In this document: positions 1 to 64,000 of the stretch, piece by piece
Layout of the letters: each line of letters starts with the position of its first letter
How positions within the stretch are numbered: position 1 is the first letter of the stretch
Assembly: GCA_048939995.1 (NCBI GenBank)
Contig: JBHLOY010000002.1
Coordinates: forward strand, 64,001-128,000
Source: Promethearchaeota archaeon
GTDB lineage: Archaea > Asgardarchaeota > Lokiarchaeia > Sigyniarchaeales > SOKP01
Direction of reading: 5' to 3'
Length of the DNA: 64,000 nt
Position numbers and translations under genes: made by a program
Notes under the pieces: generated by a model
What the model was told of the DNA's origin: nothing
The model's input: only the letters and a program-made list of their open reading frames with translations
Database searches by the model: none

Positions 1-644
1 TGTACAGCAAAATTAAATAGAAGTGTATCTTCAGTTATTTGTTCTTGTTTCAATTCTCTCATTAAATGTAAAAGAACATTACAACCCGTTCTATCGTCAA
101 AAGCTTTACCCCGAACCATATTATTAGGAAAATCCTGAAAAGGATCAATCAAAGTACCGACTGAACCAATTTCAATTCCACCATTGATTACATCATCATA
201 TGAATTCATTCCAATATCAATATACATACTAGAAGTGTCAGTAATTTTCTTTCTCTCACTAGGAGTTGTAAGGTGTGGAGGCTTCGATCCAATAATCCCA
301 TGTAAAATTTTTCCAGAATTAGATTTTAAAATTATGGCTTGACCTAATAATATTCTAATATCCCAACCACCTACTAAAACAAATCTTAAGAATCCAGATT
401 TTTCTATATGAGAAATCATAAATCCAATTTCATCAATATGAGCATCAAATAAAATTCTGTTCTTACCTTCTTTCCCTTCCTTGATGGCAAGTATGTTTCC
501 AAGAGGATCTTTCCAAATCTTATCAGCCAATTGTTCATTTTCAATTTTAGTTAATATAAAGTCACTAACCTCATCTTCAAAGCCAGAAACACCAAATAAG
601 GAGGATAATTGCTTCTGAAGATCTTTAATACTTTGTAAGTCCAA
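1..644 (-). CDS. M42 family aminopeptidase (TET/FrvX-like), partial; runs off the window start
   Basis: Not in the ORF track. Manual translation from TTG at 644 gives MDLQSIKDLQKQLSSLFGVSGFEDEV...FDAHIDEIGF...VGGWD...GSKPPHL...DIGM...GKAFDDRTGC, the M42 metal-binding motifs. Confidence 0.9.
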   Translation of the reverse strand, partial: MDLQSIKDLQKQLSSLFGVSGFEDEVSDFILTKIENEQLADKIWKDPLGNILAIKEGKEGKNRILFDAHIDEIGFMISHIEKSGFLRFVLVGGWDIRILLGQAIILKSNSGKILHGIIGSKPPHLTTPSERKKITDTSSMYIDIGMNSYDDVINGGIEIGSVGTLIDPFQDFPNNMVRGKAFDDRTGCNVLLHLMRELKQEQITEDTLLFNFAV

Positions 645-755
645 ATTAAAACCACTATAAGAATCCTTTATAATATGTATTAGTTTGACCAATGTAAAAT
701 AAAATTAACCAAAATAAATTTTAGAAATATAAAAATAGTTTTTAAAAAACAAAAT

Positions 756-2459
756 TTATTTACTTCTTTTTTTGAGCTCGTTTATGGCTTTTTCAGCCAA
801 GACGATTGCATCAGCATATTTAGATTTATATTTCTCGAGTTGTGCCTCTAATTCAATAGTCTTCTCTTGTAGATCAATAATTGCCCCACTACTCTCTTCA
901 TCAGTTTGAGGAAATGAGTCCGGGTTATCTAAAGTTTCTTTAAGATAATTATACTTTTCTTGCCATACTTTTAATTCCGTCTGCAAATCTTGTATTCTTT
1001 CATCAATATTTTCTGCTGTCAACGGTGTTCCCATTATTTCCCCTGATTCTAATTCCACCAGCTTATCTTTAAGCATATCAATTTCTTCCTCTAATTCCTT
1101 GATCTTGATTTTCAATGAAGCAATCTCATCTAAATATTCTGCAGATGTTTTAGGGGCTATTATTTCTTCAAATATCGCCTTGCCTGTCTCTAATTCATTC
1201 GCACTTTTTCCGCCAAGTATTCTCTGCCGTCTCATTTGCAATTCATCAACAGTTTGTTTAGGAAGAAAATCTAATGGATTAAATCCGATTCCACCATGTT
1301 CTGTGCGGCGAATTCTTATTTTAACATATAGTGGGATTCCTTTCACAGCTTCTCCACAGATTATTCCTTGACCTTTATCTAACCCTGAAATATCCTTTCT
1401 ATTATCCTTACTTAAATCTTCAGCACTTGAAATTGTGACATCGATGTCTCTTACATCTGTGAGATTGTGAACAATCCATGAACCTGCTTGAGCTCGAATA
1501 GTTGTATCAAGAAGCTGGGGCCTTTGTGTCCCTATTACTAAATTTGCACCAAACTTACGCCCCTCTTGTGAGAAAAGTTTTACGGTTTCACAAGTTTCAG
1601 TTCTTTTTTTGCCAGCAAATAAATGTGCTTCATCTAGGAATAAATAGAATGGTGGAATTCTCCTTGCAGTGCTCGCTTGATATAATTTTTTGAGTAATTT
1701 TCCGGCGATCATTTCTTGAACACTTAAATCCATACCTCTCATGTTAACAATAGTGCACAAGTTTGGAGCTACGAGATCGGTTGCGTCTAAAGAAAATAAA
1801 TACTCTACATCAATATCTCCGCCTTTGTTGATTTTTAAATCAGAAAATTCTATAATCTTATCAACATATTCGCTTTCTGCTTTCTCCCCTTTCATCCCTT
1901 CATTGGTAGCCGCTACTTTTAAAGACCCGTATTCCCCATGGCGGTCTAAAATAACCACCGGAATTCCTTTATCCATAAATTCTTCACACAACACACCCAT
2001 AGTATATGATTTTCCACTTCCTGACTTTCCTGTAATAAATATCCTTCCAAAATTTTTTACTAAAAGATTAACATTAAACTCATAACCAAGCAACTTACCA
2101 AGTGAAACTGATTCTTCAGGCGGATTATAAATACCTAGCAATTTTGTAATTTGTTCTTTTTTTGCTTTATATACTTCAGCTCCAACTTCAAAAGGTCTTT
2201 TTGGTCTATTTCCTAAAACAATTAAGTTTGCAAGCATCCCAGTTTCATCGCTCCACATATCAGCAATACTAAGAACATAGTGAGGACGGTTACCTTCTTT
2301 ATCTTTTTCTCCATATATTGCAAGATATGTGCTTTTTAAAACTGATGGATCTTGAACTTGCATGGTTACTTCATACGTGGTTGTTTTTCCGTATAACCTG
2401 CCGACAGGCATTTCCTCTTTTTTAGTATCTTTATTTAAATCATCTGACATTGTTTTCAC
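756..2459 (-). CDS. HerA/FtsK-like ATPase (DUF87-type) with long C-terminal coiled coil
   Basis: Walker A GKSGSGKS, LDRHGEY, Walker B FLDEAH, EGRKFG and TQRP motifs. The last ~130 aa are heptad-rich. Confidence 0.85.
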   Translation of the reverse strand: MKTMSDDLNKDTKKEEMPVGRLYGKTTTYEVTMQVQDPSVLKSTYLAIYGEKDKEGNRPHYVLSIADMWSDETGMLANLIVLGNRPKRPFEVGAEVYKAKKEQITKLLGIYNPPEESVSLGKLLGYEFNVNLLVKNFGRIFITGKSGSGKSYTMGVLCEEFMDKGIPVVILDRHGEYGSLKVAATNEGMKGEKAESEYVDKIIEFSDLKINKGGDIDVEYLFSLDATDLVAPNLCTIVNMRGMDLSVQEMIAGKLLKKLYQASTARRIPPFYLFLDEAHLFAGKKRTETCETVKLFSQEGRKFGANLVIGTQRPQLLDTTIRAQAGSWIVHNLTDVRDIDVTISSAEDLSKDNRKDISGLDKGQGIICGEAVKGIPLYVKIRIRRTEHGGIGFNPLDFLPKQTVDELQMRRQRILGGKSANELETGKAIFEEIIAPKTSAEYLDEIASLKIKIKELEEEIDMLKDKLVELESGEIMGTPLTAENIDERIQDLQTELKVWQEKYNYLKETLDNPDSFPQTDEESSGAIIDLQEKTIELEAQLEKYKSKYADAIVLAEKAINELKKRSK

Positions 2460-2559
2460 ATTAATTTCATTTTTATAGTATTATAAGATAATTATGACTT
2501 ATTAATGCTTACTAACTAGAAATGTCAAGTAATAAGAGTATATAAATCTTCATAAATCC

Positions 2560-2830
2560 ATTTTTTAATTTCCTTCTAATTTTCCAGAAGTATAATTCAT
2601 GAACTATCAACCAAACGGTTATAAATCCAAAGAATCCTCATTCGGAAAAGTAGAAAAATGCTTGTGGCGTTATTAAAGTATATTCTTAAACTATAAACCC
2701 AATAATAAAAATGCCTGAAAGTATTCCAGTAATCAGAGTTAAAATTGCTATTATTTTTGAGAATTTTGTACCTTTATACTCTATGTATCCAAAGAAAAGG
2801 AAATTGAGGGCTGTAAAACCAAAAAAGATT
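2560..2830 (-). pseudogene. Remnant of a membrane-protein gene (possibly DUF998-like C-terminus); boundaries approximate
   Basis: One minus-strand frame reads FFGFTALNFLFFGYIEY...IIAILTLITGILSGIFIIGFIV*EYTL...FFYFSE*GFFGFITVWLIVHELYFWKIRRK. That is three hydrophobic helices with two internal stops (TAA, TGA) and no start. Confidence 0.5.
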
Positions 2831-2861
2831 ATTGTATAATGCTGTCTAATGCTGTTTTAAA

Positions 2862-3791
2862 TCATTGCTTGTAAATTATACTTTTTTTAACCATTCGAGT
2901 AGGTTTATAGGATTCTTTTGCCCTTCTTAAGCCTTCTATTCCTAGATCTTGTTCTCTATTAACACATAACGTATCTATACAACAATTTTTTAAAAAAAAG
3001 TTATTAATTGCTTGATAAGCACCTTCATACTCCATATGCGCTTTCTCAATGTGTATTACGAGGGTTTTATCATTTAACATTTCACCAAAGGTATAAGCAG
3101 CACATTTATCATCTACACATAATAACCCACCATTAAACCCAAGTGTCTCAAAATTATTTAGAGCTTCATATATCGCTTCTTGTTCGGCTTCTAAACTTTC
3201 ATCTTCAGTGCACGCTCTAATAACACACCATTCTAATTGAAGTTCTTTGCATTTCTCAATAAGATTTCCATTTAGTAATCGAAAATCGTAATTATAATTG
3301 GCTAGAAACTTTTGCAACCATCTTCTATTTTGCCGATATTTATTTCCCGCTAAAGCTAATATCTCATCTTTGTTATAAACATAATCCCAATTGTTCCTAT
3401 CTTCTGAACATTTTAGATTAAGATTGACAAATTTTTCGTCTTTACTTAATTTTTCATAGATTTTCTCTGGAACCCTATGAACTTCTAGATTTTCAAGATC
3501 TTCAAATAAGGAGATTATTATTTTATCCGCATTAGGACCAATGGGAGGAAAAAAATATAAATACTCTTTAGAATCTCCATTATGAATTGATTTTTTTCTA
3601 GTTTGTAAATAGTCATAAGAAAATACGATTAGATGGTTATCATATTCCATAAATAAAAAATTATAATATTTTCTCCACATAAAAAGATTAGTAAAGGTAA
3701 ATTCGGAGATTTCAGGCTGGTATCTATTAAAGTAATAATCAAATAATTTCTTATCCTCAATCTCTATTGGTTTTGCAGAGCTTAAATCCAT
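2862..3791 (-). CDS. DUF2156 / phosphatidylglycerol lysyltransferase C-terminal-like (GNAT-fold) protein
   Basis: SEFTFTNLFMW, DYVY, HIEKA and NREQDLGIEGLRRAKESYKP motifs. Confidence 0.85.
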   Translation of the reverse strand: MDLSSAKPIEIEDKKLFDYYFNRYQPEISEFTFTNLFMWRKYYNFLFMEYDNHLIVFSYDYLQTRKKSIHNGDSKEYLYFFPPIGPNADKIIISLFEDLENLEVHRVPEKIYEKLSKDEKFVNLNLKCSEDRNNWDYVYNKDEILALAGNKYRQNRRWLQKFLANYNYDFRLLNGNLIEKCKELQLEWCVIRACTEDESLEAEQEAIYEALNNFETLGFNGGLLCVDDKCAAYTFGEMLNDKTLVIHIEKAHMEYEGAYQAINNFFLKNCCIDTLCVNREQDLGIEGLRRAKESYKPTRMVKKSIIYKQ

Positions 3792-4000
3792 ACATATTTA
3801 AAAATAAGAGAATATAAAAAATTGATCCTAATCGGGTAAGTTATAAATTATTCTAATCGAAGTTCTGATGACAAGTTAACTGAAGTAATTTTTATAAGTT
3901 TTCATTTCTATTTCTATTCAAAAACGGAGTAGGAATAAAAATCAAAAAAAATCATAGAAATCAATTAATAATCAGTAGTGTTTTATTAATATCTTTTGCT

Positions 4001-4636
4001 TTGTTGTTACCAGTCTTATATAATCTTTCAGAATTATTAAATTTAGGTAATTATAGTAAAACTGAAGATTACAATATTGATTTGGGCGCAGGAACAGGGG
4101 GTATAAATGCTGATTTTCTTTTGGGATTAACTTACGATGATAGATATAGAGGAACAATTACATTTAACGTGCATTCGACTGGTTCAGTTGGAACAATTGG
4201 AATTACATCTATTGATTATGATATTAAAGCTAATGGGCAAACAAAGGCTCACTATGATAATAATTTTAACCCTCCACGACTTTCATTCCAAAATACTCAT
4301 AATAATCTAAACCTTGATAAAGATGATGTGGTTACATGTGAAGGAAGTGCAATGGTTAGATTTTTGGTTGGAGGGATAGAACAAGATACTGTAATTTTCT
4401 TCGAGAATGATATAATAATTACGATTAGTTCTTTTGAAATAGAATATACATGGGATATAGTAGAAATTTGGCTCCAAATTTTTGATTATATTGCCATTTT
4501 CGCTTCAGTTATTTTCTTAGCAAGGACTATTAGAATAATTAAATTTGAAAAGGAGTATACTGAAGATATGAGGAAAGACGACGAAGAATTTTTTGAAAAA
4601 ATTCGAAAAAACATCGAGAAAGAAAAAACTCTCTAA
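4001..4636 (+). CDS. Membrane-anchored hypothetical protein (beta-rich extracellular domain, C-terminal TM); true start probably upstream at ATA 3935 or ATC 3941
   Basis: The frame is open upstream and encodes the basic-plus-hydrophobic signal-like segment IKIKKNHRNQLIISSVLLISFALLLP. C-terminal TM is IFDYIAIFASVIFLA. Confidence 0.65.
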   Translation: MLLPVLYNLSELLNLGNYSKTEDYNIDLGAGTGGINADFLLGLTYDDRYRGTITFNVHSTGSVGTIGITSIDYDIKANGQTKAHYDNNFNPPRLSFQNTHNNLNLDKDDVVTCEGSAMVRFLVGGIEQDTVIFFENDIIITISSFEIEYTWDIVEIWLQIFDYIAIFASVIFLARTIRIIKFEKEYTEDMRKDDEEFFEKIRKNIEKEKTL

Positions 4637-4677
4637 AAATCATAAAATATCTCCTTTTGATTTCTCTAAAATAAAAA

Positions 4678-5085
4678 TTAATAGCTATTTTCTAAATCTT
4701 TAATTAATTTCTTTAAAATTTCTATTACTCTTTTTTTATATGATAATTGTTCAGGATAATTATAACTAAATGTTTTCCAATGAGGTCGTTTATGTCCTAT
4801 TTTAAATTTCATACCCTCCATATCTGTCATATAAGAATTCGCATCTAATTTAGTAGCAATTTGATCTGCTATAATATACCAATGAAATTGAGTTCCAATA
4901 CTAGCTCCAGTGTTAATTGGTGCATTATTTACCCGACGTTTAATAGAATTAAATTTTATAGTCCATTGATCTGGAGTAACTTTAGTCTCTTCCCATTTTC
5001 CATCATTATAATTCCAATGATGAGTTCCCCCTACTTTCATACCTGTATAAATTTGATCATTATATTTTTTCATTGAATTATACAT
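4678..5085 (-). CDS. Conserved hypothetical protein (YTGMKVG...W...W...YHW-type family)
   Basis: 135 aa ORF, Trp/His-rich and plausibly coding. Function unknown. Confidence 0.7.
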   Translation of the reverse strand: MYNSMKKYNDQIYTGMKVGGTHHWNYNDGKWEETKVTPDQWTIKFNSIKRRVNNAPINTGASIGTQFHWYIIADQIATKLDANSYMTDMEGMKFKIGHKRPHWKTFSYNYPEQLSYKKRVIEILKKLIKDLENSY

Positions 5086-5212
5086 TTTTATACACTTGAT
5101 GAATTTAAAGTATAAATTATTCAGTTAAAATAGGCTTTAAAAGATTAATAGTGAGTAAATTTAGTAAAATTAACCAAAAAATTAAAAAAAAGAAAAAATG
5201 ATTATGAAAATT

Positions 5213-6220
5213 CTATAATTTCTTAATTATTAGCTCTGCCATTCGATTTGAGAAGCCCCATTCATTATCATACCAACTTAGGACAAATAGTTCATCTTCA
5301 ACGACCTTAGTCCATAATCCATTGAATATTGAGCTATGAGAATTACCTATAATATCACTGCTTACTATAGGATCATCAGTATACTCTAGAATACCCTTTA
5401 AATGACTGAAAGCAGCATCTTTCATCTTAGAATTAACTTCATCAGCGGTGCACCTATTTTCTACTATCACCTTTAGATCAACTACACTACCATCAAGTGT
5501 AGGTACTCTTACTGCTATACCATCTAATTTTCCTTTGAGCTCTGGAAAAACTAATCCAATTGCTTTAGCAGCTCCTGTAGATGTTGGGATCATATTTTGA
5601 GCAGCAGCTCTTCCACGGATCATTTTTTCAGGACCCCCTGTTCGTGCAATATCCGCGATAGTTTGATCGTTTGTATAGGAATGAATGGTGGTCATTAAAC
5701 CATATTTTATTTTAAAATTTTCGTGCAAAACTTTAACGACAGGTGCCAAACAGTTAGTTGTACAAGAGGCATTCGAGATTATCCTATGATCACTTGCAAT
5801 TTTATCATCATTGCATCCTAAAACTACAGTGATGTCAGGATTTGTTGCGGGGGCACTGATGAGTACTCTTTTAGCTCCAGCAGTTAAATGCTTTGATGCA
5901 CCATCTCTATCAGTAAAACGACCGGTTGATTCTACTGCAACGTCGACATTTTTACTGGCATGTGGTAAATTCGCAGGATCCCTCTCAGCAGTAATAGGTA
6001 TTTCTTTTCCATCAATCACAAGGGAACTATCTCTAGCTTCTACTTTACCCTTAAATCTTCCGAAAACCGAATCATATTTTAAAGCATAAGCTAAATATTT
6101 TGATTCAAAGAGGTCATTGATAGAAACAATATCAATATCATTCCAGAAATTGTCATATACGGCTCTAAAAAACAATCGACCAATTCTTCCAAAACCATTA
6201 ATAGCGACTCTTTTTGCCAT
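5213..6220 (-). CDS. gap: Glyceraldehyde-3-phosphate dehydrogenase, class I (bacterial/eukaryotic type)
   Basis: INGFGRIGR, ASCTTNCLAP catalytic Cys motif, IPTSTGAAKA, WYDNEWG. Confidence 0.96.
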   Translation of the reverse strand: MAKRVAINGFGRIGRLFFRAVYDNFWNDIDIVSINDLFESKYLAYALKYDSVFGRFKGKVEARDSSLVIDGKEIPITAERDPANLPHASKNVDVAVESTGRFTDRDGASKHLTAGAKRVLISAPATNPDITVVLGCNDDKIASDHRIISNASCTTNCLAPVVKVLHENFKIKYGLMTTIHSYTNDQTIADIARTGGPEKMIRGRAAAQNMIPTSTGAAKAIGLVFPELKGKLDGIAVRVPTLDGSVVDLKVIVENRCTADEVNSKMKDAAFSHLKGILEYTDDPIVSSDIIGNSHSSIFNGLWTKVVEDELFVLSWYDNEWGFSNRMAELIIKKL

Positions 6221-6394
6221 CATTAACACTTTTTAAAATTTTATTCTTTAAATAGTCAATCTAGTATAGATTTAGATAGTTTTTTAATTTTTTAGTTTTA
6301 GGTGGTTTCAACCTTTAAATTTAAAATATAAACTATAAAAACATTCTAACATAATTTTTATAAACATTGAAATCAAATAAGGAAATAAGGATTT

Positions 6395-7615
6395 ATGGTT
6401 GATATTGAAAAGATAATTCTTAATAAAATAGATGAGACAAAGGATGAATTAGTTCAATTTCTTCAAGAACTTGTTCAATACCATTCAGAGGTTCCACCGG
6501 GTAAATATCGAGAACTATCTAAATTTATTGCAACAAAAATGGAAAAATTTGGCATAAAAACCCAAGTAAAAAGAAATAATGTAATTGGGGAATTGGGAGC
6601 TGAAAAAGGCCCTACCTTGATATTTAATGCTCACTATGATACTGTTACTACTCATGATGGATGGACTAAAATCCCTCATTCTGGTGAATTAATTGGCAAC
6701 AAATTATATGGTCGAGGTTCTGCTGATGACAAATCATGCATAGCCGCTGAAATATTTGCTGCAAAAGCTCTTTTGGATATGAATGTTGATCTAAAAGGGA
6801 AGTTAATAGTTACTGCTGTTGTTAATGAGGAAATTGGAGGTATAGGAGGAGCTGAATATCTTGTTAATGAAGGCATAGTCAAAGGAGATGCTTGTTTATT
6901 AGGAGATGGACCAGCTGACTATCCAATAATATATCGTGGAGGGGTACTTCAAATTAGTTTTAAAACTAAAGGTATTCGACGTCATGCTATGGCTTACCCT
7001 GATACAATCCCTAAATATCGCAATGAATATTCTGGAATAAATGCAGTACATAGAATGATCCCTATCATGAATTTTCTCATGGATTTACAAGAAGAGTTTA
7101 ATAAACAAGAAACCAAGTATTCTGTTCCTCCTGATTTACCAAAAAAAGTAAGCAGTATTGAAATAACAAAAATGGAAGGAGGAAATGCAATCGATACAGT
7201 AGCAGATAGTTGTACTTTACATTGTATGATGAATTTTATACCTGAACAAGATATTAATCATATTCGGACAAGGATTTTTAATTTCATAGAAGAATTGAAA
7301 AAAAATGATGCAAATCTAGATATTTCGGTCCAAAATCCCGTCTCAATCCCACCAAAAATAGGAGATCCTAACTCTACTATAGCTAGAGTTGTTAAGAATG
7401 CTTTTAAAAAAGTCCATAGTGAAGAACGAGATTTTAAAAGTTTTATCCCAACTACAGATGCTCATCTCTTTCAAATGAAGGGAATTGAAACTATTATAAT
7501 CGGGACTCTGCGAGGAGATAATAACTACCACGCCCAAGATGAGTTTGTTTATATTGAGGATGTGATAAATGCCGCAAAAGTTTATGCTTTGACTGCTTTG
7601 AATTATCTTACATGA
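6395..7615 (+). CDS. M20 family metallopeptidase/deacylase (ArgE/DapE-like)
   Basis: NAHYDTV, GRGSADDK, NEE and HAQDE metal ligands. Confidence 0.9.
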   Translation: MVDIEKIILNKIDETKDELVQFLQELVQYHSEVPPGKYRELSKFIATKMEKFGIKTQVKRNNVIGELGAEKGPTLIFNAHYDTVTTHDGWTKIPHSGELIGNKLYGRGSADDKSCIAAEIFAAKALLDMNVDLKGKLIVTAVVNEEIGGIGGAEYLVNEGIVKGDACLLGDGPADYPIIYRGGVLQISFKTKGIRRHAMAYPDTIPKYRNEYSGINAVHRMIPIMNFLMDLQEEFNKQETKYSVPPDLPKKVSSIEITKMEGGNAIDTVADSCTLHCMMNFIPEQDINHIRTRIFNFIEELKKNDANLDISVQNPVSIPPKIGDPNSTIARVVKNAFKKVHSEERDFKSFIPTTDAHLFQMKGIETIIIGTLRGDNNYHAQDEFVYIEDVINAAKVYALTALNYLT

Positions 7616-7705
7616 CTATTTTAAAGATAATCGAAAAGGCATAACTACAAATTTTTAGAAATATAAACTAAATGGTAAAAAAAGTATGTAAAAAATAGAA
7701 TTTAT

Positions 7706-8467
7706 TTATGCTTCTTCTTCTTTCCCCATTAAACGCATGACCGCATCCGCAAGTTTGTTTTGACTGCGGCTCATGATCCCTTTTACCTTACCTTCTACAC
7801 CAGTCACTCGGAGCATGATTCCATTCCAAACTGAACTAGGTTCTCCTTTTACATTCTTAAATCGATCCCGATGAACTTCAACTTCGATATTTTCATATTT
7901 GTTTGATGCATCAGAACATTTGAAACATAGAATGCATTTATCTACATCGACTTTAACTTCTTTGCCTTCTCGAGACATTGCATCAACTGAACATTCTTCT
8001 GTAAATTGATCAATAATAGTTGTATCTTTTTCATTACAAGTAATTTTTATTGAACCTTCTACTACTTTTCGTACTTTTCTTCCATCATCTAACGTCCGAA
8101 CTTCTTCGTCAAATTCTGGAAGAGAACCATTTTCAACTAACAATATTTTGTTTTCTCCATTAACTAATAACTCTAATGTATATCCCGGGCAAATCCAACT
8201 GCAGCTACCGCACCAAATACATTTTTCTGTATCAACAACGATCTTTTTATTAGATTCTATTTTCATTTCCTCAGGGGTTCCAATAGCTGTCTTTTTCAAT
8301 GGTTCATCGTATATAGAAATAGTAACCGGACAAACACGATGGCAAAATCCGCACTCGATACATTTTGATTCATCATATTTTAAGATCATTTCATGGTTGA
8401 GCATCTTGTAAACATAATGGGTAATATTTTCATCTACTTGTATCGTTTTCTTAGCTGGTAATGAAAT
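7706..8467 (-). CDS. Polyferredoxin (4Fe-4S dicluster; FwdF/MvhB-like); start at ATG 8404 or ATT 8467
   Basis: CIECGFCHRVCP, CIWCGSCSWICP and CILCFKC motifs. The frame is open upstream to an SD-like GGATGTGA at 8482-8475. Confidence 0.8.
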   Translation of the reverse strand: MSLPAKKTIQVDENITHYVYKMLNHEMILKYDESKCIECGFCHRVCPVTISIYDEPLKKTAIGTPEEMKIESNKKIVVDTEKCIWCGSCSWICPGYTLELLVNGENKILLVENGSLPEFDEEVRTLDDGRKVRKVVEGSIKITCNEKDTTIIDQFTEECSVDAMSREGKEVKVDVDKCILCFKCSDASNKYENIEVEVHRDRFKNVKGEPSSVWNGIMLRVTGVEGKVKGIMSRSQNKLADAVMRLMGKEEEA

Positions 8468-8523
8468 AATAATTTCACATCCTTTTCTATTAATTTTTCT
8501 TTTTTTTTTAATTTAGTAATAAT

Positions 8524-9663
8524 TTATGTTCTTTCTAATTCCATTTGTTCAATTGCCTTACCAGATCTGAAAGGTATGTCTTCCAAATTTTCTCCTGCGG
8601 TGTATCCGAATTCGTCTTTAAATGCTTCATTTAATGACTGAAAGTATAGAGACAAGGGGAGGTGTTGAGGGCAGTTATTATCACAATTTCCACATTCTAC
8701 GCATCTATCTGCAACATGAGCAATGCGTGTCAATTGATAAGTCTCTTTATTTATAACTTTATCTTTTCTCTTTTTTTGTAATATGCAATCAACGCAATAA
8801 CAAACTGGACATCCACGAATACACATCCCACACATAGTACATGCTTGAAGTTTTGCGATTTTCTCTTCTTGGGGGAGTTTATCCCATTCTTCTAAATCTT
8901 TCGCCCTTTTAGTCAATGCGTTTTCCTTCAGTTCTTTAACTTTATTAATGTGAGCTTTCTTAATATCAGCTGGAATCGTTTTTTTTTCAATTTTAGATGT
9001 TTCAATAAGTTCAGCTCCTTTATCAGAATATGCTTTTAGAATAATCTCATCAGAGTCAATAGATATACCAAGATCACTTATACCTATATCAGCTACAACG
9101 GGGATTTTTCTAGTACAGCGTGAACAATTATCAGCGATATCTAAATCAACCTCTTTCGTTGTTCCATCTGATAATTTAAGAATTAAACCTTTTTCTCCAA
9201 TTTTTTCTTTAATAACTTGAGTAGGATCTATGTCCTTAAATTTTTTTAGTTCCCGAGAAGCATTTATAACCATTCCTCTATCTTCAAACGCGATGATAAA
9301 GAGATTCTCTAAATTAATTTGCTTAATCTTAGCCAGCTCTATTATAGCTCTGGTATCACATGGTCGAGCAATAAGCGCTACTTTCTCTTGGAGTGCTCCA
9401 TTTACAGATTTATGCAAAAATTTAGCAGCGGAATCAGTCCTAGCATACCCATAAGAAATAAGATTTGTTAATGGGAAACTCTTAATATCTTCCGGTTTTT
9501 CATAGATGTTTGGAGATACTGTGAAACGATCTTCCTGATTAGTTTTTTTATCAATCCTAGTTTCAGCACCAATGATTTTGTTGACAACTTTCTCCTTTAG
9601 TAAACTAACTAGTATTTTTGGAAAGTCTTCAATTTTTATTAGATATTCTGCTATTGCATCCAT
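8524..9663 (-). CDS. FdhB/FrhB-family Fe-S (flavo)protein, F420 dehydrogenase beta-subunit-like
   Basis: IARPCD, NCSRC, CTMCGMCIRGCPVCYCVDC and RCVECGNCDNNCP motifs typical of FdhB. Confidence 0.85.
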   Translation of the reverse strand: MDAIAEYLIKIEDFPKILVSLLKEKVVNKIIGAETRIDKKTNQEDRFTVSPNIYEKPEDIKSFPLTNLISYGYARTDSAAKFLHKSVNGALQEKVALIARPCDTRAIIELAKIKQINLENLFIIAFEDRGMVINASRELKKFKDIDPTQVIKEKIGEKGLILKLSDGTTKEVDLDIADNCSRCTRKIPVVADIGISDLGISIDSDEIILKAYSDKGAELIETSKIEKKTIPADIKKAHINKVKELKENALTKRAKDLEEWDKLPQEEKIAKLQACTMCGMCIRGCPVCYCVDCILQKKRKDKVINKETYQLTRIAHVADRCVECGNCDNNCPQHLPLSLYFQSLNEAFKDEFGYTAGENLEDIPFRSGKAIEQMELERT

Positions 9664-9781
9664 AGTTTTTCCAACTCAAAATTAATTGTACAAGATTTTA
9701 ATATTACTATATTCCAGTGAAATTTTTTTCTATTTTTATTTAATTTTAAACTAAAAATTACAATTTTATATGTGTTTTATG

Positions 9782-9840
9782 GTGCTCCCATTTCCTCAGC
9801 TAAGTTCTCATTTTTATAACTCAGCGTCATTAGCTAACAC
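9782..9840 (-). ncRNA. SECIS element, eukaryote-type, in the 3' UTR of mvhD
   Basis: Minus strand reads GUGUU-AGCUA-AUGAC-GCUGAGUU-[AUAAAAAUGAG]-AACUUAGC-UGAG-GAAAUGGG-AGCAC. It has the AUGAN/NGAN core, a fully paired 8-bp helix II, an A-rich apical loop and a closing helix I, and begins 8 nt after the stop. Confidence 0.9.
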
Positions 9841-9848
9841 ATTATTTT

Positions 9849-10310
9849 TTAAGCCTTTGCTTTTTCTTTGGCTTTGGCTTTCTCTTGCGCGCCACCTTTT
9901 ACACGTAAAGGACTAGGTCCAAGTTCACGAATAACTTTATCAAACTCAATAGCCGCATTTTGAAACTTCTGACCCTCAGCTGCACTACAATATCCAAACA
10001 TTATTCGCTTTTCATTAAGCCCTAATGTCTTCACAACAGCTTTTATGTACTCAAATTCGCGAAATGCAAAATAATTGCCAGTTTCATAATCACACTCATG
10101 AGGATATCATCCAATTATCATTATACCGTCTGCTCCTCTTCCAAATGCCCTAGCAATAAGATCGCTATCAACCCGTCCTGTACATGGTACCAATATCGTT
10201 CTTAAAGAGGGTGGATATTGTGCTCTAATTGTTCCAGCCATATCGGCTGAACCATAACCTCATTTCCAACAAAGGAAGGCTATTATCTTTATATCTTCTT
10301 CTTCTGCCAT
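9849..10310 (-). CDS. mvhD: Hydrogenase iron-sulfur subunit MvhD/VhuD, selenoprotein (Sec17, Sec68), 153 aa
   Basis: ATG at 10310 after SD GAGGTGG. Reads MAEEEDIKIIAFLCWK-U-GYGSADMAG...VPCTGRVD...GADGIMIIG-U-YPHECDYETGN. TGAs at 10260-10262 and 10107-10109 occupy conserved Cys positions. The track shows only the last 61 aa. Confidence 0.95.
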
Positions 10311-10324
10311 TTTAATCCACCTCT

Positions 10325-12301
10325 CTACTCCTGGATTGGAAGTAATTCATCAATTAATGCCATGTATTGGTCATCTCTAAAGTAAGTTAATTCAATAGCT
10401 TTAGAAGGACATGTCGCTGCGCATGTTCCGCATCCTCTGCAGCGAATTAAATCTACAACGATATTCCCCTTTTCATTTATTGAAATTGCAGTATATGGAC
10501 AAGCTTCAATGCATTTATAACATTTTGCACATCTTTCATCTGAGGGAGTCGCTCGAATTAATTCCATAGTATATTCACCTTTACCCATTGGAATTGCGGC
10601 TGCTGATGCTGCACCTCTTGCTTGACTTACAGTCTTATCTATCTCTTTTTGTCCTTGGGCAGACCCACAAATGAAAATTCCAGGTACTTTTGTACTAATT
10701 GGATCAAGACGGGCATGATATTCTTTTAAAAACCCATCAGGACTTCTTTCCATATTTAATACTCTAGCAATTTCAATTGTTCCTTTTGACGGAAGTGAGG
10801 CAGGGGAAAGAACAACCATATGAAATTCCCCAGTCACTACAGTGTCAGTGCCTACAGGTTCCCACTGGGCTAGTAAATTCTTGGTCAATGGGTCCTCTTC
10901 GATTTTTCCAACAAGACCTTTGACAAAAATTATTCCTGCATCTCGCGATCTTCTGTAGTATTCTTCATAATCTTTACCTGCACATCTCATATCAATATAA
11001 GTGCATAGGATTTCTGAATCGGGATATTCAGATTTAATCAGCTTTGAATTTTTAAGAGATAAATTACAACAAACGACAGAACACCATGGATTTTTACTCA
11101 CGTCACGAGATCCAACGCAATTTATGAAAAGAATCTTAGTAGGACGCTTGCCATCAGAAGGACGTTTTAAATGACCGTAAGTTGGACCGTTAGGAGCTAA
11201 TATCCGCTCCAACTCAATCTGGTTAACAACATTTTCATATATGCCATAACCATAATCATCTCCTTCATAAAGATCCCAACCAGTAGCTACGACTATAGTT
11301 CCAATCTCAAGATCTAAAATTTCTTCTTGTTGAGAAAAATCAATTGCATCTTCTTCACAAGAATCGACACAGCTAAAACATTCAACACAAGACTCTCTAG
11401 CAATATCATATACGGCAGGTACGGCCTGCGCAAATGCGATGTCAATACATTTTCTGGCTGAAAGATTTTCATCGAAATAATTAGGTACATAAATGGGACA
11501 AACATCAACACAAGCTCCGCACCCAGTGCATTTAGTTTCAAGGACATAACGTTGATTTCTTTTCACTTTTACTTTGAAGTTTCCAATATATCCATCTACT
11601 TTAATTACTTCACTGTAGGTTAATATCTCGATGTTGGGATGCCTATTCGATTCTAACATTTTTGGACCGAGAATTCAGATTGAACAGTCATCTGTGGGAA
11701 ACGTACGATCTAATTGGGACATTCTCCCTCCAATTGTTGTATTCTTCTCAACTAAGTATACTTTACATCCTGCATTACCTAAATCTATAGCTGTTGATAG
11801 CCCAGCGATTCCTCCACCAACTACTAAAGCTGTCTTTTTTACAGGTACAGTCATAGTGGGAACGTCTTCTAATAATCTTGCTCTCGCCACCCCTGCCTTT
11901 ATTAATTCAATAGCTTTTTGGAGTGCTCTCTCACGAACTTCAGGTGATTGGTGAACAAAACTACAATGTTCTCTGATATTTACAAACTCTAAATATCTTG
12001 GTGGTAAACCTGCTTCAGAAAGTATTGCATGGAAAACTGGTTGATGAGTTTTAGGTGTACAAGCGGCTACAACAATACGTTCAAGCTTGCTTTCTTCTAT
12101 TTGTTCTTTAATATAAGTGGATCCTCCTTCAGTACACATACTTAGGTACTCAAACGCTTTTACTCCTTCTATTTTATTGAGTTCTTCTACGATTTTTGGG
12201 ATATCCAAGATACCAGCGATATTAATACCTCAGCGGCACACAAAAACGCCAACAATAGACTTTTTAGCTTCATTATTTTCTTTGGTCTGGTTTCCAGACA
12301 A
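10325..12301 (-). CDS. hdrA: Heterodisulfide reductase subunit A, selenoprotein (Sec24, Sec209), 658 aa
   Basis: Track ORFs 11675..12208 and 10325..11659 are one frame, joined by TGA 11675-11677 in FPTDDCSI-U-ILGPKM. Upstream, TGA 12230-12232 lies in VGVFVCR-U-GINIAG (canonical CxCG). TTG start at 12301 follows GGTG. Contains GGGIAG FAD motif and several CxxCxxC clusters. Confidence 0.95.
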
Positions 12302-12578
12302 TTTTTACACCTTTATTAATATATCCTCCTAATTTTTTAAGAGTATATTTAGTATATATGTTTTTATAATAGCATAAAAACTAAAATTTATGATATTGTT
12401 AATAGTCCTTCTTATTAAAATTACATTATTATTCCATTTCATCCACTAATTTAAAAGTTTAATAAAAATATTCTTTCTCTTTTACGACAAAAATTTAAAG
12501 CTTTCTTTTATCTTCAAAAAATAAGGTTATACAAAATGAGAAACTATAAAAATAAAAAGAAAATAAGTATTTGGAACT

Positions 12579-13136
12579 TTAACCTTGAGATTCAGCAATT
12601 ATGTCTCCAAATAATCGCTTTACAGCTTCAATACGAGTTTCTTCTCCTATTTGCTCAACATTTTTGAGTGAAATGGCTTCTTTTGGGCATACTGCTATGC
12701 ACTGAGGCTCTCTCACCCCGACTTCGGGATCAATAAATTCTTCTTTCATATTTTCACATAAATCGCAAACAAGAGCTTTCTGAGAAGAAATATGAAGAGA
12801 AATAACTCCGAAATCGCAAGCACGAATACAAAATCCGCATCCATTACACTTATCCTCCTCTACAATAATGGAACCTGTTTCTGGATCCTGCTCCAACGCT
12901 TTCTCCGGACAGCTACGAACGCAAGGAGAGTCTTCACATTTCTGGCATGCTAGCGCAATGTTAAAAATAGGTTCTATTCTTACTCGATGAATTCTAGTAT
13001 TAATGGGATTAAATTCTGCGTCATGCACAAAACTACACACGCTTTCACACGTCTCGCAGCCCGTACATAAGTTTGGATCTACGATGATAAATTGGTGCAT
13101 AACTCCTCCCCGCTTTTTAGTCTTAGCCTTTGACAT
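12579..13136 (-). CDS. 4x[4Fe-4S] electron-transfer subunit (DmsB/HydN/AorA-like) of the AOR
   Basis: CTGCETCESVC, CQKCEDSPCVRSCP, CNGCGFCIRAC, CDLC...CIAVCP. Lies 1 nt downstream of aor. Confidence 0.9.
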   Translation of the reverse strand: MSKAKTKKRGGVMHQFIIVDPNLCTGCETCESVCSFVHDAEFNPINTRIHRVRIEPIFNIALACQKCEDSPCVRSCPEKALEQDPETGSIIVEEDKCNGCGFCIRACDFGVISLHISSQKALVCDLCENMKEEFIDPEVGVREPQCIAVCPKEAISLKNVEQIGEETRIEAVKRLFGDIIAESQG

Positions 13137-13137
13137 G

Positions 13138-15078
13138 TTACCTCTTACCTCCTTTGGTTGCTGGTTTTAATTTTCCAATCACGAAATCTAACCCTAATTT
13201 TTTCAATGTTTCATCAGTAGGGATTCCTGTCTCTTTATCCCAACCCCGTGCTTCATAATATCCGCTTAATATTTTTTGATATCCATCTTCATTTAATGTA
13301 TACCCTTTGGCAGGACCTTTTGTATGGGCTTCCTTGAAAAATCGATCTGGAGGACGATCATCAGCTCGTGTCCAACCCTCTCTAATATTAAAGCATTTAG
13401 AAAGGTTTAAAATAGCTTCTCCTCGAAGCAAAATTGATTCCTCAGTATGTGGAATTCCAGTGACTAGTTCATATACTTTTGCCATTTCTGCATCAGATTC
13501 ATAGATCCCTCGTGTAAATTTACAGATTATATATGAATCAATAAGCGCATAAACATCCTCAAGTTTTTTGATTGCTTTTCCCCGTTCGAGTGGTTTATCA
13601 TATCCAAATCTATCAAATGTACCTTTTGCATCAAGCCCATAAGCTCCATTGCGTAAATGGCACGCTCCTCGAATAGATACACTCATTCCCACCGCAAATG
13701 AAGTCATGCCATGGACATCAAAGGCAGGGAGTTCTAGCCCTTTAACATGCATAGCATAGTAGCTCGCATTTTTTCTACCCATTTCTTCTAATCGTTTACC
13801 AGCTTCTCTAACACCATCACCAAAAATTTCTCCTGCAAAACCCTTTCCAAGGATCATTTCTTCTGTAAACCTTACAAGATTCACAGTCGAGCCAAAAGGT
13901 AGCTTATATCCTAAATCTTTTTCTGTGATCACACCTTCCTCGAAGCATTCACACGCCATTGCTGCCGTTGCACCACCAGAAATCGCATCGATTCCCAGAT
14001 CATCACACAAGGTTACACATTTAAATACACTTGGCCAATCAGAATTACCACAGGCAGTCCCAAAACCGTAACATAATTCTTGATCTATACTTGCATAAGT
14101 ATTTGGCCAATTTGGATGGGATTTTGGTACTTTTGTAATGTGGTCACATGCAATTGAGCATTGAGAGCAAGCCACTTTTTTGACAACCCAATCTTGATTA
14201 AGTGTATCTCCCGAAAAAGTTCCATCGTCAATCTTATCCCATGTACCTTCTTTGTGGTTGAATATTGGCATCATACCTAGTTTATTATAACTAGTTAAAC
14301 CAGAAGGTGTGCCCAGATCTCTATATTTAGCTGTAGCAGGACCATTTGCAACTTTGATTAATTTTTTTGCTAGTTTATAAAATTCAGCAGGATTTGCAAC
14401 TTTGGTTCCCTTAGTACCTCTAAAACAGACAGCTTTTAAATTTTTAGAGCCCATAACTGCCCCCATACCAGTACGACCAGCTTGCCTATTGCGATCATTG
14501 GTTAAACATGCCATATGGCTCATACGTTCTCCAGCTTGACCAATAGCCATCACTGCAAGTCTATGATCTTGAAATTCTTTCCTTAGAAGCTCCTCGGTTT
14601 CCCAACAACCCTTGCCCCAAACTGTATTTTTGCATGGTACTAAATAATAGTCATCATCATCCACAACCATATAAACAGGTTCAGGAGATTTACCTTTGAA
14701 CACGATCATGTTGATTCCTGCTCTACGGGCTTGAGCTCCTACAGAACCTGATGAGATTGCCATACCAAACATTCCTGTTAATGGTGATTTAGCAAAAACA
14801 CCGTATTTAGAACTAGTTGGTAATATGGTCGTTGGAAAAGGTCCGTGACAATAAACAAAGACATTATCTGGGCTAAGAGGATCAATACCTGGCTTAAGTT
14901 CATCCCAAAGTACCTTTGCACCAAATCCATAACCCCCAATCCAATCTCTACAGAATTCTCTAGATAGTTCCGATTTTTCAATTTTACCATTGGTAAGATC
15001 AACATCAAGCCTTGTTTGGGTATACCCTTTTACATCATCGGGTACAGCTACTTCCTTAGCTTTACTCATGTTTTTCAC
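13138..15078 (-). CDS. aor: Aldehyde:ferredoxin oxidoreductase (tungsten-pterin AOR family)
   Basis: KSPLTG, AGRTGMGAVMGSKNLKA, CSQCSIAC, CDDLGIDAIS, RGACHL, YYEARGWD. Confidence 0.93.
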   Translation of the reverse strand: MKNMSKAKEVAVPDDVKGYTQTRLDVDLTNGKIEKSELSREFCRDWIGGYGFGAKVLWDELKPGIDPLSPDNVFVYCHGPFPTTILPTSSKYGVFAKSPLTGMFGMAISSGSVGAQARRAGINMIVFKGKSPEPVYMVVDDDDYYLVPCKNTVWGKGCWETEELLRKEFQDHRLAVMAIGQAGERMSHMACLTNDRNRQAGRTGMGAVMGSKNLKAVCFRGTKGTKVANPAEFYKLAKKLIKVANGPATAKYRDLGTPSGLTSYNKLGMMPIFNHKEGTWDKIDDGTFSGDTLNQDWVVKKVACSQCSIACDHITKVPKSHPNWPNTYASIDQELCYGFGTACGNSDWPSVFKCVTLCDDLGIDAISGGATAAMACECFEEGVITEKDLGYKLPFGSTVNLVRFTEEMILGKGFAGEIFGDGVREAGKRLEEMGRKNASYYAMHVKGLELPAFDVHGMTSFAVGMSVSIRGACHLRNGAYGLDAKGTFDRFGYDKPLERGKAIKKLEDVYALIDSYIICKFTRGIYESDAEMAKVYELVTGIPHTEESILLRGEAILNLSKCFNIREGWTRADDRPPDRFFKEAHTKGPAKGYTLNEDGYQKILSGYYEARGWDKETGIPTDETLKKLGLDFVIGKLKPATKGGKR

Positions 15079-15443
15079 TAATTTTTAATTTATAATATGA
15101 AATTAAACAATTTAATATAGAGAACAACTCTTTATTAGGTTAATTGTTAGATTCCTATAACTAATTTCTTTAAATTTTCATATTTTTAAATTTTTTTTAT
15201 GATTGATTTTGTGTTAACTTCTCTGAATATAGAAATTTTTTGTTCATTATGTTCTAATTCATAAAATTGAATAAGAAAATAGGAATTATGATTCGCTTTT
15301 TATAAAGGCTGAATAAAATTCGATTTTATAACATAATAGGTTAATTAAAAAAATATGATAGATTTTGTTTATCAAAGATAGAGTAATAAAACTTACTCTT
15401 TGAATATTATTCAGAGTAAACAAAAAAAAAGAACTGATTCAAA

Positions 15444-16340
15444 TTGCCCTATAAGATTTTAGGAAAAAAGGAGCTAGGTAACAGCGGATTGTTATATGAA
15501 ATGGTTTTAGATACTCCTTTAATTGCTAAAAAAGCATTTCCGGGAAATTTTATTCTCTTACGGATTAATGAAAATGGAGAACGCTTTCCATTAACAATAG
15601 CGGATTATGATGAAACAAAAGGAACAATAACAATTGTCTTTCAAATTGCTGGAAAAAGTACCAAGTTACTTTCACATCAAAATGTGGGAGATGAAATTCT
15701 TGATGTGGTTGGACCGTTAGGTAACAGAATTCATGCACAAAAATATAAATTTCCTGTTATAATCATTGGAGGTGGTGTTGGGATCGCTGAATGTTATCCT
15801 CAAGCAAAAGAATTAAAGAAAGCAGGAAATAAAATTATTTCTATTATTGGTGCAAGGAATACAGGATTACTTTTTTGGAGAGAAAAGATACGATCTGTAA
15901 GTGATCGCGTAATAATATGTACTGATGATGGAACTGAAGGGATTAAAGGCGTTGTAACCCAACCACTAAAAGAAATACTTTCAAGAGAAAGGATAAGCCT
16001 AGTAATCGCCATCGGTCCCTTAGTTATGATGAAGTATGTCGCGCGAGCTACTGATGGTTCTGGAGATTTGCCGAAGGTGAAAACTTCTGTTTCATTAAAT
16101 ACTATTATGATAGATGGAACAGGAATGTGTGGGGGATGTCGTTTTTCAACCTTAGAAGGAGATATTTATTTTGCATGCGTAGATGGACCCGATGTGGATG
16201 CACACGTAGTAGATTTTGATAATCTTATAAAGCGTTCCATGAGATTTGTTGAATTAGAAAAGCAAGCATTAGACAATTATGATCATGAATGTAAAGCATT
16301 AGGAAAATTGCAAAGTGAGGGACCTCAAAATGGAAAATAA
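15444..16340 (+). CDS. nfnA: NfnA/SudB: NADH-dependent reduced ferredoxin:NADP+ oxidoreductase small subunit
   Basis: GERFPLTIAD, GPLG, GGGVG and the [2Fe-2S] motif DGTGMCGGCR...CVDGP. Confidence 0.9.
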   Translation: MPYKILGKKELGNSGLLYEMVLDTPLIAKKAFPGNFILLRINENGERFPLTIADYDETKGTITIVFQIAGKSTKLLSHQNVGDEILDVVGPLGNRIHAQKYKFPVIIIGGGVGIAECYPQAKELKKAGNKIISIIGARNTGLLFWREKIRSVSDRVIICTDDGTEGIKGVVTQPLKEILSRERISLVIAIGPLVMMKYVARATDGSGDLPKVKTSVSLNTIMIDGTGMCGGCRFSTLEGDIYFACVDGPDVDAHVVDFDNLIKRSMRFVELEKQALDNYDHECKALGKLQSEGPQNGK

Positions 16341-19053
16341 TTTCCCCTTAATTGAAATCCTCCTTAATAACAAAAATAAGATATTAGAAGTTGGTAAATA
16401 TAATGAAAAAGAATTTAAGCAACTTATAGATTCTGTAACAGCCGTTGAAACAGAAAGGCAAGAAGTTTTGAATAAAATTAAGGAATTAGGATCGATCGAC
16501 GTACCTAAGTTACAAAGCGAATTAGGACAATCTGAAGAGAGTATCTTATGTAAAATCGAATCTTTAAGAGAGTTAGGTTTATTAGGTTTCATTGGAGAAA
16601 AGCCAAGATTTTTTGCGAAATATATTGAAAACTATGAAATAAAGGGAATATTCCCTACCACTGATTTGATTAAAGATAGCAATCTTTGCTGTGGATGTGG
16701 GCTTTGCGTTTCAGTTTGTCCTGTTAATGCAATTGATTACGTAGAAGATAATTTTAAATTGAATAAGGATTTATGTATTAAATGTGGGTTATGTTATTCC
16801 GCATGTCCTAGATCCTTTTTTCCAAAACCTTTGGAAAAACTTCCAGATAATGATGATACTAATGTTAAGTTTATAGAATCGTTCCATTATTTTCGAGACA
16901 TTTTTACAGCTCAAACTACAGATAAAAGAATAAGGGAAGTAGCTCAAGACGGTGGTATAGTCACAACCTTGCTCAAAACTGCTTTTAGAGAAGGATTAGT
17001 AGATGGTTCCTTTGCTGTAACAACAGGAGAATTGCCGTTAAAACCTTTACCTATTCTAATCGAAAGTGAGGAGGAGCTTTTAAAAACGGCTGGAACTAAA
17101 TATACAAATGTTCCATTACTTAAAATCTTTCGCGATGCTAAGGATCGTGGCAAAATTGCAGTTGTAGGTACACCATGCATAATGAAAGCTTTAAGAAAGC
17201 TCTCACTTTGTCCTATTAATAAACCTTTTTATGAAAATATTGTTTTAAAAATTGGATTATTTTGCATGGAATCCTTTGATTATGAAAAAATTGTAGAATT
17301 ACTCAAAAATGAATTTAATGTATATCCATCAGATGTAAAAAAGATGGATATAGATAAGGGAAGCTTTATCATTTATAACCGGGAGAGTATTCCTTCCAAA
17401 ATACCAATTAAAAGAATTAAGAAATATGGTAGATTTGGTTGCTTTTTCTGTGAAGATCTGACTTCAAATTATGCTGATATCTCCGTAGGATCTATTGGTT
17501 CAGAGCCTGGTTGGTCAACAGTAATAGTTCGGACAATGAAAGGCGCGGAATTTTTTAAAAAGGTTTTAGATTTAAATATGGCCATCAAGAAAGATATAAG
17601 AATAAATGATCATAACTTTATGGAATTAAGTAGAATAGCTAACTCTAAAATAAAGAACTATATCGAACAACATAGGGTAAAGATGATAGAGCAAGATCCT
17701 AAAGAGAGAATAAATAATTTTGAGGAAGTACCTTATGGATTAACTGATGAAATGATGGAGCAAGAAGTACAAAGGTGCTTGCAATGCGGTTTACCTTTAT
17801 GCGTTACTGGATGTCCTGTTAATATTAGGATTCCAGAATTTATCAAACTACTTAAGGAAGGAAAAAAAATACAAGCTCTTTATAAAATTAAATCTAGTAA
17901 CCTTCTTCCTGCTATTTGTGGCAGAGTATGTCCACAAGAAACGCAATGTGAAGAGACTTGTATGCTAAATTCTCTAGAAGAACCTATCGCGATCGGGCAT
18001 TTAGAAAGATATATTGCTGATTGGGAGAGGAAAAATAAATTAAAGGAATGCCCCGAGTGCTCCCCTCCCAATGGTATTAAGGTTGCGGTTATTGGATCCG
18101 GACCCGCTGGATTAACCTGTGCAGGAGAATTGGCAATGAGAGGATATGATGTTACCATATTTGAAGCATTTCATGCGGGAGGTGGAGTATTAACCTACGG
18201 AATTCCCGAATTTAGGTTACCAAAAGAGGTAGTAAAAGAAGAAATTGAAACTCTTAAAATGCTTAACGTAAAAATTAACTATAATGCAATAATTGGAAAA
18301 ATTCTAACAATTGATGATCTAAAAGAACAAGGATATAAAGCTTTCTTTATAGGTGTTGGAGCTGGGTTGCCATCTTTCATTAAAGTAGCTGGATTGAATT
18401 TAAATGGTGTTTTAACAGCTAATGAGTTTCTCACAAGATCGAACTTGATGAAAGCTTATAGATTCCCTGAATATGATACCCCCATAAAAGTTGGAAAAGT
18501 TGTAACAGTTATAGGAGGAGGAAATGTTGCTTTGGATTCAGCTAGAACTGCCCTAAGGTTAGGTGCTGAAAACGTAACTATTGTGTACAGAAGGTCAGAA
18601 GAGGAAATGCCTGCAAGAAAGGAAGAATATCACCATGCAATAGAAGAAGGGATAAAATTTGAATTCCTGACAAATCCAGTAAGGTTTATTGGTGATGAAA
18701 ATGATAATGTAAAGCAAATGGAAGTAATAAGAATGAAACTTGGAGAACCTGATCAATCTGGGCGTAGAAGCCCCTTACCTATTGAAAATTCTGAGTATCT
18801 CATTGATACTGATACTATTATTATTGCCATTGGAGCAAGAGCAAACCCTACCCTAACAAAATCAATTCCAGAATTGCAATTAAATAAGTGGGGATATATA
18901 GAAACTGATGAAGAGGGACAAACTAATTTAGAAGGAATTTTTGCAGGTGGAGATATTGTTACAGGTACTGCTACAGTTATCTCCGCAATGGGGACTGGTA
19001 AGAAGGCTGCAGCAACAATTGATAAATATCTGCAACAAAAAAGTGAAAAATAA
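16330..19053 (+). CDS. Fusion of an N-terminal helical domain, a 2x[4Fe-4S] FrhB-type F420-binding domain and NfnB/SudA (GltD-like)
   Basis: FrhB motifs CCGCGLCVSVCP, AQDGGIVT, GTPC, GLFCME and DISVGSIGSEPGWSTVIVRT are followed by NfnB motifs RCLQC...CVTGCP, CGRVCPQETQCE, GSGPAGL and GGGNVALD. One continuous frame; ATG at 16330 overlaps the nfnA end. Confidence 0.88.
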   Translation: MENNFPLIEILLNNKNKILEVGKYNEKEFKQLIDSVTAVETERQEVLNKIKELGSIDVPKLQSELGQSEESILCKIESLRELGLLGFIGEKPRFFAKYIENYEIKGIFPTTDLIKDSNLCCGCGLCVSVCPVNAIDYVEDNFKLNKDLCIKCGLCYSACPRSFFPKPLEKLPDNDDTNVKFIESFHYFRDIFTAQTTDKRIREVAQDGGIVTTLLKTAFREGLVDGSFAVTTGELPLKPLPILIESEEELLKTAGTKYTNVPLLKIFRDAKDRGKIAVVGTPCIMKALRKLSLCPINKPFYENIVLKIGLFCMESFDYEKIVELLKNEFNVYPSDVKKMDIDKGSFIIYNRESIPSKIPIKRIKKYGRFGCFFCEDLTSNYADISVGSIGSEPGWSTVIVRTMKGAEFFKKVLDLNMAIKKDIRINDHNFMELSRIANSKIKNYIEQHRVKMIEQDPKERINNFEEVPYGLTDEMMEQEVQRCLQCGLPLCVTGCPVNIRIPEFIKLLKEGKKIQALYKIKSSNLLPAICGRVCPQETQCEETCMLNSLEEPIAIGHLERYIADWERKNKLKECPECSPPNGIKVAVIGSGPAGLTCAGELAMRGYDVTIFEAFHAGGGVLTYGIPEFRLPKEVVKEEIETLKMLNVKINYNAIIGKILTIDDLKEQGYKAFFIGVGAGLPSFIKVAGLNLNGVLTANEFLTRSNLMKAYRFPEYDTPIKVGKVVTVIGGGNVALDSARTALRLGAENVTIVYRRSEEEMPARKEEYHHAIEEGIKFEFLTNPVRFIGDENDNVKQMEVIRMKLGEPDQSGRRSPLPIENSEYLIDTDTIIIAIGARANPTLTKSIPELQLNKWGYIETDEEGQTNLEGIFAGGDIVTGTATVISAMGTGKKAAATIDKYLQQKSEK

Positions 19054-19054
19054 A

Positions 19055-19954
19055 CTATCTAATCCTTTTGCTTTCATTACCTTGGGGGCATATTTTTAAA
19101 CAATAGGAGCAATAATTATTTTTTAATAAACTTTCTATGCACTTATGGCGATCTATATGGGTTATACGGTCTGCATTTTGAATTGGATTTTCATATGTGG
19201 CTTTTCCAAGGCAATTTTTTATACATGCCCCGCATGTCTCACAAAAATCTGATAGTTTAGAAAAATCTAATCTTTTAGTCTCAATTATATCTGCATCAGT
19301 CGTAATGACGCTCCATCTCTGCCTTGGACCAAATTGAGGTGTAATAACGAGCCCATTTCTTCCCATTATCCCTAAGCCTGCTGACACAGCATGAGCTGTA
19401 AATAATAACTTCCCACCAAATGGGTGATGTGCCTCAGTTTTATATCCTTGCTCTTGTAGATACTTAGTAAGTTCTATTGTTCTCTCACCTAATTCATAAT
19501 AAACTCTAAAAGCTTCAATACCGCAATAAATGCTGGGAGCAGTTTTTATTCTATCCCAATTCATTTCCATCCCTAAAACTATCGCATTTTTCCCAACTAT
19601 TGGCAACTCTTTGAAGATAAAATTTTCTAATACAGGAGTGTAACCAACTAGATCGATTCTTTTTTCTTTAGCTAAACCCTCAAATTCTTGCCAGAATCCC
19701 TGAGTTGTATCAGTTCTAGAATTACCTTCATTCTGATATTTGGTTTTATTACTTTTATCGAAACCCTTGAAAGTACCTTTCAAATACTTGCTAAATTCCT
19801 TAGCAGTTTCTCGATCTAAGGTTTGTTCAGAAGATAAGGTCATAGTAAAAAGCACTTTTGGCACAATAAATACAAGATTCTCATTTTTTCCAACGAAGGT
19901 AGGAACAACTTTTGATTTCTCCATGGAGTTAAAACTTCTATAATAAAATAACAA
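19055..19954 (-). CDS. QueG / reductive-dehalogenase-like cobalamin and 2x[4Fe-4S] protein; start uncertain
   Basis: AGLGIMGRNGLVITPQFGPRQR, FCETCGACIKNC, C...CSYCLKICP. Confidence 0.8.
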   Translation of the reverse strand: MLFYYRSFNSMEKSKVVPTFVGKNENLVFIVPKVLFTMTLSSEQTLDRETAKEFSKYLKGTFKGFDKSNKTKYQNEGNSRTDTTQGFWQEFEGLAKEKRIDLVGYTPVLENFIFKELPIVGKNAIVLGMEMNWDRIKTAPSIYCGIEAFRVYYELGERTIELTKYLQEQGYKTEAHHPFGGKLLFTAHAVSAGLGIMGRNGLVITPQFGPRQRWSVITTDADIIETKRLDFSKLSDFCETCGACIKNCLGKATYENPIQNADRITHIDRHKCIESLLKNNYCSYCLKICPQGNESKRIR

Positions 19955-20004
19955 AATTTTTACATTTATTTGTATAGTGATTAAATAGCAATATTAATAA
20001 CTTT

Positions 20005-23000
20005 ATGGTTATCAGCATTAAAGAACTCAAGTATTACTGCCCTTTTTGTCAAAACAAGTTAAGTTCTCGCTATTCCAAATGTTTTAATACTTACTGTGAA
20101 GGTCAAAAGTTTAATGTTGGTAATTTAATTTATTATCGTTTAAATCCAAACTTAGGAATAGGTAGGATTCAAAAGAAATTAGAGATACCTGCATCAAGGA
20201 GATTAGATGAGGAAGATACTTTTCTCATTACTAAATTTAAAGTCCAATTTGAGAATAATATCAGTAGAATTGTTCATCCGATTGATCTTATTCACGTAAT
20301 ATTTACTTTAAATGAACGAGTTATAATTGAATCAGGAACAGGAGTTATAAACTCGAATGACTTTCTCTTCAAAGATGGCAAAATTTCCTATGAAATATTA
20401 TTTCCAAATGGAAATCTCTCTCAAATTTCTGAATCTGAAATAAAATCTATTTATCAACCTTTAATAAAAAAAATTATCTCAAGCAGAGTAACCGATCCTC
20501 CTCAAAACTTCTTAATTAAATATTGGGCTAATCTTTTTCATTCATATTATACCTCATATCAGATAAAATGTATTACGAATAGCAGGTTATCATTAATGCC
20601 TCATCAAATAAATGTAGCTCATCGTTTATCAGAGGAATATTTCCCAAGAGTGATTCTTGCAGACGAGGTTGGGCTTGGAAAAACAATAGAAGCTGGTATA
20701 TTTATTAAGGAAATGATGGCTAGGAACTTAGCAGAAAGGATTTTAATTATCGTACCTGCCTCACTTGTGAAACAATGGGCTTTTGAAATGAGCAATAAGT
20801 TTAATATTGAATTTACTATCTATGATGGTAAGAAAATTAAAGAATTGAAACAAAGAGGGGATAACAAGAGTTTCAATTTATTAGAGAACCCATTTTATTA
20901 CGATAGTAAGCTCATACTATCATTACAATTTGCTCGAAATCCAAAATATATAGATTTACTCTCTCGTATTTCATGGGATATTGTTGTCTTCGATGAAGCA
21001 CATCATTTAAGACGATATTTATTAAATCAAGCCACAGGAAGTTATCGAGAAACTTTAAATTATACATTAGCAAGAAAAGTAAGTAATACTAGCGAATCTT
21101 TGCTTCTATTAACAGCAACACCATTGCAACTCCATTCTTTTGAATTGTATTCTTTAATTGAACTCATTCAGAGAGAAGCTTTTGAAAGTTTTTCAGAGTT
21201 CGAACATTTTAGAAAGAATATGCCTTTTATTAATCTTCTTGTTGCAAACATCAATCAGATTGAGAAGTTAAATAACTTTGAAGTAAAAAATACAGTTAAG
21301 TTGCTTAAAAACTTAAATTACATAGATTGGAAAAAAGGTGATAATGAAATTCTAAATTCTTTAAAAGATGATACTTTTAAACTCAATTTAGTAAAAAAGA
21401 TTGAAAAAGATCATACTTTATGGAAATTTCTTATTCGTAATCGTAAAAAGAATGTTTTTTCTGAGGATTTATTAAATAAGAGAATAGTAAAGACTATAAT
21501 TGTAAATCCATCAAGAGAGGAATTAGAAGTTTATAATGAGATTCGTCTCTACTTAGCCAAAATTTATAACTTATCTATTAATGAAGGAAATGTTGGTTTG
21601 GGATTTATCATAACTACTTTACAAAAATTATTAACTAGTTCTAAATATGCGTTCTTAAAAAGTCTTGAGAGAAGATTGGAGCAAATAAAAAGATATAAAA
21701 GTTTGAGGATTAATTTAGAGGAACTTAGAGAAGAGGATCCAGAGTATTTTGAAATAGAACTTGAAGAAGAAAATATTGAGAGTGATGTTTTTGATCATCT
21801 AAATGGGATTAAATCTAATAATAGTCAAGAATCTCCTTTAGATATTATAAATCAAGAAAAATTGTTAATTGATTTTTATGATAAATTAACATCCCTATCT
21901 TATGATACAAAATCTAAGAAGTTAATTGAATTGCTTTCCCAGATTTATGAAGCTAATAAAAATGAAAAAGTGTTAATCTTTACCCAGTTCGTTGACACTT
22001 TAATACATCTTAAGGAATTAATTCAAAGCTACATAAAAGAGAGTCAAGTGGAAGTATTTTATGGGGGGCTAGATAAAGATGAGAAAGATCTAGCTGTTGA
22101 AAGATTTCGAACTGATGATAAATTCTCAGTTTTAATCTCAACAGAAATTGGAGGTGAGGGCAGAAATTTCCAATTTTGTAGGGTGTTAGTTAATTATGAT
22201 CTTCCATGGAATCCAATGAAATTAGAACAAAGAATAGGGCGACTAGATAGAATTGGTCAGGAATCTAAGGAGATATATATCTACAATTTTTTCTTGGAGG
22301 GAACAATAGAAACAGATATTATTTTTGCTTTAAATAAGAGAATAAACCTATTTGAAGAGTCAATTGGCGTTTTAGAACCAATTATAGGAAAAATTGAAAA
22401 AGAAATTAAAGAAATTGTTTTTATTGAAAGTGAGGGAAAGAAAAGAAAAAAATTGAATGAATTCTATCGCAATCTCGATGAGCAATTTCAGAGAGCCAAA
22501 GAAATTGAAATGCAGTTTGAAGATTTATTAATAGATAAAAAATCATTTCAAATGGATGATTTAATTACATCCTGTGAGGACGTCAAACTAACACATAATG
22601 AATTATATCTTCTAATTAAATATTTTTTTGAGTTAAAAGATAATTTGTATGGATATTTAGAAAAATACAGAGATAAGATGAGTAATTCGCTCGTGAAAAT
22701 TAGTATGAAAGAGGATCTGTTATCGAATTCGAATTTTAACCTTTCTGAGGAATATATTGGAACTTTTAACTTAAATTTAGCACGAGAAAGAGAAGATATT
22801 GATTTTTTCGCTTTAGGACATCCTATGATAAACGCTATTATAGATTTTTGTAGAAATAATTCATTTAAAGGAAATTTTACCTTCCTAATAATAAAAAAAA
22901 ATCGTTTAGCGAAGATTTTTCAGATGAATTTCCAAAAAGATAAAACATTTTATTTATTAATATTTAAAATTAAATTTCAAGGTTATATTATCGAATATCA

Positions 23001-23589
23001 GTATATTGCAATCATAGTCGATGAGAATGGTGAAGAGATTGAAAATCTAGCTGAAATCATACTTAATATTGAAAATTTTTCAAAAATATTTGAATATGAG
23101 CACTTTACTGATAATATATTAGATTTAAATCAGGGACTTACAGAAGAAATCGTTCTGAAAGCAAAAAATCTAGTAAAGAGAAAAACATCGAACTGGAAAC
23201 AAGAGATAAGGGCATTAAATGATAAAATCTATAATTTAGAGCGAAGTAAGAAAGAAAAAGTTTATCAGTTTAAAAGCAAGATATTAACTCAAAAAATTGG
23301 GAATTTAAATCGTAAATTAGAAAGAAAAGTAAAACAAAAACCAACTGAAAAACAAATGAAGAATATTTTAAGTTTAACTGATGAAGCTAAAAGAAGAGAA
23401 AGGTTAAAAAAAGTGAAGCAAATTGATGAGGATATAAATTTTCTTGAAAAGGATATTGCTTTTACAGAAAAAAAAATTGATGATTTATCTTTTGAATTTG
23501 AAGATATTAAAAATGAAATGATAAAAAGAAACTTAGCTAAATTTTATACGAATTTATCTTCTTTTGCTATTGTGAAAATAGTAGAATAA
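20005..23589 (+). CDS. SNF2-family helicase/ATPase, RapA/HepA-like
   Basis: PHQ, LADEVGLGKTIEAG, DEAHH, LTATP, GGEGRNFQ, DLPWNPMKLEQRIGRLDRIGQ. N-terminal Cys4 cluster and C-terminal coiled coil. Confidence 0.9.
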   Translation: MVISIKELKYYCPFCQNKLSSRYSKCFNTYCEGQKFNVGNLIYYRLNPNLGIGRIQKKLEIPASRRLDEEDTFLITKFKVQFENNISRIVHPIDLIHVIFTLNERVIIESGTGVINSNDFLFKDGKISYEILFPNGNLSQISESEIKSIYQPLIKKIISSRVTDPPQNFLIKYWANLFHSYYTSYQIKCITNSRLSLMPHQINVAHRLSEEYFPRVILADEVGLGKTIEAGIFIKEMMARNLAERILIIVPASLVKQWAFEMSNKFNIEFTIYDGKKIKELKQRGDNKSFNLLENPFYYDSKLILSLQFARNPKYIDLLSRISWDIVVFDEAHHLRRYLLNQATGSYRETLNYTLARKVSNTSESLLLLTATPLQLHSFELYSLIELIQREAFESFSEFEHFRKNMPFINLLVANINQIEKLNNFEVKNTVKLLKNLNYIDWKKGDNEILNSLKDDTFKLNLVKKIEKDHTLWKFLIRNRKKNVFSEDLLNKRIVKTIIVNPSREELEVYNEIRLYLAKIYNLSINEGNVGLGFIITTLQKLLTSSKYAFLKSLERRLEQIKRYKSLRINLEELREEDPEYFEIELEEENIESDVFDHLNGIKSNNSQESPLDIINQEKLLIDFYDKLTSLSYDTKSKKLIELLSQIYEANKNEKVLIFTQFVDTLIHLKELIQSYIKESQVEVFYGGLDKDEKDLAVERFRTDDKFSVLISTEIGGEGRNFQFCRVLVNYDLPWNPMKLEQRIGRLDRIGQESKEIYIYNFFLEGTIETDIIFALNKRINLFEESIGVLEPIIGKIEKEIKEIVFIESEGKKRKKLNEFYRNLDEQFQRAKEIEMQFEDLLIDKKSFQMDDLITSCEDVKLTHNELYLLIKYFFELKDNLYGYLEKYRDKMSNSLVKISMKEDLLSNSNFNLSEEYIGTFNLNLAREREDIDFFALGHPMINAIIDFCRNNSFKGNFTFLIIKKNRLAKIFQMNFQKDKTFYLLIFKIKFQGYIIEYQYIAIIVDENGEEIENLAEIILNIENFSKIFEYEHFTDNILDLNQGLTEEIVLKAKNLVKRKTSNWKQEIRALNDKIYNLERSKKEKVYQFKSKILTQKIGNLNRKLERKVKQKPTEKQMKNILSLTDEAKRRERLKKVKQIDEDINFLEKDIAFTEKKIDDLSFEFEDIKNEMIKRNLAKFYTNLSSFAIVKIVE

Positions 23590-23605
23590 TATTATAAGAC
23601 TAATT

Positions 23606-23992
23606 CTATTTATAATTAAGTAAAAATTCTAAGAAGAGAATACCATAAATCAGGTCTACTATTACTGGTATAAAGAAAATTATATTGAAATCCCCCATAA
23701 TAAAATAAATTAAGAATAATATGAAGAGTGAAAACTTCTCAATGACACAGATTTGAACGATTCCTCTATTCTTAGTAATATCTTTACTTATTATATATAA
23801 AACTATACCAATAAGAACAACAAAAACCAAGAAACCATGCATGAATAATAAGCTAGGAGGAATCGAGATGCCAAGGAAATGTGCTGCTAATGGTAGGAAA
23901 AATAGAGTTAATAGCACAAACAGGATCCCAATTACCCAATTCCATAAAGCACCGCTAAGAAACATATATCTATAATATTTTTCGCGATCCAT
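23606..23992 (-). CDS. Small 4-TM membrane protein
   Basis: 128 aa with four hydrophobic helices. Confidence 0.75.
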   Translation of the reverse strand: MDREKYYRYMFLSGALWNWVIGILFVLLTLFFLPLAAHFLGISIPPSLLFMHGFLVFVVLIGIVLYIISKDITKNRGIVQICVIEKFSLFILFLIYFIMGDFNIIFFIPVIVDLIYGILFLEFLLNYK

Positions 23993-24047
23993 CTATTTTC
24001 ACAAGATTGACTTTTTAAGAAAAATGTCTTATTATAATAAAAGCTTT

Positions 24048-24875
24048 CTAACTTGATGAAAAGTTAGCTTTAACAAGGTTATACTTTTTACCAAACCTTT
24101 TAAAGAGTTTTGTCCCTCCTCCCTCTTGAATAATTTGCAAAACCGCGTTAGAATTTATTATTTGCATACCCCCAACTATATCCACCCCATAATCAAATAA
24201 AACATCTGGAATAAAACTTACAGTTGGACCCAGGACAATTATAAACTTAGCATGCTCCTTAAAAATTGCTAATATATCTTCTAAACTATCATTAATTAAC
24301 GATGTACCGCTACAAAATAGGATATCGCAATCTAAATCTCTCTTATTTAATTCCTTAACATCTTTTTTTATATTTAGTCCATTTGAATGCTGTTGGAGCA
24401 AAATATTATTATCCACGATAATTATATGATTAGTAATAACCATAAGCTGCTTAATTAGTGGACTGAAAAACCCAATAAAATTTATTCTTGTATTTTTATT
24501 TACTTTTAAATACTCTACTAGATTTTGTTTCAATTCATCATAAGGATTTATTATAGCTAAAATATGTTGTGAAGCTGCATTTAATGTCGCAATTCCAATT
24601 ATTTTTTGCAAACTAGGGGATCCTAAAGACCATTTCATTAATTCTATATATGAGTTTTCAGTTAATTTTCCAGCAAAATTGATCTTTGAACAATCTGTCG
24701 TGTGAATAATATTTGGTAAAGTCTGAGCTACACCCAGAAAGGGATTATAGGCTAATGCAGATAGCTCAACTCCAGTGTATCCCAAACCAACCACTATCTT
24801 AGTCACTTTTGGCGGTAGAATTTTACGATACTTATAGATTTGTAATATTAATTCAAGAGTTCTTTCTAAAATCAT
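24048..24875 (-). CDS. DUF364 / Rossmann-like putative metal-chelation protein
   Basis: GIATLNA, SGTSLIN, GPT and GVDIVGG motifs. Confidence 0.8.
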   Translation of the reverse strand: MILERTLELILQIYKYRKILPPKVTKIVVGLGYTGVELSALAYNPFLGVAQTLPNIIHTTDCSKINFAGKLTENSYIELMKWSLGSPSLQKIIGIATLNAASQHILAIINPYDELKQNLVEYLKVNKNTRINFIGFFSPLIKQLMVITNHIIIVDNNILLQQHSNGLNIKKDVKELNKRDLDCDILFCSGTSLINDSLEDILAIFKEHAKFIIVLGPTVSFIPDVLFDYGVDIVGGMQIINSNAVLQIIQEGGGTKLFKRFGKKYNLVKANFSSS

Positions 24876-24991
24876 TACTAATAGATAAAATATAACACTT
24901 ATTTAAATTTTTTAATATACATTAAGAGATTAAAACGCGAAAAATTAAAAAAAAATGGGAAATATCCTATTCAAGTCAAGAAATTTTTAAA

Positions 24992-25384
24992 TTGGAGATT
25001 AAAATGGATTATATTATAATTGAAAATGAGAAAATCGGTCAGATTAAGGCCAAGCTATTAGTAGATAAAAATCCAAATACTTGTAAGTCAATATGGGAAA
25101 AACTTCCATTTGATTTACGGTTATCTAGATGGGGAGAAGAGTTGTATGGAGAAATCCCTGTACATATCGGCGAAGAAAATTCTCAAATTGATTGTGAAGT
25201 AGGAGATGTTGGATATTGGCCATCTGGTAATGGATTTTGTATCTTTTTCGGGCCGACACCCGCCAGTAAAGACGACAGACCTAAAGCAGCCTCAGCAGTA
25301 AATATTTTTGCTAAGATTGAGGGAGACCCCAAAATCTTTAAGCAATTTTCATCCTTTGAAGGAGTTGCTAAGAAAATGGAGTGA
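24992..25384 (+). CDS. Cyclophilin-like fold protein (DUF369/TM1367-like)
   Basis: RWGEELY, GDVGYWPSGNGFCIFFGPTP. Confidence 0.85.
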   Translation: MEIKMDYIIIENEKIGQIKAKLLVDKNPNTCKSIWEKLPFDLRLSRWGEELYGEIPVHIGEENSQIDCEVGDVGYWPSGNGFCIFFGPTPASKDDRPKAASAVNIFAKIEGDPKIFKQFSSFEGVAKKME

Positions 25385-26682
25385 TTAGCTTTATGAGTTT
25401 ACAAGAATGTTTAGCATATCGCAAAGATTGTGCAGGTGGAGCTCAAACTTTAAAACTTTCTGAGGTAAAAAGTCTTTGTAAGTCCGCTCAACAAGGAGAT
25501 TCTTCAAAACCTTTGTTTGTGGTTCTACCTGATGGACCAGATTATAAGGGTGGTATATATAAATATGATAAAGAGGAGTTTACCTTAATAACAGAAAATG
25601 AAAAAACTTCACATGTAATGGAGCTTTATCCTGAGGTGCTTTGGAAAGAAAATATCGAATTGACTGAGTTAATCAATATAGGGCTTGTATGGCAATATTT
25701 ATCACTAAAAGCAGGAAGTATGGGATTTGGTGTGTCCCAACGTGCTAGGCCACCTAAAAAAATCAATAAAGTTGTAAATTCTATTACAAATCAGAATTAT
25801 ATATTTCCTTATTCTGTGGCAGTCCAAAAAAGAGATCATAATTATTTGTTAGAGGATACTTCACAACCTCTCCAGATAAAATTAGAAAAAGGTATCTATT
25901 TCCTTGATACACCTGAATGTTATAAAAATCGAGCAATTTATGAAAAAAAGTATGAAGGTGTTTCTTTAGAGGCTGCTGTTTTTAAACAAATAAAGAAAAA
26001 AGAATCAGATCAGACTAACTATAGCGAACTCTCGCAATTATTATGGGCTAGTCAAGGAGAAAATGATCATGCAACTCACGGAAACAGAGATAAATTAGAA
26101 AAAAATGGATACGGGCGTGTACACGCATCAGGATGTGCAGGATATGCTGTTTATCCTCTAGTTTTTATTAATAATTTAACAGGTATACCAAATGGAGCGT
26201 ATATCTACAACCCCGTCGGTATTTCAGCATTAAATAGATGGATCACTATTGATAATATGAAAAAATATGATCATTTACTTAAAATCTATTCTAATGATAA
26301 TTTCAAAGTTGAAATACAGAAGGAATTCAATATTGGATCCTCAAAATATTTGATCTTATTATGCATTGATAGAAAAAAGCCCTGTTCAGGCTTTATGCAT
26401 AGTAAAGTTGGAAAGATGTTTTTGGATATCCAATATTGGGCTGAAATTGAAGCAGGTATGGCACTTGCCGGATTACAACTTCAAGCAAATGCTTTAGGGT
26501 TAAAATGGCAAAAAGTAGTATTATCCAATCCAGATGATAATAAATACAGATCATTATTTAATCTAGATCTTGCCGAAAGTAATATTAATAAAATGGCATT
26601 AAATTTAGTAAATCTTCCCAAAAATGAGAAGTTATCCCTTAAAGGAAATTTAATTCCTTCTGTTTTGTTTTACTTGGAATAA
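25381..26682 (+). CDS. Divergent nitroreductase/SagB-ThcOx-like protein, apparently two domains
   Basis: LSQLLWASQG, G.Y.Y.P and IEAG...LQLQANALGL match the SagB-type FMN fold. The N-terminal half repeats the pattern (IGLVWQYLSLKAGSMG). Confidence 0.6.
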   Translation: MISFMSLQECLAYRKDCAGGAQTLKLSEVKSLCKSAQQGDSSKPLFVVLPDGPDYKGGIYKYDKEEFTLITENEKTSHVMELYPEVLWKENIELTELINIGLVWQYLSLKAGSMGFGVSQRARPPKKINKVVNSITNQNYIFPYSVAVQKRDHNYLLEDTSQPLQIKLEKGIYFLDTPECYKNRAIYEKKYEGVSLEAAVFKQIKKKESDQTNYSELSQLLWASQGENDHATHGNRDKLEKNGYGRVHASGCAGYAVYPLVFINNLTGIPNGAYIYNPVGISALNRWITIDNMKKYDHLLKIYSNDNFKVEIQKEFNIGSSKYLILLCIDRKKPCSGFMHSKVGKMFLDIQYWAEIEAGMALAGLQLQANALGLKWQKVVLSNPDDNKYRSLFNLDLAESNINKMALNLVNLPKNEKLSLKGNLIPSVLFYLE

Positions 26683-26877
26683 ATTCAGTAGAACTAATTT
26701 TATTTTTTCCTTATTCTTTTTGTATAACAATTGCTAATTAATTTCCTTATTTTGTTATAAAATTAAAAAGTTCAGATGTAGTTCATAGTTCAGATGTACT
26801 TTTTAAATTGAATCTATTTTAGGCATCTTTAACATAGCATTTATAATGCAATTAAAAAGATTAGCACTGAAAGAATA

Positions 26878-28197
26878 ATGGCATCAAATAAAACTTTTAG
26901 ATATTATATATATTTTTTGTTTGGTCAACAATTTTCAATGTTGGGAAGTCTTATTGTCGGATTTGTAATTACATGGTGGATAACAATTGAGACAGGTAAT
27001 GCTATTTACCTCTCAATTTCAGTGTTTTTAATGTTTATTCCCCAAATAGTTGTCACACCATTTTCAGGGGTTATTGCAGATCGATGGAATAAAAAAACTA
27101 TTATCATAATTTCAGACTCCATGCAGGCATTAGCGACACTTTTAATTTTCACATTCTTTCTTTTCGATTTTAAAAATATCTGGTTTGTTTTAGGAGTAAA
27201 CACTTTTCGAGCAGCTTTATTTGCATTTCAATATCCTACTGTTCAATCCTTGATACCAACTATGGTTCCTAAAGACCAATTGAGTAGAATAAATGGAATT
27301 AATTTCTTATCTTCTGGTATAATAAATGGAATTGGTCCTATGATCGCTGCTACGCTTTTAGCATTCTTTCCAGTAACACAAATTTTACTACTTGATGTGG
27401 GAACGTTTCTAATTGCTTTGATTCCCTTGATGTTAATAAAAATTCCTATGGTAAATAGGATTAATAAAGAAGAAGTTGTTAAAAATTCGATGTTCAAAGA
27501 CTTTAAAGCAGGATTATTAACGATCAAAATGATACCAGGATTATTTGCTATGATTGCTTTTGCAATGATATGGAATTTTTTGAGTCGCCCATGGATGGTA
27601 TTGTTGCCTTATTTTGTTAGATATACTCACGAAGGATCTGCTTTTAATTTAGCCTTGCTAATGGCAGTATCTCAAGGTGCGAACATAGTTGGTTCTCTCA
27701 TTATGTCTATTAAGAAAACATGGAAACATAAAATCAAAATAAATATCATTGGAGCATCGTTATTTTTTGTTGGGATGATACCTGCAACTTTTGCTCCCCA
27801 AGGTAATTTTATTCTAATGATGATATCTCTGTTTCCAGGATGGGTACTACTTCCAATCACAATTTCCACCTATTTAGCAATCATACAGATAACTGTTTCA
27901 AAAGACAAAATTGGGAGAGTAATGTCACTTGATCATATGATCTCTATGGCAATTGCTCCAATCGGAGCACTCATCGCCGGTCCACTAGCAGAAATGCTTG
28001 GTATAGTTAATTTATTCACCATTTGTGCTATTATTGGCGCTGCTTTTCCGGTATTTATATGGCTTTTTACAAAAATAAGACATTTAGAAATAATTGATAG
28101 ACAAAAACTAGCGGAAACTGAAGTAATCGAGGAAGAAGAAAAAGAACAGCAAATAGAAGTTGCTGAAATTGTTGATTATATCGAACCAGTTGAATAG
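26878..28197 (+). CDS. MFS transporter (MefA/H+ antiporter-like)
   Basis: GQQFSMLGS, motif A GVIADRWNKK, about 12 TMs. Confidence 0.9.
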   Translation: MASNKTFRYYIYFLFGQQFSMLGSLIVGFVITWWITIETGNAIYLSISVFLMFIPQIVVTPFSGVIADRWNKKTIIIISDSMQALATLLIFTFFLFDFKNIWFVLGVNTFRAALFAFQYPTVQSLIPTMVPKDQLSRINGINFLSSGIINGIGPMIAATLLAFFPVTQILLLDVGTFLIALIPLMLIKIPMVNRINKEEVVKNSMFKDFKAGLLTIKMIPGLFAMIAFAMIWNFLSRPWMVLLPYFVRYTHEGSAFNLALLMAVSQGANIVGSLIMSIKKTWKHKIKINIIGASLFFVGMIPATFAPQGNFILMMISLFPGWVLLPITISTYLAIIQITVSKDKIGRVMSLDHMISMAIAPIGALIAGPLAEMLGIVNLFTICAIIGAAFPVFIWLFTKIRHLEIIDRQKLAETEVIEEEEKEQQIEVAEIVDYIEPVE

Positions 28198-28205
28198 TTA
28201 AAGGA

Positions 28206-28814
28206 TTATTTTTTTAACTTTTTCTTTCTTTTATAATTTTGATAGCGCTTCAGTCCAAATGAGCCAAATGCTATAATTAACATGATGGTAAAAATGATCA
28301 ATATCCCTATATTCCTAAAATCTGTTCCTATTAGTAATCCATGAATGTAAATTAAAAGCAAAGCAAAATAATTCAGTATGTGAAAAAACCTCCAATATTT
28401 CTGTATTTTCTTTCTGATAATCGCAGCTAAAACTGCAATATAAATTAATATCAAGGCAAGCCTTCCCCCTAATTCTAAAAACCTTATCCATGGGATAAAG
28501 ACCGGGATAAATACAAAAATATTCATTTCAGAGATTGCAAAAGTAACGGGATGCAGAGTAATCATTATTAGTCCAAAGATAGAATATATATGATGTTGCT
28601 TAATAAACGGCTTACCAAATATCTTATATAATTGTACCATAAAAGGAGACATTGTGGTTGCTATAAAAATTGCAGTAAATCCAAATAAAGCCCCTAATCT
28701 AATAAAGAAGTAAAATGGATCCGAAATCGGTGTTTGTAAGAATAGAATGAAGACTATAATGAATAAGGCTAGATTAATACTTATTAAAACTATAGCTTTT
28801 TTATTTAATTCCAT
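28206..28814 (-). CDS. Ferric-reductase-like transmembrane heme b protein (MsrQ-like)
   Basis: Heme-ligand His pairs HH...LHP and WRFFH...IHG in TM helices. Confidence 0.75.
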   Translation of the reverse strand: MELNKKAIVLISINLALFIIVFILFLQTPISDPFYFFIRLGALFGFTAIFIATTMSPFMVQLYKIFGKPFIKQHHIYSIFGLIMITLHPVTFAISEMNIFVFIPVFIPWIRFLELGGRLALILIYIAVLAAIIRKKIQKYWRFFHILNYFALLLIYIHGLLIGTDFRNIGILIIFTIMLIIAFGSFGLKRYQNYKRKKKLKK

Positions 28815-28865
28815 AATTACCCAATTTTTTAGTTTTTTATGATATATATATAATTTTATTTAAAT

Positions 28866-29385
28866 TTATAAAATAAATTGAAGGTGAATATCTTCTGGTT
28901 CTAATTCATATAATTTAGGAATTAATTCATTTGTCAATTTACAACCTATTCCCAGATAAAAATCTATAGTATTTTTAGAAGGGGTAGAGATAAATAACTT
29001 TTTAGCACTTTTTTTTTTCACGTTCAATCATTATTTTCATTAAATTTGTTCCAAGCCCTTGATTTCTGTAATCTATATCTACATGAAAAAATATAACTTG
29101 GAGTTGATCTTTAGTCAAGCCAATAAATTTGGATCCTAAAGCTGCTATTCCTACTATTTTATTATCATCAAAAGCTCCATATATAAATCCACCTTGGTCA
29201 TACACATTATAAAGATCTTTTATATGGATATCAAATTCTTCGGAAGTCCAACCTGGGTCATCAACAAATTCGTTTTTAATAAATAATTTTCCACTTTTAT
29301 AGTAATACAATTGTTCTACAATTTCTCTCCTATTAATTTCTCTCAATTTTTCAATTTCCTTCCTTTGGATTAATTTTATTTCCAT
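28866..29385 (-). pseudogene. GNAT acetyltransferase frameshifted at an A10 run
   Basis: The track ORF stops at 29002. Removing one A from the run at 29009-29018 restores SAKKLFISTPSKNTIDFYLGIGCKLTNELIPKLYELEPEDIHLQFIL* (stop 28866-28868), a typical GNAT C-terminus. Confidence 0.8.
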
Positions 29386-29386
29386 T

Positions 29387-30127
29387 TTAGCTCTGTTTTT
29401 GTTTTAATTTAGCTAAATATAATCCATCCTCACTATTATAAAGTATTTTACAGTTTAATGAGTGTTCGTTAGCTAAGACTTTTAATGTGTCAGGATCAAT
29501 ATGTAAAATTTGAAACCATTCACCTTTTACTCCCATAAACTCTATACGTATATTAATTTCACCTCTATACTTTCCATTTTCTATATTTCTTTTCTGGTAT
29601 TCAATATGTTTTGGATTGTCAGTCACTCTTACATCTCTGGAATCCATTAATATAAACCCCTCTGGATTCAATAATGTTTTGGCGTGAATTAAAAAAGTTT
29701 TAAGACCATCGAGATCCCCAACAAAAGCAATTGAACATCCCATTAAAAGGAGAGTGTCAAATCTATTCCCTTGAATTTCATAGGGCGTTTTACATTTAAC
29801 ATTTTTTACTCCCCTTTGTTTCATTACTTCACATGCTTTATCGGAAATGTCAATCGCTAAAACATCAAATCCTCTTCTCTGTAACTCTAAACTATGCCTT
29901 CCAGCGCCAGCTCCGATATCTAAAATTTTACCCCTACATTTTTCAATTGCGATTTTTTCTCTCTCTGGGAAACTTAAATATTCTCGAAAATATCCTTCTA
30001 TAAAATCTTCAGTGTTTTGGTCATCGTCTCTATGGTAAATAATTTTTACATCTTTGTCTCCTTTGTAGTAAGTTTCCAATGCTAAACCAAAAGGCTCCAT
30101 TGCTTTTTTGGACATATTATCATACAA
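29387..30127 (-). CDS. Class I SAM-dependent methyltransferase
   Basis: ILDIGAGAGRHSL and AIDIS motifs. Confidence 0.88.
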   Translation of the reverse strand: MYDNMSKKAMEPFGLALETYYKGDKDVKIIYHRDDDQNTEDFIEGYFREYLSFPEREKIAIEKCRGKILDIGAGAGRHSLELQRRGFDVLAIDISDKACEVMKQRGVKNVKCKTPYEIQGNRFDTLLLMGCSIAFVGDLDGLKTFLIHAKTLLNPEGFILMDSRDVRVTDNPKHIEYQKRNIENGKYRGEINIRIEFMGVKGEWFQILHIDPDTLKVLANEHSLNCKILYNSEDGLYLAKLKQKQS

Positions 30128-30187
30128 CTCTTAAATCTCGTTTTTTCGATTGAATTTTGTTAATATTTTATCTTAATTTTTAATTTA

Positions 30188-30211
30188 TTCGTGAAAGCAC
30201 ACTTTCACGAA
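30188..30211. repeat. Perfect 10-bp inverted repeat between divergent genes
   Basis: TTCGTGAAAG-CACA-CTTTCACGAA. Confidence 0.7.
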
Positions 30212-30279
30212 ATTTAAATTTTTTTAACTTATTTAATCTATATTTAAAAGATATTATTGATCTTAATAAGATTGATTCT

Positions 30280-30842
30280 ATGCAATATAGAAAATCCAAA
30301 CCTTCTGATGCTAGCGCAATAGCAAAAGTCACTTTTGACACCTGGAATTCTACATATAAGGGTCTTATTTCCGAAAGAGTTCTCCAAAAAAGATCTCTTA
30401 ATGTGTTAATTCAAAAGTGGAATGAAAGAATATCAAACTTGGCTAATAAGCAAATTATTTATGTTGCTGAAAATGACTCTGGAAATATTATTGCTTTTAT
30501 ATGGGCTGGAACAGAAAAAATTAATCCCGTTGGTAACTTGTTAGAGTTAAATAGTTTTGAAGGAGAATTAATGGCAATTTATGTATTAAAGGAATATCAA
30601 AACAAAAAGATTGGATCAAACTTGGTTTTTCTTGTTGTCAATTATCTTTTAAGCAAGGGTGATATTAGTATGATTGTTTGGGTTTTGAAAGAAAATCCTT
30701 CAAAGAATTTTTATAAAAACTTGGAGCAATATACAAAGGAGATCACTATTTAAATTTAGATGGAGAACTTTATCTTGAATCTGCATATGGCTGGAGTGAT
30801 ATTAATCAAATTATTTCTTATTCTGAATCGAAAGTTAAATAG
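30280..30842 (+). pseudogene. GNAT acetyltransferase frameshifted at an A5 run
   Basis: The track ORF ends at 30753. Adding one A at 30715-30719 gives ...NFYKKLGAIYKGDHYLNLDGELYLESAYGWSDINQII... to TAG 30840-30842, the usual FY.KLG...YGW end. Confidence 0.8.
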
Positions 30843-30941
30843 CATCTAATTAGTATGAAAATTTAAATAAGTAATAAAAGATATTAAGAGTAATATCTCA
30901 TCTATTTAGATATAAAATGCACTCAAAAAGGTTTAAAAAAT

Positions 30942-31925
30942 ATGGAAATTCAATATGGTAAAATGATATTATATGGAATTCTTTCAGCTATCTTTTATAT
31001 CGTAGTTCCTCTCGCCTTTATTTACGGTCTTGATTACTTCAATATAATGACTTTTTCTGAAAGCTTTAAGATTACAGTTATCATTTTTGGGGTAATTGGA
31101 GTCATCTTTTCCATGCTTAACCATGCATTCCCTAAGGATACATCTGCGAATCGTCTTGTGAAATTTGGATCAGCAATTTATTCTGGAATTTTTCTCTTCT
31201 ACATTTTCGGAGGGTTTGATCCAGGAAGAACTTTAGGATCTTATTATATTGATTATGCTATCCCTAATACTTTTTTAATTCAAGCCCTTTTGGGGTTACA
31301 AATTATAGCCTGGTTATTTTTAGGTTCAACGATAATTAGAGCTATACAATATTTAATTGAGGCTATAGAGTTACGCGAAAAAAGGGAATTTCACGTTGTA
31401 ATGAAAAAAAAGTTCAGGGTAAGTAGAATATTTAAAGGCTTAGGGATACTAGCAAGTTTAATTATTTTAGGATATTTTGCGACTATTATTTTTAGTGGAA
31501 TGAACTTAGGTTTCAACCTCCATACACCAATAGCTCCTCCAGATTATGATAATAATGGAACTCCTCTAGATTTTTCAGATGATTCACTAAATATTACCTT
31601 CACTTTTGATTTACGCAATAATGGTTTATATGCAATTAATGATGTAATATTTGATGCTGAAGTAAGGACATTAACTACAGCAAATGGTAGTGCTCTACCC
31701 TTTTATACTAAAATTGGAGGTCTAGCTGTTCCCTATCAAAACACTTTTCATGCATTTACGGAGACATTGAATCAAGACATAATTATAGGCATAAATAGCT
31801 TCTATATTGAAGGATTGATGACGACAAATGCAAATCTAAGTTTAAGTTTTTCATTTACAACGATGTATGCTTGGATTTTTGTTGGTTTAAATTTATCTAT
31901 ATCACTTCCATGGACTCATCCTTAA
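30942..31925 (+). CDS. Multi-pass membrane protein with C-terminal beta-rich domain (paralog 1)
   Basis: About 5 TMs. Shares MEIQY.KMILYG, ANRL, FGGF.PG and LIEAIEL with the next gene. Confidence 0.75.
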   Translation: MEIQYGKMILYGILSAIFYIVVPLAFIYGLDYFNIMTFSESFKITVIIFGVIGVIFSMLNHAFPKDTSANRLVKFGSAIYSGIFLFYIFGGFDPGRTLGSYYIDYAIPNTFLIQALLGLQIIAWLFLGSTIIRAIQYLIEAIELREKREFHVVMKKKFRVSRIFKGLGILASLIILGYFATIIFSGMNLGFNLHTPIAPPDYDNNGTPLDFSDDSLNITFTFDLRNNGLYAINDVIFDAEVRTLTTANGSALPFYTKIGGLAVPYQNTFHAFTETLNQDIIIGINSFYIEGLMTTNANLSLSFSFTTMYAWIFVGLNLSISLPWTHP

Positions 31926-32044
31926 AACTTTTTCTATTATCTATATAAACTCTTTTTTTATACTTTTTTGAACAAGGGAGTTTTTAAATAACTATATATA
32001 GAAATTCCAGTATTATGTATTAAAAGTTAAGCTTATTGATTAAA

Positions 32045-33016
32045 ATGGAAATTCAATATCCTAAAATGATCCTTTATGGGTCGATAAGAGCTATTTTTTA
32101 TATGATAATACCTCTTATCTCAATTTTTATCCTTTCAGTTCTCGAAATTGTAACATTTAGTAATAATTTTATAATTTCTCTTCTGGTTATTGGATGTATT
32201 GGAGTATTTTTAACCATACTGAAACATATATACCCAAAACAAACAGTAGCTAATCGATTAATTGCTTTTGCAGTTAAAATTTATCAAGGAATTTACTTAT
32301 TTTACGTTTTTGGTGGCTTTAATCCGGGTGTAAAGCTAGGCACTTACTATATAAGTACAACTCAAGTACAAGTCCTTTTAGGTCTTCAATTTATCGCTTG
32401 GTTACTTCTTGGAATCGCAGGAATAACTGCGATTCAAAATTTAATTGAAGCCATTGAACTTCAAAAGGAAAAGAACTATCTTCTTAGAGGTAAAAAACAA
32501 ATCAAATTGAGTAAATTTTTCAAAACCTTAGGTTTAATATTAAATTTAGCAATGGGAGGGTATGTTTTGAGTATAGTAATAAGCGGACTTAATTTAAAAG
32601 TAGATTTAAAAAAAAGTTATGCAATTAACTGGAATACTGGTACAATTCCTGATCCCAGTGATGATAGGATAAATATAACTATGTACTTTGATGTTTTTAA
32701 TATGGGAATATATTCTATAAAAGAGATATATTTAGATGCTGATATTTATACAGTGGTTTCTTTTAATTTTGTTACCCTTCCTGAAGATACTAAGATTGGT
32801 GAGATAAATAATGTATATTTTAGTGAATTTAAAGCTCTATTTATCACAAGAAATCAAACTGTTCTTATTGAAATTAATCCTTTATATGCTCCAGGATTGG
32901 CAATTACAGATGCCATTTTAGAATTTAGAATTTCATTTATGAGTATCTATGCTGGTATTTCCATTGAGTTGAATACTTCAATAACTGTACTTTGGAGTAA
33001 ATTATTTACCCCTTAA
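32045..33016 (+). CDS. Multi-pass membrane protein with C-terminal beta-rich domain (paralog 2)
   Basis: Colinear similarity with 30942..31925. ATG at 32045. Confidence 0.75.
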   Translation: MEIQYPKMILYGSIRAIFYMIIPLISIFILSVLEIVTFSNNFIISLLVIGCIGVFLTILKHIYPKQTVANRLIAFAVKIYQGIYLFYVFGGFNPGVKLGTYYISTTQVQVLLGLQFIAWLLLGIAGITAIQNLIEAIELQKEKNYLLRGKKQIKLSKFFKTLGLILNLAMGGYVLSIVISGLNLKVDLKKSYAINWNTGTIPDPSDDRINITMYFDVFNMGIYSIKEIYLDADIYTVVSFNFVTLPEDTKIGEINNVYFSEFKALFITRNQTVLIEINPLYAPGLAITDAILEFRISFMSIYAGISIELNTSITVLWSKLFTP

Positions 33017-33103
33017 ATTTACAAATTTATTTTCTTAACATTTTATCTTAATTAATAGTTTATAGACAATTTCTTTAAATTGAATATGAAAAAAATATTA
33101 ACT

Positions 33104-33616
33104 ATGACAGAAGAGGAACCGCCACGACCTAAGGGATTACCAGTTGGTATGAAGGCTCCCAAATTTGACACAGTCGACATTTATGGGAATGAGATTAGTT
33201 TAGCAACTCTACTTGATAACTATGATGGCATTATAATTGACTTTTTTCGGGGGAACTGGTGAAATCACTGTAAAAAACACCTTAGACTATTAACAGAAAA
33301 GAGTTCTGAATTTAAGAAGAGAAATATTAAACTGCTTTCAATTGCGAGTGATAGTATGCGTTTATTACAAAAGTTTAGAGAAGAGAACAACTTTAATGTG
33401 GATATTATCTCCGATAGAGGGGCTAAAATCGCTAAAGATTATGATGTTTATTGGTTTGCACCTGGAGGAGGTGGAAAAATCAACGTTAAACAAGCAGTTC
33501 CCAGTAAATTTCTCATAAATAAAAATGGAATAATAATTTGGAAATATATTGGAAAAGATAAGACTGATAGACCCTCAATAGAATTAATGACAAAAATAAT
33601 TGATGAAAAAATTTAG
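33104..33616 (+). CDS. Peroxiredoxin-like (AhpC/TSA, BCP-like) selenoprotein with UxxC motif, 170 aa
   Basis: Track ORFs 33080..33262 and 33356..33616 are one frame: GMKAPKF...FFRGNW-U-NHC-KKHLR...ISD...AKDY...VPSKFLI...DRP. TGA 33260-33262 is the first Cys position of the family RGxWCxxC motif. Confidence 0.93.
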
Positions 33617-33619
33617 AAT

Positions 33620-33684
33620 CCTATAAGAATGATTCATTCATAGAAAAATGAGATGAGTGATGACAGCCCTGCAAAGGTTTTAGG
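33620..33684 (+). ncRNA. SECIS element, eukaryote-type, in the 3' UTR of the Prx-like selenoprotein gene
   Basis: CCUAUAAGA-AUGAU-UCAUUCAU-[AGAAAAAUGAG]-AUGAGUGA-UGAC...UUUUAGG. AUGAN/NGAN core, 8-bp helix II and an 11-nt loop matching the mvhD element at 10 of 11 positions. Confidence 0.9.
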
Positions 33685-33700
33685 TATTTGTTTCTTTTTT

Positions 33701-34522
33701 TTAATAATTATAAAAGCCCTTCCCTGTTTTACGTCCTAATAAACCATTATCTACCATTTCTTTAAGTTTTTGAGGAGGTTTATCATTTAAATCTCCACTT
33801 TCTGCATAGTAAGACATTTCTACGTCATAAGTTACATCAAGACCAACATTATCCATTATTTCAAATGGTCCAATTCCCATTTTGGTAAAGATTTTCCATG
33901 CTTTGTCGATGGTCTCAACATCAGCAACTCCTTCAGCCCACATTTTTAAACATTCTTTCCTTGCGGCTCTCCACATTCTATTGAATACAAAACCAAAACT
34001 CTCTTTTTTTAATATTATGGGAGAAATTTCCAAGCTTTCAACCCACTGAATACCCTTCTTGAAAGTGATATCTGAAGTTTTTGTCCCTCTCATAATATCC
34101 GCCATTGGAAGAGCTTTTAAATTATAAAAATGAATATTTAAGACCTTATCTTTTCTCTTTACTACTCCTTCTATTCTTGATACAGGAAGAGACGAACTAT
34201 TAGTTGCGATAATAGCATGTGGTGGAGCAAATCGATCTATTTGGGAAAAAATTTCTTTTTTTAGCTCTAATTTTTCTGGAACTGCCTCAATAATCAAGTC
34301 AGCATCTTTTACGGCGGCAGCAAGAGAGTCATGAAGTGTGACTTCTCCTGGAATTCCTTTCATTTTTTTCTTCCGATTCATTCTCCTTACAAAAGATTTT
34401 AAAAACTCGAGTAATTTGTCATGAACTCGCACAGTATATCCATTTATGGTTGCTCTTTCAATAATTTGTTGACCCATGGTTCCACCACCAATTACAGCTA
34501 TTATCATATTTTTTAAGGTCAT
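33701..34522 (-). CDS. 3-hydroxyacyl-CoA (3-hydroxybutyryl-CoA) dehydrogenase family
   Basis: GGGTMG, IEAVPEKLELK, ATNSSS, IHF, GFVFNR, GRKTGKGFY. Confidence 0.9.
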   Translation of the reverse strand: MTLKNMIIAVIGGGTMGQQIIERATINGYTVRVHDKLLEFLKSFVRRMNRKKKMKGIPGEVTLHDSLAAAVKDADLIIEAVPEKLELKKEIFSQIDRFAPPHAIIATNSSSLPVSRIEGVVKRKDKVLNIHFYNLKALPMADIMRGTKTSDITFKKGIQWVESLEISPIILKKESFGFVFNRMWRAARKECLKMWAEGVADVETIDKAWKIFTKMGIGPFEIMDNVGLDVTYDVEMSYYAESGDLNDKPPQKLKEMVDNGLLGRKTGKGFYNY

Positions 34523-34860
34523 TGTAACACCTATTTTACTATTATTTAAAGATAAAATAAGATTTGTATTAAATCTGTATAATCTATATTGAGTTGAAAA
34601 AACTTATATATACATCTTTAGAAAAAGTACTATACATTAGAATTTATTAGGATTATCTTATATTCAAGTGTTAAATATAAATGTCAGATAAGGAACATGC
34701 GTGGAATGAGGATCCCAATTTAGAATTTCTTTATCTCGGGGCAAACTCAAAAGGAATGAGAGGATATCATGCTCCAATTATAAATCCTAAAATTATACTT
34801 TTTTTCCAAAAAATGTTGCACGAAATTTCAAATAGTAAATTCCAATAGTATAGAGTTAAT

Positions 34861-35031
34861 TCTTTCATAAAAAAGATTAACAGCAGAGCTTTAAAGGGCG
34901 GTTGTACAGCCGGAATTGATGCAAATCTTGAGGAAAATTTAAAAACTTATTATAAAATTCGGGGATGGGATTGGAATACAGGTTGGCCCACCCAAGAAAA
35001 GTTAAAGGAACTAAATATTGAAATAAAGTAA
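34861..35031 (+). pseudogene. C-terminal remnant of an aldehyde:ferredoxin oxidoreductase
   Basis: Translates ...ALKGGCTAGIDANLEENLKTYYKIRGWDWNTGWPTQEKLKELNI*, matching the YYEARGWDKETGIPTDETLKKLGL end of the intact AOR in this window. No start codon of its own. Confidence 0.75.
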
Positions 35032-35033
35032 AA

Positions 35034-36137
35034 TTACTCCACTTTTTTGATTATTTCTTCTTTATATCCAGTAATCACCTTTGAAAAACCCCGAAGTATT
35101 TCATCCACCTCATTTTTTCCAGTATCTACTCTTAGAGATTCTAATTTCTTGATTTTTTCTTTTGTCGAAATAATAATAATATTTTCTTTTCCAATTTTCT
35201 TTATGACTTGAGGAGTAAATTGCTTATTTCCTCTTCCAAAAATAAAGCCTTGTCCTCCAATGGGCGTTATAATAATCTTTACTTTTTCATATTTTCCCAA
35301 AAGTCTTAGAATAGCCTTCTCATTTAAATCAAATTTGATTATCTCTCTGTTATATAATCCATCGACCCCTAGAAGGGTTTTCTTTAATTTTAATTTATCT
35401 GTAACAGCTTTTATAGTAGTTCCGGGACCTAATAAGTATAATGTGTCACTTTTTATTTTCTCAATCACTTCTAAAGCAATTTCATCTTTATTCTGCTCTA
35501 TTGAGCCACTTGTAATAGAACTATCTTTACTTAATTGGACTAAATTATGCTTTATAGGAACTTTTAGAAATCCAAAGAGATTTGATTCTAATCTTCCCTG
35601 AAGGTAAGATTCCTCATTTATATCTAATATTTCTCTCTCTTCAGTTTCTATTTCTCCTGCTAAAAATCCTTCCAATAATTCAGCAGCAGCTCTTGGATTT
35701 ATTGTAAATACAGAACTAAACATTTTAACTCCTGAGGGAATCGCAATTATAGGGATTTTCATATCTATTGCATCAAAGATGTCTTTTGCAGTACCATCTC
35801 CGCCACAAAATATCAATATTAAAATATTTTTGCTTAACATAGATTTTGCTATTCGAATTGTATCTTCTGCTGTAGTTTCAATTCCAATTTCCCCAATTAC
35901 TTCAAATCGATAATTATAATTTTTAATATACTTTTCTCCCATTTTACCAGGAGCGACTAAAAAAAATAAATTTTCTCTATATTTTAAATTTCTAAAGAAC
36001 TCAACCATTCTGGAAGGAGCAATGGGAACAGCACCCAATTTTAAAGCTAATTTATAATTTTCTTTATCAGTTTTTTTTAAACCTACGCTACCTCCCATAC
36101 CAGCGATAGGATTAACAATTAATCCTACTTTCTTCAT
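35034..36137 (-). CDS. ATP-NAD kinase / AcoX family protein
   Basis: NPIAGMGG, GGDGTA, PSGVK, GGQGFIFGRGN. Confidence 0.85.
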   Translation of the reverse strand: MKKVGLIVNPIAGMGGSVGLKKTDKENYKLALKLGAVPIAPSRMVEFFRNLKYRENLFFLVAPGKMGEKYIKNYNYRFEVIGEIGIETTAEDTIRIAKSMLSKNILILIFCGGDGTAKDIFDAIDMKIPIIAIPSGVKMFSSVFTINPRAAAELLEGFLAGEIETEEREILDINEESYLQGRLESNLFGFLKVPIKHNLVQLSKDSSITSGSIEQNKDEIALEVIEKIKSDTLYLLGPGTTIKAVTDKLKLKKTLLGVDGLYNREIIKFDLNEKAILRLLGKYEKVKIIITPIGGQGFIFGRGNKQFTPQVIKKIGKENIIIISTKEKIKKLESLRVDTGKNEVDEILRGFSKVITGYKEEIIKKVE

Positions 36138-36315
36138 AATTAATTAAATATTTAAAAAAATCGGTATTTATGTCTAATTATTATTTTAACGCCTAAAAAA
36201 AAATTTTGGAATTCTTTCTGAGAATTTCTATATGCACACATCCCTTGTAAAAAAAGTATATAAACGGAAAAAAGATAGTAATACAATAATCAAATTAGAT
36301 AAATAATTATAAAAA

Positions 36316-36786
36316 ATGACAGAAAATTTAGAATTTAATTTGGGAAATTTAAAGATAGATCAATTAAGTTTTGTTTATAAAGACATTAAAGAACAAGCTA
36401 AAATTATGGAAGAGATTTACCGAATTCCTAAATTTGCACAAATGGAAAACATAACTCACCAAAACGCAACCTTCCGAGGTAAGGAAGTAACCATCACAAC
36501 AGATTATGCATTTAGTCGTTTAATTAATGTACAAATTGAATTACAGCAATGGAAAAGCGGTGAATGTCTTTTTAAAGAATTCATAGATCAAGGTAAAGAA
36601 GGATTGCATAGCATAGGAATCTATGTTGACGATCTAGATGCCTATATAAATGAATTTAAGAAGATAGGTATAAATATCATTCAAACAGGCCAAGTAGGTA
36701 AACAAAAATTTGCTTATTTAGACACCGAAAAAACTTTCGGTTTTTTATTAGAGATATCCATGACTGTAAAGCGTCGAAAAAAATAA
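36316..36786 (+). CDS. VOC family protein (methylmalonyl-CoA epimerase/glyoxalase-like)
   Basis: QIELQQ, GEGLH-like GKEGLHSIG, FAYLDT...LLEI. Confidence 0.8.
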   Translation: MTENLEFNLGNLKIDQLSFVYKDIKEQAKIMEEIYRIPKFAQMENITHQNATFRGKEVTITTDYAFSRLINVQIELQQWKSGECLFKEFIDQGKEGLHSIGIYVDDLDAYINEFKKIGINIIQTGQVGKQKFAYLDTEKTFGFLLEISMTVKRRKK

Positions 36787-36789
36787 AGT

Positions 36790-37653
36790 TTAAATTTTTC
36801 TTCCTGTTTTTCTTCTTGCTCTTTTATAAAGACGATCTAGTACTCCTCGAGAGTCATCAGGATTCGCTCTCATAGTTTTAAGTTGAATATCAGCTTCTCC
36901 TGGTAAAATCTCGAAGCGTTCTTCTAGAACATTTTTAATAAAAGTATCAGCTACCTCTTCTGCTTTCATAATTGTACCACTTTGTGAAATAATTGTACAC
37001 TCTAGTGGTTTAAGCTTATTTTCTTCTGCAAATCCTGGAGTATCAGTATCAGGTGGGAAAAGGACTGAAACTTTAATATTGTAAGGTAACAACTCATGTC
37101 GTAAAATCTCTGCTAAACCAAAAATGGCGTATTTAGTTGGAACATAGGTAGCATAACCCATAATTGCCATAAATCCTAAAACTGAAGACGTAAACGTTAT
37201 GTACCCATTTTTTGATTCCATAAAGTATGGTAAAAGAATGAGAGTGGGTATAAGCTGTGCATAATAATTTCCATCCATATTTCTTTTAAAATCCTCCAAG
37301 GTTAATTTTTCAAGATAATCTAAATGAGCAAAACCCACAAAATTAAATAAATAATCTGGTACTTGATGTTGGTCAATTAGTTCAGTTATAAGTGGCTTTA
37401 ATTTATCCCTGTCTGTAGTATCACAAGAGATTATCTCAACAAATTGTAAATCATCCGATTTTAGCTTATTACATTCATCTTGCGTTTCTTTTAATATATC
37501 CAACCCTCTTGCAATCAGACAAACACTTCCTCCTAATTTGATAAATAACTTAGCAGTTGCTTTCCCTATTCCTTTTGAACCGCCAGGAATTACAGCAAAC
37601 TTTCCTTTAAATGGTTGTTGATTTATTAATTCTTCTACTGTCATTTCAATCAT
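36790..37653 (-). CDS. SDR oxidoreductase, 3-ketodihydrosphingosine reductase (KDSR/Tsc10)-like
   Basis: GGSKGIG, catalytic YVPTK and the KDSR-type FPPDTDTPGFAEENKLKP motif. Confidence 0.75.
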   Translation of the reverse strand: MIEMTVEELINQQPFKGKFAVIPGGSKGIGKATAKLFIKLGGSVCLIARGLDILKETQDECNKLKSDDLQFVEIISCDTTDRDKLKPLITELIDQHQVPDYLFNFVGFAHLDYLEKLTLEDFKRNMDGNYYAQLIPTLILLPYFMESKNGYITFTSSVLGFMAIMGYATYVPTKYAIFGLAEILRHELLPYNIKVSVLFPPDTDTPGFAEENKLKPLECTIISQSGTIMKAEEVADTFIKNVLEERFEILPGEADIQLKTMRANPDDSRGVLDRLYKRARRKTGRKI

Positions 37654-37670
37654 CTTTAATCATTTTTTAT

Positions 37671-38483
37671 TTAAATTTCTGATTTCAAATAATAAGCTGG
37701 AACACCAACTTCTATTATACCGCCATCAATTGGAAAATTATGTCCTGTTATAAAGTCTGATAAAGGAGAGGCGAGGAAAATCATAACATTCACAACATCT
37801 TGAATTGTTCCCATTCGATTTAATGGAGTTTTAACATGACCGTCATCCATTATCACTTTCATTGCGTCTTCTCTATTATCATATATTCCAGTCACGTGAT
37901 AGCCTGGAGAGATGGAATTTACAGTAATCTTAGGAGCCAGACTCTGAGCTAACATTTGAACCATAGCAATAATTCCAACCTTTGTTATGCTATAAACAGG
38001 GGTCTTATTATCAACTTTCATTCCTGCAATTGATGCTGTGTGAATTACCTTTCCAATAAATGGTTTAAATGTCTGTTTTTTCATCCTTTTGCATACAAAT
38101 TTCGAGACCAACCATTGTCCTTTAAGATTTACTTCTAAAAGTCTATCCCAGTCTTTTTCTTTAGTTCTTAATAAATCTAGTCCATAAGGATATCCAACAC
38201 CTGCATTATTGAATAATATATAGACATTATCTAACTCCTGAAAAGCTTGTTTTGCCATAGCTTCTACTTGATCAGATTTTGAAACATCGCATATTATTGG
38301 TATAACTTTTTGTTTTGTTTTTTGTTCTAGGTCATTTGCTGTTTCTTCTAAAAGTTCTTTATTAATATCTACTAAAACAATGTTTGCTCCTCTTTCAGCA
38401 AAAGCATATGCAACACCCTTTCCAAATCCAGAAGCACCGCCTGTAATTAACGCTCCTTTTCCTTCTAAAAATTTACCTTCCAT
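37671..38483 (-). CDS. Classical SDR oxidoreductase (FabG-like)
   Basis: TGGASGFG, NNAG, YSITK, ISPG, IDGG. Confidence 0.9.
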   Translation of the reverse strand: MEGKFLEGKGALITGGASGFGKGVAYAFAERGANIVLVDINKELLEETANDLEQKTKQKVIPIICDVSKSDQVEAMAKQAFQELDNVYILFNNAGVGYPYGLDLLRTKEKDWDRLLEVNLKGQWLVSKFVCKRMKKQTFKPFIGKVIHTASIAGMKVDNKTPVYSITKVGIIAMVQMLAQSLAPKITVNSISPGYHVTGIYDNREDAMKVIMDDGHVKTPLNRMGTIQDVVNVMIFLASPLSDFITGHNFPIDGGIIEVGVPAYYLKSEI

Positions 38484-38688
38484 AGTTTATCAAATCTATT
38501 TGAATTCTTTGTTAAATTTATGTTTTTTAGTTTTACAATTGATATTATATTCAAATTATATAATAGCTTTAAACTTAATCAACGGATTTCTCTAATATAT
38601 AGAAATAATTAATATTTTGAATAAAACCAAAAATTTAATTATTTAGCTCTTTTTAAAATTTAATATAGAAACGGCATGTGATTCAAAA

Positions 38689-40269
38689 ATGGTTGATAAA
38701 ATCATTCCTTTTTTAATAAATGTTGGTGAAGTTCTTCCAGCTCGAAGTAAAGCTACATTGTTAGATGAAATGGCAATGGCTTTAATTGAATGTATTAATC
38801 TATATGGGAAAGTACTCAAAAGATTAGGAAAAATTAACAAGATATCCATGTGTTTTTGGCCAGTACGTTTAATTCCATTAAATGAAACGAGAGCCTGTGT
38901 ATGTAGTTATTTATTAAATAAACAGGAAAAATTAATTGTTGGAAAATTTTCCCAAATGCCACCACCTCCGGGAAACATAATAAAGGGGGCAGATCCAGAA
39001 ACCTTCTTGAATGCCCTACAATCATATAATAGTAGTTATTTAAAAAAAAGTAAATATTTTAAGAGGGGTACAGTAATTCAAGAAGCACTGTTTAACGCTA
39101 GTGAGGTTGAGTACTTCAAGAATTTTTTCCTAAACCAATATGGAGTTGGAGCTTTCGGAGAACCTTATTTCACATTAGAAGGTGGTCCTATTCCTAAAAG
39201 TATCAATCAAGCGAAAATTATTCCCGAGATTCTTGAATATGTCTCCCAAAAAGACATTAGAATTCTTGATGATTTTGGTACTGAAATTACTAAATTATGT
39301 GATGTTTGGATTCAACGAGGAGCTCAAGAAGCTGATAAAATAAGGGGGAAAAAGATTGATACAAGTGAAGAGGAAAAACAATTAGCTATATTAAACAAAG
39401 AGCTAGAAGCTGAGAAAGCTCGAAAGATAGAAACCTCTCCAGAAGAATTAGTAAAATCAGGAAAATACAAAATAAATGATAAATCTAGTGACTTCTATAA
39501 TAATAATAACGCAATTAAAAATAGTATTGATCGTCTTAGAAATGCAATAAATAAAAATGACCTCTTTGAAGTAGAAGAATCTGTAAAAGATTTAGAGATT
39601 AAATATCAGGATTTAGGTAACTCAATAAATAGATATAATACCGAACTCGCTCAATTAAGAAAAAATATCCAGAGAGAAATAGCTGATTTAGAAAAAACAA
39701 AACAGCAGAAGATAAAAGAATTAGAAAAGAAAATATCAGAAGTAAAAAGTAAAATTGATTCAAAACATAGTGAATTAAGCAGTGATTTGACTAGCGCTGA
39801 AGATATTATAGCGAAAATTAAGGTAGAAAAACAATCTTGTTTAGATAATATCGAAACTGTAAAAGATAACGAAATGACAGGAGTTCAAGATTTCTTTAGA
39901 ACCTATACAATAGAAATTAAAACTCAAAACGTGGTTGTTGGGGTTCCAATGTTTATTTTTTATTTCATTGATCCTAATACTAGGCGAACTACTGAAAGAG
40001 CCCCAATATTTCCAATCCTCATTGAGAAAGGTAAGATGCAAAGAACAAAAGCTACAGATGCTTTTAGAAATAAATTAAGAGATTTAATGAATAAAGATAA
40101 CGCAATGGTAAATCTTGTAGAAAAAGGTGGTGAGAGTGGTAATCTTATGGATATTAAAAATCTTGACACTCAACTAGAAGATGCGATTAATGATTTGAGG
40201 ATACGAAAGATCCTTGGTAAAAAGGAAGCAGAAAAAGCAAAAGAGATTATTAATAATCTTGTATGGTAA
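38689..40269 (+). CDS. Hypothetical protein with central long coiled coil between globular termini
   Basis: 526 aa. Residues ~225-395 are heptad-rich; no catalytic motif recognised. Confidence 0.75.
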   Translation: MVDKIIPFLINVGEVLPARSKATLLDEMAMALIECINLYGKVLKRLGKINKISMCFWPVRLIPLNETRACVCSYLLNKQEKLIVGKFSQMPPPPGNIIKGADPETFLNALQSYNSSYLKKSKYFKRGTVIQEALFNASEVEYFKNFFLNQYGVGAFGEPYFTLEGGPIPKSINQAKIIPEILEYVSQKDIRILDDFGTEITKLCDVWIQRGAQEADKIRGKKIDTSEEEKQLAILNKELEAEKARKIETSPEELVKSGKYKINDKSSDFYNNNNAIKNSIDRLRNAINKNDLFEVEESVKDLEIKYQDLGNSINRYNTELAQLRKNIQREIADLEKTKQQKIKELEKKISEVKSKIDSKHSELSSDLTSAEDIIAKIKVEKQSCLDNIETVKDNEMTGVQDFFRTYTIEIKTQNVVVGVPMFIFYFIDPNTRRTTERAPIFPILIEKGKMQRTKATDAFRNKLRDLMNKDNAMVNLVEKGGESGNLMDIKNLDTQLEDAINDLRIRKILGKKEAEKAKEIINNLVW

Positions 40270-40307
40270 TTCATTTTTCAAACTCTCAAATTTTTTTCAA
40301 GAAAAGT

Positions 40308-40508
40308 CTATTCACCTATGTATTCCATAGTCGTATCACAACATATAGGTATAGCCTGATAACCACATCCCTCTGTATTGCAACAACATAATAAATATCC
40401 TTCTTTTACAATCATTGATTTGTCACAACACTTAGGAACTTCCTGTTCTCTTCCACAAATCTTACAAATTAGTCTTGGTATGTCTATATCACCTAATTTT
40501 TTACTCAT
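40308..40508 (-). CDS. Small Cys-rich metal-binding protein (tandem desulforedoxin-like PxCCxxxM repeats)
   Basis: CKIC...PKCCDKSM...CCC...C...PICCDTTM; 10 Cys in 66 aa. Confidence 0.7.
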   Translation of the reverse strand: MSKKLGDIDIPRLICKICGREQEVPKCCDKSMIVKEGYLLCCCNTEGCGYQAIPICCDTTMEYIGE

Positions 40509-40715
40509 AAAATAATAAAAAAAGAGCCTAATAATATGCTTCTGTTATCCAATATAAATTGTGATTTGCAACTCCCTTATGAATAAAAAATGAAAAAGCC
40601 CAAAATTTTATGAGATATTAGATTTATCAAAAATTTAAGAAAAAATTCATTTAAAACATTTCAATTATTATAAATTATATTTAGATGATTTAATAGAGAA
40701 AATTGGAGAAAATTC

Positions 40716-41966
40716 ATGGTTAATAAATTAACATTAAATAGAACTTTTCAGTTATATGAGGAAGCATTGAAATTAATCCCTGGAGCCATCTTAGGCATTC
40801 GTAGACCTTATAATTTTGTTGTAGGAGAATATCCGATATTCTTTGACACTGCCAAGGGAGGAAATGTGATTGATGTAGATGGAAATTCTTATATTGACAT
40901 GCTTTGCGCTTATGGACCTATTATAATAGGCCATCAGGAAAAAGAAATAGATGACGCGGTAATTCAACAGATAAAAGACAAAGGTTTTTGCATGTCCCTA
41001 ACTCAACCAATACAAAATCAATTAGCTAAGAAATTGAAAAATCTCATACCCTGTTGTGAAAAAATGGTATTTACAAAAATGGGCTCTGATGCTACAACAG
41101 CAGCGATTAGAGTGGCACGTGCCTATACTAAACGTACAATAATATTACATTGTGGTTATCATGGATGGCATGACTGGTCATGTGAAGTACATGGGGTTGC
41201 CGCAGGTATTCCTGAAAAACTCTATGAAGATATTCATGAATTTGAATTCAATAATCTTGCTCAACTGGAAAAATTGTTTAAAATGTATAAGAATCAGGTT
41301 GCAGGAGTCATTCTTACCCCTATAAATACACCGGGAGGAAGAGAGGTTGAAATGCCCATAAAAGGATTCTTAGAAGCAATCAGAGAATTAACTGCTGAAA
41401 ATGGAGCGCTTTTAATTTATGACGAGATAAGAACAGGTTTTAGGGTAGATATGGGTGGCGCACAGAAAATGTTCGAGGTAATACCTGATCTAGCTGCTTT
41501 TGGAAAGGCAATGGGAAATGGATACCCTATTAGCACACTTGTAGGTAAGGAAGAATTTATGGATGTACTTGTTGAAAAGGTTTTTTTAAGCTCAACCTTT
41601 TTTCCAAATAGTCTTTCTCAGATTGCCTCGCTTAAAACTATAGAAATTTTGCAACGTGAAAACGTTTTAAAGGATATAAGTGAAAAGGGTAAATATTTTG
41701 CAAAGAGGATAAAGGAAAGTATTGAAAGATACAATATTCCTTGCAACTTTACAGGAGAACCATGGATGCCATATATTACATTCACGCCTGATCCTAAATT
41801 TCTATATCGAAAATTAAGAGAAGAGTTTTATAGACAACTTATTAGACGAAAAGTTTTCTTACAACCTTTTCACCATGGTTATATTTGCTATCGTCATTCA
41901 TATGAGGATTTAGATTTTGCTGCAGACATGATCTCAGAATCAATGGCAGAATTAAAGAAAATGTAG
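40716..41966 (+). CDS. kat: 3-aminobutyryl-CoA aminotransferase (class III PLP)
   Basis: Class III motifs DEIRTGFR and FGKAMGNG. The distinctive GIRRPYNFVxGEYPIFF, FLSSTFFPNS and QPFHHGYICYRH segments match, as I recall it, Kat of Ca. Cloacimonas acidaminovorans. Clustered with kce/kdd. Confidence 0.85.
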   Translation: MVNKLTLNRTFQLYEEALKLIPGAILGIRRPYNFVVGEYPIFFDTAKGGNVIDVDGNSYIDMLCAYGPIIIGHQEKEIDDAVIQQIKDKGFCMSLTQPIQNQLAKKLKNLIPCCEKMVFTKMGSDATTAAIRVARAYTKRTIILHCGYHGWHDWSCEVHGVAAGIPEKLYEDIHEFEFNNLAQLEKLFKMYKNQVAGVILTPINTPGGREVEMPIKGFLEAIRELTAENGALLIYDEIRTGFRVDMGGAQKMFEVIPDLAAFGKAMGNGYPISTLVGKEEFMDVLVEKVFLSSTFFPNSLSQIASLKTIEILQRENVLKDISEKGKYFAKRIKESIERYNIPCNFTGEPWMPYITFTPDPKFLYRKLREEFYRQLIRRKVFLQPFHHGYICYRHSYEDLDFAADMISESMAELKKM

Positions 41967-42548
41967 GATTAAAGACATAATTGAAGTAGTTACAAAACCA
42001 ATAGTAGAAAAAGAGCTAATAATAGTTATTTTAAATTTAGAATATTTTTTCTTATAGGTAGTATCTAATTCTTCTTCTTTAATTGGAAAAGAGCTATCAG
42101 GGTTCCAAATCTCATCCATCCTAAAGCCTATAGCTCCAGAAGTTGGAGGTCCAACACTCAAATTATACATACGCACTGTAGAATGATCATAATATGGGAG
42201 CCTTGAATCTTTTGAGACTTTCATCCGATTGTAAATCTGACCAGAACTAGGACCTTTGAGGATTAGAGACGTCAGAAAGATTATTTCTGGTATCAGGATT
42301 ATTAAAGTTAAAGGAAGCACGATTGAAACAACAATACTACTAATTATAATTCCAGAATAAAAATAAAAAAAATAATTAATCTTAACTAAAATAGTGTAAA
42401 ATGTTCCTAAAACAAGACAGCTTACTGTAATTGCCTCAATTATAGTTAACAGAAAATTTTGGTGTGAAATAACTAAAAAGTAACCAAATATGACAATATG
42501 AATTGTTGTTAATATGAAAGTAAAAATTTTTTTTAAACTATTATTGAT
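41952..42548 (-). CDS. Membrane protein (paralog B); start inferred at ATC 42548
   Basis: Homology to the upstream paralog (H.V.F..F..ISHQNFLLTI.E) extends far upstream of the track start at 42320. Also shares LPYYD and MDE.WNPDS. Overlaps the kat 3' end by 15 nt. Confidence 0.7.
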   Translation of the reverse strand: MNNSLKKIFTFILTTIHIVIFGYFLVISHQNFLLTIIEAITVSCLVLGTFYTILVKINYFFYFYSGIIISSIVVSIVLPLTLIILIPEIIFLTSLILKGPSSGQIYNRMKVSKDSRLPYYDHSTVRMYNLSVGPPTSGAIGFRMDEIWNPDSSFPIKEEELDTTYKKKYSKFKITIISSFSTIGFVTTSIMSLILHFL

Positions 42549-42574
42549 TCTTTGTACACCTGATGTTATTTTAA

Positions 42575-43183
42575 TTAAAATTTAAAATATATTATTAATG
42601 ATTCTATCGAACAAATTGAAAATCCTATGGTACAAATAAGGCTAATCATAGTTACTTTCAACTTGGAATACTTTTTCTTAATTGATATCACCTTTTCTTC
42701 ATCATCAATCGGTTTAGTACTATCTGGATTCCACACTTCATCCATTTTCACTCCTGGATATCCTGGTGCCATACCATACATACGTGTGACAGCTAGATCA
42801 TAATAAGGTAAATGTTGTTGTTTTGAAGCTTTCATTCTAGCATACCTCTGTCCTGGACTTGGACCTCTAAGAGTTAAAAGATATAGAAAAACTAGTTCTG
42901 GAATAAGTAATACTAAACTTATAGGAAGTAAGAAAGCAACAATTATAGCAGCAATTACTATTCCAATATAAAAATAAAAATAGTATGGATTCTTAACTAA
43001 GAAGGCATAAAATGCTCCAGAAACAAGAAAAAATAAAAAAACGGACTCAAAAATTGTTAATAAAAAATTCTGATGAGAAATAATTATAAAAAAGACAAAG
43101 AAAACAACATGCATCCCAATCAAAGTGAAAAAAGCAATAGTTTTAAGTAGTGAGATTTTATATTTTTTGTTTTGAGCCCTTAT
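42575..43183 (-). CDS. Membrane protein (paralog A); start inferred at ATA 43183 (track: TTG 43123)
   Basis: SD AGGTGA at 43195-43190 precedes in-frame ATA ATA. Several TMs; GPS.GQ.Y.RMK and LPYYD motifs. Confidence 0.7.
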   Translation of the reverse strand: MRAQNKKYKISLLKTIAFFTLIGMHVVFFVFFIIISHQNFLLTIFESVFLFFLVSGAFYAFLVKNPYYFYFYIGIVIAAIIVAFLLPISLVLLIPELVFLYLLTLRGPSPGQRYARMKASKQQHLPYYDLAVTRMYGMAPGYPGVKMDEVWNPDSTKPIDDEEKVISIKKKYSKLKVTMISLICTIGFSICSIESLIIYFKF

Positions 43184-43316
43184 TATGACTCACCTTTTCT
43201 TTTTATATAATATATTTATATATAGAATAATATATATAACTAATCTCTACCATATAATAATATAGATAAGGATATATAAAAACTTTTCTAAATAATTAAT
43301 AATATTTGTATTTAGT

Positions 43317-44138
43317 ATGGAAAAATTAATTATTACGGCAGCAATATGTGGCGCAGAAGTCACAAAAGATCAAAATCCAAATATACCCTATTCAGTAAAA
43401 GAAATAGGAATAGAGGCGGAACAAGCTTTTCTGGCTGGAGCTAGTATTATTCATTTGCATGTACGAGAAGACGACGGAACCCCTACCCAGTCTAAGGATA
43501 GGTTTAAAGTTTGTATTAATGAAATTAAAAGAAGATGTCCCGATGTAATTATCATGCCTTCCACTGGAGGAGCTTTAGGTATGAATAATGAAGAGAGAAT
43601 TCAACCAATAATTCTTGAAAATATTGAAATGGCAAGTTTGGATTGTGGTTCTATGAATTTTGGTGGAGATGAGATTTTTGTTAATACTGAAAACACAATA
43701 AAATATTTTGCGACTGAGATGAAAAAGAAAAATATTAAACCCGAATTAGAATGTTTTGATAAAAGCATGATAGATATGGCTTTAAAGCTACGTGATGAAG
43801 GTTATATAAATAATCCAATGCATTTTAATTTAGTTTTAGGGGTAAATGGTGGTATTAAAGCTTCGCCGAGAGATCTAGTTTTTTTAATTGATAGTTTGCC
43901 TTTGGATTCAACATATACAGTAACAGGAATAGGTAAACATGAATTTCCAATGGCTATAATTAGTTTAACTATGGATGGTCATGTCCGAGTAGGTTTTGAA
44001 GATAATATATATATTTCCAGAGGTAAGCTAGCTGAATCTAATGCCCAGTTAGTCGAAAAGGTCGTAAGAATTGCTAATGAGCTTGGTAGAGATATTGCAT
44101 CTCCTTATGATGCCAGAAAAATTTTAGGAATATCTTAA
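43317..44138 (+). CDS. kce: 3-keto-5-aminohexanoate cleavage enzyme
   Basis: IIHLHVR, STGGA, ELECFD, GHVRVGFEDN (DUF849/BKACE family); lysine-cluster context. Confidence 0.93.
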   Translation: MEKLIITAAICGAEVTKDQNPNIPYSVKEIGIEAEQAFLAGASIIHLHVREDDGTPTQSKDRFKVCINEIKRRCPDVIIMPSTGGALGMNNEERIQPIILENIEMASLDCGSMNFGGDEIFVNTENTIKYFATEMKKKNIKPELECFDKSMIDMALKLRDEGYINNPMHFNLVLGVNGGIKASPRDLVFLIDSLPLDSTYTVTGIGKHEFPMAIISLTMDGHVRVGFEDNIYISRGKLAESNAQLVEKVVRIANELGRDIASPYDARKILGIS

Positions 44139-44223
44139 TTCAATTTAAAATTAAATAACGTGACTTCAATGTATAAATGATTAGCTAAATATTATGATTT
44201 ACTCATAAAAAGAAGTGTGAAAA

Positions 44224-45264
44224 ATGAAAAAGGGAAATAAATATGGAATACATAGAGTTATTGAACCGGTTGATTCTTTACCCCAAGCTGCAAATAAGCT
44301 ATCTAATGATATGGAATTATTTGACAATGAAATTTTAATAGATGTAAATTATTTAAATATTGATGCTGCTAGCTTTAAACAGATAAAGCATATTGCTAAT
44401 GATGATGTAGCAGTTATTGAAGAAATAATATTAGAAATTGTCCAAGAAAAAGGAAAGATGCAAAATCCTGTTACTGGTTCGGGAGGGATGCTGATTGGAA
44501 GAGTTAAAGAAATTGGAGAGGCTCTTAAAGATAAAGTTGACTTGAAAGTTGGAGATAAAATTGCTTCATTAGTCTCTCTTTCACTGACACCTCTTAAAAT
44601 AGATAAAATCATTAATATATATCCAGAAACTGATCGTGTTGATATTGAAGGGAAGGCAATATTATTTGAAAGCGGAATTTACGCTAAACTTCCAGAAGAT
44701 ATGAAAGATACATTAGCATTAGCAGTACTAGATGTTGCAGGTGCTCCAGCTCAAGTAAAAAAATTAGTAAGGGAAGGTGATACTGTGCTAATTCTTGGTG
44801 CGACTGGAAAATCTGGTCTTTTATGCTCATATGTAGCCAAAAAGATGGTCGGAAAAGAAGGAAAAGTAATAGGTCAAGCAAGAAATAAAGCAAGAGCAGG
44901 ATTTCTTACAGTAACAGAATTTTGTGATGAAATTATAATTGCAGATATCTTAAATCCCATAAATGTATTAGAAGAGATATTGAAAGTTAATAATAATCAA
45001 GAAGTAGATATCTCTTTTAATTGTTTAAGCATTGCAAATACTGAAATGTCAAGTATACTACCTGTACGAGAAGGGGGGATCGTATATTTCTTTTCTATGG
45101 CTACAAGTTTTACAAAAGCAGCTTTAGGTGCTGAAGGTATAGGAAAAGACGTTACAATGATAATCGGGAATGGTTATACAAAAGGACACGCTCAATTTGT
45201 TTTAGATCTACTCCGAGAATCTGAAGTTTTAAGAAAAATATTTGAACAAAAGTATCTAAAATAA
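44224..45264 (+). CDS. kdd: L-erythro-3,5-diaminohexanoate dehydrogenase
   Basis: YGIHRVIEP, NPVTGSGGMLIG, LVSLSLTPL, LDVAGAP, AALGAEG, GNGY. Confidence 0.93.
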   Translation: MKKGNKYGIHRVIEPVDSLPQAANKLSNDMELFDNEILIDVNYLNIDAASFKQIKHIANDDVAVIEEIILEIVQEKGKMQNPVTGSGGMLIGRVKEIGEALKDKVDLKVGDKIASLVSLSLTPLKIDKIINIYPETDRVDIEGKAILFESGIYAKLPEDMKDTLALAVLDVAGAPAQVKKLVREGDTVLILGATGKSGLLCSYVAKKMVGKEGKVIGQARNKARAGFLTVTEFCDEIIIADILNPINVLEEILKVNNNQEVDISFNCLSIANTEMSSILPVREGGIVYFFSMATSFTKAALGAEGIGKDVTMIIGNGYTKGHAQFVLDLLRESEVLRKIFEQKYLK

Positions 45265-45369
45265 AAAATTGAAACAATTAAACATTTTGAATAAAAAAAT
45301 AAAAAAAGATGAAGCGAAATCTAAATCCTAATCAAAAAGATTCAGATACAAATTAATTTAGATTTTTAA

Positions 45370-46377
45370 CTAATATTCTTCATCAAGATTTACAATATTT
45401 AAAGGTTTTTCCCCTTGGATAAACCTAATCACATTATTGAGGAAAGGTTTAAGATCCGTCATTAAAGCATCTGATTGCCAAGCTCTATGAGCTGTCATAA
45501 CTACATTCCTTAACTCATGAAATGGAAATTTAGAGGGATAACATGGCATTGGATCTTGCTTTTTTGCCCCTCTTACCTCTGGATAGTTGTACCATACATC
45601 TAATGCTGCTCCTCTAATTCGTTTATCTTTAAGTGCTGTATATAATTCTCGTTCATTTATAGTATCACCACGACCTACATTAACAATTATTACAGATTCC
45701 TTCATAGCACCAAATTCAAGAGCATCAAGAAAACTTACGGTACTTTTTGTCAAAGGAAGAGTATTAATAATGATATCAGCCTGTCTTATGGCTAGTAGTT
45801 TCTGATCTGGTGTGTAAATCTCAACATAAGGATCTTTACATGATTTTGTTCTTTTCACTGCAATATATTTCATATTTAATGGTTCACATAACTTTTTAAA
45901 GGTTTGTGCTATATTTCCATAGCCCAGAAATAAAATTGTTTTCCCAAATAGGGTTATAGCTGGAAACTGGGTATAGTCCCAATTACCTTCTCTTAAAAGT
46001 TGATCATTTGTAATCAATTCTTTAGAAATTGATAGTAAAAGAGCAAAACCATATTCTGCAATAATTTTAGAATGTGTATGTGAATTACACAGGAGAATAT
46101 TATTTTTCCTATAAAATGGAAAATAATAATCTTCCAAACCTGTAGCATAAGTTTGATGCATTTTTAGATTCTTATATAAATCAAATTCAGTTTCCTCAAT
46201 CTTTGGGCCAATAAGAACATCGATATCTTTGATAATTTGTACCTTCTCACTGCTATTAATCTCATCATAAAAAACTACATCTACATTTGGTCCTAATGAT
46301 TGTCTAATATTAGTTTTAATATCCTCTCTTGAAAGAAGGTTTACTAACTCTAATCTTGGCTTAATCAGAACTTTCAT
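45370..46377 (-). CDS. D-2-hydroxyacid dehydrogenase family protein
   Basis: GYGNIA, NVGRG, AALDVW, MTAHRA. Confidence 0.88.
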   Translation of the reverse strand: MKVLIKPRLELVNLLSREDIKTNIRQSLGPNVDVVFYDEINSSEKVQIIKDIDVLIGPKIEETEFDLYKNLKMHQTYATGLEDYYFPFYRKNNILLCNSHTHSKIIAEYGFALLLSISKELITNDQLLREGNWDYTQFPAITLFGKTILFLGYGNIAQTFKKLCEPLNMKYIAVKRTKSCKDPYVEIYTPDQKLLAIRQADIIINTLPLTKSTVSFLDALEFGAMKESVIIVNVGRGDTINERELYTALKDKRIRGAALDVWYNYPEVRGAKKQDPMPCYPSKFPFHELRNVVMTAHRAWQSDALMTDLKPFLNNVIRFIQGEKPLNIVNLDEEY

Positions 46378-46447
46378 AGTTATATTTATACATGAATTTT
46401 AAAAAAAATTTAGTGTAAAACATTGAAATAATACATTTAAGTAAAAA

Positions 46448-47254
46448 TTAACTCTTTTTTTCCTCTTCTTTTTTTTGAGAATCATATTCTTGTAATTTTT
46501 TTGTGAAAAAATCGGTTAAAACGCCTTCTAATTCCGAGGGTGCAAGTAAACGACCTTTTTCAGACACTGCTTTCCTTAAATGTTCTTGAAATTCCGATAC
46601 TGATGTATCATCGGATTTTTGGTTTATATCATATTTCTCAATGTAATCAGGACCAGTTGCCAATTTTTTAGATTCTTCTGCTATATTTAAGCCTGGTTTA
46701 AGTATTTTAGCTTTTACAGCACAATCTAATGCTTCTTGTTCTCGTCCAAGTCTCATTAAAGCTATACCTTTATTATACCATAATTCATATGATTGTGGAT
46801 GAAATTCTAGTTCTTTATTAACAATTTTCAGCGCCTCGTCTGATCGTCCAGTTGAAATAAGGAGCATTGATTTTAGAGTACATGCTTTAATGCTTCTAGG
46901 ATTTTGTTCTAAATATAAGTTAATTATTTTTTCAGCTCCACTTATATCTCCTTTATTGGATAATAAATAAAACTCCTTAAAAACCCGTTCTTCATTACCT
47001 TTATCTTTAGGTTCTTCTAGATTACTTATTTGAGAAGGTACAGTTTTACGAATGACAGATTTTCGTAATAACTCTAAGATAATTACAATAGGGATGCATA
47101 TCCCTAAAATTATCAAAATGACTAAAAAAAGTTCAAAACCGAATATAAAAATACCAAAAGCTGCATAACCAATCAAAAGAATAAAGTCAATTATTATAAT
47201 ATAGGCAAGAATACGAATAATATTTTCTAAAATTTTAATATCCATAATATACAC
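46448..47254 (-). CDS. Membrane-anchored TPR protein
   Basis: Two N-terminal TMs and TPR-like repeats (LWYNKGIALMRLGREQEALDC). Confidence 0.75.
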   Translation of the reverse strand: MYIMDIKILENIIRILAYIIIIDFILLIGYAAFGIFIFGFELFLVILIILGICIPIVIILELLRKSVIRKTVPSQISNLEEPKDKGNEERVFKEFYLLSNKGDISGAEKIINLYLEQNPRSIKACTLKSMLLISTGRSDEALKIVNKELEFHPQSYELWYNKGIALMRLGREQEALDCAVKAKILKPGLNIAEESKKLATGPDYIEKYDINQKSDDTSVSEFQEHLRKAVSEKGRLLAPSELEGVLTDFFTKKLQEYDSQKKEEEKKS

Positions 47255-47426
47255 GTTTTTGTCTTATTGATTAAGTAACGATTTTGTTCTTTCACTTTAA
47301 AAATCTTATGCATAAAACTCGGGTTAAAAATTCACTAATTAAAACTTCAAAAATTGCAAAAATTATTTGAACAAACATATTTTTAATAAATTGTTAAGTA
47401 AAAGAAAAAATTTAGAAATAAAAATC

Positions 47427-48665
47427 ATGAAAGTCAATAGAAGAAACGAATTATTTGGTGATATAAATGATAAGGAATGGTGTGATTGGCGATGGCAAGT
47501 CAAAAATAGGATTACTACGATAGAACAACTCAAGAAATATATTACATTAACTAAAGAAGAAGATGATCCCAGAATCTTACAAGAGTATAGGATGGCAATT
47601 ACTCCTTATTACTTATCTTTAATTGATCCTAACGATCCCTATGATCCTATTAGAAAACAAGCTATCCCAACAATTTATGAGTTAGAAAGATATGTTGGGG
47701 ATCTTAAGGACCCTTTAAGCGAAGACGTTGATTCTCCTGTTGAAGGATTAACACATCGTTATCCTGATCGAGTATTATTCTTAGTTACTGAAAATTGCTC
47801 AATGTATTGTAGACATTGTACTCGGAGAAGATTTGCAGGCCATCATGATAAAGCACCTCCACAATCACAAATAGATGCATGTATAGAATATATCCAAAAA
47901 ACACCTTCAGTTAGGGATGTGTTATTATCCGGAGGCGATGCCCTTTTAATGTCTGATGAAAAACTAGAGCAAATTCTAAAAAGGTTAAAAAAAATCCCTC
48001 ATGTAGAGATAATTCGTGTAGGATCTAGAGCACCAGTAACAAATCCATACCGCATTACTCCAGAATTGTGTGAAATTTTAAGAAGAAATCATCCTATTTG
48101 GTTTAATACACATTTCAACCATCCTAATGAAATTACAGAAGATTCTACAAGAGCTTGTGAAATGCTTGCTGATGCTGGGATACCCCTTGGAAATCAATCT
48201 GTCTTATTGAGAGGAATAAATGATTGTATTCATATTATGAAAAGATTAGTCCAAGAATTAGTAAGGATTAGAGTCAGGCCATACTACATATACCAGTGTG
48301 ATCTTTCAATGGGATTAGGACATTTTAGGACAAGTGTTGCACAGGGAATTGAAATAATTGAAGGTTTAAGAGGACACACCTCTGGTCTTTGTGTCCCTAC
48401 ATTTGTAGTAGATGCCCCTGGAGGGGGTGGGAAAATACCTGTTATGCCAGATTACACAATTTCTCAAGGACACAAACGAGTAGTTTTAAGAAACTTTGAA
48501 GGTGTGATTACAACTTATGATGAGCCTGTAGATTATCATCCTAATTGTCATTGCGAAGATTGTGAAAAGCAAATTGGAGTTAGTGCTTTATTAAGTGGTC
48601 AAAAAAGGACAATTGAGCCGGGAGATTTGATGAGAAAGTTAAGACGGAAAAAACTCACTAAATAA
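47427..48665 (+). CDS. kamA: Lysine 2,3-aminomutase (radical SAM/PLP)
   Basis: [41 protein letters not shown] and a C-terminal Cys cluster CHCEDC. ATG at 47427 preferred over the track TTG. Confidence 0.95.
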
Positions 48666-48722
48666 TTCTAAAATAAGAAAAGTTTATTTTAAATTTTTAT
48701 ATCTAATAGTTTTGGCGAGAAT

Positions 48723-57072: not shown

Positions 57073-59520
57073 TTAGAAAGTTAATGTCATTAAACTTTCA
57101 GCTACATCCATAATGTTATTATAGCGGAATAGCATAGGTTTGTATGTCCAAGTCTCATATAGAGGTAATTGATCGTAGGCGTGATTAAATTGTCCCATAT
57201 AATTCACAAAGCCACTTTGACCAGGAGGAATCACATCTACACCATGAGGTGGGGCTTGTTTAGTTAAATCTTTCCATTTCCACTTTGGCATCTCCACTAT
57301 ATGATTATAAGTGCCTCGATTCATTGAATGCATTCTTAAAGCTGGTTGACCAAATAGAGGGTTACTTAGAAAACCTTGAGGGCCAAATGTCGTAAGACGA
57401 ACTGGAGTAAGCCATGTTGAAATAACTGGACCATATTGTATTTCTAATTCAGCAAGAGCTTCTTTTAATACTCTGACTATTAAAACATCTCGATCCTCCC
57501 CATTAAGATAGTCATAATTTAAAGGCAATTTTGAATTTTCCCCATCAAAAACGTGAAGTAATGTACTTGGATCTACACCAACTCCAGGAGGAAGGTCATC
57601 ATCAAATACCTCATTATCAACTTTTGAAAACCACTTATCGAAGATTGTGAGCCCTGGATCATCATATGTAGCACTAGGATCAGGATATACTGGATCTATT
57701 ACATCATTATAATGCCAATTCCATGATTCAAGAACTTCAATAACTTCAAGGGGAATAGATGAATCTTTTTGAGCAGCATTTATTAAAAAGTCTAGGAAAT
57801 GCATTCCTCCAAAATGTGCATAACCAGTGTCCCGGTTGATATTATTCATATCTTCAAAAGTTAATTTACCTCCAGTTGCAATCTGTTCTTGGATCCATTG
57901 AACTCCGTGAACTTCCCCCCAATCAGCTTCCTTATAAGGCCAATTGGCCATCGGTTTATTATTCCAGTTTGCTAGGTAACCTTGTGCGGGATTAATTGAT
58001 TTCGGGATCTCATCAAATCCAGTGACACCTAACCATTCTTCTTCTCCGGTGCCCCATAATGGAAATCTATCATCAATTACTCTTCCATTTCTTCCTGTAG
58101 TTGGTCTTTTTGGAAAAGCCCCACAATGCCAATATCCAATATTCCCGCGTCTATCTATCCAAAGAAAGTTATGACCCGCTGTTACGACTCTCGTTGCATC
58201 GTCAAAATCAGAGATACTTCTTGATTGTTGAAATAATAACCAACCTTCTTCAGCAGCTAACTCATTCATATAGTAATCTGCTTTCATAGAATAACATCGA
58301 TTATTATCAATATCCCATGCTCTAATGGGACCATGAACCGTACGATAAATATCTCTATCTTCATACCCCATTTTCTTGTACCCGTAAATTCTTTCTGTCC
58401 TCTTTTCCATATCAACCCATTCGCCATTATACAAATATTGATAAGGATTTTCAGGATTTAGCACTTCTATATAGGTATCAATTAGATCAGAAGAACCTGT
58501 GGTTGATGTCCAAGCGCCAAAATCACTTGCACCAATTAAAATGGATGGAGCATGAGGCATCATCATCCCAACAGCATTAATCCCTGCGCCGTGCAGACCT
58601 ACCTCTAAAACTATCTGAGGAATTGAATGTCCCATTTGCGGCCCTCCAACTTGCATAGTATTTCCCGTTTTAGATTTTTTTGGACGTACAATCCACGCAT
58701 TGCTACCAAATTTGGTTGGCAATCCAAGGGATTCAGACAATTGTTCTTGCGCTGTGGTAGCTCCTATAACTTGCTCATAGATTTCGTCAATATTGGTCGG
58801 GAGGGCAGGGATGCTACTTTGGATCGGACCTTTAGGATAATGGCTTCCCTTACTTGGAATTGTAGTTGGTGCTCCAGGATCTACTTGAGGATATAGATCG
58901 TTAAAGATTGCCCATGCTGTATCTTCATCATATGTTGTATTTAAAGCTTGGAAGCGTGCAGCATAACCGAGTTCTCCTCCACCAGTTCCACCAAATCTCC
59001 AGGCCATCATTACAACAATAGCCACGCAATCTTCAATTGTAAAGGGTTCGATAGGAAGATCTAATAATAAATATTCAATTGGTATGAGGGTGGGATTCAT
59101 ACTTGCTTCAAAAATGTACTGATTAATCCCATCTACGTATGCCAGCATCATTTCTTTTAACTTTGCTTCAGGTTTAATTGGAACCCATTTATTGAAAATT
59201 TCTAATAATTCTTCCCTACTATAACCTAAACTTCTAGTTCTATAATCTGAATCGATTGATGCAAATCCAAATTCGGCTAAACTACCAAAAGCATCTCTTC
59301 GGTATAGATCTGCTTGCCACAATCGATCTTGTGCCATAGCATATCCTGCACCATAAGCTAAACCTTCTTTTGAATTTGCAAAAATATGAGGAACACCATA
59401 ATTATCTCTTATAATTAAAATTTCATTATTAGCGGCAGATACCGGAGCCATTGGGATTAACCCTAACATAAATACTAAAGATAAAAATAGTGTTAAGATT
59501 TTTTTTTTCATAATTTTCAT
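57073..59520 (-). CDS. Secreted penicillin acylase family (S45) Ntn-hydrolase
   Basis: Signal peptide, RDNYGVPHI, AQDRLWQ, nucleophile GSNAW, ANWNNKP. Confidence 0.92.
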   Translation of the reverse strand: MKIMKKKILTLFLSLVFMLGLIPMAPVSAANNEILIIRDNYGVPHIFANSKEGLAYGAGYAMAQDRLWQADLYRRDAFGSLAEFGFASIDSDYRTRSLGYSREELLEIFNKWVPIKPEAKLKEMMLAYVDGINQYIFEASMNPTLIPIEYLLLDLPIEPFTIEDCVAIVVMMAWRFGGTGGGELGYAARFQALNTTYDEDTAWAIFNDLYPQVDPGAPTTIPSKGSHYPKGPIQSSIPALPTNIDEIYEQVIGATTAQEQLSESLGLPTKFGSNAWIVRPKKSKTGNTMQVGGPQMGHSIPQIVLEVGLHGAGINAVGMMMPHAPSILIGASDFGAWTSTTGSSDLIDTYIEVLNPENPYQYLYNGEWVDMEKRTERIYGYKKMGYEDRDIYRTVHGPIRAWDIDNNRCYSMKADYYMNELAAEEGWLLFQQSRSISDFDDATRVVTAGHNFLWIDRRGNIGYWHCGAFPKRPTTGRNGRVIDDRFPLWGTGEEEWLGVTGFDEIPKSINPAQGYLANWNNKPMANWPYKEADWGEVHGVQWIQEQIATGGKLTFEDMNNINRDTGYAHFGGMHFLDFLINAAQKDSSIPLEVIEVLESWNWHYNDVIDPVYPDPSATYDDPGLTIFDKWFSKVDNEVFDDDLPPGVGVDPSTLLHVFDGENSKLPLNYDYLNGEDRDVLIVRVLKEALAELEIQYGPVISTWLTPVRLTTFGPQGFLSNPLFGQPALRMHSMNRGTYNHIVEMPKWKWKDLTKQAPPHGVDVIPPGQSGFVNYMGQFNHAYDQLPLYETWTYKPMLFRYNNIMDVAESLMTLTF

Positions 59521-59668
59521 CTCTTTTTAAAGGATTTACTTTTTTTGTTAAATTTTTTGTAAGATCATTTTTGATTTCGATGTATATAAATCTTTTTATT
59601 AGAATAATATACTTAATAGATTCAGCAATCCCATTTCTTTTTAAATATAAAAAAGGACCTTTAAATCT

Positions 59669-59914
59669 TTATTTTTCCCAAGATTTCATTACCATATGGG
59701 TATTAGAGATTGTAATTCCATTAATCATATCAATTTTATTCGCAAATATTTCAAATAATTCTTCAGGCGTTTCTACAATAATCTCGGCTAACACATCATA
59801 ATCTCCTGTTAATGACATGATTTTGGTAATTTGAGAGATTTTTTTTAACTCCTCAATTACTGGTTTTATTACACTGGTTCCTAATTTAAATAATATAATC
59901 GCTTTTATTGCCAA
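59669..59914 (-). CDS. Stand-alone Lrp/AsnC ligand-binding (RAM) domain protein
   Basis: 81 aa with LTGDYDVLAEI and no HTH. SD GGAGGAG precedes TTG. Confidence 0.85.
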   Translation of the reverse strand: MAIKAIILFKLGTSVIKPVIEELKKISQITKIMSLTGDYDVLAEIIVETPEELFEIFANKIDMINGITISNTHMVMKSWEK

Positions 59915-59934
59915 ATTTAATTACTCCTCCTTTA

Positions 59935-61239
59935 CTAGTTTGACATTTTTTCTATTTGATTTGTAAACAAAATTTCTATATTTTGAATATCATTTAAAGG
60001 TTTTAACCTTAAATCTACTAATTCATAAAAATCTTTTATAGAACTTATTTTCACATTCAGAAGTAAATCATTAGTCCCAATTAAAGCATAGGTGGAAGTC
60101 ACTCCGTAATATTTAAAAACTCGCAAAGCAATTTTATTCATTGAGCCTTTTTTTATTTTTAATAGTAAAACAGCTTGAACTAAATTCTTTACTTCGTGTG
60201 AGTATCTCAGTATCACCGTGGTAATTATTAAAAATATTACAATTATTAACAATTCCATCGGAAAGTATTCATTCACAAAAATAACGGAAAAGATAATTGA
60301 TCCCATAGGATCAATTAGATTTAGTATGCTACTCCATTGACTATAAGTTAAACTTTCTGGTTTCCAATTAACATTAGCAATGAAAACCAGAAGATAGGGA
60401 GTAATTGTTGAAAAAATAATCAAGAAAATGATTTCCCATCTACTTAAAATCAGAAATAGATCTGGAAACTGCTCAAAGAATTTTACTACTTCAAGAGTTA
60501 AATCCGTTTCTACTGGTAATAAATAGATAATTAATACAAATGGAATCATAAATATTACTCCAATTAAAAAAGAAAATGCCATTTTAACAAGGAATCTCGG
60601 AATCTTGTAATATTTATTCTCATTAATTTTTGTAATCTCATCTTTCGAATATGCATCTCTATTTATACTAATGTAAAGAAATGAGATAGTGACACTAAAA
60701 ATTAGCAGGTAAATAGCACCATTTAACGAAATTGGGGCTCCTGTCGTTCCTACAAATATAAGAAGGATAATAGTGAACAATAGAATTATAATATAAAGTG
60801 TTTTAAAAATGTCGAATTTTTCAAAATTCACTCCTTTCTCATAGATAGCGATAAAAATTATACTGAGCAGGAAGCCCACCATTGTAAATGTAATTGAAGT
60901 TACCTTTAAAGTTAAAAAGAAAAATATAATATGAAGTATTATTCCAAAAAAACCGAGATATGTATAGTAAGAGATGTTCTTCTTATTGAAAAATCTTCTA
61001 TTTTTATGAAATAAATTTTTAAACAAAAATCTTAGCGAAATTGATTTGTTTTCAGTTAATTTATTATTAATGAACACTAAAAGTACTGCTAGCACTATTA
61101 ATGTAAATCCTGAGATTAAAAATCTTAGAAAGATTACCATTATTATAGAAACTTCTATAAATAATTCAGAGACTACAATTGGAATGAAACTCCACAACAG
61201 ATTTGCCAAGATTATATTAATAATTAATTTGTTTTTCAT
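59935..61239 (-). CDS. EamA/DMT-type transporter fused to a C-terminal Lrp/AsnC RAM domain
   Basis: About 10 TMs with the DMT-like ANLLWS...FLRF start; C-terminal ALIGTNDLLLNV RAM motif. Confidence 0.75.
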   Translation of the reverse strand: MKNKLIINIILANLLWSFIPIVVSELFIEVSIIMVIFLRFLISGFTLIVLAVLLVFINNKLTENKSISLRFLFKNLFHKNRRFFNKKNISYYTYLGFFGIILHIIFFFLTLKVTSITFTMVGFLLSIIFIAIYEKGVNFEKFDIFKTLYIIILLFTIILLIFVGTTGAPISLNGAIYLLIFSVTISFLYISINRDAYSKDEITKINENKYYKIPRFLVKMAFSFLIGVIFMIPFVLIIYLLPVETDLTLEVVKFFEQFPDLFLILSRWEIIFLIIFSTITPYLLVFIANVNWKPESLTYSQWSSILNLIDPMGSIIFSVIFVNEYFPMELLIIVIFLIITTVILRYSHEVKNLVQAVLLLKIKKGSMNKIALRVFKYYGVTSTYALIGTNDLLLNVKISSIKDFYELVDLRLKPLNDIQNIEILFTNQIEKMSN

Positions 61240-61445
61240 CCTTTCAAACTGCTTTCTAGTACTATTCTTTGTACATAAATGAATAAAGATTATAGAATTT
61301 CTTAAAATATGAATCTTTTTGTTGAAGTATTTTACTAAATCCCATCAAGTTCCCAAATCCTCTTGATATTGAAAATCGAAAACTTTAATCTTAAATAAGA
61401 TTTATAATTTAATGAATTTCTTTAGAAAAAGAGAATTGTGATTTT

Positions 61446-62705
61446 ATGCCAAGTTCAAAAGATTATATTGAAATGGATGAAATTTATTGCGCTCACAATT
61501 ACCATCCCATTCCTGTTGTGATCTCGAAAGCAGAAGGAGTTTGGGTTTATGATCCTGAAGGAAATAAGTATTTGGATTGCTTATCAGCCTACTCTAGCCA
61601 AAATACTGGACACTGCCATCCAGAGATAATAAAAGCTTTAAAAGAACAAGCAGATAAAGTAACTCTTACGTCTCGCGCATTCCATAACGATGTAATGGGA
61701 CCATTTTTAAAGAAACTATGTGAAATCGTAGGTCCTCATATTAATGACCCAAAAAAGATTGGAATCATGGCTCTTCCAATGAATACAGGCACTGAGGCTG
61801 TGGAGACAGGGCTAAAAGTCTGTAGAGCGTGGGGTTATATAAAAAAGAAAATTCCGAAGGATCAAGCCCATATTATAGTTTGTAGAGACAACTTTCACGG
61901 TAGAACTATTAGTATTGTGGGGATAAGTACTGATATTGCTGCTGTAAAGTATTATGGTAATTTTGGACCATTTACTCCCGGTTTTTCAATAATCCCTTAT
62001 GGAGATGCAGAAGAATTGGAGAACAAAATTTTAGAAATAGGTCCAGAAAGAGTAGCAGGCTTTCTTTTTGAACCTGTACAAGGAGAAGCAGGAGTTAAGG
62101 TCCCTCCAGAAGGCTATATAAAGAAAATAAGAGAAATTTGTACCAAATATAATGTTTTAATGATTGCAGACGAAATTCAGACCGGTTTTGGAAGAACAGG
62201 AGAATTATTTGCTTGTGATCACGAAAATATAAAACCTGACATGCATCTATTAGGTAAAGCCTTAGGTGGAGGAGTTTATCCCGTGTCTGCAATTGTTACT
62301 ACAAAGGAAATCGTTGGACCTGATGTAATAAAGCCGGGGACTCATGGAAGTACGTTTGGAGGTAATCCTTTAGCTAGTGCTATAGCCATGAAGTCGTTAG
62401 ATATTCATATTGAGGATCATTTAGCTGAAAGAGCTAAACAATTGGGTGAATATTTCATAAATGGGCTTAAAAGAATTGCTGAAAAAAAGACAATTGTTCC
62501 AATAAAGGAAGTTAGAGGAAAAGGTCTTCTTTTGGCTATCGAATTTACAAGCGATGCAAGACAAATCGTTGAGATGCTAAAAGATAATGGAATCTTGGCT
62601 AAAGATACGCATTCTACTATCATTCGTTTTGCTCCACCTCTTATAATTACAAAAGAAAATATTAGTTGGGCTTTAGAAGTCATCGAAAGTATACTAGTTA
62701 AATAA
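61446..62705 (+). CDS. rocD: Ornithine--oxo-acid aminotransferase
   Basis: AHNYHPIP, LSAYS, LTSRAF, EPVQGEAGV, DEIQTG, GKALGGG, HGSTFGGNPL. Confidence 0.92.
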   Translation: MPSSKDYIEMDEIYCAHNYHPIPVVISKAEGVWVYDPEGNKYLDCLSAYSSQNTGHCHPEIIKALKEQADKVTLTSRAFHNDVMGPFLKKLCEIVGPHINDPKKIGIMALPMNTGTEAVETGLKVCRAWGYIKKKIPKDQAHIIVCRDNFHGRTISIVGISTDIAAVKYYGNFGPFTPGFSIIPYGDAEELENKILEIGPERVAGFLFEPVQGEAGVKVPPEGYIKKIREICTKYNVLMIADEIQTGFGRTGELFACDHENIKPDMHLLGKALGGGVYPVSAIVTTKEIVGPDVIKPGTHGSTFGGNPLASAIAMKSLDIHIEDHLAERAKQLGEYFINGLKRIAEKKTIVPIKEVRGKGLLLAIEFTSDARQIVEMLKDNGILAKDTHSTIIRFAPPLIITKENISWALEVIESILVK

Positions 62706-62805
62706 ATAATCTTTTCTTAATTTTAGATTGGATTCAGATACCTTTTTGTTAATCTATTATTAAATTTTTCCTATTAAGTTAATAGGCATAATTTTGGATA
62801 AAAAA

Positions 62806-63717
62806 TCAAAAATAAAAAGATGTTCCCGCATTTCCCTCTAAAGCATCTTTTATTTTTTCAATAGACGTAATAATTCCTTGCTCTCCCCCAGACTCTAAGA
62901 AATTTATTAAAGATTGTACTTTAGGTCCCATACTTCCTGCAGGGAACTGATCTTCCTTCAAATATTTTTTTGCTTCTGCAACTGAAATTCTATCTAAAAA
63001 ATATTGATCAGATTGTCCGTAGTTCAACGCAACTTTTTCAACATCAGTAGCAATTAATAAAATGTCCGCTCCAATTTGCTCAGCTAATTTTGCACTAGCT
63101 AAATCTTTATCAATAACAGCTTCAACACCATATAATCTCTTCTCTTCTTTTATGACTGGAATACCACCACCTCCACAAGCAATAACAATCCAACTTCCCA
63201 ATTCCATTAATTTCTTAATCTCACGCCATTGATAAATTTTAATAGGTTTAGGAGAAGGAACAACTCGACGCCAACCTTTTACCGTTTTTACTTGATTTGG
63301 ACCAGTCTTAACTGGGTAAGCAGGCCCAATTGGTTTAGTAGGATGTCTAAAAGCAGGATCATTAGGATCAACCTTAACATAAGTTAATACAGTTAAGAAA
63401 AATTTTTCTTGATCTAGACCGATCTGCATAAGCTCTTCGTCTAAAGTACTCTCGATCATGTATCCGATCTGCCCCTGAGTCTCCGCAACCAAGATTTGTA
63501 AGGGTCTTTTTGCTACAAATTCAGTAGCTTCTTGCTGCAACAATAATCCACCGATTTGGGGCCCGTTACCATGCGAAATTATGATATTATAATGCCTAGA
63601 AAGCCCAGCTATCTGCTTCATTGGAGCCCTTAAATTCTCCATCATTTGCTCAATAGTTCCTTCCTCTCCTTCTTTAATAAGAGCGTTTCCTCCAAGAGCA
63701 ACTATTAATGTTTTCAT
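62806..63717 (-). CDS. arcC: Carbamate kinase
   Basis: ALGGNAL, HGNGPQ, PTKPIG, RRVVPSP, GGGGIPV, VIDKD, GSMGPK. Confidence 0.95.
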   Translation of the reverse strand: MKTLIVALGGNALIKEGEEGTIEQMMENLRAPMKQIAGLSRHYNIIISHGNGPQIGGLLLQQEATEFVAKRPLQILVAETQGQIGYMIESTLDEELMQIGLDQEKFFLTVLTYVKVDPNDPAFRHPTKPIGPAYPVKTGPNQVKTVKGWRRVVPSPKPIKIYQWREIKKLMELGSWIVIACGGGGIPVIKEEKRLYGVEAVIDKDLASAKLAEQIGADILLIATDVEKVALNYGQSDQYFLDRISVAEAKKYLKEDQFPAGSMGPKVQSLINFLESGGEQGIITSIEKIKDALEGNAGTSFYF

Positions 63718-63925
63718 AACATGCTTTTAATTAGAAATTTTGAATCCAACAAATTGAGTTTTATTTGACTATTCAAAAAATTAATTTAGTTTTTACATTT
63801 TTAAAAATTTTATGCATATTTTTAGGATAAAACTATCATACTTTTCGCTTAAAGGACAAATTCAAGTTTTATGTTTAATTTTTAAATCCTAATATATAAA
63901 AATCGAAAAAAAAAAGATTAAATAA

Positions 63926-64000
63926 TTATTCGGGTTGCTCTTTTATTCCTAAATTGGGAACAAAATCAGGAAGTGGATTAAAAAAGTCCTCCTCATCTAA
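63926..64000 (-). CDS. C-terminal end of an unidentified gene entering from beyond the window
   Basis: Open minus-strand frame LDEEDFFNPLPDFVPNLGIKEQPE* ending at TAA 63926-63928. Confidence 0.45.
   Translation of the reverse strand, partial: LDEEDFFNPLPDFVPNLGIKEQPE

What the first reader, a model, noticed from the sequence alone, without database searches (positions are those of the whole stretch)
9782..12301. Four Sec codons across two cistrons (hdrA, mvhD) apparently served by one downstream eukaryote-type SECIS
Seen: four in-frame TGAs (12230, 11675, 10260, 10107), all at conserved Cys positions. Only 14 nt, holding the SD, separate hdrA from mvhD, so hdrA has no 3' UTR of its own. The only SECIS-like hairpin I found is after mvhD, about 2.4 kb from the first UGA. 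Known: Lokiarchaeota have multi-Sec HdrA/VhuD and eukaryote-like SECIS elements, so the selenoproteins themselves are not new. Inference: one 3' SECIS acts at long range, across a stop codon and a second cistron of a polycistronic mRNA. That would combine operon architecture with the eukaryotic 3'-UTR mechanism. Both genes terminate with non-UGA stops (TAG, TAA), as does the next gene (TAA), which fits the model.
Basis: partly seen in the sequence, partly recalled or inferred. Interest (0 to 1): 0.85.

Follow-up and report, generated by a model that had tools for sequence, protein, structure and literature searches.

The report
Shared SECIS of Asgard hdrA-mvhD pair
Two neighbouring redox-enzyme genes of an Asgard (Loki-type) archaeon each carry two UGA codons read as selenocysteine, and a single eukaryote-like RNA hairpin behind the second gene almost certainly serves both; this is real, but the arrangement and its interpretation were published in 2016 and 2024.

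Summary
Observation confirmed. hdrA (10325-12301, minus strand) has UGA at codons 24 and 209, mvhD (9849-10310) at 17 and 68, all at Cys positions. The genes are 14 nt apart. One lokiSECIS begins 18 nt after the mvhD stop, and a covariance model finds no second one between 7600 and 15500. The genome encodes SelD, SecS, PSTK, EFSec and a two-intron tRNA-Sec, plus three more Sec pairs built the same way.

This scan has also met it on several other genomes.

Added here is a natural control. In 52 close pairs hdrA never has its own SECIS or a UGA stop. In 12 unpaired Sec-hdrA genes, 11 carry their own SECIS, and the state changes at least six times on the tree. Co-transcription and Sec insertion remain unshown by experiment.

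Verdict: already known, low interest. Side leads: an invariant dyad at the hdrA start codon, a Sec-Sec protein family, and introns in relatives' mvhD.

The parts
10325..12301 (-). hdrA, 658 aa HdrA with Sec24 and Sec209 (canonical site); TTG start, TAG stop
   Evidence: (NF040770 E 5e-223)
12230..12232 (-). UGA codon 24 of hdrA (CxU motif; Cys in paralogs)
   Evidence: TGA in all 13 further close orthologs aligned
11675..11677 (-). UGA codon 209 of hdrA, the canonical Sec site at about position 200
   Evidence: present in all Sec-hdrA loci fetched
10311..10324 (-). 14-nt spacer with Shine-Dalgarno GAGGTG; 13-17 nt in orthologs, so no conserved in-frame fusion
9849..10310 (-). mvhD/vhuD, 153 aa with Sec17 and Sec68; TAA stop
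   Evidence: (NF045873 E 2e-40)
10260..10262 (-). UGA codon 17 of mvhD
10107..10109 (-). UGA codon 68 of mvhD
9770..9842 (-). lokiSECIS (type I): lower helix 9842-9836 with 9776-9770; AUGA 9830-9827; upper stem 9825-9818 with 9806-9799; 11-nt loop 9817-9807; GA 9797-9796; small side hairpin 9791-9779
12285..12299 (-). invariant dyad GTCTG-N5-CAGAC over the hdrA start codon; not a SECIS; role unknown (RNA hairpin or DNA operator)
8524..9663 (-). FdhB-like F420-binding subunit without UGA, 185 nt after mvhD and conserved behind it in close orthologs; context only

Best explanation
This is an ordinary member of the Lokiarchaeia HdrA-VhuD(MvhD) selenoprotein pairs. hdrA and mvhD are transcribed as one mRNA (inferred), and mvhD starts from a Shine-Dalgarno site just behind the hdrA stop (coupling inferred). 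The single lokiSECIS in the 3' UTR folds into a kink-turn core with an A-rich loop (sequence and covariation shown; protein binding inferred). Through a still unknown SECIS-binding factor it lets EFSec with Sec-tRNA-Sec decode any in-frame UGA on that mRNA that lies far enough upstream: two in hdrA, up to 2.4 kb away and across a stop codon, and two in mvhD (inferred). A UGA within about 20 nt of the hairpin, or inside its AUGA, escapes recoding and can act as a stop. That is why mvhD often ends in UGA and hdrA of a close pair never does (pattern shown, cause inferred). The products are the flavin subunit HdrA and the [2Fe-2S] adaptor MvhD of an electron-bifurcating complex, probably fed by the FdhB-like F420 subunit encoded next (inferred from homology).
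For: Four TGA at conserved Cys sites with open frames beyond them. Only one SECIS in the region. Full machinery in the genome: SelD with its own UGA, SecS over cut-off, PSTK E 4e-47 full length, EFSec E 1e-69, and tRNA-Sec with UCA anticodon and 9/4 fold after removing two introns in silico. All eight genome-wide model hits at E<0.001 lie behind Sec genes; seven of them are training sequences and the C8 element is not. The genome's 4 Sec pairs each have a SECIS after mvhD only, and its 10 Cys-only mvhD copies have none. In 52 close pairs the SECIS follows hdrA in 0 and mvhD in 48; hdrA ends in TGA in 0 and mvhD in 19. Among 12 stand-alone or separated Sec-hdrA genes, 11 have their own SECIS and 5 end in TGA. 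Locus L110, with a 678-nt gap, has one hairpin after each gene. The paired or alone state changes at least 6 times on the HdrA tree. No synonymous-site constraint or conserved fold lies behind any UGA. Published: PMC4989117, PMC11227280. A 3' SECIS works at 520-679 nt without strict distance limits in M. maripaludis (PMC9622424).
Against: No RNA or protein data were available, so co-transcription and Sec insertion are not shown. [quoted passage not shown] A lokiarchaeal SECIS did not work in M. maripaludis (PMC11881835), so the element has never been shown to function. The covariance model was trained on 18 elements, mostly from one genus, and scores divergent families weakly (15-18 bits), so a very different signal inside hdrA could be missed. 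The loci are related and were picked by hand from search hits, so the counts are not independent samples.
Confidence: 0.92

Rival explanations
1. hdrA has its own, different recoding signal, for example the invariant dyad at its start codon or an element hidden in the coding sequence, and the 3' SECIS serves mvhD alone.
For: Codons 1-15 of hdrA show a significant drop in synonymous diversity (0.18 against 0.49; below all 1000 column shuffles) and a conserved 5-bp hairpin. The motif occurs twice in the genome, both times at a Sec-hdrA start. A 5' UTR SECIS is known for Methanococcus fdhA1.
Against: The dyad has no AUGA/GA core and no A-rich 11-nt loop, and scores 7 bits with the model. Two of this genome's four Sec-hdrA genes lack it although they too have no SECIS of their own. 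Stand-alone Sec-hdrA genes use an ordinary lokiSECIS behind their stop. No other constrained window stands out in hdrA or mvhD. The ban on a UGA stop in paired hdrA is what a downstream signal predicts.
Confidence: 0.04
2. hdrA and mvhD are separate transcripts or are processed apart, and hdrA UGAs are decoded without a SECIS in cis (context-dependent read-through, or a signal acting in trans).
For: No transcript data exist for this genome, and no SECIS reader is known in Asgard archaea.
Against: A 13-17 nt spacer leaves no room for a terminator plus promoter, and no unusual synonymous constraint points to a promoter inside the hdrA 3' end. If hdrA needed no SECIS in cis, 11 of 12 stand-alone copies would not keep one. 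UGA is the normal stop of 16% of long ORFs, so read-through is not general.
Confidence: 0.03
3. The UGAs are true stops and hdrA is a pseudogene or yields truncated products.
For: Under table 11 the gene falls into pieces of 177 and 444 aa.
Against: The same TGA sites are kept at Cys positions across dozens of genomes in four families, without frameshifts in the close orthologs, and the Sec machinery is complete.
Confidence: 0.01

Closest known systems
HdrA-VhuD tandem selenoprotein genes with one shared lokiSECIS (Mariotti et al. 2016, PMC4989117)
   Same: Gene order, very short spacer, multi-Sec HdrA with the canonical site, two-Sec VhuD, single SECIS behind VhuD with AUGA, 9-bp stem, 11-nt A-rich loop ending AG and GA; non-UGA stop of hdrA; tRNA-Sec with a T-loop intron near EFSec on the opposite strand.
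   Different: Four UGA here against up to six there. This tRNA-Sec has a second, 34-nt intron in the D arm. My sample also holds Sec-hdrA genes without a close mvhD, which the paper did not see.
Asgard hdrA-frhD clusters sharing type I eSECIS-like elements (Huang, Xiao, Zhang 2024, PMC11227280)
   Same: Same pair and same shared element, catalogued across Asgard genomes.
   Different: The paper says the two genes are always together; 12 Sec-hdrA loci fetched here are stand-alone or separated, and 11 carry their own SECIS.
Eukaryotic type I SECIS (3' UTR, read by SBP2)
   Same: AUGA/GA kink-turn core, unpaired adenines in the apical loop, action at a distance from the 3' UTR, minimal distance rule. 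It works like one.
   Different: Shorter upper stem, no Rfam SECIS match at the gathering score, no SBP2 in Asgard archaea, and it acts on a two-gene mRNA.
Methanococcales SECIS and Hdr-Vhu genes (PMC9622424, PMC11881835, PMC13518236)
   Same: Homologous HdrA (Sec197 there, Sec209 here) and VhuD; SECIS outside the coding region with loose distance limits.
   Different: Methanogen elements rely on a GAA/A internal loop, HdrA has one Sec, and a lokiSECIS is not read in M. maripaludis.

Membership tests
lokiSECIS / Asgard type I eSECIS-like element | AUGA directly before the stem and GA (or AA) directly after it | tested here: met
   9830-9827 and 9797-9796
lokiSECIS / Asgard type I eSECIS-like element | 9-bp stem with 11-nt apical loop | tested here: met
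   8 standard pairs plus the C.U pair of the core, 11-nt loop; all 8 pairs covary
lokiSECIS / Asgard type I eSECIS-like element | A-rich first five loop bases; loop ends in G, mostly after A | tested here: met
   loop starts AUAAA and ends AG
lokiSECIS / Asgard type I eSECIS-like element | Close to the end of a selenoprotein coding sequence | tested here: met
   18 nt after the mvhD stop
lokiSECIS / Asgard type I eSECIS-like element | Directs Sec insertion and binds a kink-turn protein | not testable with these tools
   needs experiment; not functional in M. maripaludis
Loki HdrA-VhuD shared-SECIS pair | hdrA upstream of vhuD, same strand, very short spacer | tested here: met
   14 nt
Loki HdrA-VhuD shared-SECIS pair | HdrA with the canonical Sec near 200, further Sec at conserved Cys; VhuD with two Sec | tested here: met
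Loki HdrA-VhuD shared-SECIS pair | Single SECIS behind vhuD and none elsewhere nearby | tested here: met
Loki HdrA-VhuD shared-SECIS pair | hdrA ends in UAA or UAG | tested here: met
   TAG here; 0 of 52 pairs with TGA
Loki HdrA-VhuD shared-SECIS pair | Complete Sec machinery in the genome | tested here: met
   SelD and SecS over cut-off; EFSec (236 against 242 bits) and PSTK (161 against 290 bits, full length) below cut-offs but best hits; tRNA-Sec rebuilt by removing two introns
Loki HdrA-VhuD shared-SECIS pair | One polycistronic mRNA | not testable with these tools
   needs RNA data; see Tried and rejected
Bacterial SECIS | Conserved stem-loop directly 3' of each UGA, inside the coding sequence | tested here: not met
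   z from -0.9 to +0.3 behind the four UGA; no synonymous constraint or conserved fold in orthologs
Eukaryotic SECIS (Rfam) | Reaches the gathering score of an Rfam SECIS family | tested here: not met
   0 matches in the window; this lowers membership, not the likeness
Methanogen (euryarchaeal) SECIS | GAA/A internal loop clamped by G-C pairs | not tested
   no dedicated scan was run; Huang 2024 judge such elements rare and probably non-functional in Asgard genes

The most novel reading that the evidence does not exclude
The invariant dyad GTCTG-N5-CAGAC over the hdrA start codon, kept in Sec-hdrA paralogs only 46% identical and broken in one stand-alone copy (L133), is a second cis element of the system. 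It could be a hairpin that slows initiation or loads the SECIS-bound factor at the 5' end, or an operator of a selenium-responsive regulator, and would help explain how one SECIS reaches 2.4 kb across a stop codon.
Probability: 0.1. Interest if true: 0.6.

Novelty: already known. Interest (0 to 1): 0.12.

Why it matters
A SECIS that serves two cistrons links operon logic with the eukaryotic 3' UTR mode of UGA recoding and bears on how the eukaryotic system arose. That point has been in the literature since 2016 and is still untested by experiment. This locus adds one more instance. The only addition of value is the comparative control: the hairpin follows the last Sec-bearing cistron and reappears behind hdrA whenever mvhD is absent or far away. 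This strengthens the published model and corrects the statement that the two genes are always adjacent.

Tried and rejected
Rfam at gathering score: no match in the window, and tRNA-Sec was missed in the genome because of its two introns. ARAGORN with introns allowed gave mostly noise.

Bacterial-type hairpins behind the UGAs: none. Hidden element in hdrA or mvhD by synonymous conservation: only codons 1-15 of hdrA stand out. Long-range pairing of the SECIS flanks with the coding sequence, as in Methanococcus fdhA1: best sites differ between orthologs, and no strong conserved one lies at a UGA. In-frame read-through from hdrA into mvhD: rejected, since spacers of 13, 14 and 17 nt give no common frame. 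The sigma-70 promoter and terminator scan is at chance level and does not suit an archaeon.

Sequencing runs: no RNA holder listed; this is no evidence either way. The careful tree did not finish; the quick tree was used. Fisher tests on stop codons (p 1e-4 and 5e-7) overstate because the loci are related.

Full report
Observation. On the minus strand hdrA runs 12301-10325 (658 aa with UGA read as Sec) and mvhD 10310-9849 (153 aa). In-frame TGA codons sit at 12232-12230, 11677-11675, 10262-10260 and 10109-10107, and a 14-nt spacer holds GAGGTG. The proteins match HdrA and VhuD models and solved HdrA and MvhD chains. Each TGA aligns with a Cys in the Cys-only paralogs of the same genome. Codon 209 is the canonical HdrA Sec site; the M. 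maripaludis structure places Sec197 in a Cys-Sec pair between cluster A3 and FAD (PMC13518236).

The hairpin. Eighteen bases after the mvhD stop lies AUGA, then a stem of eight standard pairs above a C.U pair, an 11-nt A-rich loop ending AG, and GA. A lower helix closes it. It folds with z = -3.75. In a gap-free alignment of 18 such elements from orthologs and paralogs every stem cell pairs, all eight pairs show two-sided changes, and slid controls fall to 27-48% pairing. The elements were picked by a pairing pattern, so 100% is partly built in, but the variety of pair types is not. Rfam has no match at its thresholds.

Is there a second signal? A covariance model of these elements, run without filters on 7600-15500, finds only this hairpin (55 bits, a training sequence); the next hit is 14.6 bits and partial. 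In 20 related loci, no hit of note falls inside hdrA or mvhD. The 60 nt behind each UGA fold no better than shuffles. Across orthologs there is no synonymous constraint behind the UGAs or in mvhD, and no strong conserved long-range pairing of the SECIS flanks at a UGA. One exception: codons 1-15 of hdrA are constrained and carry an invariant dyad GTCTG-N5-CAGAC. It is not SECIS-like, two of the four Sec-hdrA genes here lack it, and it occurs only twice in the genome, both times at a Sec-hdrA start. Its role is open.

Machinery. The genome (contig C17 holds the window) encodes SelD with its own UGA, SecS, PSTK and EFSec. Between EFSec and SecS on C23 lies a tRNA gene that, after removing introns of 34 nt (D arm) and 30 nt (T loop) in silico, gives a 93-nt tRNA with a UCA anticodon, 9/4 fold and G discriminator, which ARAGORN calls tRNA-SeC.

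Internal and external controls. The genome has 14 mvhD copies. Four carry two TGA each and follow a Sec-hdrA; ten are Cys-only. All eight model hits at E<0.001 lie behind Sec genes: the four pairs, a Prx-like gene, vhuU and two Sec-Sec ORFs. None lies behind a Cys pair. Among loci from this genome and relatives of the same order, 52 close pairs never have a SECIS behind hdrA and have one behind mvhD in 48. hdrA ends in TGA in none of them, mvhD in 19, often with the stop inside AUGA. Twelve Sec-hdrA genes have no close mvhD; 11 carry their own hairpin and 5 end in TGA. One locus with a 678-nt gap has a hairpin behind each gene. The paired or alone state needs at least six changes on the HdrA tree. 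These loci are related, hand-picked and partly on short contigs, so the counts are support, not a formal test.

Mechanism. Shown: the codons, the hairpin and its covariation, the absence of a second hairpin, the machinery genes, and the comparative pattern. Inferred: one mRNA, coupled translation of mvhD, delivery of EFSec with Sec-tRNA by an unknown reader of the kink-turn to ribosomes anywhere upstream on that mRNA, and a minimal distance that protects the last stop codon. A 3' SECIS without strict distance limits is established for M. maripaludis (PMC9622424), but a lokiSECIS is not read there (PMC11881835). The next gene encodes an FdhB-like F420-binding subunit kept behind the pair in close orthologs, which suggests an F420-linked HdrA-MvhD module; this is inference from homology.

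Comparison with the literature. Mariotti et al. 2016 report that in all HdrA-VhuD tandems only one lokiSECIS is found, downstream of VhuD. They also report that the genes are most likely translated from one polycistronic mRNA, that up to six UGA over about 2 kb are served, and that HdrA always ends in UAA or UAG because a UGA would be recoded (PMC4989117). Huang et al. 2024 confirm the shared element across Asgard genomes (PMC11227280). Every defining feature that could be tested here is met. Earlier reports of this scan reached the same verdict on other genomes; they are not independent evidence.

Verdict. Real, correctly interpreted, already known. Interest 0.12. The stand-alone hdrA controls are a modest addition, and the side observations listed under Noticed in passing are of more interest than the finding itself.

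Noticed in passing
L087:2834-3307 (+) = G000:C16, and L086:2838-3197 (-) = G000:C11; relatives L140-L169: A family of about 150-aa proteins with two adjacent in-frame UGA (motifs HADUU and DVGCUU), each followed by a lokiSECIS. Hits in 49 of 61 genomes searched across the class, nearly all with 2 TGA; a SECIS pattern follows 26 of 32 matches; no Pfam match. It is not among the seven Asgard families of Huang 2024, nor among the archaeal families named in the passages read of a 2026 review. Other first readers of this scan noted it too. Probably an undescribed Sec-Sec selenoprotein family and worth its own follow-up.
   Followed up: partly
L046, L047, L065 (mvhD of G016, G023, G029): A 30-31 nt insertion one codon before the first Sec codon of mvhD in 3 of 81 distinct genes. 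It holds an in-frame TAA in G023 and shifts the frame in G029, folds like a bulge-helix-bulge intron, and its removal restores FLCWK-U-GYG. Absent from this window's gene. The scan has reported such introns in other Asgard genomes.
   Followed up: partly
window 12285-12299 (-): Invariant dyad GTCTG-N5-CAGAC over the hdrA start codon, using the rare codons CAG and ACC; also a second invariant AGGAGG about 28 nt upstream of the start. Found at two of the four Sec-hdrA genes of this genome and nowhere else in it.
   Followed up: partly
window 33080-33616 (+) and 33629-33663 (+): Prx-like selenoprotein gene (UxxC, 178 aa) with the window's second lokiSECIS directly behind it; a known Loki family.
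   Followed up: yes
L089:6476-6632 (+) = G000:C23:113475-113631: tRNA-Sec gene with two introns (34 nt in the D arm, 30 nt in the T loop), missed by Rfam and ARAGORN, directly upstream of secS.
   Followed up: yes
L090, L092, L088 (G000:C8, C21, C17:421779): In two mvhD paralogs and in vhuU the stop codon is the UGA of the SECIS AUGA core; published for VhuU.1 in 2016.
   Followed up: yes
L110 (G031), L111, L113-L115, L118, L119, L133, L136-L139: Sec-hdrA genes without a close mvhD, 11 of 12 with their own SECIS, contrary to the published statement that the genes are always adjacent.
   Followed up: yes
window 15444-19053 (+): NfnA/SudB-like gene followed by a 912-aa fusion of an FrhB-type F420 domain with an NfnB/GltA-type flavoprotein; possibly an F420-linked bifurcating transhydrogenase.
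   Followed up: no
window 20005-23589 (+): 1194-aa SNF2-type helicase resembling DrmD/RapA, below the curated cut-offs; possibly part of a defence island.
   Followed up: no
G000:C17:215780-215826 (+): A SECIS-like hairpin (29 bits, E 0.012) with no Sec ORF found upstream on that strand; chance or an orphan element.
   Followed up: no

What the first reader, a model, noticed from the sequence alone, without database searches (positions are those of the whole stretch)
15444..19053. NfnAB transhydrogenase with an F420-binding FrhB module fused to NfnB
Seen: nfnA is followed by a ~907-aa ORF with a complete 2x[4Fe-4S]-FrhB domain fused N-terminally to a complete NfnB/SudA. Known: NfnAB bifurcates electrons among NADPH, NAD+ and ferredoxin, and FrhB domains bind FAD and react with coenzyme F420. 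Inference: the ferredoxin exit of NfnB may be hard-wired to an F420 site, giving an NADPH/NADH/F420 (with or without ferredoxin) transhydrogenase. I know of no characterised enzyme with this architecture. The first ~100 aa look like a separate small helical or winged-helix-like domain.
Basis: partly seen in the sequence, partly recalled or inferred. Interest (0 to 1): 0.8.

Follow-up and report, generated by a model that had tools for sequence, protein, structure and literature searches.

The report
Nfn enzyme with fused F420 module
One family of uncultured Lokiarchaeia (Asgard archaea) has fused a coenzyme-F420-reacting iron-sulfur flavoprotein module onto the ferredoxin-facing end of the electron-splitting NADPH/NADH enzyme Nfn, which probably links three hydride carriers in one enzyme, although it has never been assayed and databases call it glutamate synthase.

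Summary
nfnA (15444-16340) overlaps by 11 nt a 907-aa gene (true start ATG 16330; stop 19053). That gene encodes a helical N-domain, a 2x[4Fe-4S] ferredoxin domain, a complete FrhB domain and a complete NfnB.

It is not a misassembly. Full-length copies occur in about 58 species genomes and about 95 protein clusters, always directly after nfnA.

The fusion is narrow. Among 400 Asgard genomes it occurs in one family only. Among 1.84 billion cluster representatives, a single 50%-identity cluster spans the junction.

Trees of both halves indicate one fusion event. The FrhB module came from the FrhB subunit of Hdr-type gene clusters. The module was later lost in some members of the same genus.

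All Fe-S ligands and the FAD and F420-site motifs of solved, F420-active relatives (FrhB, Fsr, ACDS-zeta, FwdI) are kept. The genome encodes cofG, cofH, cofD, cofE and Mtd, and no Fno.

Best reading (confidence about 0.55): an Nfn-type bifurcating enzyme whose low-potential branch is wired to F420. This is a new variant of a known kind and is unassayed. This scan flagged the same fusion earlier in other genomes.

The parts
15444..16340 (+). nfnA (NfnS-type small subunit: FAD, NAD(H) site, [2Fe-2S]); TTG start
   Evidence: NF004862 at 3e-102. PDB 5JCA_S at 2.5e-82 and 4YLF_A at 2.7e-65, with the DGTGMCGxCR...FACVDGP motif kept. It is the only nfnA in the genome.
16330..19053 (+). Fused gene, 907 aa: N-domain, 2x[4Fe-4S] ferredoxin domain, FrhB, NfnB. 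Overlaps the nfnA stop by 11 nt.
   Evidence: AF2 model: pLDDT 80, pTM 0.70.
16330..16659 (+). N-terminal all-helical domain (residues 1 to about 110). No cofactor ligands. Probably a structural or docking domain of the FrhB module.
   Evidence: No Pfam hit. AF2 on the domain alone: pLDDT 90, pTM 0.80. No significant fold match. The 494-499-aa Hdr-cluster paralogues share it.
16669..16839 (+). Ferredoxin domain, 2x[4Fe-4S] (Cys 120/123/126/130 and 149/152/155/159, 907-aa numbering)
   Evidence: Fer4 hits. All eight Cys invariant in 42 sequences. Aligns with the ferredoxin domain of 8RIU_B and 8RJA_E.
16885..17664 (+). FrhB-type F420:FAD:[4Fe-4S] oxidoreductase domain (about residues 186-445)
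   Evidence: FrhB_N and FrhB_C hits. PDB 6QGR_B at 1.4e-50, 3ZFS_C at 1e-46, 8RJA_E, 8RIU_B. Cys283/312/371/374, Q206-D-G-G, K257-Y258 and G387-S-I-G-S are conserved.
17707..18039 (+). NfnB N-terminal domain with two [4Fe-4S] clusters (Fer4_20)
   Evidence: Pfam at 8e-39. Cys pattern identical to T. maritima NfnB. Invariant in A1.
18079..18999 (+). NfnB FAD (bifurcating b-FAD) and NADP(H)-binding domains
   Evidence: Pyr_redox_2 at 2.5e-39. 4YLF_B at 2.4e-166 and 5JCA_L at 2.4e-155. Foldseek TM 0.87.

Best explanation
nfnA and the fused gene encode an Nfn-type flavin-based electron-bifurcating NAD(P)(H) oxidoreductase. A ferredoxin-plus-FrhB 'F420 reductase' module has been fused onto the N-terminus of the large subunit, which is the ferredoxin-facing two-cluster domain.

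Proposed electron path: NADP(H) reacts at the b-FAD of the NfnB part. The high-potential branch runs through the NfnA [2Fe-2S] cluster and a-FAD to NAD(H). The low-potential branch runs through the two NfnB [4Fe-4S] clusters into the two clusters of the fused ferredoxin domain, then the FrhB [4Fe-4S] and FrhB FAD, which exchanges hydride with coenzyme F420.

Predicted net reaction: 2 NADPH + NAD+ + F420 <-> 2 NADP+ + NADH + F420H2, with free ferredoxin replaced by F420 or joined by it.

Likely role: it couples the NADP(H), NAD(H) and F420 pools in an amino-acid-fermenting Lokiarchaeon. That organism has an H4MPT-type C1 pathway with F420-dependent Mtd, and lacks Fno and an F420-reducing hydrogenase.

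Shown here: the architecture, the cofactor ligands, operon conservation, the evolutionary origin and the F420 capacity of the host.

Inferred: the electron path, the stoichiometry, the direction, and that F420 is the substrate.
For: Both halves are complete.
- The NfnB part matches T. maritima NfnB at 2.4e-166 (53-56% identity to solved NfnB/NfnL chains by Foldseek), with all cluster Cys and the YRRSxxEMPAR NADPH region.
- NfnA is NfnI-like with the [2Fe-2S] motif.
- The module's best solved relatives are all F420-reactive: FrhB 6QGR/3ZFS, Fsr 7NPA, and ACDS-zeta 8RIU and FwdI 8RJA. 8RIU and 8RJA have the same ferredoxin+FrhB layout. They were shown biochemically to divert electrons from a ferredoxin site to F420 (PMC11493965).

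The features named for FrhB (PMC3591093) are kept.
- Cys104/134/192/195 correspond to C283/C312/C371/C374.
- The QDGG helix start, K75-Y76 (K257-Y258) and S209-V210 (S388-I389) are present.
- In the IGKGK turn the first Lys is kept in 36 of 42 sequences and the second position is R or K in 36 of 42.

The host can make and use F420. cofG, cofH, cofD and cofE all score over their curated cut-offs and Mtd is present. There is no Fno and no true FrhA. This is the only nfnA/nfnB pair in the genome.

nfnA directly precedes the fusion in every locus examined.

Gene context ties the fusion to NADP(H) dehydrogenases and H4MPT C1 metabolism. An MtdA/B-like (Mpt_N) gene lies within 3 kb of 14 fused loci and of none of about 35 unfused nfnAB loci. 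GDH or IDH is adjacent in three other loci.

AF2 gives a compact model (pTM 0.70).
Against: - There is no assay and no cofactor analysis. No model coordinates were available, so cluster-to-cluster distances between the fused ferredoxin domain and the distal NfnB cluster are unknown.
- F420 (about -340 mV) is not a low-potential acceptor. A bifurcating core is therefore not thermodynamically needed for NADPH -> F420 + NAD+, which makes the physiological logic uncertain.
- The own-genome copy has Ser where most family members have Arg or Lys at the second basic position of the proposed F420-phosphate turn.
- Close relatives lost the module and kept nfnAB, so it is dispensable.
- Presence of the fusion does not track F420 biosynthesis: cofH is found in 51 of 58 fused-bearing genomes against 116 of 135 overall. 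It also does not track absence of an Fno-like gene.
- FrhB-family proteins with other partners exist, for example FdhB acting as a relay in Fdh-Hdr complexes.
Confidence: 0.55

Rival explanations
1. Four-way hub. Free ferredoxin still docks on the exposed clusters of the fused ferredoxin domain or on NfnB. The FrhB module then adds an FpoF-like ferredoxin:F420 oxidoreductase side path to an otherwise normal NfnAB, so the enzyme equilibrates Fd, F420, NADH and NADPH.
For: The NfnAB core is fully canonical. Relatives that lost the module keep nfnAB, so the core works with ferredoxin. A ferredoxin-producing AOR plus ferredoxin gene pair is divergently transcribed from nfnA here and in G262 and G265.
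Against: In the solved precedents (8RIU, 8RJA, Fsr) the ferredoxin domain of the module is buried against its partner as a fixed wire, not as a ferredoxin docking site. Nothing here tests ferredoxin access.
Confidence: 0.2
2. Relay or docking module. The FrhB domain does not turn over free F420. Like FdhB in Fdh-Hdr supercomplexes, it serves as a flavin/Fe-S relay, and its N-terminal helical domain docks NfnAB onto an HdrA-type complex.
For: The nearest stand-alone relatives of the module (43-48% identity in the FrhB domain, same N-domain) are subunits encoded inside hdrA-mvhD-hdrD-like clusters. An hdrA-mvhD-FdhB-like cluster lies about 3 kb upstream in the window.
Against: The F420-pocket features are conserved across the fused family, although in several positions only nearly. 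Relay-type FdhB chains are much more distant (E 1e-16 to 1e-21) than F420-reactive FrhB, Fsr, zeta and FwdI (E 1e-40 to 1e-50). The hdrA cluster is on the other strand and is not conserved next to all fused loci.
Confidence: 0.15
3. It is what the databases call it: an NADPH-dependent glutamate synthase (GltD/'gltA'-type) subunit, here F420-linked like the proposed FGltS of methanogens.
For: TIGR01316 'gltA' scores 590 bits, over its cut-off of 472. Sources name homologues 'NADPH-dependent glutamate synthase'.
Against: The C-terminal half matches solved NfnB/NfnL far better than GltD: 4YLF_B at 2.4e-166 (53-56% identity to NfnB/NfnL chains by Foldseek) against 6S6S_G at 3e-86 and 30-34% for GltD chains. 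The conserved partner is nfnA, with translational overlap. No GltB-type synthase subunit is among the neighbours.
Confidence: 0.03

Closest known systems
[quoted passage not shown]
   Same: Two-gene operon. The small subunit has FAD and an Asp/Cys3 [2Fe-2S] cluster. The large-subunit core has two [4Fe-4S] clusters, b-FAD and an NADPH site. E-values are 2.4e-166 and 2.5e-82, and Foldseek TM is 0.87.
   Different: The large subunit carries about 445 extra N-terminal residues (helical domain, 2x[4Fe-4S], FrhB with FAD and [4Fe-4S]). The complex would hold 3 FAD, 5 [4Fe-4S] and 1 [2Fe-2S]. The third substrate is predicted to be F420 rather than, or in addition to, ferredoxin.
ACDS zeta subunit and FwdI of Ca. 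Ethanoperedens thermophilum (PDB 8RIU_B, 8RJA_E; PMC11493965)
   Same: Same ferredoxin(2x[4Fe-4S]) + FrhB 'F420 reductase' module (E about 3e-50). Same design logic: the module occupies the ferredoxin exit of a ferredoxin-dependent enzyme and rewires it to F420, as shown there by assay and by crystal structures.
   Different: There the module is a separate subunit bound to CODH or Fwd. Here it is covalently fused to NfnB, has an extra N-terminal helical domain, and is attached to a bifurcating flavoenzyme.
Fsr (F420-dependent sulfite reductase) and other Fsr-N homologues (FpoF/FqoF, putative FGltS, aFsr)
   Same: An N-terminal ferredoxin+FrhB F420H2-oxidase domain is fused or attached to a catalytic partner (PDB 7NPA at 6e-44; PMC10229431; PMC3448663).
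   Different: The partner is a siroheme sulfite reductase, complex-I-like Fpo or a glutamate synthase, not an Nfn.
Other NfnB-module chimeras: NfnABC/StnABC (9BOV, 9N5U, 8OH5) and ANME-1 HdrA-NfnB insertions (PMC9012536)
   Same: They show that the NfnB bifurcating module is recombined with other redox modules. The same genome carries an HdrA/NfnB-like/MvhD giant protein and an FrhB with an inserted NfnB-like domain.
   Different: None of these joins a complete F420-type FrhB module to the N-terminus of a canonical NfnB partnered with NfnA.
Fno (F420H2:NADP+ oxidoreductase)
   Same: Fno would carry out the same pool-linking job, F420 <-> NADP(H).
   Different: Fno is an unrelated small Rossmann enzyme with direct hydride transfer, no Fe-S clusters, no NAD and no bifurcation. 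It is absent from this genome.

Membership tests
NfnAB (NfnSL) family | Small subunit with FAD/NAD(H) domains and an Asp+3Cys [2Fe-2S] cluster, encoded next to the large subunit | tested here: met
   NF004862 at 3e-102. Alignment to 5JCA_S and 4YLF_A keeps DGTGMCGxCR...FACVDGP. Adjacent in all 13 loci examined.
NfnAB (NfnSL) family | Large subunit with two [4Fe-4S] clusters (Fer4_20), b-FAD and an NADPH-binding domain | tested here: met
   Pfam Fer4_20 and Pyr_redox_2. 4YLF_B at 2.4e-166 over residues 8-460 of the chain, with all cluster Cys aligned. Cys483/486/491/495/534/540/544 invariant and Cys530 in at least 90% of sequences.
NfnAB (NfnSL) family | Large subunit is a stand-alone protein of about 470 aa whose distal cluster faces free ferredoxin | tested here: not met
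   The protein is 907 aa with a 445-aa N-terminal extension. Unfused orthologues of 467-491 aa exist in relatives.
NfnAB (NfnSL) family | Catalyses NADH-dependent reduced ferredoxin:NADP+ oxidoreduction by flavin-based bifurcation | not testable with these tools
   This needs an enzyme assay.
FrhB / Fsr-N type F420 oxidoreductase modules | FrhB_FdhB_N + FrhB_FdhB_C fold with four Cys ligating one [4Fe-4S] cluster | tested here: met
   Pfam at 1e-22 and 7e-43. C283/C312/C371/C374 align to FrhB Cys104/134/192/195 and are invariant.
FrhB / Fsr-N type F420 oxidoreductase modules | FAD-site motifs (QDGG helix start; Lys-Tyr loop) | tested here: met
   Q206 and Y258 are invariant. The rest of Q206-D-G-G and K257 are kept in 86-98% of 42 sequences.
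FrhB / Fsr-N type F420 oxidoreductase modules | F420-pocket features (Ser-Val loop; I-G-K-G-K turn with basic residues) | tested here: met
   G387-S388-I389 are invariant. K343 is kept in 36 of 42 sequences. The second basic position is R or K in 36 of 42, but Ser in this genome's copy. The assayed FwdI also lacks it.
FrhB / Fsr-N type F420 oxidoreductase modules | N-terminal 2x[4Fe-4S] ferredoxin domain as the wire to the partner (Fsr-N / zeta / FwdI layout) | tested here: met
   Eight invariant Cys. Collinear alignment with 8RIU_B residues 17-314.
FrhB / Fsr-N type F420 oxidoreductase modules | Host makes F420 | tested here: met
   cofG, cofH, cofD and cofE score over their curated cut-offs. 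F420-dependent Mtd is present. This is gene presence only; the cofactor was not measured.
FrhB / Fsr-N type F420 oxidoreductase modules | Measured F420/F420H2 turnover | not testable with these tools
   This needs an enzyme assay.
Glutamate synthase small subunit (GltD) | Partnered with a GltB-type synthase subunit | tested here: not met
   Neighbours are nfnA, AOR, ferredoxins and an SNF2 helicase. The partner in all loci is nfnA. The genome-wide GltB complement was not searched.
Winged-helix (wHTH) domains, for residues 1-110 | Three-helix HTH core with a beta wing; significant fold match | tested here: inconclusive
   The model is all-helical with no strands. Foldseek gives no hit at E <= 0.001. 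VIA Z of 5.1-5.5 over residues 37-89 to AsnC/Lrp, Zalpha, ROK and DeoR HTH cores is within noise for helical models.

The most novel reading that the evidence does not exclude
This is the first Nfn-type bifurcating enzyme that uses coenzyme F420 as its third substrate. It would be a ferredoxin-independent NADPH/NADH/F420 'three-hydride-carrier' transhydrogenase, invented once in one Lokiarchaeial family by capturing the F420 subunit of an Hdr complex. It would serve as the missing F420-reducing or F420-oxidising link of the Asgard H4MPT Wood-Ljungdahl pathway.
Probability: 0.4. Interest if true: 0.75.

Novelty: new variant of a known kind. Interest (0 to 1): 0.62.

Why it matters
Nfn is the textbook flavin-based electron-bifurcating enzyme, and all characterised versions use ferredoxin as the low-potential partner. 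A natural version wired to F420 would add a new substrate class to bifurcating transhydrogenases.

It would also give a testable case of how the potential of the low-potential branch can be retuned.

It would explain how Lokiarchaeia connect F420 with NAD(P)H. These archaea make F420 and have F420-dependent Mtd, but often have no Frh hydrogenase and no canonical Fno. The connection matters for models of Asgard syntrophy and acetogenesis.

Finally, it corrects a systematic mis-annotation of these proteins as 'NADPH-dependent glutamate synthase'.

Tried and rejected
- Misassembly: rejected by conservation across about 58 genomes and about 95 clusters.
- Wider distribution: a junction-centred search of 1.84 billion representatives found only one 50%-identity cluster spanning FrhB to Fer4_20. 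Among 400 Asgard genomes, only the window's own family has full-length copies.
- 'The fusion replaces Fno': not supported across the family. No genome has an Fno over the cut-off, but a sub-threshold Fno-like gene of about 215 aa co-occurs with the fusion in genus g12.
- 'The fusion tracks F420 biosynthesis': not discriminating. cofH is near-universal in the family, and 7 fused-bearing genomes lack a hit, most of them incomplete.
- N-domain identity: Pfam at E <= 10, Foldseek against the PDB and VIA-wide gave nothing significant.
- Literature: searches for NfnB+FrhB, Lokiarchaeota+Nfn+F420, Asgard+FrhB and Asgard+NfnAB found no description of this fusion. The 2021 F420 review never mentions Nfn.
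- Cluster distances: not obtainable, because the structure tool returns no coordinates.
- Glutamate-synthase reading: rejected (see rival explanations).
Full report
WHAT IS THERE

The window is AT-rich (about 31% GC). It is contig C17:64001-128000 of a 3.75-Mb, 98%-complete genome. Source names on homologous proteins place them in Lokiarchaeota/Promethearchaeota, that is, Asgard archaea.

On the + strand a 298-aa ORF (15444-16340) is followed by a 912-aa ORF (16315-19053). Alignment with 41 homologues shows the second gene starts at the ATG at 16330. That gives 907 aa and an 11-nt overlap with the stop of the first gene. All residue numbers below use the 907-aa numbering unless stated.

The first protein is an NfnA/NfnS:
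- NF004862 at 3e-102.
- P. furiosus NfnI small subunit at 2.5e-82 and T. maritima NfnA at 2.7e-65, with the Asp/Cys3 [2Fe-2S] motif intact.

The second protein has, in order (Pfam coordinates, 912-aa numbering):
- about 115 residues with no Pfam match (residues 1-115);
- two ferredoxin CxxCxxCxxxC motifs (119-167);
- FrhB_FdhB_N (196-271, 1e-22) and FrhB_FdhB_C (280-419, 7e-43);
- Fer4_20 (465-575, 8e-39);
- Pyr_redox_2 (589-895, 2.5e-39).

The C-terminal half matches T. maritima NfnB at 2.4e-166 and P. furiosus NfnI-L at 2.4e-155 over its whole length. It matches glutamate synthase GltD far less well (3e-86). Foldseek on the model agrees: TM 0.87 and 53-56% identity to NfnB/NfnL chains.

IS THE FUSION REAL?

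Yes.
- A word-indexed search returned about 95 clusters of 900-935 aa with the same Pfam set at 57-88% identity. They come from JGI, ENA, NCBI and Logan assemblies. Where named, they are 'NADPH-dependent glutamate synthase' of Lokiarchaeota or Promethearchaeota (one Hermodarchaeota label).
- A six-frame search of 400 Asgard species genomes found uninterrupted full-length matches (query 1-904) in about 58 genomes, some with two copies.
- In all 13 loci I extracted, nfnA lies directly upstream of the fused or unfused nfnB.

HOW WIDE IS IT?

It is narrow.
- In one search every full-length match lies in the window's own family (f1, 134 species).
- Other families have a plain nfnA-nfnB pair.
- A junction-centred HMMER scan (residues 190-600 in 912-aa numbering) of 1.84 billion 50%-identity representatives found exactly one representative matched across the junction (P0031, 906 aa). 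All other hits covered either the FrhB part or the NfnB part.

ORIGIN

- Trees of the NfnB part put 96 of 99 fused sequences (FastTree) and 33 of 34 (IQ-TREE) in one strongly supported clade (96* and 100*). The clade sits inside the family's nfnB diversity.
- Seven unfused NfnBs, all from the window's own genus, are nested within that clade. An AU test rejects a tree that keeps the fused sequences together without them (p = 0.0006; the test was post hoc).
- Two of these unfused proteins begin with a degenerate copy of the last FrhB helix and linker (KKKIEEDGKSS..SKSKLK versus consensus KKxIxEDSKSF..AKSKxK).
- The history is therefore one gain followed by at least one or two losses of the module.
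- The FrhB parts of fused proteins also form a single 100* clade. Its sister group (support 83, inside a 97* clade) consists of stand-alone proteins of 480-520 aa with the same N-domain + ferredoxin + FrhB layout.
- In this genome and in a public MAG, those proteins are encoded inside hdrA(Sec)-...-FrhB-FrhB-hdrD-hdrA-mvhD clusters.
- The module was thus copied from the F420-type subunit of an Hdr-like bifurcating complex and joined to NfnB.

DOES THE FrhB MODULE LOOK F420-COMPETENT?

Its best solved relatives are all F420-reactive proteins:
- FrhB of M. barkeri (1.4e-50) and M. marburgensis (1e-46);
- Fsr (6e-44);
- ACDS-zeta (8RIU_B, 3e-50, collinear from the ferredoxin domain onward) and FwdI (8RJA_E) of Ca. 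Ethanoperedens.

Relay-type FdhB chains are far weaker matches (1e-16 to 1e-21).

The features named for FrhB by Mills et al. (PMC3591093) map as follows:
- Cys104/134/192/195 correspond to C283/C312/C371/C374, invariant in 42 sequences.
- The QDGG helix start corresponds to Q206-D-G-G.
- K75-Y76 corresponds to K257-Y258.
- S209-V210 corresponds to S388-I389.
- The IGKGK turn corresponds to I-D-K-G-S here. K343 is kept in 36 of 42 sequences, and the last position is R or K in 36 of 42. The biochemically active FwdI also lacks the last basic residue.

The eight ferredoxin-domain Cys are invariant.

CAN THE HOST MAKE AND USE F420?

- cofG, cofH, cofD and cofE are present over their curated cut-offs.
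- F420-dependent Mtd is present.
- There is no Fno and no true FrhA. Only weak Mer-like hits were found.
- This is the only nfnA in the genome, and there is no unfused NfnAB.
- The literature agrees that Lokiarchaeota encode complete F420 biosynthesis. It lists no Nfn-type F420 enzyme (PMC8498797).

STRUCTURE

- AF2 on the whole protein gives pLDDT 80 and pTM 0.70, a compact multidomain model. No coordinates are returned, so cluster distances could not be measured.
- The N-terminal 117 residues fold confidently on their own (pLDDT 90, pTM 0.80) into seven helices, including one 28-residue helix.
- Foldseek finds no PDB match at E <= 0.001.
- VIA-wide gives at best Z 5.8. Residues 37-89 overlay HTH cores of AsnC/Lrp, Zalpha, ROK and DeoR at Z 5.1-5.5, which is noise level for helical models.
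- Conserved positions in the N-domain are mostly hydrophobic and include no Cys. It is most likely a structural or docking element of the module.

GENE CONTEXT

In the window:
- nfnA is divergently transcribed from an AOR-ferredoxin pair. That arrangement is conserved in two congeners.
- Further upstream lies an hdrA(Sec)-mvhD-FdhB-like cluster.

In other members of the fused family:
- A gene with the Mpt_N domain (MtdA/B-type NAD(P)-dependent methylene-H4MPT dehydrogenase) lies within 3 kb of 14 fused loci. These belong to at least three sub-clades.
- It lies next to none of about 35 unfused nfnAB loci (coordinates; Pfam).
- These loci are phylogenetically clustered, so they represent a few events, not 14 independent ones.
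- Glutamate dehydrogenase (two loci) and an isocitrate/isopropylmalate-type dehydrogenase (one locus) are adjacent elsewhere.

Several of the recurrent neighbours are thus NAD(P)(H)-linked dehydrogenases, and one ties the enzyme to H4MPT-bound C1 units. F420 and NADP(H) meet at exactly that step.

MECHANISM (INFERRED)

By analogy with NfnAB and with the zeta/FwdI/Fsr modules:
- NADP(H) reacts at b-FAD.
- One branch goes through the NfnA [2Fe-2S] cluster and a-FAD to NAD(H).
- The other branch goes through the two NfnB clusters, the two clusters of the fused ferredoxin domain and the FrhB cluster to the FrhB FAD, and from there to F420.
- The expected cofactor load is 3 FAD, 5 [4Fe-4S] and 1 [2Fe-2S].

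With textbook potentials (F420 about -340 mV; NADPH in vivo more negative than NADH), the favourable direction is NADPH -> NAD+ + F420. The reverse, NADPH formation from NADH + F420H2, lacks the driving force that reduced ferredoxin provides.

This is also the main conceptual weakness. A bifurcating core is not obviously needed for that chemistry. A hub that still accepts ferredoxin, or a docking/relay role towards Hdr-type complexes, therefore remain live alternatives.

COMPARISON WITH THE KNOWN

- The core is a bona fide NfnAB, but the stand-alone-large-subunit feature is not met.
- The module is a bona fide Fsr-N/zeta/FwdI-type F420 oxidoreductase module by sequence.
- The design principle, an F420 module replacing ferredoxin at the exit of a ferredoxin-dependent enzyme, was shown experimentally in 2024 for CODH and Fwd (PMC11493965).
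- NfnB modules are known in other chimeras: NfnABC/StnABC and ANME-1 HdrA-NfnB.
- I found no paper describing FrhB-NfnB.
- Hence the classification as a new variant of a known kind.

This scan had already flagged the same fusion in several other genomes, with follow-up reports reaching a similar reading.
- the single origin from an Hdr-cluster subunit;
- the secondary losses, with a sequence relic;
- the one-cluster junction count;
- the absence of Fno in this genome;
- the Mpt_N association.

VERDICT

- Observation: confirmed.
- Interpretation: partly supported.
- Function: unassayed.
- Confidence in F420-coupled Nfn chemistry: about 0.55.

Noticed in passing
window 8524-12301 (-): An hdrA gene split by in-frame stops (ORFs 10325-11659 and 11675-12208; other notes read these as Sec codons). 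It lies close to a 379-aa FrhB_C + C-terminal Fer4 (FdhB-like) protein at 8524-9663. Downstream of the AOR (13138-15078) is a 185-aa polyferredoxin (12579-13136).
   Followed up: partly
window 12579-15078 (-) against nfnA; L009 4272-6771; L014 6518-9011: The AOR + 185-aa ferredoxin pair is divergently transcribed from nfnA. The same arrangement is seen in two congeners (G262, G265).
   Followed up: partly
own genome C38:130256-132724 (L021:6257-8725): A second FrhB/NfnB-type chimera in the same genome, 822 aa. FrhB_N (75-146) is followed by an inserted Fer4_20 + Pyr_redox_2 block (194-603), then the rest of FrhB_C (659-738).
   Followed up: partly
own genome C17:300790-305736 (L022:4791-9737): A 1648-aa giant protein: an NfnB-like block (Fer4_20 + Pyr_redox_2, 44% identity to the fused NfnB part) embedded in HdrA-like FAD domains, with a C-terminal MvhD (FlpD) domain. 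It resembles the HdrA-NfnB insertions reported for ANME-1.
   Followed up: partly
L012 (G264:C85) 1-7696: In one congener the operon is a NuoF-like protein (Complex1_51K), then a 1102-aa FdhA-like (Fer2_4, NADH-G, molybdopterin)-NfnA fusion, then FrhB-NfnB (59% identity). This is an even larger modular Nfn variant.
   Followed up: partly
L010 (G175:C211) 3361-8871: Tandem duplication of the fused gene (906 and 913 aa) behind a single nfnA. Several other genomes carry two fused paralogues on different contigs (G265, G240, G209, G226).
   Followed up: partly
L005 2355-5117; L010 9898-12654; L065 77-1951: A protein of about 920 aa (Fer4 + NfnB-like Fer4_20/Pyr_redox_2 + C-terminal HdrB-type CCG domain) is encoded next to nfnA in several relatives, both fused and unfused.
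   Followed up: no
L013 1754-2749; L067 1919-2914; L066 1721-3385; L065 2065-3735: Mpt_N-domain (MtdA/B-like) genes of 331 aa or 554-571 aa lie directly beside nfnA-frhB/nfnB in 14 genomes. They are preceded by conserved unknown ORFs of about 208 aa and 241 aa with no Pfam hit. The own-genome homologue is elsewhere (C13:237618-237851).
   Followed up: partly
L038 (G057:C205, 2.2-kb contig): A genome of a different Asgard family (f16) carries an unfused NfnB 72% identical to the query, nested among f1 sequences in the tree. This is probably binning contamination or a recent transfer.
   Followed up: no
own genome C19:139382-146935 (L020): A cluster encoding an HdrA-like protein (1004 aa), MvhD, two ferredoxin-type proteins, a PyrK/NfnA-like protein (279 aa) and a ferredoxin-FrhB protein (371 aa). 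Together with the loci above, at least nine proteins carrying FrhB-family domains are encoded in this genome.
   Followed up: no
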